The notes beneath the pieces are model-generated. The model was not told the origin of the DNA. It saw only the letters and a list, made by a program, of their open reading frames with translations, and did not search any database. A program made the position numbers and the translations under genes. This document shows positions 1 to 64,000 of a stretch of DNA of 64,000 bases, one piece after another. The stretch comes from Azolla caroliniana (taxonomy: Eukaryota; Plantae; Polypodiophyta). Every line of letters begins with the position of its first letter. Position 1 is the first letter of the stretch. Location: contig JBHGNT010000001.1 of NCBI GenBank assembly GCA_043228905.1, positions 28,024,001 to 28,088,000 on the forward strand. The letters are read 5' to 3'.

Positions 1-216
1 TTTAACCACTTTCACTCATCATTCGTGCATGCATAAAAGCAAAGTTCCACACATCCTATATGTCATTGATGTTGTAACTTGAACATGATACTTCTTCTAC
101 TCTTGATATGGCATTGATGTTGTAGGTCAATACTTCTTAAACTAGTGTTGTCATCGTACCCACTTTGAACAATATTCACACTTCCATCAATATGACTATC
201 CAATTTAGGGCCTAAC

Positions 217-656
217 TGTTGCCATTTTGGAACACGATCCGCAGTCAGTCCTTCAACCTAGACCTCAAAGTGGGTGTGGAACAACGAACAGGGGTTTAAG
301 CGTAATGCGTAAGGGAAGAACCCCTGTACCCTATCAACGTATAAGGGAAGACGGCTACAACCGAATCCCTATCAAGGGTTACACTTACGTACTTCAACGC
401 TTAAGTATTCAAGACACCCACACTGAATTAGTCGTAGCTATACATAGAAAATAAGAGAAGATAGAATTCTATTATCATGCGTTTCCTTACATTCCCAGAC
501 TTACATGCACCTCCATCAGAGGTTTTCTGCCCTTTATATATGCAGGGTCTAATTAACCGTTCACGCTCCCTTCGTGAACCGTTACATGCGTTATGCTCTT
601 ATATAATTTCTTATTCCTACGCTTTTGTCCGTCGGTTACTATTCCGGCGGACAACA
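217..656 (-). repeat. LTR of element A (left copy, 440 bp)
   Basis: TGTTGCC...ACAACA; aligns to 18012-18450. Confidence 0.95.
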
Positions 657-658
657 CT

Positions 659-675
659 TGGCACGCATGTGGGAC
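659..675 (+). promoter_or_regulatory. tRNA-Arg-like PBS motif TGGCACGCATGTGGGAC, 2 nt inside the left LTR
   Basis: Resembles the recalled TGGCACGCCYGGTGGGAC tRNA-Arg PBS of Tat-lineage elements. Confidence 0.7.
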
Positions 676-703
676 ACTGCCTTTGCACGTCAAACCCATC
701 CCG

Positions 704-2953
704 TTAATCTTCTTCCAAGATGGCCTGGATGTTCGGCTCTGTTGTGGTGACCTCGTTCGGAGGTGATGTAGGGCCCGTAGGTGCATCGTGGTGTGGCTCC
801 TTTGTTTGGTCGGGCTGGTTTCTCTCGGCGTCGCTGTAGCCGTGTGTGGGTGGTCCGGGTACGGTGGGCTCTTCTTGAGTTAGTGGGTTGGGCTCCGCCG
901 TTGTCGTGCTTGCATTCGGCTGCGGCTCTGCCTCCATTGTTACGTCCTCCGTGGTGTTGGCCGTTTTTGTATGTTCCTGGGAGTGGGGCGGAGATTCCAC
1001 CTAGTCCGCACCTTTCTCCACGTGGTCTGATGATAGTGTGGGCTCGTGCGGTTGGACCTCTTGTTGGGTAGTGGTTTCGCTGTCTGATCTCGTGGGGAAC
1101 TCCGCTCGTCGGTCCCCGCTATTCTCCATCGTTGTCATCTCTGGTGATCGGGCCTGAGGTTCTTCTTCTTCGGTTGTGGCCGGAATTGGCGTCGCGCTGG
1201 ATTCCTCGTTTGTGAGCGTGTTGCCGGCTTGTGTGATCTGGTGAAATAGCTCCTCCTGACTTTCACCATAATCATCTAAGAGCTGTGCGAGTTCTTCGGA
1301 GTGTTGGTCTGCTAGCGCACGATAGTCTTGCGCTAGGTCCTCCTGTACGGTCGCAATGCTCTCCTCATTTAGTTTATAGAAACCTTGACCGTCTTTTCGC
1401 CGGTTCTCCCAGTCCGCACAATACGCGTGCAATTCCGTTGCTTGGGTTGCCCACGCCATCCATCCTTTGTCCAACGCCGTTTTCAATTGCGCTGTGAACC
1501 TCTCCCGATTTGTTTGGAGAAGGATCCACACGTTATCTGTGATGGCCTGGCAACGGTTGCGTGCGTCTTCCATCGACTTCTGGAGATTTGCGATTTCCTG
1601 CTATTTAACGGTTGCCGCTTCCTCATACGTGGTCTTCAGGCCCGCCCACAGTTGGGATTCCTTTGCATGCTGTACTTCTAATTTCCCCATCTCATTGTTT
1701 AGGTGGATTTCGAGTTGATGCCTTCTGTCTTGTTCGACCACCAACTGCTCATCGAACCATACCTTCTTTTTTTCTAATAAGGCCCGAAGTCCTGCTATTG
1801 CCGCCTCCGATTTCTTTGCGTCCTCTCGTAATTGTGCGCTATCGTCCTTTGTTCGGATGTGCCGAGCTACCTCCGTAGCTAGTTTCTCTTCAAGAGTTTT
1901 TACTACCTTCCGTCCGTTAGCCCGTATCTCCTTTTCTCTGTCTCAGGATTGGCATAGTTTTGCTCGAAGACGGTCAATTTCGGATTCCGCTAGTTGCACG
2001 GCCCTTTTTGCTTTTGAGGCGATGGCAGTCTGAGCCTCGATTTCTTCTTTTAGAGCGTCGATTACGTGGTTCGGTGGCGGGGTTGCATGTTGTGCCGTAA
2101 TCGCGTGAGCTTCCAACTCCGCGATGCGTGCGTTGGCTTTTTGCAGTTCGGCTTCGGTCAGTTTAACCTTCTTCCAGACATTCTTATTTTTTATGGCCAT
2201 CTCCTTGGCGCCCGTGCTGACCTTTGCCAGTTCCCGATGGACTTCGACTAGGGCCGTGTTTAAGGGCGATATCTCCATCCCCACTCGCCGTACCTCGGCG
2301 TTCCTCTATCTGCCGACCCTGGCTAGCCGGTCCTCATCGTCGCTCTCTGTTGTTTGTGTTAGGGTGCGCTCGATCATCTGGCGTTCTGCATGCTCCTCGG
2401 CCATTCGTTGGGCGGCTTTGACCTTATGTGTTGCTAGGAACTCCATGAGCTCAAAAGAAGTACCGAACTGCAAGAGGGCGCTGAACTCGTGGGCCGTATC
2501 CGGGATATCCGGATATGCCAAAACCTCGCTTTCCGCTGTCAATACGGCTTTCCCTCGTTGGGACTGAGTCGTAATAATCGGTCGTGGCTCCCGGATGATT
2601 TCGAAGGTGGTATTCGGTTCCGCTGTTGCGGAGCCTTCGCCTTCGGTCGGTGTCTCCGTTGCCGTGGGGGCATTTTTTTACCAACCCCCGCCCATCTTTC
2701 CTGTCCAATCTACGTTGTTTGGTCTGGGGCTTTCTTGCAGTGTTTCGGTCTCTAGTTCTGGGGCTGCTTCCATGGAGCGTCTCGACTGTTCCTCCTGCGT
2801 TGTCCGTGTGTCCGGCTGGTCGGTAGGAGGTGTTGTCCTTGGGTCTGGCTGGGCCGGTTGGTGTTCCTCTTCCCACTCTGGGGCCGATAACTCCGCTAAC
2901 CTGCGTTTCGCGGATCGGGGCGGGGTCGTGGGTTGGCTGGGCTGCGGTGTTGG
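704..2953 (-). pseudogene. Long (about 750 codon) internal ORF of element A; Pro/Thr/Glu-rich ends, coiled-coil centre; interrupted by in-frame stops
   Basis: ORFs 2678-2959, 2306-2542, 1943-2284, 1001-1573 and 704-1000 are all in one frame, separated by single stops (2678, 2306, 1943, 1601, 1001) that each derive from CAA/CAG/CGA by C>T. Confidence 0.8.
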
Positions 2954-3462
2954 TGTCAAGAACTACACGCTCCCTATGCGCAACGCTCGGCCACAACCGA
3001 GCTTAGAATCATACACAGAAAATGGGAAGCGAAAGACACGACACAAAGGAGAGAAAGAGTACATAGGATGTTTAACGTGGAAAACCCTTAAAGGGAAAAT
3101 CCACGGGAGTCCACAGACTCCAAACTATCACTATATATGAATGTACAATGGTGGAGCATCGAGGCAACAACCTCGAGCTTGCTATCTTCGCCACAGTCGG
3201 TGGTTACAACAGAGATGCAAACTCTTCGTCTCTTTCTCTCTTTCTCTCTCTCTGTACAATGTTACGCGCTCTCTCTTCTTGCACCAACAAGAATGACAAC
3301 AACACTATCAAAAGTTTGCCCTAAGTCATATTTATACTAATATGACTTTTCGGCTATTTACAAATATAGCCATGATGGACTCTCAGAAACATATTTACGA
3401 ATATGTCTCTTCATCCAGAGAGCGCTCCTCACCGGGCCTACATCATCCGGATCTTGCCATGC

Positions 3463-3613
3463 ACTCGTCATCCGGTTCTGACCGGGTCTGCGCTATCCGG
3501 CTCTCCGTAGCCGGGTACTCCTCATCCGGTTCTCACCGGGTCTGCGCTATCCGGCTCTCCGTAACCGGGTACTCCTCATCCGGTTTCGGCCGAGGCCTAT
3601 CGGCCTCGGCCGA
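3463..3613. repeat. 54-bp tandem repeat (about 2.3 copies) plus 12-bp perfect hairpin in the U3 of LTR B
   Basis: Units start at 3463, 3517, 3571; TCGGCCGAGGCC-tatc-GGCCTCGGCCGA at 3586-3613. Confidence 0.85.
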
Positions 3614-3681
3614 GTTTGCTCATCAACATTGTTCTTCTCCCTTCCCATCCGGAGGGACTTGTTTCCTAACAAACTCCCCCT

Positions 3682-6600
3682 TCACTCCGGCATGGGATGT
3701 CTTACTAGTCCGACTCGCTTCCGGCATGCATCCAGCTTGTCGGGTATCAGTACTTTGGTCAGCATATCTGACCCATTCTCGGCTGTGTGGATCTTCGTCA
3801 GCGCGAACTCCTGGTCATCTACTCTTTCTCGGATCCAGTGATACCTTCGCTGAATATGCTTCGTTCGGGAATGGTAGGCCGCATTCTTAGCAAGGTGGAT
3901 GGCACTTTGCCTGTCGCAATAGAGCCGATATTCATCTTGCCGGATACCGAGCTCTCCGATGAAGTCCTTCATCCATAATATTTCCTTGCCAGCTTCCACA
4001 ACCGCCATGTACTCCGCCTCCGTGGTTGACAACGCAACCGTCTTCTGCAGCCTCGACTGCCACGAAACAACTCCCCCTTCATATGTCATTACATACCCGG
4101 ATGTAGATCGACTGGTATCCACATCAACCGACATGTCCGAATCGGTAAAACCGTCAAGTTGAGGTTTTCCGGAGCCGAATCGGAGACACATATGCGAAGT
4201 ACAGAAGGAGTATCAGGAAGTCGCCTCCTTCGAACTTCTTCACAAACACGCAGTGATCGGCCTACATCTTGTGGTACCCTTAATCGGCCATGAAGGAGTC
4301 GAACTTCCGGTACCATTGTCGGGGAGCCTGCTTCAGTCCGTACATGATCTTCCTCAACCGGCATACCAGGTGCTCCTTCCCTTTCTCCACGAATCCTTCC
4401 GGTTGTTGCATGTAGATCTCCTCTTCGAGGTCACCGTGAAGAAATGTCGTCTTCACGTGCAACTGCTCTACCTCAAGGTCCATGCTTGCCGCTATACTCA
4501 GCACCGTCCGGATGGAGGTCATCTTTACTACCGGGGCCAATATCTCGTCGAAGTCCACGCCCTTCTTTTGCTGGAACCCCTTCACCACGATCCTGGCTTT
4601 GTATCTCGGGGGGTTGCCGGCATCTCCCGGTTTCAACTTGTACACCCACTTATTTCGGAGTGCCCGCTTTCCTTTCGACAACTCCACCAATTCGTACATA
4701 TGGTTCTCATGCAGGGAATCCATCTCATCCTGCATGGCACTTAACCATTTGTGGCTGTGGGTGTCATCCTTCGCTTCTTCGAAGCTTTCTGGCTCCCCCT
4801 CATCGGTTAGCAGCACATGCTCTGCATCCGGAAATCTCCGGGGGGGCCTTCTCTCTCTAAGAGGATATCTCCGTCTCTGGGCTTCGGTAACCGGCTCCTC
4901 CATTTGCTCTTCATCCGAATCCGATTCGGGGTCTTGGCCGGTTCCGGTTTCAGCTTCCTCTACTTCTTCTTCTGCCGGTTCGGTATCCTCACCGTAACCG
5001 GCTGGTTCCTCAAGTGTTAACCGGTCTCTTGCCGGTTGGGTCTGCTCATCGTAGAATCGATCCTTATCGGTCGACTCAGAGTTTATTATCTTCTTCTCCG
5101 ACTCCCAGTCGGCGAGCATCTTGTCCTCCATGAAGATAATATCTCGACTCTGGAATATCTTCTTGTCGACCAGGTCCCACACTCGGTAGCCGAACTCATC
5201 GTCACCATAACTGAGGAATATGCATGGCCGGGTCTTTGGATCTAACTTTCCTCTCTGGTCCTTAGCTACATGCACATACGCGAGACACCCGAATACCTTC
5301 AGATGCCGATAGGACACTTCCTTACCAGTCCAGACTCTCTGTGGCGTGTCTCCATCAAAGGGTACTGAGGGTGAACTGTTTATCACATATGTCGTCGTCG
5401 ACAGTGCCTCAGCCCAAAACTTCTTGGGTAGTTTTGCATGCGCAAGCATACTTCGGACCCTCTCCATTATGGTCCAGTTCATCCTCTCGGCCAACCCGTT
5501 TAGTTGCAGCGTCTTCGGCACGGTAAATTCGAGCCGGATTCCCTTCGAGCGACAGTACTCCTTGAACTGCCCCTGGTATTCACCTCTGTTATCTGCTCGA
5601 ACCGCCTTCAGCTTCCGGCCGGTTTCTCTTTCCACTCTCGCGTGGAGCTCTTTGAAGACGGATAGCACCTGATCCTTCGTCTTCAATGGTGTGGCCCACA
5701 GCTTCCGACTGTGGTCATCTATGAACGTCACGAAGTACTGCGATCCGGCATGTGACTTCGTATCCACTTGACATACATCCGTATGCACCAACTCTAGTGG
5801 CGCAATACGTCTCATCGGTGGCCTGATCAGAAGGAGGTCCGGTTTTGTTTACCGACCAGACAATCAATGCACTTCTCCAAATGCACATTCTTCATTGGAA
5901 TGAGGTTGTCGTCAGCAAGCCTCTTCATCCCCTTCTCGCTCATGTGACACAGCCTCTTGTGCCACAACTCACCGGTAGTGTCGGATGCCACGTTCACTTC
6001 CTCCGAACATAACCGAGCATTCATCAGGTACAATGTGTTTACCTTCCGGGCCTGAGCCACAATCAGGCTCCCTTTGCTGAACTTCATGACACCGTTCCAG
6101 ATGCTACCCATGTAGCCTTCATCATCTAGCCGATCGGTTGATATCAGGTTCAGATGAACCTGCGGAACATGTCGGACATGCTTCAACAACATCTTGCAAC
6201 CGGTTGGTGTTGTCAACCACACGTCTCCTATGCCGACAATTCGGCATGTACCTTCATTCCCCATCCGGACACAACCGTGATCACCGGCTGTGTAGGATGA
6301 GAAGCATTTACGGTCCGGGGTACGGTGGAATGACGCTCCGGAGTCGACCACCCAGGTCATCTCGTCGCCGGCAAGGTTTATCTCACACTCCTCGGTGATG
6401 AGCATCAACTCTTCTTCACTCGTCGCGATTGCAGTCATTCCCTTCCGGTCCGTTCCCCTCCGGTCTTTACCGTTCCGGTCCGGTGTCCGCTTCGAATCGG
6501 TACCGTCGGTTTCCTTGTCTTTCCGGAAATGCCGACAGTTCTTCTGGAAGTGTCCCGGCTTGCCGCAATAAAAGCAAGCCGGTCTCCCCTTTGACTTTGA

Positions 6601-7269
6601 CCGTGTCCCCGACTTTTCCCGGTTCTGGGGATTATGGTTTCTTTGTCTTCCGCGTTCCGATTTGGTAAGGAGCGCTTTGGAGTCGGAGCTCGTATCTCTA
6701 TCTTTCCTACGCGCCTCCTCATATAGCAAGCTCGACTTTACTCTTGCTAGGGATAACCGTTTCCCTTCCGGCCCGGCGTTGCCCAAAGTGACAACCAACG
6801 TCTCCCAGCTATCCGAGAGGGAACCGAGCAGGAGTAGCGCTAGTACCTCGTCGGCGAGAGGTACTTCCAATGATGTAGCCTGGTGTATCAGCCCCTGGAA
6901 GGCATTCATGTGTTCCGCCATGCTGGAGCCATCTTGGTACCGGAGTCTTACTAGCTTCCGGAATACCGAAACCTGGTTAACAACATGTTTGTTCTGAAAC
7001 AGAATGCCGATCTTCTCCCAGAGCTCATGAGCCTTGCTCTCTTCATTGAAGTTGTTGTATAGGCTCATGTCGATGAAGCACCGTATGTACGTCGTTGTCT
7101 TCATGTGCATCACCTCCCATATCGTGGCGTCGATTTTGTCCGGTCTCTTGTCCCTGAACTGAACCGGCAACCAAAGATCTTTAACCACGAACATGTCCCT
7201 CATCTTCGACTTCCACACCGAATAGTTGGAGCCGGTGATCTTGAACATACCTCCCAACGAATCGTCCAT
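3682..7269 (-). pseudogene. gag-pol of copia B (gag, CCHC knuckle, protease, integrase, RT, RNase H), disrupted
   Basis: CFYCGKPGHFQKNC, WVVDSGASFH, LVHTDVC, YKARIVVKG, SWQSRLQKTVALSTTEAEY; frameshift near 5820, stop at 4280, internal deletion near 4200. Confidence 0.93.
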
Positions 7270-7574
7270 TTTCTGTGTCGTTTTGCTCTGATACCAATTT
7301 GTCAAGAACTGCACGCTCCCTATGTGCAACGCTCGGCCACAACCGAGCTTAGAATCATACACAGAAAATGGGAAGCGAAAGACATGACACAAAGGAGAGA
7401 AAGAGTACACAGGATGTTTAACGTGGAAAACCCTTAGAGGGAAAAACCATGGGAGTCCACAGACTCCAAACTATCACTATATATGAATGTACAATGGTGG
7501 AGCACCGAGGCAACAACCTCGAGCTTGCTATCTTCGCCACAGTCGGCGGTTACAACAGAGATGTGAACTCTTCG

Positions 7575-7618
<44 letters not shown>

Positions 7619-7700
7619 CACTGTTACGCGCTCTCTCTTCTTGCACCAACAAGAATGACAACAACACTATCAAAAGTTTGCCCTAAGTCATATTTATACT

Positions 7701-8030
7701 TGTTGAGCGGCAAGCTCAACCGGAGCCGGATCGACTGAATAAGCCGGAGCCAGTAAGCGAGACGGATCGGGCGAAACGGATCGGTATGACGGTGAGCAAC
7801 CGAACCGGCAAGCAGTGGAGGCCGGGTGCAATCCGTAACCGGCAGTCCAATCGGAAGCCTAGAATAGGATAGACTACTAGGTATTTATAGTCTCGTAGTA
7901 AGTGTCAGATGCTCGTGTGAGCATCGAAGTACATGGTACTTCTGTCAATCCCAAGAGGACTTGTATAAATAGTGCTACTTAGCACAGTGTGTAAACACAG
8001 AGTCTTGATATAATTTTGAAATTGTGTTCT

Positions 8031-8068
<38 letters not shown>

Positions 8069-11000
8069 GTTCTCTGTTTTACGCTTCCGCAAACACTTAC
8101 GTTTACATGGTATCAGAGCGCGAGGGTTGAGAACCTCTGCTGCAGACATTTACTCTTGAGAAGAAAACCCTAATAGGTCGAAAACAGACACAGTAGAAGA
8201 CATGGATAGAGGCATGGCTACGTCGCTCCCGGTAGAGAAGCTCGACAGGAGCAACTACGCATCCTGGTCTTACAAGATGCACCAGTGCCTGCTTGGACAC
8301 GAGTACTGGAGTTATGTCGAAGGAGCGAATGATGCGGCGCCAGACTCGGCACACAAGGACTTCCCGGTATGGGAACAAGCGGCAAGCAGGGTGATGTACT
8401 GCTTCGCATCTAGTGTCGGCGATCAGCTGCTCAGCCACATCCGTGACGCCAAGACACCGAAGGATGCTTGGGGGAACCTGAAAAAGGTTTTCGCCACAAG
8501 CACCACTGCCCGGAAGCTGCAACTTAGACAGGAGTTGAGCAATGTTCGACAGAAGAACATGTTCGTAGCAGACTACACGGGCCGGATAAAGGAGATATGC
8601 GACTCTATCAATGTTACCGTAGAGGAAGACGAGATGGTGCAGGTATGTCTCGGAGGCCTGGCGTCCAAGTTCGGAGCGTTCCGGACTGCGGTGTGTACAA
8701 GGGAGAATACCCCCTCATTCTTCGACTTACAGTCGATGCTCCTTATAGAGGAGAACCACGCCGGTGCATCTACCAGTGCATCCCCGGACATCCAAATGTT
8801 GTACACGGGAACGGATTGGTTCCGTGGGCGTGGTGGAAGAGGTGGGTCGGCACACAATGGAGGCGGCCGGCAAGAGCAGGAACGGAGGCACTATGAGCGT
8901 GCCGACAGCAGTTCCGGGACTTCCACAAGCAGGGGGAGTCAAGGCGGTGCCGGAAGCCGACAAGACAAATCCACTACGGAATGCTGGTATTGTGGCAAAA
9001 AGGACCACTGGAAAAGCGAGTGTTGGAGAAAGCGTGCCGATTCGGACAAATCCGGATCCGGCAAGACCGGTAAGGATGGCCGGCAAAACTCGCACTACGC
9101 AAACGGATCAGAAGGATCCGGAACCGGAAAGGCCAGTAAGGGGCCAACCTTGGTGATGAATCACAAGGCAAACTCAATGAAGAAGACCACTTCCAAAACG
9201 GAGGAAGTGTGGTATGTTGATTCCGGCGTGTCGAACCACATGACGAGCCACAAAGAGTGGTTCTCCTTTCTGGAGAGACCGGATCAACTAGGAGTAGTCG
9301 AAACCGGAGAAGACACTCCACACCCAATCGTGCACGTCGGAGAAGTCCCTCTAAGCCACGTCGGACAGAAAGGGAAGCTGATGAACATGTTACACGTTCC
9401 GACGATCACGAAGAACCTGGTGTCCGTCGGTCAAATTGTCGACCAGGGGATGCAGGTCCGGTTTACGCACCTCGGGTGCTTCATTGAGGATGAAGGCGAA
9501 GTCATTGCGCAAGGGCGCAGAGACGGGAGGATGTTTATCCTCAACACCAATGACTTTGGCACCGCTCTGTTCGCGAATCGATAGAAGGTCGAGTCGGACA
9601 TCGACCTGTGGCACAAGCGGATAGGCCATGTCAACTACCGGAGGCTTCAAGATCTGCAAACGAAACAAGTTGTTTTCGGTTTGCCGAAGTTCAGCGGCCG
9701 GAGAGCCGAAATTTGTGAAGCCTGCCAACTTCGGAAGCAACATCGGCTTCCATTCCCCACCGAATGGAACCAGAGCCGTAACAAGCTCGATCTCATCCAT
9801 TCGGATGTGTGGGGACCGGCACAAAGTGTAAGCCTTGGCGGGAGCTGATACTTCGTCTCCTTCATCGACGACTATACTCGGCATACTTGGATCTACCTCA
9901 TTGAGCGGAAGAGCGAAGTCTTCGACTGTTTCCGGAGCCTCCAGAAGATGGTGGAACGGGAATCGGAGAGGAAGATCAAATGCCTTCGGTCGGATGGCGG
10001 AAAGGAATATTTTTCCGGCCAATTCACTAGTTATCTGCAGCAGAAGGGAATTCGGCGAGAGTTCAGCTGCAGATACACACCGGAGCAAAACGGTGTGGCC
10101 GAAAGGAAGAACAGGACACTCGTCGAAGCGGCAAGGACAATGCTGGAGGAAAAGAGCATGCCCCGGTTCTACTCGTCGAGGCGGTCCGGACGGCCGTCTA
10201 CATACAAAACCGCATTGGTGACAAGGTGTCAGCTCATGAGCTGTATTTCGGGCGCAAGCCGAACTTGACACACCTTCGGATATTCGGGCAGCATAGCATA
10301 TGTGCATGTGTCGGATCAGAAGCGGAGAAAGCTGGATGCAAAATCGGAAAAATGCATCCTAGTCGGCTATGCTCAAGAGCAAAAGGGGTATAAGTGCTAT
10401 AACCCCCGGACGAAGGAAGTTCGAGTTAGCCGGGATGTCGAGTTCGATGAATCGACATCCTGGTATTCCGTACCCACTCCAACTTCTGATCCCGACCCAA
10501 TGTCGGAAGATCAGGCCAGTGAGCATGAATCAGCCCTGGCAGATGATGATGATGCAGGGACTCAAGATGAGAGTCCAGAATCGTTACGGTTGAGTGGACC
10601 GAACGAGCGACTGAGTCGGTTGGACCAGTCGGATGAAGAGACGACAAGTGGTGGAGACTCTGCCGTGCTCTCCCCGCGCAAGGAACCGAGGAAACGGTTC
10701 ACGCGCAAAGAGAAAGGGAAAAGGAAGATGCCGGAATTCGAAACCGGCAACGATGAGTCGGATCGGTGCGTATCCGACTCCGGAAAGGAGAAAGGCAGAT
10801 CTTCGGCAACGAAGACCGAACTGGCCAAGAAGGGCCTCAAATCAGGTGACGGTGCGTTGCGCCGATCAACCCGTCAGAAGGATCCCGTCGTGCGGTAGGG
10901 GTACAATGAATACATGGCGCATCATTATGCGTACATGACTAAGGTGACAAAAGTGTGCGAGCCGGAGAGCTACGCAGAAGCGGCAAAGGACGCAAATTGG

Positions 11001-13429
11001 CGTGCCGCTATGGACGAAGAAATGCGGGCACTCAATGCCAACGAAACTTGGGACCTAGTTGATCCTCCCCGTCATTGTAAACCTGTCGGATGCAAGTGGG
11101 TGTACAAGGTCAAGTACAACGCCGACGGTTCTGTTAACCGGTACAAAGCCCGGTTAGTGGCGAAGGGATACGCGCAGACCCACGGAATCGACTACGATGA
11201 GACCTTCGCTCCTGTGGCGAAGATGACGACGGTTCGTGTGGTATTGGCGGTTGCTGTGGCAAGGGGGTGGCATCTTCACCAGATGGATGTGAAGAATGCC
11301 TTCCTTTAAGGAGAGCTTGAAGAAGAAGTCTTTATGACTCAGCCCCCTGGATTTCACTCGGAGATGAACAAGTCGGCAGTATGCTGACTGAAGAAGTCGC
11401 TTTACGGCTTGAAGCAAGCCCCTTGAGCCTGGAACACGAAGATCACGCACCGGTTGCGTAAGCTGGGGTTTGCTGTCTCTAAGTCGGACTCTTCATTGTT
11501 CATCCGGCAAGGCTCTGACGGTCCGGTATGTATACTCTTGTATGTGGATGATTTAGTCATCACCGGAACGGGTCTTCCCGAAATCAACCACGTCAAGTCC
11601 CAGTTGTCGGATGCATTCGAAATGAAGGACCTGGGGGACCTTCATTATTTTCTTGGGATCGAAGTGATCCGGACCCCCGATGGCATATTGCTCTCACAAC
11701 GACATTACGTGTTGAATATGTTGTTTAAGTTCGGCATGATGGATTGCCGACCTGTCTCCACACCCCTGGACCGGAACCAGAAGCTCCGTCCCAACTCCGG
11801 ACCGGCCTGCAATGAGAAACGGTTCCGACAGGTTGTGGGAAGTCTGATCTACTTAACCATCACCCGACCCGACATCAGCTATCCGGTCGGCATGGTAAGT
11901 CAGTTCATGCAGAAGCCGACCGTGGAGCACCTTCAATGCGCGCAACGAATATTACGGTATGTCAGCGGCACTAAGGACCGGGGACTGCTATACCGGCGAG
12001 GTATACCCGAAGAGCTTGTCAGTTACACAGATGCTTACTGGGCCGACGATGCGTCTGATCGCCGCTCCACTTCCGGATACATGTTCTCCATAGGTAGCGC
12101 GGCCGTTGCGTGGAGCAGCAAGAAGCAGCCCACAATGGCTTTGTCAAGCACTGAGGCTGAGTACCGGGCCGCTACCGTTGCCACCATTCAAGCCATCTGG
12201 CTTCGGCGACTGCTGCAAGACTTGCGAATCGAGGTGCCGACCCCGATCCCGATTTACTACGATAACATGAGCAGCCTGCAGCTCGCCAGGAACCCTGTGT
12301 TCCATGCTCGCACAAAGCACATCGAGGTGCACTACCACTGCGTGCGTGAGCGGGTCCTGAGCGGTGAAGTTGACCTACGGTATGTTCATACGGATCGGCA
12401 AGTTGCCGACATCTTCACCAAGCCGCTCGGATCGGACAAATTGCAGCACTTTACCGACATGCTTGGTATTCAACATCTCGACGTGCCGCACTTGAGGGGG
12501 AGAAGCAAGGGCAAAGTCTCTACCGAAACTGGCAAAGGCAAAAAAACTATTGAATCCATCGGTAAGAGGAGAGCCGGAAGAAGAGGAGACAAGAAGACTC
12601 GGAAGTGGTCCGATGTGGTGAGAGGCCTGAAGTCGGAAGTCGAATCGGAGTGTACCGATTCGGACAAGAGCTGGAACGAGTCGGAGACAGCTGACTCGGA
12701 TCAACAGATGGACCCGGATGAGTCGGATCGACTGAAGGCCAAGGGGACACGAACACAACGGAAGTCGATGCCATCGTGGGAAAACCAACGGATCGGCAAG
12801 CGCCGGAGTCACAGCAACGTGACTGCTGAGATGGGCCTATTGAGCAGACATGCCGACCGAGAGGGTCGAGGCGCGCAGAACCAAAGGGGTCGCGGCAAAC
12901 GGGACCGGACCGGACGAGGAGCGCGAGCAAGGTGGAGTGACGCCAGGAGAAGTCGGTTGAAAGAACCGACTGCCACAGAGGTCGACACTACGACCCCACC
13001 TCAGGTTTAGCTTGAGGGGGAGTGTTGAGCGGCAAGCTCAACCGGAGCCGGATCGGCTGAATAAGCCGGAGCCGGTAAGCGAGACGGATCGGGCGAAACG
13101 GATCGGTATGACGGTGAGCAACCGAACCGGCAAGCAGTGGAGGCCGGGTGCAATCCGTAACCGGCAGTCCAATCGGAAGCCTAGAATAGAATAGACTACT
13201 AGGTATCTATAGTCTCGTAGTAAGTGTCAGATGCTCGTGTGAGCATCGAAGTACATGGTACTTCTGTCAGTCCCAAGAGGACTTGTATAAATAGTGCTAC
13301 TTAGCATAGTGTGTAAACACAGAGTCTTGATATAATTTTGAAATTGTGTTATGCTCTCTCTGTCTCTGTCTCTGTCTCTGTCTCTCTGTTGTTCTCTGTT
13401 TTACGCTTCCGCAAACACTTACGTTTACA
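7701..13429 (+). mobile_element. Ty1/copia element C with two 407-bp LTRs but no TSD
   Basis: LTRs 7701-8107 and 13023-13429 (TG..CA); PBS TGGTATCAGAGC 8108-8119; PPT GAGGGGGAG 13014-13022; flanks ATACT vs GAAAG. Confidence 0.93.
8202..13010 (+). pseudogene. gag-pol of copia C, disrupted, with C-terminal extension
   Basis: [60 protein letters not shown]; stops at 9582, 10896, 11307 and a frameshift near 10175. Confidence 0.93.
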
Positions 13430-16400
13430 GAAAGCCGAAGATGAATGGGGAGCGGGGTCAAAGCAGACTTGGCCGATTGCATGTTGAAGCGTTCCAAGAC
13501 ACGTCCAATGTAGTCGATTTGAGACAAAAAAAGTTGTCTTTTGGCGCGATTCCGACTAATCTTCATTCCGAGTATGTGTCTTGTCGGACCGAGGTCCTTC
13601 ATGGCAAACTTCAATCGCAGTTTCCGAACGAGTTCGGTGAGCTCTCCGGTATGCCGACCGAAGAGTAGCATGTCGTCCACGTAGATGATGAGGAAGACGG
13701 GAGAACCGTCTTGAGCGGTTTTGGTGAAGAGGCAGTGGTCCTCATCGCTCTTGGAGAAGCCGACCGACTGGATGAAATCGTCGAACTTCTTGTACCACTG
13801 TCAGGGTGCCTGTTTCAGGCCGTAAAGACTCTTCCTGAGTCGGCAGACTAGATGTTCCTGACCGGTGGCCACAAAGCCTTTCGGCTGCTCCATGTAGATT
13901 TCCTCCTGTAGATCACCGTGGAGGAATGCCGTTTTCACATCTAGCTGAATCAGCTCCAAATTGTTGGCAGCCACAACACCGAGCATGAAACGAAGGGTTG
14001 TCATTTTCACCACTGGTGAAAAGATTTCGTTGAAGTTGATGCCATATTCCTGTCGAAATCCCTTCGCAACTAATCTGGCCTTGTACTTTGGGGTGGTCGA
14101 GTCAGACGTCTCCTTTAGTCTATAGACCCACTTGCAAGGAAGAGCACGTTGATTCTTCGGTAAGTCGACCAGATCCCAAGTCTTGTTGGCGCAGATGGAG
14201 TGCATTTCCGACTCCATTGCCAGATGCCAGGTGGCTGAATCGGCAGCTGCCGATGCTTCTTCGTAGGACGTCGGTTCGCCGGCGTCGGTGAAGAAAATTC
14301 CGGGAGAGTACCTCTCCGGAGGTTGCGACAATCTCTCGGATCTTCGAGGTATGACTGGACTGGTCACACCGGGTGTCGATGTCGGATGGTCAAAAGCCGA
14401 GCCATTCGGCTGTGCCGAATCTGTGGATTCGGTGCGAGAGAGGTCGATTACCCGTGAAACCGGTCTCGTGTTGTGTGTTGGGCCATCATGAAGGGTTGGC
14501 ACTTCGAAAAATATTACCCTTTGGATTTCAATAGGCCTTTCGGCCGTTTTGTGCATAGTCAACTCGTTGAACACGACGTCCGAACTTCGGACGATTTGCC
14601 TGTGCTCGGGGTCCTAGAGTCGGTATCCGATCTCGTCGTCGGGTCCATACCCGAGGAAAACGCATTTCCTTGATCTCGGTTCGAGTTTTCGGCGATCGTC
14701 TTTCGGTATGAGGGCGTATGCCTCGCAACCGAAAATCCTCAGCTTGTCATAATTCGGCTTTCTGCCGGTCCATATTTCCTGAGGTATCTTAAGTCCTAGA
14801 GGTCTACTTGGCGACATATTGATTATGTGTACTACCGTGAGTAGAGCCTCTGCCCAGAAGCCATCCGACAGTCCGGAGTGTTGGAGCATGGATACAACGT
14901 GTTCTTGAATCGTCTGATTCATGCGTTCTGCGATTTCGTTCTGCTCCGGACTATATGGTGTCGTATATTCACGTCTAATACCGCGTTCTCGGCAAAATTT
15001 GACGAATTCATCAGATTTGAACTCACCTCCATTGTCGGTTCGGAGACACTTTAGTTTCCGACCGGTCTGGTTTTCGACCATTGCGAGCCAATCTGAGAAG
15101 ATCGAGAACACCCGATCTTTGGTTCTGATGGGGTAAGCCCACACCTTCCGAGTCGAGTTGTCAATGAAACTGACGAAGTACGAGGCACCACCGAGTGACT
15201 GATGTGGCATCGGGCCACAGACGTCCGAGTGGACCAAATCGAGCGGGCTCGACTCTCTTGGTTCTGATGTCGGGTGTGATGTAGCTACCTGTTTGTCGTA
15301 CTGGCAATGCTCGCAAAACTAATGGTCCGAGAAGGAGAGTTTCGGGATGTATTCGGCTCTGGATAGGTGCGTGATGCCGGCCTTGCTGAGGTGTCCAAGT
15401 CGTCCATGCCTAAGGATGACACAGGGATATCTACCAGAAATAAGTCACCCTCTCTGAGTGTGACATACAAAGGGTACAATGAGTGTACCTTTGGTCCTCT
15501 CGCAAGCAGGAGGTTCCCTATGTGGAGTGTCCACCCTCCTGATGAGAAACCAGCACGGATGCTAGCTTCATCAAGTTGTCCGACTGAGATCAAGGGTCGT
15601 GAGAGCTCAGGAACGTGTCGGACGTTGTGTAGTACGAGTGTAGAGCCACCCGGAAGGTTGAGCTCTACGGTGCCGATTCCGATGATAGCACAGTGATGCG
15701 AATTTCCGACCCGAACTGAGTCGGAGTGCCAGTCCGAATATTGTTGAAACTGTGATCGGTGAGGTGTCACGTGATATGACGCGCCCGAGTCCAGAAGCCA
15801 TGTGCTCGATTCCTCAGTCGTAAGCAGAACTTCTGATTCGATTGGATTCTCTATGGACAATATGTTCGGGTCGGTCGTCAATATCTTGGCTGAAGAGCCG
15901 ACGTAGTTGACTTCCTCATGCCGGTTACTCCTCTGATCAGCTCTCTGAGCTTTGTTTGTCCTTGACTTGAGTACCCAATAGTCGGCCTTGATGTGTCCTA
16001 GTTTCTTGCAGTAGTTGCAAATTCGGGTTTCCAAGGACTTGCTGCGGCTTCGCTGATTTGTCAGCGGTCGGAAGAGCTTCTTCCCCGGTTGTTCGATCGG
16101 TCGGTCGAACCTTGTACTACATAGGCTTCTTCTGCCGAGTCTTTGGTGAAAGACTTTCTCCGAGCTGCTTCAGTCAGGATTGCACTTGTGACTTCGGAGT
16201 ACTTGATGGCAGTCGTAGAAGCATTGCACACAGTTGTAACGAAGGTTTCCCAAGAGGAGGGAAGACTGCTCATGAGTATCATTGCTCTGAGTTCATCCTC
16301 GATTGTCGTCCCCTGTGACGAGATTTGGGAGCTCAAACTTTCGTACTCGTTAAGGTGTGCCTGAACCGAATCAGAGTCTTTCATCCGCAAGTTGTAGAGG

Positions 16401-16723
16401 CGCCGGATCAAATACATCTTCGTTGAGGCGACCTTCTTTTCGTAGGTTTCTGACAGCTTCTTCCAAAGTTCGAAGGCTGTCATGCACGATTGCACTATGA
16501 AGTACACTGAATTCGACAGGTGCATCCAAATCGTGGCGCTGACGATTCTGTCCAGCTTCTGCCACTCATTTGCCTTGTATATTTTTGGAGCAATTTCATT
16601 CTCAATCGGATCGATCTGACCCTTGACTATAAGATAGTCCTGCATTTGCTCCTTCCAAAAATTGAAGTTCGAACCGTCGAACCTCCTTAGACTCATTTCC
16701 GATGAGCCGGATGTTGATGCCAT
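13430..16723 (-). pseudogene. gag-pol of copia D, disrupted and truncated
   Basis: [52 protein letters not shown]; several frameshifts and stops. Confidence 0.9.
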
Positions 16724-17754
16724 CAGATTCGGTTTCGGTTGACGAAGCTCGGTTTGGAGTTGACTACGAACTTTGTTGGAGTGCAGCCGATCGGATCGGC
16801 TCACCCGATATCGTTCTAGTCGGATTTGAACCCGAGTCGGTTTGGTTTTGGATATATGTATTGTTGAACTTGCTCGAATTGACTCCGGTAACTTGAGGGA
16901 CATAACCGACTGGTCTCCTGGAATGTTGCCGAGTCGGAGTGAGCCCAGTTCGCTTCCGGATATATATGCCAAATACCGATTATTGAAGCCGATTGTCTGG
17001 ACCGATTCTGCTTCGGGTGACTGCAGTGACGAGAGAGACGAATCCAATTGATCCTCCCGAATGTCGATCAGTCGGATGAAGCACAAATTGGGGTTGTTGT
17101 CTTGAGACCGATCTGCACCGAGTGGTTACAACGGGCGGCGAGTAGCGTTCGGTGACCTGTTCGGATGCCGTTTAACCGAGTGGAGCACGATCGTGTCAAT
17201 GTTGCACAAGGGGATTTCACCTTGAGCGGTTACGATCACGAGGAACAGAGTACAGCCGACTGGCTTACTCCAAGAGAAGATGATCTAACGCGATGAGATG
17301 CAAGCCTCGTTTTTCTTCTTCTTCTCTCTTCTCTGTTTCTTCAAATACAAAACAGAAAAAAAGAGGAATGTTGTGATCCAAAGATTCGAATGGCGGCCGA
17401 CAGCGGGATGAAGGACATCCAAGCTCTGATACCAAATGTAGGGAATGAACAAGGCCGTCAGTGCGGAAGAGATCACATAGTATGATACTGTGAGGAAGAA
17501 AATATCTGCGTATGAGAAAGGCAAGAACAAAATACGTACAGAGAGAGAGAGAGAGAGAGAGAGCGAGAGGCACAAAGAATATCTATATTCACAAAAGGGC
17601 AACAACTCTATCAATGAACAACCAACCTTTACAAAAAGGTTACAAAGTCACTATATATAGTGACTCACTTAGGGCAACTGCCCTTTAAGTTATTTATAGA
17701 AATAGCCCGAACTTAGGCTCTCTAAGAGGATAGTGTGAATACGTCCATTATACA
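13430..17754 (-). mobile_element. Ty1/copia element D (Tnt1/Tork-like), 3' half of RT, RNase H and 3' LTR missing
   Basis: 5' LTR about 17437-17754 (TGTA..TACA); Met-i PBS 17423-17434 (minus); sequence ends abruptly at the LTR of C inside RT (SALTPLPIHLRLS). Confidence 0.88.
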
Positions 17755-17957
17755 TTTGTATTCGATAGTGAGCGTGGTCCCCGCGTCTCGTCGAGGTATT
17801 TGGGGAGCGAAGGATCCCCTTTGCACTCACGGCAGGTAGTACTGAGGTCGCTGAGGCGCAGCTTTTGCCATGCGCGTTCTTCTGCCTGGCGTGTGACGGA
17901 CCTTGTTATTGGCCGGTCTTGTCGTGTTGGTTCTCTGGGTCGTTTGCGGCTAAACAT
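17755..17957 (-). pseudogene. N-terminal fragment of an element-A ORF (MFSRKRPREPTRQDRPITRS...), cut by the LTR of D
   Basis: ATG about 37 nt downstream of the minus-strand PBS-like motif; open until the D LTR boundary. Confidence 0.5.
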
Positions 17958-17993
17958 CCATTCGTTGTTGCTCGTCTGTGAGGAAACACAGAT

Positions 17994-18007
17994 CACCAAG
18001 TGTGCCA
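17994..18007 (-). promoter_or_regulatory. Second tRNA-Arg-like PBS motif TGGCACACTTGGTG, 4 nt inside the right LTR
   Basis: 12/14 match to the recalled TGGCACGCCTGGTG; both mismatches are transitions. Confidence 0.6.
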
Positions 18008-18011
18008 AAAG

Positions 18012-18450
18012 TGTTGCCGTTTAGGAACACGGTCCGTAGTCAGTCCTTCGACCTAGACCTCAAAGTGGGTGTGGAACCACGAACAGGGGTTTAAGCGTAA
18101 TGCGTAAGGGAAGAACCCCTGTACCCTATCAACGTATAAGGGAAGACGGCTACAACCGAATCCCTATCAAGGGTTACACTTACATACTTCAATGCTTAAG
18201 TATTCAAGACACCCACACTAAATTAGCCGTAGCTATACATAGAAAATCAGAGAAGATAGAATTCTATTATCAGGCGTTTCCTTACATTCCCAAAATTACA
18301 CGCACCTCCATCAAAGGTTTTCTGCCCTTTATATATGCAGGCTCTAATTAGCCGTTCACGCTCCCTGCGTGAACCGTTACATGCGTTATGCTCTTATATA
18401 ATTTCTTATTCCTACGCTTTTGTCCGTCGGTTACTATCCGGCGGACAACA
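18012..18450 (-). repeat. LTR of element A (right copy, 439 bp)
   Basis: Aligns to 217-656; followed by TSD CTAAC. Confidence 0.95.
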
Positions 18451-19560
18451 CTAACCTTCAACTTTGATAAGAGCCTCAACAAATAGAAAATGATTACTCT
18501 TCAGATATGGGCTACCATCTTATCGATGAGATTTTGAATATAATGGTCGACATCTAGTTTGCCCTAGGCTATACTATGTATGGATGCCTCTTCTTCATTG
18601 TTTGTTTGCCACACTACCCATTATTGGTTTGTTGGGAATATGAATGAAAATTTCAAGTTTACCACACCCATGCAATACATAACCTTGCCACCCTTAACAT
18701 CTAATGTCTTTGTCATGTCTACCCACCCCAATCACCTCCCTTCTTATACCGCCATCCTTAACATCCCCCAATGTCACCGTCTTTGCACTACCATTATCCA
18801 AACCTTCCACATCCTTTGTTCCATCCCAACCTCTCAATCTCCCCAACCACCCATCAACCAATGTTCTCAAAGATTTCCTCTCCACTTAGTACATATTTCG
18901 TTAGTTGGCTATCTAGTTTTGGGCCAACCTTTTAAGATAGCCCACCCAATAGCCCAAACCTTGAATCAATTAACCCATTTACTTCTTACACATCTACACA
19001 GTGGACATAGAAGTCTGTGAATGAGCACAAAACATGTTGACAAATCCACATCATGATGATTTACACAAAAAGAAGAATCACGAGATCAAGATACATATTA
19101 TCATCTAGTCGTGGCCACTAGAGAGTTCTCGTGGGAGTTCTAAATCACATATGCTATGAACAACCATAGTTAGATGAGAGTCTTGTAATGAGTGCGAATC
19201 CTCGAGAGTGAACTGGCTCTCACACAAGCAACCAAAGCACTACATTGAGGAGAAGAATGAAATGACCCGGATAAGACGACTACGTGATGTAACACTATGT
19301 TGGTGAATTTTATTGGCTATATGATACATGGTCACGATCTCTTAGAGAGTTTTCTCTGGACTCCGAACGAACCATTCTATCCCATGGTTGTTAATAATCC
19401 CTAGACGAATTGATAAATTTAGTTCTCTGGATATTAACAATTTCCATTTCTTGCTTTTCTTTTGCTTCGTATCGAAATCGAGTACATAATAAAAAGCAAA
19501 AACAAATAACAGTCCGCCTCCACAATGTTTTTCTATGTTCTTTTCACAGGGTGGCTCAGA

Positions 19561-19569
19561 AAACCCTAA
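19561..19569 (+). promoter_or_regulatory. Telo-box AAACCCTAA upstream of SEC11
   Basis: Exact motif about 120 nt before the ATG; common near plant housekeeping and translation-related genes. Confidence 0.4.
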
Positions 19570-19686
19570 TTATTTTTGTTTTCTGCTTTCCTTCTTTACA
19601 CAAGGAAAGAAAGAGGCAAAAACCGCAATTCTTCCTCTTCTGCCTAAATAGTTAGATTCAGCGAAGTAAACTGCTCAGCGTCAATC

Positions 19687-22600
19687 ATGATGACAGGGAT
19701 TAAGGATAGTATTGCAGAGACAGTGCAATCTATTCGTTCAATTCAAATCAGACAGCTTATTATGCAGATAATTACACTTGGTTAGTAACCCTTTTTCTTC
19801 CTTACATTTCTTTCCTAATCCTTTTTCTTTGAATTGGCTGAGGAAAAACTTTCTCTTCACAAGTATTTTTGGTTTTTAAGTTAATTGATTTTATCAAGAT
19901 TCTTTTTAAATATCACAATTTTTTTTTCATTGTTTGAAAATTTTAAGGAAAAATCTTCGTTTATTGATTGATTGATGAATTAATAAATGCTGGTGTTTAT
20001 TGATTGATAAATTAATCTACTACAACGAACATGATGCAGCCAAATTCACTTGGTCAGGATCCCATCCGTTCCTTTTTATTTTTAGTACATGCTAGAAAAG
20101 GCTTTTTCCATTTCCGCCGTTGATTTTTTGCTATATTATTTTAAAGGAAAACTCATTTACACCTTTCTACTGTTTTGAAAAAAATGGTATGGAAAAATCA
20201 TCCATATGAAAAAACTCACATAACCTCAATTGAAATCTTATATTCAAACATAAGTACTGCTATAGTGACTCAATAATGGGTTTGTTAATCCATGAGTCAG
20301 TCAACTAATATATGTTATTAATCAACAAACAAAATGATGCACCTTATTAGACTAGGGGAATGCATGTTTTGTTGTTGACGTTTTGCTTTTTTTCTATTGT
20401 ATCATGGAAAAATCTCTCTTTTTTCCGTGATGTTCTTTTTTTATGGTGCAGTAAAACTCAGCTACATGGAAGACACGCATGAGACTGATATTCAATCACT
20501 ATAAACGTGAAATAATTACCCAGTAATGAATTTGTTGATATTCCACAACAGCAGCATGATGTAGATCATTACACTTGTTGGGTGACCATTTTCTTTTTTT
20601 AGTAACTTATTTTCACGTTAAGGAGAAACACTTTCTTCATTTTGTTTCTTGCTCCTTTTTATCATGTTAAGAGAAAACCCCCGTTATTTCTGTTCCTTAA
20701 AAAAATGGTTTCAAAAGCCGATCTCTATGAAAGATACACCTAATATTCAGTCACCACAAGCACGAGCACTGACATAGTGAGACAATACCGCGTTTGTTGA
20801 TTGGTGAATAAATAAATAAATCGTAATGCATAAACTCAGTTTACCTTATGCAACAACATGATCCTCAAAGAATCAGGATTGCAAAGGAGTTATTTTTCCT
20901 CTAATAATGTTTTGTGTGAGGAAAAAACTTGATTTCCAATAACATTGGAATTAATACTGGTTTGTAAAGAACGCCCTTTTCTTCTAAATGCATTTACATG
21001 GCTATGGGATTGTAAAGGAATACTTTGATACATGGTTGAAATTTGTGTCTATATGAATAAGTGAATAGTTTGCCATACGAGAAGTTGAATTTCTCGCTGG
21101 GATTTGCATATGATTTCAAGACATGTCTATAAAATAAAAACTTTTCCTTTATCATTTCTTGGCTTTTGCTTTCTTTTTTTCATGCTAAGGAAAAGTTTTC
21201 CATATGAAAGACCTGCATCAGGCATAAACTGTGCTCAAGTGTAGGTTCCTATATCTCATTGTGAATCTCGTCAAACTAATAAGTTTTTTCTATGCAGGTA
21301 TGATCATGTCTGCGGCTCTTATAATGTGGAAAGTGCTGGTATTGTTCACAGGTAGTCAATCACCAGTGGTAGTAGTTCTTTCTGAGAGCATGGAACCAGG
21401 GTTTCAAAGAGTAAGCTTCTTTATATGGATGCAATGTATCTGGTTAATTTTTAAAGTCTCAAATCCATAATATTTTTGTATTTTTCATTATAGGGCGATA
21501 TTCTATTTCTAAACATGGACAAGAAGCCTGTTCAAGCAGGAGATATTGTGGTGTTCAATATAGATGTAGGAAAGCACTTTTGTGAAAAATAGTTACTTTT
21601 TTATTTCAATTTTGGACTGAAAATAAGTTTTCTAATTCTTGTTGCAGGGCCGAGATATACCAATAGTTCACAGAGTCATCAAGGTGAGTGTGCATTTATG
21701 GTTAATTGTGCTTTTTCAAAATCAACAAAATGATACATATTCATTAAAAGAGTTAAAAGGATTACCATTCTGAAATTTTGCTCAAGTATAAGGCAGTATA
21801 GGGTTGAGTGTCACTTCTTTTTGAATGAAAACTGGATTCAAAATTTAATTGTAGCTTAGAAGTTGTTTGATGCTGGAGTTAGGTGTATCATGTGGGTACT
21901 TTGTTGAATTTCAAGGATTTCTAGTCCTTGCGTTGTGGTTAATGATGTCATAATGGTGATTCACGATAGAATGCTTATCATACTGCAGTCATCTACAATT
22001 GAATGCTAAATTATAGCTTGGAGATATTCATGTCAATGAATATGGGATCAGAATGTGAGTTTGGGAGAATATTGGCACGCTGATGGCGATATTTTCTACC
22101 ATACAATTTGAACTTCTGACTGTTTTTTGTTTCTCATTAAGATGCCTTGAATGACATGAAGATCTATAGTTAGGTTTGAAATCAATCTGTCTCAGGGTTT
22201 ATGTTGTCATCTCCACTTAATAGTATTCTCCAATTATCTCGCAATCCTTATGGGCATTTAGCATTGTTATATTGACATGTGTCTCTTTCGATGTTGTAGT
22301 TTACATCTTTATTTGTGGTCAGGGAGTTTAATGTGTACTTGTTGTACTTACAGTGGTTGAATTGCTTGTAATTTTGATCGATTTAGGTTCAATCCATTCA
22401 TTTTAAGCGATTAATAATGTAATAAGTGATTCAGGAAATAAGATGAAGAGAGACACATGCAAAAAAAATTATGAGTTGCATTAGAACAATTCAATCTTGA
22501 ATACTATAATGAATCCCTCTTTTTATAGGGTCATGAAAAGAATGATAGGAGTTTGCATTAAAATAATTCAATCTTGAATACTACAACAAGAACTATGTCA

Positions 22601-25600
22601 TATGAGCATTCACTGCTTCAATGGCTGGATATTAGATGCATTGGCTCCACTAGCATTTGGTGGGTACCTTTGCAACTCCCTTGACTGTACTTAAGTAGGA
22701 TCTTTAGGTGAGTTTCACCTAAAAGTGAAGGCTTATCCCCAACACTACTATCTGTAAGTTTGCAGATCTCACCATAAAACGCTTCTTTGTGAAAAAGACT
22801 AACTAGAAGACATCCCATATAATATTCAAGTTTAATCAAGAAAATGTTACACTTACGGAAGATGAAAGCCATAGTGTAAATGGGCTCGATAAACAAAAGA
22901 GTTCTGAAAGGAAATAAAGAAGCATGCACTAAGTGAAAAATTTGAAGTGAGGAAATGGGCAATATGGATCATGCAGATGACATGTATGTCAACTCCTGGG
23001 CCATGTGTAGTGCATATGTACGCTTGGCAGGAGATTTGTCCAAACTTCATTTATGCATCCAGATTTTAGGAATTATATTCTTGCATGAATGCCTCTCTTA
23101 AATATTGCTACTTGCCTGATGCTGAGTACCATTTGCTCTAGGCAGTGCAGTCTATAGCAGCTGGACTCTATTGTCCTATATAGGCAGGGGATGAGTTTCC
23201 CACAACTCTGATAAATTGTACAAAAGATCACGATTAATGGTGCTGAGAGAAATTAACTTTTGTCAAATTTTTTCATTGTTATAGCGACTTAAAAGGATTA
23301 TTTCTGCAGATAAAGTTGGCTATGATCTAATGCATAACGCTTTGGATAAACTAATGGGATGATGGAGATTTTGGCTATGCTAAATTGCTGTTTCAAAATG
23401 TTCCATATAAAACATGTTTTGTAAACTGTTTAAAAGGCATGCTTTTGTTAGCCTTCTCATCAATTCATGGATAGGGTCTGATCTTATCTTTTAATGGTTT
23501 CATAGCAGAATTAACATTATGGCTGCTCACATATGTGCAGAAATTAGCATTTTAATGTCGACTCAGATACCCTTTGTGTTTCCTGGATCATTCTTCTTTC
23601 TGTAGTTTTCTGATTTTTATTCAAATATATTAAGAGTTCCAGGGGTGTGAAGCATTTGGGCGAATCTGAGCATTGTTTCTTCATCTTATTCTCATCTCTC
23701 GTATTACTTTTTGGGTGAGAGAGAGAGTTTCAGTTCAATTCATTAATGATGGTGTAATTGTGGTTCTTGGTACCCCTCACATTGCAAAGGTGGCTTCACC
23801 TAGTGACTTGGCAGGACAGTCATGCACAACTCAGTGATGGATTAAATTGTCATTTCCTGATTTAGTTTGTGGGTTATTCTATTTCTAATATTAAAGAGGG
23901 GCTCTTACATGTGAGAAGAGAATAATTGGGTGCCACATTCTTTAACCGTGTTTATGAGAAAAATATGACCATAAAGTGCTTTAAATTTCTAATCTTCTTC
24001 CTCTACTTGTATTTAGTAGTAAACTTCTATTATTCTATTTGATGTAGGTGCATCAGGATAAGGAAACTGGTGATTTTGATGCTTTGACGAAAGGTAATTT
24101 ATTCACAAATGGGATACGTTTTTATTATGATTATACCCCTTATATTCAATAAAAAGGGAATGACTGGGATTCCTTACGCTAGCTTCTCTATAGATATGGT
24201 TATATTGGATGAATTCTACATTTAGATCAAGGAATGTTTGAATAGATATAAATGATGTTTGTTATATTTTGAAAATATAATATACACTTACTCATGGTTA
24301 AGATGATTATGTATATGATGGCAAGTTTTGCTAGAGGTTGACAGAGATGAAAAGAAAATGTCCAGCTGACTGATAAGGTCATACACAAGGGTTGGTATAA
24401 AGCCATTCAGTGGTCTATGTGAGCCCCTGAATATTAGAATCTGAAACTGTAAAAATGGAGAAGAGTAGCATATACTAGAAAACATTGCTCTGCTGCCATC
24501 CTTGCTGGAAACAATAGGCTGTTTCTAGTGGGTGAAATGTTAGATATAATCAATGATCAGCCCCAAGTTGTAAATCTATCCCCATATGTGCTCTTAGAGT
24601 GCACATTTTGTGATAGCGCCCCAAATGAGGAGCGGCTAGTGTGCAACTCGACCATATGGGTCAATAAGGTGTTAATCTAGGAAACCGTAGATGCGTAGGA
24701 CACAATATATTTAGGAAAGAGAGAAATAGATAAAAGGATTGGCTAATCAAGTCAGCTAGAATATTTTGTGGGCAAGTTACGATGTACTTAGTCTTGAAGT
24801 ATGCGTCATTGACTTCAAGATAAGTATTATCTAGCACTAGCCTGTACCTAGGGAGTTGGGTCATATTAAATGACAAGTCAGTTGACAGAAAAGGAATATC
24901 TCCACTACTGTCAACTGACTTGCACATTTATACTAAGACCAAACATAGATTATAAGTGACTTTTCTCACACAGTGGTCAGATTGATCATTAGTCCCCACT
25001 AATTTTGTAGTGAGCCGGTCCATATCCTATCTAAGCTCTAAGGTGTGAGCGCATGGGAAAACTACCATTTTGAACTACTCTCATATGTAATAGAAATTCT
25101 GTTTTCATATATCCATCTCCGCAGTTGTAACTCTATATACCTATCTACTCGATTCTCAATATTTCTAATATGGTATCAGAGCGAAGAGGTTGATCTAGAT
25201 TAGGTATATACGGGTAGTTGCTGTCTAGCAACAGAGAGAAATAGAGAGAGAGAGAGAGAGAGAGAGAGTATCAATGGCCTTGTCCACGAATGTTGCAGCT
25301 GCTCCATTGCGCATTCGCCCACCTCCATTGTCTGATGGAAAGCTAGATGGAACCAACTACACTCTATGGAAGTTCAAAATGTCTGCCATTTTGGATTCCT
25401 ACGAGTTGTTGGAAACAATCATGGGACCCACAGGGGGAGACCCTGAGCCCATGGCAACCTTTGACCCTGCACACCCTACCACATCAATTCCTCCAAATGC
25501 TGATCTACTTCGAGCCTGGAAGAGAAGGAATGCTGATGCGCTATGTACCATAGTCACCGGTGTATGTGACTCCGTACTAACACTAGTGCAACATACAACT

Positions 25601-28600
25601 AGGGCACATGAAGCTTGGAGCATATTGGCCAGCCAGTATGAGACCAGAAACTATACAAGGATACAAAACCTCGAAAATCAGCTTGCTGCAGAGAAGCTCG
25701 CTGATGGAGAGAAAGTAGAATCCTTTGTAAAAAGGATTAAGGATCTTCAAGATCAGCTGGCGGCTGTTGGAGTAGTCGTCTCTCAAGAGGATATGGCTCG
25801 TCGGTGCATTCGAGTACTTCCTTTCAAGTATGATGGCATTGTGACAGCATTGAACACTCAGGTTCGACCCACTCCTTTAAAATTTGATGAACTAAGTGCA
25901 ATGCTGCTTGAAGAGGAGCTTCGGCTGAAGACAAGAGAAGAAAGGGAAGATTCAGCATTTGTCTCTAGGACTAAGGGTGAAGGGGCATCCAATTCAAACA
26001 ATGCGAATAGGATACCGAAGAAGAAGAAGTTCAATGGATCGTGTTTCTACTGTGACAAGAAGGGTCACACAATCAAGGATTGTCGAAAGAAGATGGCGGA
26101 TGAGAAGAATGGTTCTAATAAGACTTCTTGGAGAGAGCCCGAGTCCGCTAACAATGTCGTAGATGAACTTGAGTTATGGGTCGCAACTGAAGAAGTGTGT
26201 TCTTCAGTTGACACTCAAGTTGTTGATGAGTCTTGGATTCTCGATAGTGGAGCATCCCGACATATGACCAGTAATCGTGACTGGTACAGTTCTTGGACAC
26301 CTCTACAAGAGCCCATCAATGTTGTGGTCGGGAACAATGCTCGATGTCCGGCCAAAGGAACCGGAACCGTCTCCCTCAAAGCAACGACCGGTGGGACAAA
26401 GCATCTCTCTCAAGTGTTGTACGTGCCAGATCTGAAGAAGAATCTACTGTCCATTTCTGCACTGACTGACAAGGGTCTTGATGTTCGATTCAAGAAGTCG
26501 GGTGCAGAAATAACAGATTCTGCTGGCAAGGTTGTAGGAATAGGGGTGAGGCGCAACAATCTCTATGAGCTGAGCGCGTTTACCATTTCTACTGACCACA
26601 GCACAAGTACCAACACAAAGCAATGGCATGAGAGATTTGGGCATCTCAACGTTGCTGTGTTGAAGGAGATGAAGAAGTCGAATATGGTAGTTGGGTTGCC
26701 AACCCTATCTGACTTAAGTCATGTTTGTGATGCTTGTATGATGGGCAAGCATCAAAGATCAGCCATTCCAAAAGAGAGTCAAAATCGGGCAAAGACTCCT
26801 CTACAGCTAATACACATTGACCTCTCCGGAAAAATGGTGACTCCTGCAATGGGTGGATCTCTCTACTATATGCTAATAGTCGACGACTTTAGCAGAAAGA
26901 TGTGGGTTTACTTCCTTCGGGAGAAGGCTGAAGCTTTTAAAATCTTCAAAAGATGGCATAAGTTTGTCGAGCGAGAGTCTGGAAAGTTAGTGAAGGAGCT
27001 ACGCTCTGATCGAGGTGGAGAATTCTTATCAATAGAATTCTGTGAGTATTGCAAAGAGCATGGAATTAAGCGCCAACTTACAACTGCCTACACCCCACAA
27101 CAAAATGGCGTTGTCGAACGTCGAAATCGAACAGTTGTCGAGATGGCTAGGTGTATGTTGAAGGCACAAGCGCTGCCCGACCCATTCTGGGCTGAAGCAG
27201 TGAACACAGCAGTTTACATCCTCAATCAGAGCTACACGAAGGCACTTCAAGGGAAAACACCCCAAGAAGCTTATTCAGGCAAGAAACCTTCAGTGCTGCA
27301 CTTCAGAACCTTTGGGTGTATGTGCTACGCACATATTCCAGATGTGAGCAGAAAGAAGTTGGATGCTAAAAGCAAAAAGTGTATCGTTCTCGGATATAGT
27401 GAAGAGTCAAAGGCCTATCGACTCTACGATCCAGAGGCAAGAAAGATATTGACAAGCCGCGATGTGGTGTTCGATGAGGAACAACCACAGCTAGCTGAGA
27501 ACAACGATTCTCAAGTTATCTCATCAACTGAAGAAGTATTTTACCCAATCCCGACCCATTATCCAAAAAAGGAAGCTGAACCATCTGATGGTAATGGTTC
27601 ACTAGTTCAGCCTATGCCAGTCCCACATGTAAAGAAAATACCTAAGTGGGCTCAACAACTCTTCAATGATCATACTCCTAAAGTTGAGTTTCCTGAAACT
27701 TCAACTGATGGATTACGAAGATCAAGAAGAATACAGGAGCAAGGAAGAACCTCTGACCACATTGTCAACATGGCTCTGATGGTGGACATCATAGGCTCAG
27801 TGAGTGAGCCGACCTCGGTGGAGGAAGCTATGGCCGACCCGAAGTGGAAAGAGGCGATGATATCAGAATATGATAGCATCATGAAAAATGACACATGGGA
27901 GTTGGTAGAGAGGCCAACAAAGAAGAAGGTGATAGGCACGAAGTGGGTATGGAAAGTAAAGTATAAAGCTGATGGCTCTTTGGAGAAATTCAAGGCCAGG
28001 CTAGTAGCGCAAGGATACTCCCAAATTGAAGGGTTCGATGTACAAGAAACATTTGCCCCGACAGCTCGCATGACAACAATTCGAATGGTCATAGCGTTGG
28101 CTGCTTCAAGAGGATGGCCGATTTATCAAATGGATGTCAAATCAGCATTTCTGAATGGGCATCTCAAGGAGGAGGTATATGTGACACAACCACCGGGGTT
28201 TGAGATACCGAATTCAGAAAACAAAGTTTGCAAGCTGAAGAAGGCACTATATGGTCTAAAGCAAGCACCAAGAGCTTGGAACAAGAGGATAGACAGCTTC
28301 TTACGATCAATCGACTTTAAGCAATGTGCTTCGGATGCAAGTATGTATGTCAAAATGAAGGACGGGAAACAAGTCATCATTATCATTTACGTGGATGATC
28401 TAGTACTTACTGGTGACCATGAAGAGTGCATTGGCCAAACACAAGAGTGTTTGAAAACTGAGTTTGAAATGACAGACTTGGGGATTCTACACTACTTCCT
28501 TGGAATTGAGGTTTGGCAAACCTCGGTCGGCATCTTCATGTCACAAAGAAAGTATGCAACAGAGATCTTGAAGACCTTCGGGATGATGGACAGCAAGTCG

Positions 28601-31600
28601 AAGTCGACTCCAATGGAGTCAAACTGCAAGCTATCCCAAGAAGACTCATCACCAATGGTTGACATAAGGAAGTATAGACAACTAGTAGGAAGTCTAATTT
28701 TCCTATGCAACACTAGGCCGGATATTTGTTTTGCAGTCAATGTGGTGAGTCGATTCAGCAACAAGCCGAAGGAGACTCATTGGAAAGCTGCTCTACGTGT
28801 GTATTAAAGTACATTGTGGGTACTTTAAATTATGGAATCTTCTACAAGCCAACAATTGACCAACTTAGTGGATATTGCGACTCCGATTGGGCTGGAGATA
28901 GTGATTCCAGAAAATCAGTTTCTGGATATTGTTTTTCAATAGGATCTGGAGCTGTTTCATGGAGTAGTAAAAAACAACCAACCGTGGCACTATCTTCAAC
29001 GGAGGCAGAATACAAAGCAGCATGCATAGCGGCATGCGAGGTAGTTTGGCTAAGAAGAATCCTTATGGATGTGGCAGTCCCAATAAGGACGGCAACGGTA
29101 TTGAGGTGTGACAATCAGAGTTGCATGGCCATTGCCAAGAACCCCGTATTTCATGCACGTACTAAACACATAGAGATTCAGTATCACTATGTGCGGGAGC
29201 TAATAAATGATGAGATTGTGGAGCTTGAGTACTGTCCAACATCAGAAAATGTTGCAGATATCTTCACAAAGGCGCTTGGAGCAGAACAGTTGCAACAACA
29301 CCTTCGACGACTAGGTGTTGGCCCAATTCCAAGTGAACTCAATGGGTTGATCATTGAGGGGGCGTGTTAGATATAATCAATGATCAGCCCCAAGTTGTAA
29401 ATCTATCCCCATATGTGCTCTTAGAGTGCACATTTTGTGATAGCGCCCCAAATGAGGAGCGGCTAGTGTGCAACTCGACCATATGGGTCGATAAGGTGTT
29501 AATCTAGGAAACCGTAGATGCGTAGGACACAATATATTTAGGAAAGAGAGAAATAGATAAAAGGATTGGCTAATCAAGTCAGCTAGAATATTTTGTGGGC
29601 AAGTTACGATGTACTTAGTCTTGAAGTATGCGTCATTGACTTCAAGATAAGTATTATCTAGCACTAGCCTGTACCTAGGGAGTTGGGTCATATTAAATGA
29701 CAAGTCAGTTGACAGAAAAGGAATATCTCCACTACTGTCAACTGACTTGCACATTTATACTAAGACCAAACATAGATTATAAGTGACTTTTCTCACACAG
29801 TGGTCAGATTGATCATTAGTCCCCACTAATTTTGTAGTGAGCCGGTCCATATCCTATCTAAGCTCTAAGGTGTGAGCGCATGGGAAAACTACCATTTTGA
29901 ACTACTCTCATATGTAATAGAAATTCTGTTTTCATATATCCATCTCCGCAGTTGTAACTCTATATACCTATCTACTCGATTCTCAATATTTCTAATATGA
30001 AACACTCACTGAATCAGTAACCTGCTCAAATATTTGTTTTTCTCACTCTTTCTTGCACAATCAAGTGTAACAATCTGACAGTCTTCTGTGAGTAATAAAT
30101 AGCTCCTTCAAAAATGTGGTGCGTGCAAAATTGAATCTTTTGAACCTTTACAATGAATAGGTAGTAGACGTTGATGACAATTGAATGAAATTGATAGCCT
30201 TTGTTATGTTTTTCCAAACACTGCTGATGGTGAACATGTTTCTGTTTTACAGGGGATAATAATCAGTTGGATGATCTATCTCTTTATGCAGACGGACAGA
30301 TGTGGCTAAATCAGAGACATATAATGGGCCGTGCCTCTGGGTAATGTATTCTTTCTCAAGTATCGAATGAAAATCTGGCCTTACAATGTGATTGAAGTAA
30401 CAAAATCCATTATTCTTATTAGCCATTGTCAGAAAGGAATAATGACTTGTTATGAATGACAATACAATGTAAACAATCACTTCCAGAAAATACAATCTAA
30501 ACACAAACACTTCCGGAAATCTAAAATTTCGTTAATTAAAAGGGACTTTTATATATAACAGTGGTGCACACATACAAAAGATCATAGCATAATAAAATAA
30601 GAAAGGAAGAGGTGTTTTGAGCGATTAGCTGAGAAATCTGCACATTGGATGCCCAGGCTAGTTCCAATCTTATATGTAGGAGGCTTTCATTGCAAAAACG
30701 ATTGTGATGATCAGCAACTGACCACATTCCAAAAAGGACAAAACATATACATAAGGGCAAACTGCCACTTTATCATTGTCATATAGGTGCAAAACCAGGA
30801 AACTGAAAGCAAAAACCCTTAATATATTTGAATGAATAAAGGGAAATCCAAAATTGAAACCTATTATCTGAGGACTTAACTAGCGCTCCTTCAAATTGAA
30901 TCTGAGAGTCCAGAAGTCATCTGTCAATTCACATGAACACTATCAACAAGAGGTGTTCTCTTTGTTCTTTTTAACGACATTACTTAATAATAATTTTATT
31001 TTTTCTGCTTGCTCTCCTCGGAACTCTTCAAATCGGACTAGATGACATTGCATGTACAGTAAAACAGCTGGGGACCATTGTTCCTTAGACTAGAAGAGTC
31101 ATGACCAGGCAGGTGTTGGGATCGGCATGGGGTCAGTCCAGTTATGATTGGGCTCAAAGGTGTGTTATACAACGCATAAAGTAACTGAAAAGTTTAGAGT
31201 GGGCTAAGATATTTGAATACGTCATACGTAGCAGAATGTTGAAGACACTTTAGGTTATTCTAATCAAACTCTTTTTGTTTTAAACTTGGAAATTTCAGCA
31301 TTAGAGCTTGCAGAGTGTCATTTTTGAGAGCTAAAATGTGCAAGTATCATAGCTGATTTGCAATTTTTTATACTATGCTCAGTGCGGTGTATCTTGGAAG
31401 CGCTATATACAGTTTTTAGTACTTCCTATTCTTCAAGGGTTTGGGCTAAACTTGTCACTTCTATTAATCATCAATAAACAAATACCAAAACGAGTGCCAA
31501 ACTTTGTGGCCAACAGAGTGCCATAGTCCTTGGTGAGGAGAATCTAGCTTCTTGGATGGGAAATAAGTTTTTGGTGTGTCCAGAAATCTTTAAATTTTAA

Positions 31601-32371
31601 GATTTTTCCTTTCCGTTTATATAAAAGTGTTTACCTGTTGATGAAAATGACCTAAATTGGTGGTTCAATTGGGATTTGATCACCCTTTGAAGATCATAGG
31701 CTAGTTTCAAAATGCAAACTTCAACTGTGCTCACTTTCTTGAAGAATAAGCTTGGAGTATAAGTTGTGATGTGATTCTTTTAGCATAAGGGTTGGTCAAA
31801 ACCATTAAAATTATAGAACCATGCAAAGCTTCTTGTCAGTGACATATCTGACCAGCCAAGCCATTGAATGTGGTTTGGGCATCGTAATTTTAATCTTGTG
31901 TTACCATGGGATAATGTAAGAAAAGGAATTCGTAAACCAATTTAGGATACACAGTGTCCTTAGATAAGTGGCACTGTGTACTGATTCCAAACTCAAAATG
32001 TGAATTCTTGTAGCAGATTCTAGCCCATGGCCATAAGGTAAATGCATGTATAAAGGCTATATCTTTTTACTTGTGCGTTAGCTTTTAATAACTTGTCAAG
32101 CTAAATTGATATTAAATCATTTAAATGCAAATGAAATATAAGCTAACTGTTTTACCCTAATTTCTATTCCAGTTTCCTTCCATATGCTGGTTGGATGACA
32201 ATCTTCATGACTGAGAAGCCTTTCATAAAGGTATCATTCTACATTAGTTTTTATCAGCTTAATATTTGTATAGAAAATTTCATGGGTAGTTTTACTTCAC
32301 TTATTTATGTTTTTTGACTGATGCAGTATATCCTTATAGCTGCACTGGGGCTTTTGGTCATGATGACATAA
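19687..32371 (+). CDS. SEC11: Signal peptidase complex catalytic subunit SEC11 (about 183 aa). Exons 19687-19780, 21298-21410, 21494-21565, 21648-21683, 24048-24093, 30253-30340, 32173-32230, 32327-32371
   Basis: All introns GT-AG and phases compatible (552 nt); motifs [49 protein letters not shown]. Confidence 0.95.
24538..29997 (+). mobile_element. Young full-length Ty1/copia element E in SEC11 intron 5, sense orientation
   Basis: 633-bp LTRs 24538-25170 and 29365-29997 with one mismatch seen (24663/29490); TSD TGAAA; Met-i PBS 25171-25182; PPT GAGGGGGCG before 29365. Confidence 0.97.
25274..29370 (+). CDS. gag-pol polyprotein of copia E, one frameshift near 28800
   Basis: 1177-aa ORF with [20 protein letters not shown], integrase and YVDD RT; RNase H continues in another frame (to 29370) after an extra GT. 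Confidence 0.93.
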
Positions 32372-34338
32372 GAATTAATGAGGGTTTACATTACCTTTTA
32401 GAAGATCGGGCAAAAAAAGTCTTGTTTTGCCTTTCCCAACTGTTTGACCAGCTAATCAACTTTTTGTTTTGCGGTATGCGCGTTTATTGATTAATTAAAC
32501 TTGTATGTTGTTTCAGATATTGGAAGCGTACCCTGAGAAGAGCGATTCCATTTTATTTCTAATCTTATTACATAATTATTCGTGAGAAATAGACACTTTC
32601 TTTTAAAATTATTCTGGATTGGATGATAAAAGACAAAATTTTCCCTTTTATTTCAACTCACCATTTCAATTCAGAGTGCATATTCTCATGTGATATTTAT
32701 TTATTGTACAGTTTTGTGTCCAAAAGTTTGATTAAACTACGCGGATGGTTCCATTCTCATGTTTCTACATCTACTAAACTACAATAAAATATGCATACAC
32801 ACGCGTGTGTGTATAATTTCTTTCTCGTGAAAAGGTTTTGTTTTACTATACAACATGTCATGGAATGCTACGATCTCTTGAGGTTCAAACTTGGCTTTGC
32901 ATGTCAAATATATATTTAGGTTTCTTACCTGCAGTGTTTTCTAGCAACCCACCTCGTATTTTGACAACAATGGTAAATATGCCCTATTCACTAGGGGTCA
33001 CTTGAATGGATTCTTATATTGTACCCAATCTCTAAACACAAGGGATGATCCAAAAGGATTCTTATAATTTTCATACGTAGCAAATCATTTGAGACACTCC
33101 AAATAATAATGGGCATAATTAGAGGGGGAATTGTCATTGCTAGCACATCAAATATTTACATGTATACTAGTCGTTAATTTTGCAAAATCTATGCTCCTTT
33201 GTTTCTAATTCTTCAACAAGCTTTGGGAATGCTCTTTTGGATTGTTGTAGTAATTGTCAACAACTTAACACATAAACATTCCACATCACATGTACACTAG
33301 TTGTAATTAATTTTACAAAATCAATGTTTGTTTGTTTCTAGTTCTTTAACAAGTTTTGTTAATGTTATTTTTGGTTCCGCTTAAATTCCAATAGGCCATT
33401 GTTAGAATCATAAACCAATGTGTAATTAACATTTTGGCTATGATGGTTTAATCTAGGGGGTTTTTTATTGTAATTTTGGTAATCCTTCTCACCATAAGGC
33501 CATTAGGCATTGAAATAAATTTAGTACTCTACCCCACATTCTTTATCAAGTGTGGCTTCATTTCAATTTAGGTAGCTCTTCCTCACCATAGAGTAACTCT
33601 CATGCATAGAAAATGTTGAACACTCTACCTTGTATGTACCCTTTATCATTGGTTCCAATTTATTTCGTGTTTTTCCTTTAATACCTTGTTCTTCTCCCTT
33701 TCTTTCCCAATAATGTTTATTGCCTCTCTTATTTGTCTTCCCTAAGTTACTAAACTCCTTGTCTCTCCTATTCAAGTGTATCTCTTACAATGTCTCTTTT
33801 GAGGGCATTGTATTTGTGATACCAAGTGTTTGACTTACCACACAAACTTTTATATGTTATCATTTCTACATTAATTGGGTTGGCATTGATTCCCACCTTT
33901 TTCATTATGTTGGTAAGTGTACAATTGCATTGATGGTTGGGTTGTTGTGGACCTGACATTGATCTAAACATTTATATCAAAGCAAATGTTTCTATATTGC
34001 TAACATTGTATTATCAATTTCATATGGTAGATAATGCAATAACACCACTTGCGCAAACTTCCTCAACTCTAAATTTAGCTGGATACAGAAAGATAGGTCA
34101 TTGACATCTTACCAATGAATGTTAGGTTGGAAGCTAAAATATGATATCAAGTAGTAAAGGAAGGGCATAGGACGTTATAGCATTAAAATTTCTACATGTA
34201 TTTGAGTACTTTGAGATCAAGTGTGACTCATTTAGATTTCTACATGTCACATCCATTGTGTCCAACAATTTATCTCTTTGGGGTTGAAAGGATATCATTT
34301 AGCTATTTATTTGCAAATGTGACTCATAAACAAGGGTA

Positions 34339-34617
34339 TGTTGTGAAGGCTTGATTTGAAAAACAATGCTAGAGGAACAACATGCATAAGGAGAGAGACA
34401 AATAAATAATTAATACAATATTTCTTAGCATTAGATATTGCACAAATATTATCACGTTACAAACATGACCTCCCTACCCTTCTTTATAGATTGAGATGAG
34501 GCTCCATGTCTTTTGTGTAGTCTTCACACATTTCCAACATTGGATTTCACATTATCCCATGTTGTGTCATGCAACACACACACACACACACACACACATT
34601 TGACCAACAACCCCTCA
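34339..34617 (-). mobile_element. Decayed LTR-like remnant with PPT-like motif and (CA)n
   Basis: TGTTG...CCAACA followed by ACCCCTCA (TGAGGGGT on minus); no partner LTR found. Confidence 0.3.
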
Positions 34618-36429
34618 ATACCAACATGGTGGGACAATAGAACAAATGGGTTAGATTGCTTGTGGTGCAAGTTATCTCATTGCATGAACTAGTTGTAAAC
34701 CAAATTTATTAAATTACCATCCTCGTTTTGGCAAAAAAAATCTGGAAGTATGTCTCCTTTTACTTTTTTAAATGTGTGCATTAAGCTAGTCTACCATGGT
34801 GCAAACAAGTAGCTTAAGTGGGCTCCAATTTCTGAAAAAACGTTTACCCTTCCTCAAAATCATTACCTAAAAGATTGGTATTCGTTATTTTATTAAATGA
34901 ATCTTTATTTTACTCATTTCTTTCGCATCTTCCTTTGTGATGAATCATGATATAGTTCTGTCCATTTTTGTTCCAAGGTTCTTCTTGGCTTTTCCTCCAT
35001 AAGTTGTCGTCTTGTGTTGTATTTCGTCACTCATTCTTTATTGCAACAATTATTGCTGGTTTGAGTGTTATTCCATGCCCACTACTAAAATTGTGGTTTA
35101 ATTTGACATGTTCAAACCCATAGGGTTTCTTATCACACCTAATATGAAGGGCATTATTTAAACAAGACCCAAATTGTGGCATTTAATGTAGAAATGGGGG
35201 TATACTCTAGAATCTTACTTTTACAAGTAAAATGAGACCTATGAAATTTAGAAAAGTTATTGAGGCCAAGACTAGAGACCAATGAGAAGATGATGAAGTT
35301 AAAAGTACTCCTAGTAAACCTTTGCTATTTGTATGCACATAAAGAAGTCTTCTAATATGTACTAGAGTTCCCTCCTCCCTTCTCTCAAGAAATTATCGAC
35401 ACGGGCAACACCAATGCCTCTTTATGGGTTGATGTACGAGGCAATAGCATCTTGGATTTCCAAGTGAAAATGTACACAATCTTACCTTTTGAAGTTTCAT
35501 GAAATCAAGATATAGATGTCAAATTTTACTACGTGACAATATTTGAGAATGGAACAAATAATGATTCTTTAGGTTTGTGTAGGATTTGCATAAATTATAA
35601 TCATTTTTAAATTCAGTAAGAAACTTTGTGAATCTTTAATCTTTAATTTATAGAAAGATACTCTTTTCACATTGAGCTTTTGCAAGTAATGTCGTATTTG
35701 TTTCTCAAATCCTATCAACCATTGTGGGAGGTGTTAGAATACATGAAGTGGTGGCATAAGATAATAGTGTTAATAATTTTGTTTCTAGGAACAACATATG
35801 ACCGATAACAAGTACACATAAGCATTGACACTAATGATTTATCCCTTATTCCCTTAGACTTGCTCGTCATCAATTTACCCTCCTTACACAAGTGTGCTCC
35901 TCACTATAGACCTCATTCTTATGGATGAGTAGATTCTACATGGATGATCTAACCATTTGTACGATGTTATCCAAAACTATTATATAGACCAACCAATTTA
36001 GTTGGCACATTTGCAAGATCAATGAAGAGTTTCAATGTTTCCTTTAATACTTGTGCACAAAGTCAAGTGGACACATAATTAACTACATCTTTCTTGAGGA
36101 CTATCTATATTTATTGCTTTTTGGAACTACATAATTTCTTGACTTGCTTCCACAAACAATGCTTCAATTTCACACTTGTTTGACAATATAGATCACTAGA
36201 ATATCCTAAATGACTAATGTTTTTGGTAGTTTGTACTGTGATGAGAAAATAACAAGAGAGATTGCACAAATTATTGACTAAATCTGAACTAAAATACCTT
36301 TAATAACATGAATGAGACTTAAGTCTTAAACTGTGATGAATAACATATATGTAGGTCTAGGCAATCTTTTTTCTAGACTAATTGTTGAATGAATGCAGTG
36401 ATACAAGATTCTATATAGTGAACAAATTA

Positions 36430-36508
36430 TTGTCAAATTGGATTTGAACCCACATCCTTTTGGATTTGAGGGTAACTACAATGCCTTTGCTCACTTAGCC
36501 AAATTGTT
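36430..36508 (-). pseudogene. Decayed tRNA-Leu-like sequence (pseudo-tRNA or SINE head)
   Basis: Minus strand AACAATTTGGCTAAGTGAGCAAAGGC...TCCAAAAGGATGTGGGTTCAAATCC: A box, long variable-arm-like segment and B box resembling plant tRNA-Leu. Confidence 0.5.
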
Positions 36509-36601
36509 AAAGCAATCAAACAATCAACCAAACATGTTTAGCTTAGACCCTACCACATCTCTCCTAGTGTACTCAACATCCAAAGTGATAACTACCTATA
36601 A

Positions 36602-37620
36602 TTTCTTTTTTTTCTTTTTTTTTTTAAGGCAAGATTCACCGTGGTATTAATGAAAAGATGCCCAAAGGCTATGTATCCATACAATCTATTACAACCCTCC
36701 TACCCACATGAATCGACATGTCCAGTAGCGGAAACCGTCATGCCTGGTCTTTTCAAGACAGGGGGCAGAAAAAGCCATCTTGGTGGAGCATATCTCCATT
36801 TTATTTTGTCCCCAAAATAGGTGAAGACCTTTGCCTTTTTCCAAATTTCTCAAAATTGTTGTTGCTTGTGAAACACAACATCAGGCTCACCATGTATTGC
36901 CTCATATTGACCTCTTAGAGTATGCAGGCTCATCAACCATATCTCCTTGACTAACTCAACCACATTCGGTTTGACATTCTAAAATACACACTTACATCTT
37001 GCCTTCCATAACATCCAAACTACTAAAGAAGATACACTAGACCAAACCTTGTCTTCTTCCAAACAATGGATTGGTGTAGTATAAGAGGCATCCAACACAT
37101 GTCTTCCAGAGAGGAGAAGAAAATCAACATAGTCCCTTTCATAATTCTATATTTCTTCAGCCAACCTTCCCCCTCTCAGAAAACCCCATGTGTACACCTG
37201 TTTACCATAAATAGGATACAAAACTCTCAACACTCTTAGGTACCTATAATTTCAAGAACCATAAAACGTGGAAAAACAAGATGTTGGAAATTTATGGTTC
37301 AAATCATGAACATAATTTTCTTGCTATGGGACATGGTCTTGATGCGGAAAACAATTATACCTCTGAATCCACAAATAGAGACTGATAGACTTGAAACGTG
37401 GCAATTGGTGAGTAGAATTACAATTTGGTATATTTGGAAGGTCAATTGTTTGAAAGGTATTCCAAAGTGTAACTGAAAGACCTACCAAATAAATTATGGG
37501 ATTTACACAAAGATTGCGTATAATCTCAAAGGTTCTTTGGATAACATAAGAGGTGATACACAACTGATTGTTTTACAACAATTGGAATTTAGCAAAAGCC
37601 TAGACTCGTTATTACTTATA
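36602..37620. mobile_element. LINE-like remnants
   Basis: Poly-T tract 36602-36625 (poly-A tail on minus) and a plus-strand fragment WQLVSRITIWYIWK resembling the L1 ORF2 C-terminal W-x-I-W motif. Confidence 0.4.
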
Positions 37621-40600
37621 GATAGGCACAAAGGCCTAATGTAAATACTTTAATGGAGCTTCCCGATCTTAATTCAAATCTTTATTTTAAAATGGCTTTG
37701 TCTCACACACTTCCTTTAGAGCGTGTATCTCCTATCAATAGCCTTAAAGCATAGAAACAAATTTTATGCAGATGTATGCATGTGTGTGTAACACTTCATT
37801 TCGTTTTTTTAAAAGTACAAGACAATAACACATAACAATGTATTGAGGATCTCAAGCCCAATGTGAAATCATGTTCTTTACCATTCACATATTGCACACG
37901 CATGGACACACGCATGCACACACACACCCACTCACATTTTCTTAACAATGCCTCATAATACATTTTCCCTTTACAGAATTGAGGTTCGAATGATGTCTAG
38001 AAACAATGATATATTATCTTCCTTAGGCAATGCTAAATATCGAAAATTGAAAAAAAACAGAGAATTGATATTGACATCAACTGTAGACAAAGTATGAATA
38101 CAAAATCGAGCCTATGTGTTGGGAAACACAATGTTGCATTAGCTGAGATCCCAAAGAGTTCGTGCTATTGATGTAATGTTGTTGTCTATGAGAAAGTTGT
38201 TAGGACGAATATAATAGTAAGGTAGTTCTACAAGTTGTTTGTGAGTTTTACGTATTGTTTGTCAAAGTGGGTGGCATGAGTTTTGAAGTGACCGCATCAT
38301 AACCAAGCGTACTTCCTCGAGTATTTCAATACTTTAGGTTTAGTCTAGAAAAAAGCTCTCGCACTTTAAGTTTTCCTGACTCTCTTTAAAGAATGCATAC
38401 GGGCGGGGGTGATATCTTCTTTATTTATTAAATGGATGGGGAAGGCCCATAGTCATTTTTTGTTTCCTCGTAACTTTTTATAATTTGGGCATAGATTTTA
38501 GGGGCGGAAATATAAAACAATACCCATCTTCGAAAATATTTAGCTTCGAAGTATAGGGGAAAAAATGATCACAAAGGAACTTATTGAGGCCTTAGAAAGG
38601 AATTATATTGAATCCGATCCTTCAATATAGATATCTCATGATATCTTGCATCAAAACAAAACTCTAAATATTTTTTTAACTAATGGAGTATATTCTTTTT
38701 TGGAAAAAAAAACTCTAAATATTTTATTTTCGTGGGTCATATGGACTTTAGAGAGAGATAGCAACGACTATCAACTCAAAAAATGTATAATTGGAACTAA
38801 CTCTTTTTTTGTCGGGTGCATGATGTAGTTTAGAAAAAAGATGTCAGTAATTATTGATATTACCCCTACTATGAAATGTATTACTGATATTCATGCACGT
38901 GTATAATTTCTACACGGGTACATTTATTTCAATTAAAGATGAAATTGCCTATTTATAGAGAAATTAGGGATCTTAAATTGAAATATTCTCGTAAAAGCAC
39001 CATCAAGAGTCAAGACCAACCATGCTGCTCTCAATTATAGAACATCCAAATCTTGTTGATATATCAACACCAAGATTGTGCTATCAATAACAGCTATTTA
39101 TGTAATTGAGTAGGCATACATGAATCGACAAGGAAAACTCTATTAGGTGTGATTTGTTCACGTTTGTCATTGGGGCCCAGACTCTTACGACATTTTCTCT
39201 CTTGAAAAGTATATAGATCTAGAAAAAAGGTAATTATAACACATACACATCATATGATCCATATACCCTACAACATCATACCATTAACTTGATGTGTATT
39301 CTTGCATTATGGTTTCTCCTCTAAAAGAGTGTGTGAAGAAGCAACATTCTTGTAGTATCCTCATTTATAGTTTGCAAAATTAATGATGTCTATATATTTT
39401 CTTATAGGTATGAATTTTAAATTTTACGATGGGGAGGCAATGAATCTCAACCTCTTTGAATGATAGGACTAGTAGCCAATGTTACCAAAGCTCATGTTAC
39501 TATCATATTCAATCTACTATTAAATTTGAGTGGTGGCTATGCCAACCAAACTACATGATATGTAAAAGACATGATGTTGCATCAACATCAACATGGATCT
39601 ACGTTTCATTGGACACAAATCATAGTTTTTCTTGTACTAAAACTTTATATTTTCTAGAGGAACGAAAAACTTACACATATTTGATTGGTTTTAGTATGAT
39701 TAACATCAAAGGTCACATAAAATTAAAATGTCTATCATTTTCCAATTGTTAAGGATGTGAAACTAAATACATCATAATGAGTCTAAGGGAAACATTTAAA
39801 AGCTTGCTAACATTTGGGAAATTTGGATATTCATAAGTTTTCTCTTGCTAAAACATAAAGCCAATGCCCATTTAACATGTTAATTTCCACTATGCTAGAA
39901 AGTTACTAGGTTTCCGACATAGGAATTTCTTGTTTTCTAAACTTCAAGAAAGTACATTCCACAGTGGTCAATTATCAAGCCCTACATTTGATGTCCAGAT
40001 TGATTTGCCAAAAAAGGTTGTTGACATCAATTCATTGCTTTTCTTAACATAGAGACATCAATATACATAAATGTGAGGGCATGCAATGGTAGATAAACCA
40101 TGCTTTTATATGTGAAATTTTGGACCATTTCTAAGCACCATGGACTAAAACATGTGCTAAGTTGCATGTTTCATCCACATTTATACTTGAATGTATTTTG
40201 TTTGAAGATATGAATTCCAAATAAAATCGATCCTATTCATTGAGCTTGATAACACATGTTTTGTACATATATGTACACATCAAATTTATTATTAAACTTG
40301 TCAAAGAAAAAATGGTGATATTCTCCACCAAGGTGACTTTTTCCGCCCCCTATTATGGAAGATCCGGATTTTAGATGTGTAAACACAGTTTCTAAGGTAG
40401 CTGCATGAGGGCTTTTGCTATTCAACGTGTTGGTTGATGTTGGTCTGTGTTTTTATGTATGAGTTCTTTGTAGCCTTTCGGCATCTTTCCATTGATACCA
40501 AGATGAATATTAATCAATAAATAATGGTGATATTCTTGTTTGGCATTAAACATTAACCCATTAATAGGTCATAATACATGTCCCCTATGTACATGTGTAA

Positions 40601-42356
40601 TGTTGGTCGGATGAATTGATTAAAATTGTTCAAATCTCTTGTTACTTCTTATATGCACTATTTTTAAGAATGATGCAAGTAACAAAACGTTTTTTCAAGA
40701 AGGGAAATCCAATGATGTTTCCTAGAAATGTTTTGAAGGATAAAGCGATGTTTGAGGCCAATGTCATCTACAGTGACAGGAAATGTGTTCCCACATCTAA
40801 TGTGCAAGGTATACCGCATACTACAAATTTTTTAGTAGAGGGGGATTTTAATATGTAGTTGAATACGCCTTTCAACCATGTTGCACAAATGTTTCTAAAC
40901 GACACAAGCAGGAATTTTAGGGGTACTTTTTTCATGTGATTTATGAACTTGCATTCGTTGGATGGATTTCAAAGTCAAAGACCTTATTGGCCGCATATAG
41001 AAATGAATCTTTACCTCTTTTTTTGTACGGGCCATATGAGTGACGATAAGCATTCAATACCTATTCCATTTGACCCTCTTGATGAATCTACCAATTCAAG
41101 GCCATGTTTGTTAGCCATGGTTTTACGGACAGTTGATTAGATCTTAGGTGGTTTGACATGTCAGTTCATTTATGTAGTTAAGTAAATACTCTAAGCAATT
41201 TGAAGGTATGCCTTTCCCATTTGTTGGTGATGAAGGATTAGTCACGATGTCGTGTTCTTGTGATGAAGGATTAGCAGGAGAGAGGAGGCAAAAGATCAAG
41301 AAATAAAATTTTGAACTACTCCCTTCGTATTTAGTTTGAAGGTTCAATGAATGTTCAAAATCAGCGGTACCAACTTTATCACCTTTGGAGAATTAAATAA
41401 GGAAATTACAACACCACTAAAACTTAAGGAGAATAGAGCATTATACCTTTTAACTATTGTGACGAGATGAATCACTTTGTACAAAACGATTTCCACCTAC
41501 CTTTTAATGCTCGAAAGGCATCTCCAAGGTACACTATTTTGAAATCATTAACAAGAAATTCAAAACTAAAGCAAAATGGTTATTAGAAATCTCTCACATG
41601 ATAAAAATGTTTTGAATGTACTACATGCATATTTGAAGAAGACGAAAACAAAACTAGAAAGTCCTGATACCATTGGAAAATATTGATAAAGCACTATGGA
41701 TTAACTTGCAAAAGATGCTCATGTCTCAACTGTATGACTCGTACTTGAGCAGAGATATATTTCATAAACCTTCAACTTGATATGCATGAGGTTAAGATGG
41801 AATTCGATTTTAATGTTTCAAAAAATGGGCCTCCTAATCCAAGGATATATTGAAAGAAAGGTATGAATTGGTGTGAAGGATCTATAGGTGGTAGCCATAA
41901 TTCACTAGGATCCTACAAAACTCAATCAAGTTGTCCATGCCATAACAAAAGTTTGTTGTAGAGAAAACCACAATATCTGAAAATCAATTGTAAAAGAGAA
42001 ATGGATACGAAGAGTTTGACTAATTGAGGGTAGGGTGCGGAAAGTCAAGTCTTGCGATACTTCTCAAACCAGCCCTTTGTGGTGCCTGATGGAATAAATA
42101 CACACCATTTTCCCTTTCATACAAACTCTCACTCATTTCCACGAATACGAAGGAAGGTCATATACAAAATGGAATAGATGGGTCTTGAATTCAAGGAAAT
42201 GGCAAATTTGCAATTTTGACAAAAGATGGGGATGATAGTGGAAGTGAACATCCCCACCATCTCAAAGGTTGTGGTCCGTGGATAAGAAAAATTATCATTC
42301 GGATGAGCCACAAACTCTATTATATGTATATGTATATGCATATGACATAGATACAC

Positions 42357-42388
<32 letters not shown>

Positions 42389-44728
42389 CAAGCCAACACA
42401 ACCTAAAACTTATACAAATATTGAAGGTATTGGATATCATATTGATATATATACATCTTGCAAAGTATTGTTGTTTACTTGTACAAAGGAACCAACATCA
42501 AAAGAATCCCCATCAATAATGTGGCAACTCTTCCTATTGGTGACCTTGGGAGTCCCAAATGTTAGCCTTCCAATTAAGTGGTTGTGAATAGACCTCAAGA
42601 TTGGAGAATGTTTGACAAACCAGAAATGACATACATACTTCGTAGAAACAACTCATAAAAGGTGAAATAGAAGAGAAAGAGGTGTGATATATGTGAAACT
42701 TCATATCAAAAAAGGTGATCAATGTCCCTTGTGGTGAGAACTCCAATTTAAACGAGCCACATAGCAACCAATCCATTTGACTAATAATCAACTTAGATAA
42801 TGAGGATTGACTTTGCATTTACTGATCAATAATGGCCAAACTCTATGATGTGGCAAGAATATTGTATTCTCATACTCTCTCGTGTGTATATTCCATGCGA
42901 AGATGTGAGAAACATGCAAAGAACTAAAAAGGAGTAAGGTGTTACTCCTTGGTATCCAAAAGCTACACTCAAGGCACAAATCCTTGCATCTTACAGATAA
43001 ATATCTTGACATATGATTGCATTAAACCTTGTATGAATAAAAGACTAATGGAACGATACATCAATTATTTTGCATCCTAGTGTCATTAGTATACTCACAT
43101 TGAATCTTTAAAAATATATATAGGTATTTGAAACCTTAGTTTAATTTTACTTAGACTTTAGGAGTGTACGGATACATATATGATAAAACAAACCCAAGTT
43201 GTGCTTGAACCTTAGGAGTATATACTTATGATGAAGAGTCAAGAGATGGACACACAAAGACCAATGATTAATGATGGACGCCTAATGATTAGTTTGTATA
43301 GAAATTGGGCTTTTTTCCAACATGTCTCCAATGAAACAACTTTTGTTCAAGACTCACAACGTAAACATGTCATTTGAATAATAAAAAAGAAAGGGTTAAG
43401 TGAGTTGTTTCTAGTTTTGAGTGTAGATTTATATATAAATAAGGAGAAGAAGATGCGGCAAGTTGGACACTACAAAGTCATCGTAGAGTCAATGACTCAC
43501 AAATGAGGGAGGAAGAGGAAAAACGGGAAATGACTTTTAATTCTTAAGGTAAAAATATAAAAGTTAATCATAATAAAAGCAACTTGGGAAATAATAAAAG
43601 TGATCTATAAGAATTAAATTCCAAAATTACTAGAAGTCATTGATGAGTTGAAACATATGAGTTTGCAATACTAGAAGGGCGTTGAAAAAGTTACCATTGG
43701 GAATACAATTATCATGCTTTTGTTGTGGCGCGTTTTGAAAAACACTTAAGATGCCCAAAAGCTTGTGCGCAATCAAAAACTTTTACATGCATACTAACTT
43801 AAGAGTGTCAATAGCTCTAAAACAAATGTGATGCGTGTGAAGGATAACTATGCATTGCGTACAATAGCATGCCACTTGACATAGTAGAAAGCTTTAAATA
43901 AATACATCGTGCTTGAGGTTCTCTCTGAGGATGTGTAATGTGTTTGAGAACAACGACAATGGCTGAGAAGTAAAAAAATGTTGAGTTCCCAAGAGAATGT
44001 CTGTTTTGACTATTTCGTGACACTAGTGCGTCTGTATGGGTTTAAAATAATGGGGTGATAGCATTCCTAAGTCACTTCGAAGAGTTAGAAAATGTACCCA
44101 AAACACCTTCTTATGAAGTTTTTTTAGCCCGAAATACAAATGCGCAAGACACTGTTGACTCTTAATGTCTGATCACTTGGCACATGCTTTCACACATTAT
44201 TAAATTCTGCATGTTGCACATACTACACGAAAAATGTTTGACTTTTGGTCCCATTGGTCATATCTAGATGCTCTCTTGCTATACTTATTGGATTAATGAT
44301 TACTTTGTAGGATCTAAAATTGAGAACACCGAAGTTCGATCCTTGCCATGGGATTAATCTTATCCCATTCATTGCAATCGATTTGTGGACCTCAAAAAGA
44401 TATATAGAGGGTGGTAAAACACCATCTCTTTTCTTGTGGACCTCAATAAGATATATGGTGGATGGTGAAACACCATATCTTTTTAATGTTGTGCTTTCTT
44501 TGTTTCTTGGTAAAAATAATCATAAAATGACCTATTCAAAATTTCACATTGACAAAATTATTCAATATTACTTACCACTCAATTAAGCTAATATGGTGTT
44601 GATTAGCTTTGTGAAAAGATAGAAAGGCCGACAAATTGCTTAGTGGAAGTTTTCGACGTTTGGATGGGATGTTCTAGTAATTACCATTATGACTGCAGTC
44701 ATAAACTGATACATTTTGGTGGACCGGG

Positions 44729-44772
44729 AACCCTAAACCCTAACCTATTATATATAAACCCTAAACCCTAAA
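44729..44772 (+). repeat. Two short interstitial telomere-type (CCCTAAA) runs
   Basis: AACCCTAAACCCTAA and AAACCCTAAACCCTAAA around a TATATATA. Confidence 0.6.
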
Positions 44773-45350
44773 ATCGAGGTTTCACGTGTTTTTTTTAGTG
44801 GTCCGATCTGTAGAAGGGATCCAATAGGTATTTATGTGCTTTCATAATAATGTCTTTCCCAAGTTATGGTCATGATAATGTTTGGTTTGGAAAAATAAAA
44901 AACTCAGTGCAATTTTTGTTTTTTGTTTCATTAATGTTCAAAGGTTAAGAATGGTGATTATAATATTTATAGATACAACACTTTGAAGAAATATATTCTG
45001 AAGAAAACCTAAATAAAAAGATTGGAAAGGGTTTAGTAAGACTTTATGTATTTTAATTCTGTTCATTAATGTTACAAAGTATAGTTAGAGTCTAGAGATA
45101 ATGATCTCATACAACAAACACCCAGCAACTTATTTTGTACTCCAAATCATACTCTTCCATCAAAATATTATTATTATTTTCTCTCTCAATCAAGATAAGA
45201 CTAAACTTTTTAACTGGAAAATAAATAAAAAGCACACTGTATTTTTAAATTTATGGCACATTGTTTCTTTTATTTTGGCTTTCTTCTTCTTCTTTCTCTG
45301 TCAGAGTAAAGCAGAAAATATTCAGTTGTTTTTTTAGTTGCTTTACCTTA

Positions 45351-45355
<5 letters not shown>

Positions 45356-45390
<35 letters not shown>

Positions 45391-45405
45391 CTCTCTCTCT
45401 CTCTC
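45356..45405. repeat. (CA)n(CT)n compound microsatellite upstream of the EDR4-like gene
   Basis: Directly visible. Confidence 0.9.
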
Positions 45406-46303
45406 AATGCTCTATTTTTTTCTCCATTTCTTTCCTGTTTTTTTTTTTTTTCTAATTTTCCAAAAAATTTTCTTTCCTGTTTTTCTTTACTCATCATGCT
45501 TGTTTTTTCCATTTAAAAAAAAATTCGGTTTTCCTCATACATATATTAACTGATTTTATCCATTAAACAGCATAATTTGTTTTTAGAAAAAAAATGGAAC
45601 CAGCATTTTCTTCAAACATCTTCTCTGCCCACAGCCATGGAAAATGATAAAATTAAATAAAAATAATTTTTTTTTGCCTTTCGTTCCTTTTCCTTTTCTT
45701 TTCTCTTTTGTACTTCATGTTTATTCTTCTAATACTATAATCTATCTCACTCATTTCTTCTCCATATGCGCTGTTTCTTTCGGTCTTGCTTTCTCTGCAT
45801 ATACGAGAGGTAATTAATAATGCATTTTAGCGTGATTTACATAATGTTGTTATTGCCCACTTTCTCTGCTTTCTTCATCTCCTTTTTCTTTGATTCTCTA
45901 CATTAATTCATCTTCTGCTTCTCCTTCCCCCCCAAAAAATGTAATCTAAAATATCTACTGATTATTATGCTCATTTTCTTCTTCTTCTCATTTTCATTTG
46001 CATATATATGAAAATTAGTTACATGAAATCTAGCTAATTGATGTGTGTTAATGCTTTAATATATGTGCTCTCTTTTTCTCTGCATACGGTTATTATTATT
46101 ATTAGTATTACTGTTATTTATTTTTGCATATACAAATTGTGATGGAATTTTACATTGTTAATAACCCTTCCCCCTTCTGTCTCTGCATAATGCTCTTTCG
46201 TTTACTATTGTTTTTTTCGCACAAATCAAAGCTAATAACCTACATGATTAAAACTCTGTTCCCCCTTGTTTTGCTTCAGGTGATATATAGATAAGGGTGC
46301 AAT

Positions 46304-49300
46304 ATGATGCCCACCACAGTGGATCAGCAGAGCCACATTATGCCCATGCCATCTGAGAAGGGCCATGGTATGCCCATGGCATCTGACCAGAGGAGGAGGA
46401 GGAAGATCCGATGCCCGAAATGCACTGCGCTGCTCTCGGAACCATCATTCCCTGTGTTTGAATGCCCCATTTGTTCTACACTCCTTCTAGGTAAGAACAC
46501 GAAGGTTCATACATACATACATACATACATACATACACTATATATTATGAAATAAAGAAAACACTCTTCTTCTTCTTCATATCTTTTCTATTTATTGTTG
46601 CTTCCAGTTTATTTTCTGTAAAATCCTGCTCTAATAATTGCGATATGGAGTTGTTGTATACTATTTGATGGAAGAATATGTTTCTATTCTCTGAATGTCC
46701 TATTTTTTAAATTCTCCTTCATGTAACATCTCGCTCTAAAAAAGGGTTTCTAATATAATGAACTTGTTTCTTGTTCCAACTCTTAAATAGGGTTTCAAGC
46801 TTTAAACACCTTATTTCCTGTTGTAAATCTTGGTCAAAGAAAGGGTGTTTAGCTGTAAGGAGCTTATCTATTCTTGTAAATCTAGCTCTATAAAAAGAAT
46901 TTCTAATTTAGTTTTTCTCTCTTTCAAATCAAGTTCTTAATGTATAATAAAATCTAGCACTAAAAATGGGTTTTGATTGGGAGAACTAGGAAATCTAGCT
47001 CTAAAGGGATTTCTGAACTTGCTAAACTCAAGCTATAAGGAAGAGTTTCTAATTTATTTTTCTTTTCAACTTACAGCTTTAAGAAGTTATGCTTTTTGCT
47101 TCTTCATGAAAATCTCTAGCTTATTCTTGTAGTAAAATGTCAGAAAAAAGGGTTTCTAATTTATTGTTCTCCAAACTCCAGCTAAAGGATCACCTTCGAG
47201 TGAAGTAGCTGAAAATGGCAATTTTGCTGAGAGTAAACAAGATGGGAGCCTAAAACAGGTAAAAGAAAATATCAACATTGAGCAAAGCAAGCAAGATCAA
47301 GTTATAGAGAACGAGAGAAAGTATGAAGAACCTCAGCCCACTAATGATTCTAAGAACGAAGTTACTTTTAGCAATGGGAACGAAAGGATCCATAATGTCC
47401 TCGATGAGAGTAAGAAGAATGTCATTGTGTCAGATAAGAGATCCATGCCACTTAATGCTATACAAGCAGAACCATCCTCAGTTGAGAGGGTTTCTATAAA
47501 ACATGTAATTGATAAAATGGAAGAGAGTGTCATGGAAAATGATGAGGAAATAGGCCCTATAGTTGATAGAAAGAATGAGGAAAAATACTCTTTAGCTGTC
47601 AAAGAAAAGGAGGAAAATGACCACCATTCAGTCAATGAAAACGGGAATGGTTGGAATCTTAAATCAAAGAAATTTCAAGACATTGACCATGAACTTTCTT
47701 TTAAGTATTCGCTTGAAGGCAAGGATGATCATCTCCATTATAAAAACCAAAGAAGTCCGAAGTCAGAGTTGGCAAAAACTGATGTTTCGAGGTTACCTCT
47801 AAATACTCCTCTTCGAGTAAGGCTCGCCCGTTGCTCAGATCCTACTGAAGATGAAAGCTGCTCTTCTTCTACTTTTGACTCAGAATCACATAATGATGTG
47901 TCAGAGTCATCAGACTTTGATTTTCCGGCACCATCACCAGACCGTATGCAAGCGGTAAATTTGCCCACTCCATTTATCAAAAAGAGAGAGAACTTTTACA
48001 CCAATTCCGGTCCTCATATGTTGGAGTTTAGGGATCCTTGTGGTGCCATTGATGATGGAAATGATCAAGAAATATCACATGCTGATAATGATGTGATGAA
48101 AGCGAGGCTGAATCAAGAACTAACTAGAAGGCAGACAAATGGAGGTACAAATAAGAGTGAAAAGCAACAAGATAACTTGCAAGGAGCCATTTCTGGCATT
48201 AGGAAGCTAGAGATTAATAACGAGTTTCCTGAATCAAGTACCAATGAATCCAGCACAATAGATTCTACAGTAGTCAGAAGCTGTAATGGAACTCAAGTTA
48301 TAATTGAAAAAAATGAAAGGCTGCTTATTGATGGCAGCAGCCAGCAGATTCCTGAAACAGCTATGATTGGTAAAGGAAAGGAAATAAACACCCAAGATAT
48401 GAAGAATACAACAGACAGCAATGCAGAACTGCGAGAAACAAAAATTGGCGTTTCAATTATGGATCAAATTCAGATGCTAAAAACCCAATATGCGACACAT
48501 AACTTGCATTGCAACAGTGAGATTGAATCACAGGATCATACATCTTCACAAAATGTTCTGACAACTCTGTTTCCTGATGGTCGAAACATGCCGAATATAG
48601 AAATAACAACTAGTTCATTAACCAAGAATGATGCAAACTTTCTGATGAAGGTGTTAAGTTCCATTTCAGGTTCCAAGGAGAGACAACCATTTTTCCATAA
48701 TAATGCTGGTAGCATGCTTCAACCAAGCCCACCTCGAGAACTGAGAAATCTTCCTGAAAAATTGCAATCATTCGACAGTGAAGGAAGGCTTATATATCAG
48801 GCAGAGAAACAGGAAAATGAAAACATGGCATACTCATGGAGGAACCCAAACAGGTCGATTGCCACAGAAGACAGCTATTCACAACCTGTTTCTGCAGTTG
48901 AAAGTTGGGATTTGTATAATCATGGTTCACCAAATCATAGCGTTCATAGAGATTTATATGATCAGAGTCCAAGTGGGTTTCCTCATAACCCTTTGAGAAA
49001 TCAGGTTGCCTCATCTGTTTCAAGTCCTCAAAGGTATGACTATGCTAATCATCAACATATATCGGAAACATATGGTACTGGAGAATTAAGGGAAAATATG
49101 GCCTATCCTTATCAAGTGTCTTCTAACTCTGTTATGGTCACTATGCCAACGTCTGAACATGCATATGCACATCATGGATATCATCATCATGTTTCTATGA
49201 GTTGTGTCCATAACCAACATGCACACATGCTACCAACTCAGTCTCCACAATATAGACTTGGTGTTAGCCGCCCAACATCATTGATGATGCATCAAACAGG

Positions 49301-50691
49301 TCATGCTGAGTGCTTGAATTACTATAATCAAGGCCATGACCAAACGAGTTTTCCCTCCAAACATCCTCAAAGTTATGATGCATTGAATGTTGAAGAACTT
49401 AATTCCCCATCTTCGTCATCGGGAAGAATGTATAAGCATTATCCTCCGTTACCTAAAGATGGTGCACCGCCTTATATTATATGCAAAGCTTGCAATTCGA
49501 TACTTGAGGTGCCGCCTTATCTTCCTCTGAAGGGTGTCACAATTCAAAAATTACGATGTGGAGGATGTGACAAAGTTTCTAAGTTCTCTACAGATTATGA
49601 GAACAAGAGACCACTTTTGTATGGGGTTACGAGTACTCAACCTTTGATTGATTCTAGCCAACAAAGTAGACAACAACCAGTTTTAAATGGATCCCATTGC
49701 ATGGATTCCTTAGACGAGGAATTGGTCAATTTAAGCCATGATCAAGATTTTCGCAAAAGGCTGTCTGAAACTATCTCCAATGTTATAAGTTTAGTTGAGG
49801 AACCACAAGGTGGGGTAACATCAACAAGCCACACAACGTATTGTGACACCGATACTTCTCTTAGCTACGGTAAAGTAGGAATTATTTTTATCTTGGGGCT
49901 AAACATCAAATACTCCGACCGACTTTTTGGATACTTACCAAAACACACCTAGGTTTTTCGAAAAATTAATGGAACACCCCTGTGACTTCACTAGTAACTA
50001 CAAAGAGGTATTCTACTAAAAATTTGAAAACCTAGGGATATTCTGGTAGATATCCAAAAAGTTTGTTCTGGTATTTTAGTGTCTTTTCGTGCTCTATTGA
50101 CTATGGTTTCATCTTTTAATGGTTCGAAAAAAGTTGTGAGTAAAAATCTGAAGCACCAAAGATAAGTGGGTTTTTGATTTCACTAAAAGATAGTGAAATT
50201 TTCTGTTCTTTCAAATAGGACCCAAGACTTGTCATGGTATACCTACTGTTGATGAAAAGGAAGAAGGGCTTGATTTTGGAGCACCCCGAATCTCTGATGG
50301 TGACTCACTCGAGAGTAGAACGAGGTCACCCGAGAACCAAGGTAACCTTGGAGATGGCGAGCTTCTTAAAAGTGATGAAAATTCGGCAAATACCGAGGTT
50401 CAAAACTGTGCACAACATGTTATTACAACGACTCAAGGGAAAAAAGAAGGATCACCCCTACTTGTACTTCTTAACCAAGGGTCCAAGAAATTTAATATCG
50501 ATCTAGGGTCAATGCCATACGAAGAAACCAAGACTTCTTTAGTAGCTTCTATGACATATGATCAATCCACACACTGGAGGCATCGTGAGATGGAAGCCCG
50601 AGCTCGTAGTCACACCTCGTTGAGTCGAGGCCCAAAGTATATTGCAGGTTTATTAAGGAAGAGCTTGCGAGATATTGGTAAAGGGCAATGA
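46304..50691 (+). CDS. EDR4-like (enhanced disease resistance 4 / DUF3133 family) double zinc-ribbon protein, about 1115 aa. Exons 46304-46490, 47182-49869, 50219-50691; probable 5' UTR intron 45810-46279
   Basis: N-terminal RCPKC-x12-FECPIC; internal GAPPYIICKAC...KLRCGGC; C-terminal GSPL and AGLLRKSLRD motifs; GT-AG introns in compatible phase. Confidence 0.85.
49895..50088. mobile_element. Foldback MITE-like inverted repeat in intron 2 of the EDR4-like gene
   Basis: CTTTTTGGATACTTACCAAAACACACCTAGGTTTT (from 49923) pairs with AAAACCTAGGGATATTCTGGTAGATATCCAAAAAG (to 50061); pairing extends both ways. Confidence 0.7.
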
Positions 50692-53425
50692 ATCAATGTT
50701 TTCTATTTTTTTCTATTTTTTCATAGTTTTCAAAGAATTGTTATATAAATATGTTGTATGAATATATATATGTGTAATATCGACAAAGTTGATCCTGGGC
50801 CCAAAAAGGCTTAATTTACTGTAGTAAATTGACTGATGTAGAAATTGAATATGTTTTATGAAGATATATTCAATATTAAAACTATAAGTCTATAAGCTTT
50901 ACTGTTGGTAACAATAGCTTTACTGCTGAGGAAATGGCTTCTTAGAACATGACTTCACTATTTTGATTTGTAATAGTAACTTTTACCCAACCCTTTCTTG
51001 TATCTAGACTAGTCATTCGGTATGACTTAATACCATTCTGACCACTGTTTAATAACAGTTATTCTCACATTATTGGTTGTGCCATAAAACTACCTTTAAA
51101 GGATTTTGAATATGGAAATTTGTGTGGTGGATAAAAGTTTGTCATGTCAAGGTTTGCCAGAGATCAAGTAACTTGAAGGACCTCAACATTATTCTCCCTA
51201 TTAATATAAAGAAAATATTTTTGTAGTCATCATACAAAACGCAAATGTTTGATCACATAGCATCTTAAGAAATGCATATTTAATGTCGACCAATTGTAAC
51301 AAGAAAATCCACGTTGTGTCTATGAAATTCCACAAGGAATAGTTGATGTGAAAATCTTAATGAGAGCTCATAGACCTTGGCATCCCAAGTTATTGTACCT
51401 TTATTAGAAGAGGAGAAAACATCTAAGGAAGATACATCATAAAATGATTTATGAGATTGAAGAAGTGATTAACATTTTAGAAAGAAGGATACATCATAAA
51501 AATGGTCTAGAAAAAACAAAAGAGATCATATCAAGACATTAAATAAGAGATTACTAAACATAAATGCAAAGATTAAACTTATATTTGCAGTCATATCCAT
51601 CTTATTGTCTTATTTTCAGTATGAAGGCCCCTTGAAACCATTGATCAGCAATATCAACTCTCAACCCCATACTCAATTGCCAAAAATGGTAGTTGACCTT
51701 ACATAGATCTATGTATACAATGATACAACACCATTTCATAGCCATTACAAGGACGAAATAAAACAAGAATGAATTGAAGAATATTGAAGGGGTTTGCCTA
51801 CATTACATAATATGCCTTTCCAACTTTTGTCAAAATGCACTAGTCTAATATCCTTGGAAAGGTTTCCACATGAAGCCAAAAGTGGTCACATAAAGACAAC
51901 ATCAAGGACTGAGGGACATGATTACAATAAAATCAGTAGTAGATCATTCTTAAGTTATATATGTTGGATGGGTGGTAAAACTTCATTTCTTCAGGCGATT
52001 AAAAAATAATATGCTTACACTATCTTTGCAAATTTTCTCAAATAGAAAAGTGTAATAAGTAGAATAATTGAATACCTTATGCATTTGAAATATTTCACAA
52101 CAAGAAAAGTATATAAACATCTAGATAAGTGAAATAAAGTGTTACATTACAATCGTCTAATTTGATGGCTTTTGATTTAACCTCAATTCAGGTAAATTCT
52201 TCTTATGTGTTCTCGTCCTTAGGTGTTCTCTCTCACAAATGTCATGTTGGGCGATTCAAATGGATGTCTACCCTCGCCTAGTTCAAAATGGGTGTCAACG
52301 ATTCTTAGGCATGCAATGAAATGCTAACCACTTTAGCAAACTACTCATTACATTAGTCTCTCTACAAAATTATGCTTAGTTAAAACTCAATCCTACAATC
52401 CTACGATCTTAATCAAATGACTTGACCAAACAAGAAACAAGAAAAAACAATAGGAAATTACATCACGCCTCAATTATTTAAGTTAATCAACACTAATTAC
52501 GAGATAGCTCAAGCGCTTAAGATAGAATACATCAAGCTTAAACTCTTTGATATGAATGAGATAGATAGAGATTCAAAAGCTCTAACCTAACGTGAGCAAT
52601 TGAAAATGTAAGAAAGCTGCACCGTTGGCTTTTATACTTCCCTTAGTTCTACGTGTTTGTTTTTGAACAAAACGTTTTTCAACCCCGCATCGACCCCGAA
52701 TTCTTAAGCTCCTCGTCCAAACTTCTTGGGCTCATGGGCAGCTCCACAAACAATGTGCAATGTCCTCCAAACTCTCTCCACATGCCTTGCAATTACTCAT
52801 GCCACCCACTCTCCGGTTGGATCAATCTGATGGGTAATTAACCAAAAAAACACCTTAACCCTCTTGGGGAGGGATGAGTTCCACATCCTGCTCCTCGTTC
52901 TATCCACAAAGACTGAATTGACAGCTACATGGGTCCATTTGTTGGCATACTTCTCACGATGCAAGCATAACTGTCTCCTCGAGCGAGTTGAGTAGTCAAA
53001 GAAACCTCTTGATTTATCTTGTTTGCCCCTCTACATATATTCTGCAAGATCCCATTCTAAACCCTCAAGTGGCTTGCCTTCAACTACATACAAGATCCAA
53101 TCCTCCTCAACCTCAGCGGCGATTGATGGATTCACCTTCCATTTCATATCGTCTCGTGCCACAATTCTAATCGGGAACCAACGAGCACCTACAACTGCTG
53201 ATCACAACTGGATGATCTTCCTATTCTTCCCATGCTTTCTTAGAATGGTCCACTTGAAGCCAAAAGTGATCGCACAAATACAACATCACTATCTTAAGGG
53301 TCACACTAATAATAATAAAACGAACATTAGACTTTCTTATGTAGGCCGGATGGGTGGTACCCTTTATTCCTTCGGGAATTATTTGAAGACATTTGACTAG
53401 AACATAAAATGCCTATCATGTCTCT

Positions 53426-54037
53426 TTGCAAAGGGCCCGGTTTCGGATCAAACCGAACCGAACCAAAAAACCGTGGCTTAACGGTTTATAGGTTCAAAGA
53501 TAAAAAAATGGTTTGGTTTGGTTTCAAATGTTACTAATCGGTTTCGGTTCGGTTTTGAATTTACGATTTATCGGTTTCTGTTTATGTGGTTCAGTTTAAA
53601 TGTTTATAGGTTAAAAAATACTCAAAAATATTCTCTATATGTGGAGTCTCTCCTTTTCATTTATGATGATCAATTATGATAAGTATGATGATCAAATTTA
53701 TGATAAGTATAATGATCAACTTTATGATATGTATGATGACAAAATTTATGATAAGTATGATGACAAAACTTATGATGATTTTCTCGCACAAATTTATAAT
53801 AAGTATGATGACAAAACTTATGATGATTTTCTCACACAAATTTATAATAAGTATGATGATTAATATCAATAAAAAATGGTTTGGTTTTGATTTATAATAA
53901 ACCGGTTTGGTTTGGTTTAAATGGCTTCATAAATTTTAAAAACAGTTTGGTTCGGTTCTTATTATTAATAAATGGTTTGGTTTGGTTTCAAGGCCAAGAA
54001 ACCGAACCAAACCGAAACCGAACCAGGTCCATTGCTA
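53426..54037. mobile_element. Non-autonomous hAT element (MITE), 612 bp
   Basis: 8-bp TSD ATGTCTCT (53418-53425, 54038-54045); imperfect TIRs 13/17; subterminal AACCG/CGGTT arrays. Confidence 0.85.
53661..53860. repeat. TATGAT-based minisatellite inside the hAT MITE
   Basis: Repeats of about 24 bp (TATGATAAGTATGATGACAAAATT) and a 48-bp higher-order duplication. Confidence 0.85.
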
Positions 54038-54763
54038 ATGTCTCTATAAAAGCTCTCAACAACAAAAATATAATAGCTCCAGTAAGGTAAGTACCTTAAA
54101 CAGTTCACAACATTCTCCTGATAATATGAAATGAAGGTCACATTGTAATCTTCTAACGTGAAGGCCTTCAATTTAAACCCATCTGCAAATTACCATAAAC
54201 TTGAAAATCGTGTGCTCCAGTTAACTTTTTATATGTTCATGAAACTGTTCTATGTCATGCCTAGATTCTAGAACAAATATCTAGAGGGAAGGTGCTCATG
54301 AGCATTCAGATGTTTACCAAAAACACGAGATAAATAAACACAGATTCACATAATCTACATCAGTTTAATTAAACTTATGTTTGTGTTCATATCCATCTTA
54401 CTGTCTTAATTTTTCTACAAAGGTCCCTTAAGACCATAAGTAAAAAGATCAACATTCATCGCAATCCTCAATTGCAGAAAATGGTAACCAACCATACATT
54501 GAATAAGTGTGTATATAACAATACAACCCCATTTGATAGACTGCAGATTCAAGGTTAATAAAATCCATTAAACGATGAAATAAAACAATTATAAAATCCA
54601 CAATATTGAAGGGTGTCTATGTGTACATGTATGGCCAATAAGCTTGAAACACTCTTTGAGGAGGTCAATAAATGAACTTCTTAAAAAGAGCTTCAAATGA
54701 TCACTCATAATCATCATAGTTCAATTGTCATTCAATCGAACTGACAATGAATGAATGACCAAC

Positions 54764-63037
<8,274 letters not shown>

Positions 63038-64000
63038 CTAAAGGGAACAGTCAAATGTAAGAATAAATAAGTGATTATATTTATCTAGTATGGTGGTCAC
63101 ATGATTCAATCTAAGTTTCTATAAATGAGCATATTGCATCTTTTAACAACTTCAAACCCCACGTTGGTGAATTATAGAACTCAATTTGTTCTCGAGATGT
63201 AAGGCCCATTTTTCGTTTTTGGACATTTATGTGGTCTCTTCATATTAATCGTTGGGTTGTTTATATCCAGGGACAAATCTGCATGCAGGATTACTGCTGA
63301 ATCCTTGGCACCCGGAATGGGCATTATCCACCTTTGGCACGTGTAAGGATGTTGTGCCAGAATCACCAGTTCATTTCCTAAAGCCCTGTTCACATGTTCA
63401 TGCAGTCTGGTGTTCTGTAACGTCATTCCCATTGCATGATGAATTGCCTTCTGCATTTATCTCTTGTAGTGCACTCCTGTAGTCACAGCATAAATTGGGT
63501 TTGTATTTGTTCTATGAGGGAGTTTCTTTGACCCCTGCCATCATGCTCATGCAACTGGATATTCTCAAGGCACATTGGATATGATGTCTAAGGAGACATA
63601 TTGTTATGATAGATACATTGTTTTTTTGTAGCGTAGATAGTATTACTTTGTGGTGTATGAAGAAGACTCATTGCTCTCATACTCCAAGTTATGGAACTCT
63701 TCCATCTCAGGCTGACTCTAATTAACGTATGATGGAATCTTGTTCATGGCTTCAGGAGTCAATGGGATGCTTCCCTGCACATAGACAGAGGAGAAAGAAG
63801 GCAAACTTTCCTCTTCCTGGGAAATTTTGTTCCATTACTTAGCAATGAAGTCCACCACCACGGTTTATTCTGCACAACTTCCATTAGCATTGACTAAAAA
63901 CTGAGATCCTTAATTTATAGTAGTTGTATATACCAGTGCACAATCATCAGAATTAGGCACTCAGCAATTCCAACGTTTTTTTGTATAGTTGGTAAAACAA

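Follow-up and report, generated by a model that had tools for sequence, protein, structure and literature searches.

Analysis of the 64,000-nucleotide stretch of DNA studied here (the window) and of related loci revealed a Ty3/gypsy lineage that is without a polypurine tract (PPT) and in which the 3' end of a tRNA-Arg is copied, as a conserved and structured site, 2 nt before the 3' LTR. The best-supported reading of this arrangement is that tRNAs may prime both strands of the cDNA.

Borders, anatomy and orientation of element A

The element carrying the site in the window, element A, belongs to Ty3/gypsy and runs on the minus strand, an orientation set by the coding strand (Table 1). Its two LTRs (440 and 439 nt) have 19 mismatches between them (K2P 0.045) and are bordered on their outer sides by the TSD CTAAC, in agreement with the exact TSD and paired LTRs of the preliminary description. 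In correction of that description, the interior is not intact: the gag-pol of element A is missing where three nested copia elements (B, C and D) sit, and element C is flanked by ATACT and GAAAG and thus has no TSD. Element C is likely the product of a recombination between two C-family copies that deleted the gag-pol of A. With its own gag-pol deleted, the window copy is assigned to its Ty3/gypsy relatives because the extra ORF, the LTR end and the 5' region match. The 5' primer-binding site (PBS) of the window copy has one mismatch to tRNA-Arg(UCU) in the predicted pairing.

Table 1. Coordinates of element A and of the elements nested in it, as positions in the window.
Feature	Positions	Strand	Remarks
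TSD CTAAC, left	212..216	no strand	
3' LTR of element A, TG...CA	217..656	-	TATA-like box 117 nt into the LTR, element sense strand
Purine spacer, 2 nt, between CCA and 3' LTR	657..658	-	AG in this copy, AG or GG across the family
Sense copy of tRNA-Arg(UCU)-type positions 59-76	659..675	-	Nt 66 absent; ends in CCA; occupies the PPT position
Hairpin insert between tRNA positions 58 and 59	676..689	-	4-bp stem, covaries across subfamilies
Sense copy of tRNA positions 49-58 (T stem 5' strand and T loop)	690..699	-	
Extra 3' ORF remnant	704..2953	-	5 internal stops; N-terminal ~170 aa missing
Nested copia element B, within the extra ORF	2954..7700	-	PBS 7296, PPT near 3673-3685; 5' LTR cut at 7700
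Nested copia element C	7701..13429	+	LTRs 7701-8107 and 13023-13429
Nested copia element D, 3'-truncated, in the start of A's gag	13430..17752	-	PBS 17434; outer LTR end 17752 inferred from sequence
Start of A's gag (likely)	17753..17957	-	73-74% identical in DNA to relatives L011 and L006 in their 5' regions
Ordinary 5' primer-binding site, 14 nt	17994..18007	-	Predicted tRNA-Arg(UCU) pairing with G-U wobbles
5' LTR of element A	18012..18450	-	
TSD CTAAC, right	18451..18455	no strand	

The site at the PPT position

The motif TGGCACGCATGTGGGAC begins at 659 on the plus strand, 2 nt (CT) past the end of the left LTR at 656, and TGGCACACTTGGTG begins at 18007 on the minus strand, 4 nt (CTTT) inside the right LTR, which starts at 18012; both motifs had thus been placed correctly. 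The orientation of the element places the left motif at the PPT position, confirming that a sense copy of a tRNA 3' end stands there, and the right motif is the ordinary 5' PBS. This left motif is real, while its extent had been reported too short, since it is part of a site of 43 nt (657-699), in the order sense copy of tRNA positions 49-58, 4-bp hairpin, positions 59-76 minus nt 66, two purines and LTR. Read on the plus strand, which represents the minus-strand cDNA of the element, 659..675 is a putative primer site. The break of the site at 58/59 falls where m1A58 ends the 18-nt primer sites of retroviruses.

Regarding the PPT, the 3' border of element A has 8 purines in the 15 nt before the 3' LTR and a longest purine run of 5 in 45 nt, whereas elements B, C and E carry tracts of the GAAGGGGGAG-, GAGGGGGAG- and GAGGGGG-type, respectively, and the purine counts thereby uphold, at this border, the contrast drawn earlier with these elements. 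The 8-mer TGGCACRC alone is at chance level (3 in the window vs. 2.18 expected, with 3 reached in 36 of 100 shuffles); what lies above chance is the position of the motif and its conservation in relatives, not the 8-mer itself.

Conservation across the family

Of the related loci, 16 extend undeleted from the end of the extra ORF to the 3' LTR; every one of these has the site and none has a PPT. A normal PPT in sibling copies, against which the preliminary description was to be checked, was found in no sibling examined. This set excludes L002, L013, L027, L034, L042 and L046, which end inside the C-terminal block of the extra ORF, L048, which is interrupted by other DNA, the deletion derivative L038, and loci that stop short of the C-terminal block. 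One deletion derivative retains only the last 10 nt of the site. In 15 loci and the window, purines make up 8-9 of 15 positions and the longest run is 3-5 in 45 nt, and for L053 the absence of a PPT was judged by eye. The site precedes the LTR and a non-PBS flank follows it in L003, L005, L012 and L029, and because of this flank their LTRs are regarded as true 3' LTRs, while L033 has the 5' LTR, PBS, polyprotein, extra ORF, site and start of the 3' LTR on a single contig. A 5' tRNA primer site follows the 5' LTR in eight loci and the window (pairing computed with a proxy tRNA).

When distant subfamilies are compared, identity is 70-90% in the site, 28-52% in the 60 nt upstream and 30-50% in LTR nt 10-70, and their extra ORFs share 26-34% identity. 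The 53 loci are one accession series and may stem from one or few hosts. A search for host genes returned two weak matches, one of them to the fern Adiantum at 28% identity. The same junction was found in four of four sequencing runs, in which the letters A667, C677 (within the hairpin), A692 and A693 of the window are in the minority; the tRNA-matching C at 667 accounts for 82-98% of depth and other listed differences within 659-675 for <=11% of depth. A subfamily in which one T-stem strand is changed was also seen there.

Coding capacity and placement of the lineage

The relatives L032, L033 and L047 have the order GAG-PR-RT-RH-INT, with the protease motif read by eye, and the D-E-D-D residues of RNase H are present in P0014, P0015 and P0139. 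No match to a Chromo domain was found in L032, L033, L047 and L005, whereas a neighbouring control element in L005 has one, and regarding aRH, the complete 1797-aa polyprotein had no RVT_3 or RNase_H match at E<=0.1. The extra 3' ORF is acidic and, from its composition, predicted to be coiled-coil-like; its comparison with Pfam gave nothing meaningful, Atlas gave only leads below 0.9, including PMD at 0.80, and its alignment against viral contigs gave 0 relatives. Two further searches of viral contigs each returned a single match, of which L054, from the junction pattern, is a chance phage match, and L057, from the RT alignment, is a distant element of 35% identity that was not used.

In an RT-RH tree that included no labelled REXdb references, a seven-row clade (support 100) holds all three dual-site rows and is placed with RTs of liverworts and ferns, away from 13 angiosperm rows, most of them named; P0021, P0024, P0025, P0027 and P0028 represent sister RT clades. 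A PPT before the 3' LTR is typical of most Ty3/gypsy members and does not define the group. According to the available sections of PMC5371799, Ty3 of yeast resembles the lineage in its LTRs, tRNA primer site after the 5' LTR, GAG-PR-RT-RH-INT order and extended or bipartite pairing involving the tRNA T arm; however, the second PBS segment of Ty3, in antisense to the tRNA, functions in priming of the minus strand, whereas the 3' site of element A is sense and at the PPT position.

Among the plant clades, as described in the available sections of PMC6317226, Athila shares the lack of a chromodomain and of aRH, the 5-bp TSD, an extra 3' ORF and a single polyprotein ORF, but uses tRNA-Asp, Asn or Ala primers rather than the Arg(TCT)-type of the element A family, which also has an extra ORF without a match to Athila ORF-1 and is without a PPT. 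The Tat clades TatIII, Ogre and Retand share the tRNA-Arg primer site, 5-bp TSD and extra ORFs, but Tat is defined by aRH, which was not detected in the element A family, and the family again differs in having no PPT. Phygy and Selgy are, likewise, non-chromoviruses of non-seed plants without aRH, but these have a 4-bp TSD, a tRNA-Trp or tRNA-Ala primer and no extra ORF (PMC6317226, same sections), whereas the element A lineage has a 5-bp TSD (one copy), an Arg-type primer site and an extra 3' ORF.

Predicted pairing and folding

The motif matches the 3' ends of tRNA-Arg(TCT), in line with the match proposed in the preliminary description, the tRNAs compared being proxies and not the host's; the proxy came from a bacterial MAG and was found with a pattern built from the motif, which makes the isotype match partly circular. 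ARAGORN found no tRNA in the window and just one tRNA-Phe, in 1 of the 53 loci. Using RNA parameters for what would be an RNA-DNA hybrid, the 28 3' nt of the proxy tRNA are predicted to form a duplex with the minus strand of the site at -43.6 to -51.8 kcal/mol in 15 loci and -36.1 kcal/mol in the window, compared with -35.6 to -38.2 kcal/mol for 5' PBSs and a background of -20.3 +/- 4.3 kcal/mol (minimum -39.8, n=1198). In every subfamily this pairing requires tRNA nt 66 to be bulged. Where A replaces G, at positions 49, 67 and 68, the tRNA-pairing model gives a G-T wobble. A G-to-A bias is also expected from cytosine deamination.

In the hairpin, two pairs are changed on both sides and 97.6% of cells are paired, a value as high being reached in 0/500 shuffles by a control that ignores the relatedness of the loci. 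Its wobbles are mixed, with L004 fitting the minus strand and the 677A variant (about 10%) the sense RNA. The minus-strand DNA of four relatives is predicted to take one shared fold that leaves a 10-nt toehold free, with predicted folds no more stable than those of shuffles (z -1.13 to 0.52), and the window's own copy is not predicted to take this fold.

Priming of the plus strand

Under the best-supported reading, a second host tRNA-Arg(UCU) would anneal to the minus-strand DNA and prime the plus strand, and both cDNA strands would be tRNA-primed, a reading to which we give about an even chance. The minus strand would be primed by tRNA-Arg(UCU) at the 5' PBS, as usual, and after strand transfer RNase H would remove the RNA. 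The minus-strand DNA could then fold into a stem that spares the 10-nt complement of tRNA 67-76, and at this toehold the second tRNA would dock, with pairing that could extend through 59-65 and then 49-58 past the looped-out hairpin. Extension of the tRNA CCA end by RT would give a plus strand starting RG-TG, a start that would provide the usual 2-nt overhang trimmed by integrase.

Alternatively, the plus-strand primer might be the tRNA-like RNA of the element itself, a possibility that we rate clearly lower. RNase H would cut the genomic RNA after the copied CCA, and the fragment, shielded by its T-arm-like fold, would prime DNA with its last ~10 nt, the site being a tRNA-shaped PPT substitute; the specificity with which RNase H removes tRNA in retroviruses would be re-used. 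The canonical pathway would be retained and the 2-nt spacer is equally compatible with it, while the loss of nt 66, the variation at position 55, where all four bases occur, and the non-wobble change at 68 in L012 would be free of cost because the RNA always matches its own cDNA. The sense RNA is also predicted to fold the T stem in most loci, and the 677A variant gives a G-U pair in sense RNA only. However, such a fold must beat a perfect RNA/DNA hybrid, the A at position 49 in the family of the window (no variant is listed at 699) breaks the end pair of the T stem yet wobbles with the real tRNA, and the exact tRNA letters of the T stem (0 compensatory changes in 5 pairs) are left unexplained beside a covarying hairpin.

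A third possibility, rated unlikely, is that the role of the site lies in pairing with the 5' PBS of the same element or in some other structuring of the genomic RNA, such as circularisation or self-priming of the minus strand, and that the plus strand is primed elsewhere. The sense site is necessarily complementary to the PBS, and in L032 the predicted self-duplex (-29.6 kcal/mol) equals that of tRNA and PBS (-29.4), but L001, L004, L006, L007 and L011 have a C-A mismatch and a self-duplex ~10 kcal/mol weaker (-21.7 vs. -31.2 for tRNA and PBS), the PBS is in register with the tRNA nt 66 that is absent from the site, and the U3 end of the LTR would be left without a primer.

Replication from transcripts of either direction, which had been suggested earlier and would make the left motif the PBS of an antisense genome, is very improbable. 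The left motif is a better PBS match than the right (pairing computed with the proxy tRNA) and TATA-like boxes are readable on both strands of the window LTR, but the orientation is fixed by the coding strand, every relative having gag-pol and the extra ORF on a single strand; the two sites are built differently; the L033 LTR carries a TATA-like box in the sense direction and none in the other; and an antisense cycle would still have no PPT and would reduce to dual tRNA priming. A one-off rearrangement or chance match in the window copy, to which the rearranged interior (element C without a TSD) and the chance-level 8-mer might point, can be set aside, as the junction recurs in 16/16 relatives and 4/4 sequencing runs and A matches the same family at each of its inner ends.

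Implications for LTR retrotransposon replication

In retroviruses and LTR retrotransposons, the plus strand is taken as a rule to be primed from the PPT, while minus-strand priming is known to vary, by whole tRNA, half tRNA or self-priming (PMC5371799 and PMC6317226, available sections). The literature searched, in which subscription journals are thinly covered, gave no account of a PPT replaced by a tRNA copy, and the available parts of PMC11963269 and bioRxiv 10.1101/2022.12.06.519325 contain nothing on a tRNA copy in place of the PPT; the per-element PBS table and fasta of PMC6317226, which lie beyond its available sections, could include members of the element A lineage. Elements of this kind would be missed, or given the wrong orientation, by annotation tools that depend on a PPT or take the best PBS match to set orientation, and the 43-nt site together with purified RT offers a directly testable system. 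Taken jointly, a second tRNA or the element's own tRNA-shaped RNA quite probably accounts for the primer. That a lineage of high copy number has intact RNase H motifs but lacks a PPT indicates that the plus-strand priming step can be rewired, and either of the two leading models, if true, would be a new way of defining the U3 end.

Structure and orientation of element A

Element A, a Ty3/gypsy LTR element, has the paired LTRs with an exact TSD and the tRNA-Arg motifs at both inner LTR borders that the preliminary description had reported, and a purine tract is indeed absent at both of these borders and present in the copia elements B, C and E (coordinates are listed in the table). The two LTRs differ at 19 sites (K2P 0.045). 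The 8-mer of the motif alone occurs at chance level (3 in the window versus 2.18 expected), and the case for the 43-nt site at the polypurine tract (PPT) position, here the 3' site, therefore rests on position and conservation.

Features of element A and of its surroundings in the window
Feature	Position	Strand	Remarks
Left LTR of A	217-656		CTAAC on outer side
3' site	657-699		43 nt
Left tRNA-Arg motif	659	+	2 nt past left LTR
Extra 3' ORF, leftover of A	704-2953	-	
Copia B	junction 2953/2954		inserted in ORF remnant of A
Copia C	7701-13429		inside A, between B and D; flanks ATACT and GAAAG
Copia D			inserted about 200 nt into apparent gag start of A
Leftover of A			259 nt adjoining right LTR
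5' PBS	17994-18007	-	primer-binding site
Right tRNA-Arg motif	18007	-	4 nt inside right LTR
Right LTR of A	18012-18450		CTAAC on outer side
Copia E	24538-29997		very young, LTRs with 1 mismatch/633 nt that appear to end in TA instead of CA; TSD TGAAA
930-aa ORF	47160-49952		EDR4 zinc-ribbon domain; only two distant homologs found, weak, one from the fern Adiantum
24-nt tandem repeat	53650-53865		copies 64-88% alike
Malectin-domain exon	59540-60106		

Three copia elements lie inside A. The LTRs of C are 97% identical, no TSD is present, and its neighbours differ, with the LTR of B on one side and the pol of D on the other; because the flanks of C are unlike, two C-family copies likely recombined, deleting gag-pol of A (several kb). 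The remaining 259-nt piece is 73-74% identical to the 5' regions of the related loci L011 and L006, and both ends of A thus belong to one family.

Regarding coding capacity, 12 homologs of the extra ORF were found among 7990 candidates scored, none of the 12 with a meaningful Pfam domain, and their alignment led to 53 loci. In relatives this ORF (P0002-P0013) encodes 800-1075 aa. The N-terminal domain of about 170 aa is conserved (Atlas linked it to plant mobile domain proteins at a score of 0.80, below threshold), as is a block at the C-terminus, and the protein has basic clusters resembling nuclear localisation signals. Loci L032 and L033 each encode a GAG-PR-RT-RH-INT polyprotein of 1797 aa, with the extra ORF downstream of it on the same strand. 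This places A on the minus strand, so that the right motif is its regular 5' PBS and the left one takes the PPT position. Neither locus gave a match to a chromodomain or aRH. The RNase H, which the preliminary description had proposed to examine in an autonomous partner, retains its acidic residues in all three polyproteins read. In an RT-RH tree of 116 rows, the three rows known to carry the 3' site fall within a 7-row clade (support 100) that is placed, in this tree without labelled reference rows, among liverwort and fern sequences and apart from angiosperm matches. Beyond the 3' LTR of the relative L005 lies a chromodomain-bearing Ty3/gypsy element in opposite orientation (7741-12368, minus strand).

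Conservation of the 3' site

The 3' site is real and conserved across subfamilies. The extra-ORF C-terminal block is held by 23 loci, of which 6 end early and one (L048) is interrupted; all 16 that reach the LTR have the site (15 clearly, decayed in L053), and a deletion derivative (L038) keeps its last 10 nt. In L003, L005, L012 and L029 the flank after the LTR is non-PBS, so that these are real 3' LTRs. None of these loci carries a PPT; in the 15 tabulated, 8-9 of 15 nt are purines, and purine runs are no longer than 3-4. Between distant subfamilies, whose loci bear accession numbers of one series and are not fully independent, the site is 70-90% identical versus 28-52% in the 60 nt upstream and 30-50% in the LTR interior.

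The coverage of the interior of A is from tens to more than 1000 times that of its flank in public runs of two coded organisms and of a leaf metagenome; this points to a high copy number, though it is not a count. Read contigs over 610-740 bridged the junction in all four runs. At 667, 677, 692 and 693 the window has a minority letter; another single letter accounts for 82-98% of depth, and the majority letters are nearer to the tRNA or close the hairpin. Where the LTR ends, each run has loose ends of 6-21 contigs among those listed; their agreement is only 0.37-0.46, which is what mixed genomic flanks, and not a PPT-bearing sibling, would give. Behind 664-666, loose ends in runs X4 and X9 reveal a subfamily with two changed T-stem letters in the 3' site and the hairpin kept.

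Composition and predicted pairing

The 3' site consists of tRNA positions 49-58, an insert of 13-14 nt, positions 59-76 without nucleotide 66, two purines and TG. The reference was a tRNA-Arg(TCT) gene of a bacterial MAG, plus a second gene, both proxies for the host's own tRNA that were found by a pattern from the motif itself and the T-loop consensus; the Arg(UCU) label is likely, and is not independent because the pattern was built from the motif. At 690-699 and in relatives, the insert and position-55 changes disrupt a stretch that without them would resemble a Pol III B box.

Two pairs of the 4-bp stem in the insert have changes on both sides, whereas no compensatory change is seen in the T stem. 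Pairing in the insert stem is kept in 97.6% of 126 cells, as high a value arising in none of 500 shuffles, which ignore relatedness, and slid controls reaching 39-55%. Minus-strand DNA is predicted to fold alike in four of four relatives, leaving free 10 nt complementary to tRNA 67-76; these folds are no more stable than those of shuffles, and a different one is predicted for the decayed copy in the window. With RNA parameters, the predicted pairing energy of the proxy tRNA is -43.6 to -51.8 kcal/mol at the 3' site (-36.1 in the window). Pairing at the 5' PBS is weaker, with -35.6 to -38.2 (-26.7 in the window), and the background is -20.3 +/- 4.3.

Initiation of the plus strand

As a rule, LTR retrotransposons start their plus strand from the PPT. 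Since the place of the PPT is taken here by a tRNA 3' end whose CCA lies 2 nt short of the LTR, the plus-strand primer most probably ends in this CCA. In the reading we favour, to which we give about an even chance, a second real tRNA would anneal to minus-strand DNA at the 3' site and prime the plus strand. It is favoured because the T stem keeps the exact letters of the tRNA while the adjacent hairpin covaries, because most changes at 49, 67 and 68 would still allow wobble pairing, and because the site is interrupted at position 58/59, the point at which retroviral primer sites stop.

In the main rival, which is less likely, the primer would be tRNA-like RNA of the element itself that RNase H leaves in place; the missing nucleotide 66, the free position 55 and the change at 68 in L012 would then all cost nothing. 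Hairpin wobbles point both ways between sense RNA and minus strand, and the G-to-A bias at the site can be decay. Whether the X4/X9 subfamily matches its partner strand or a tRNA isodecoder would separate these two leading models. Self-pairing of the 3' site with the element's own 5' PBS is improbable, its predicted energy being weaker than that of tRNA pairing by about 10 kcal/mol in five loci. Replication from transcripts of either direction, as proposed in the preliminary description, conflicts with coding on a single strand and is very improbable.

Comparison with known lineages

Element A works like a plant non-chromovirus. By the features tabulated in PMC6317226, which set Tat, Athila, Phygy and Selgy apart, its family differs from Tat, defined by an aRH that was not detected here, from Athila in primer type, and from Phygy and Selgy in TSD, primer and extra ORF; the relevant part of that source names three kinds of minus-strand primer and gives no alternative to the PPT (PMC6317226). 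A literature search, mostly outside subscription journals, found no prior description of a tRNA copy replacing the PPT. The family of A is a new variant of Ty3/gypsy replication, and its 3' site in place of a PPT is mechanistically surprising.
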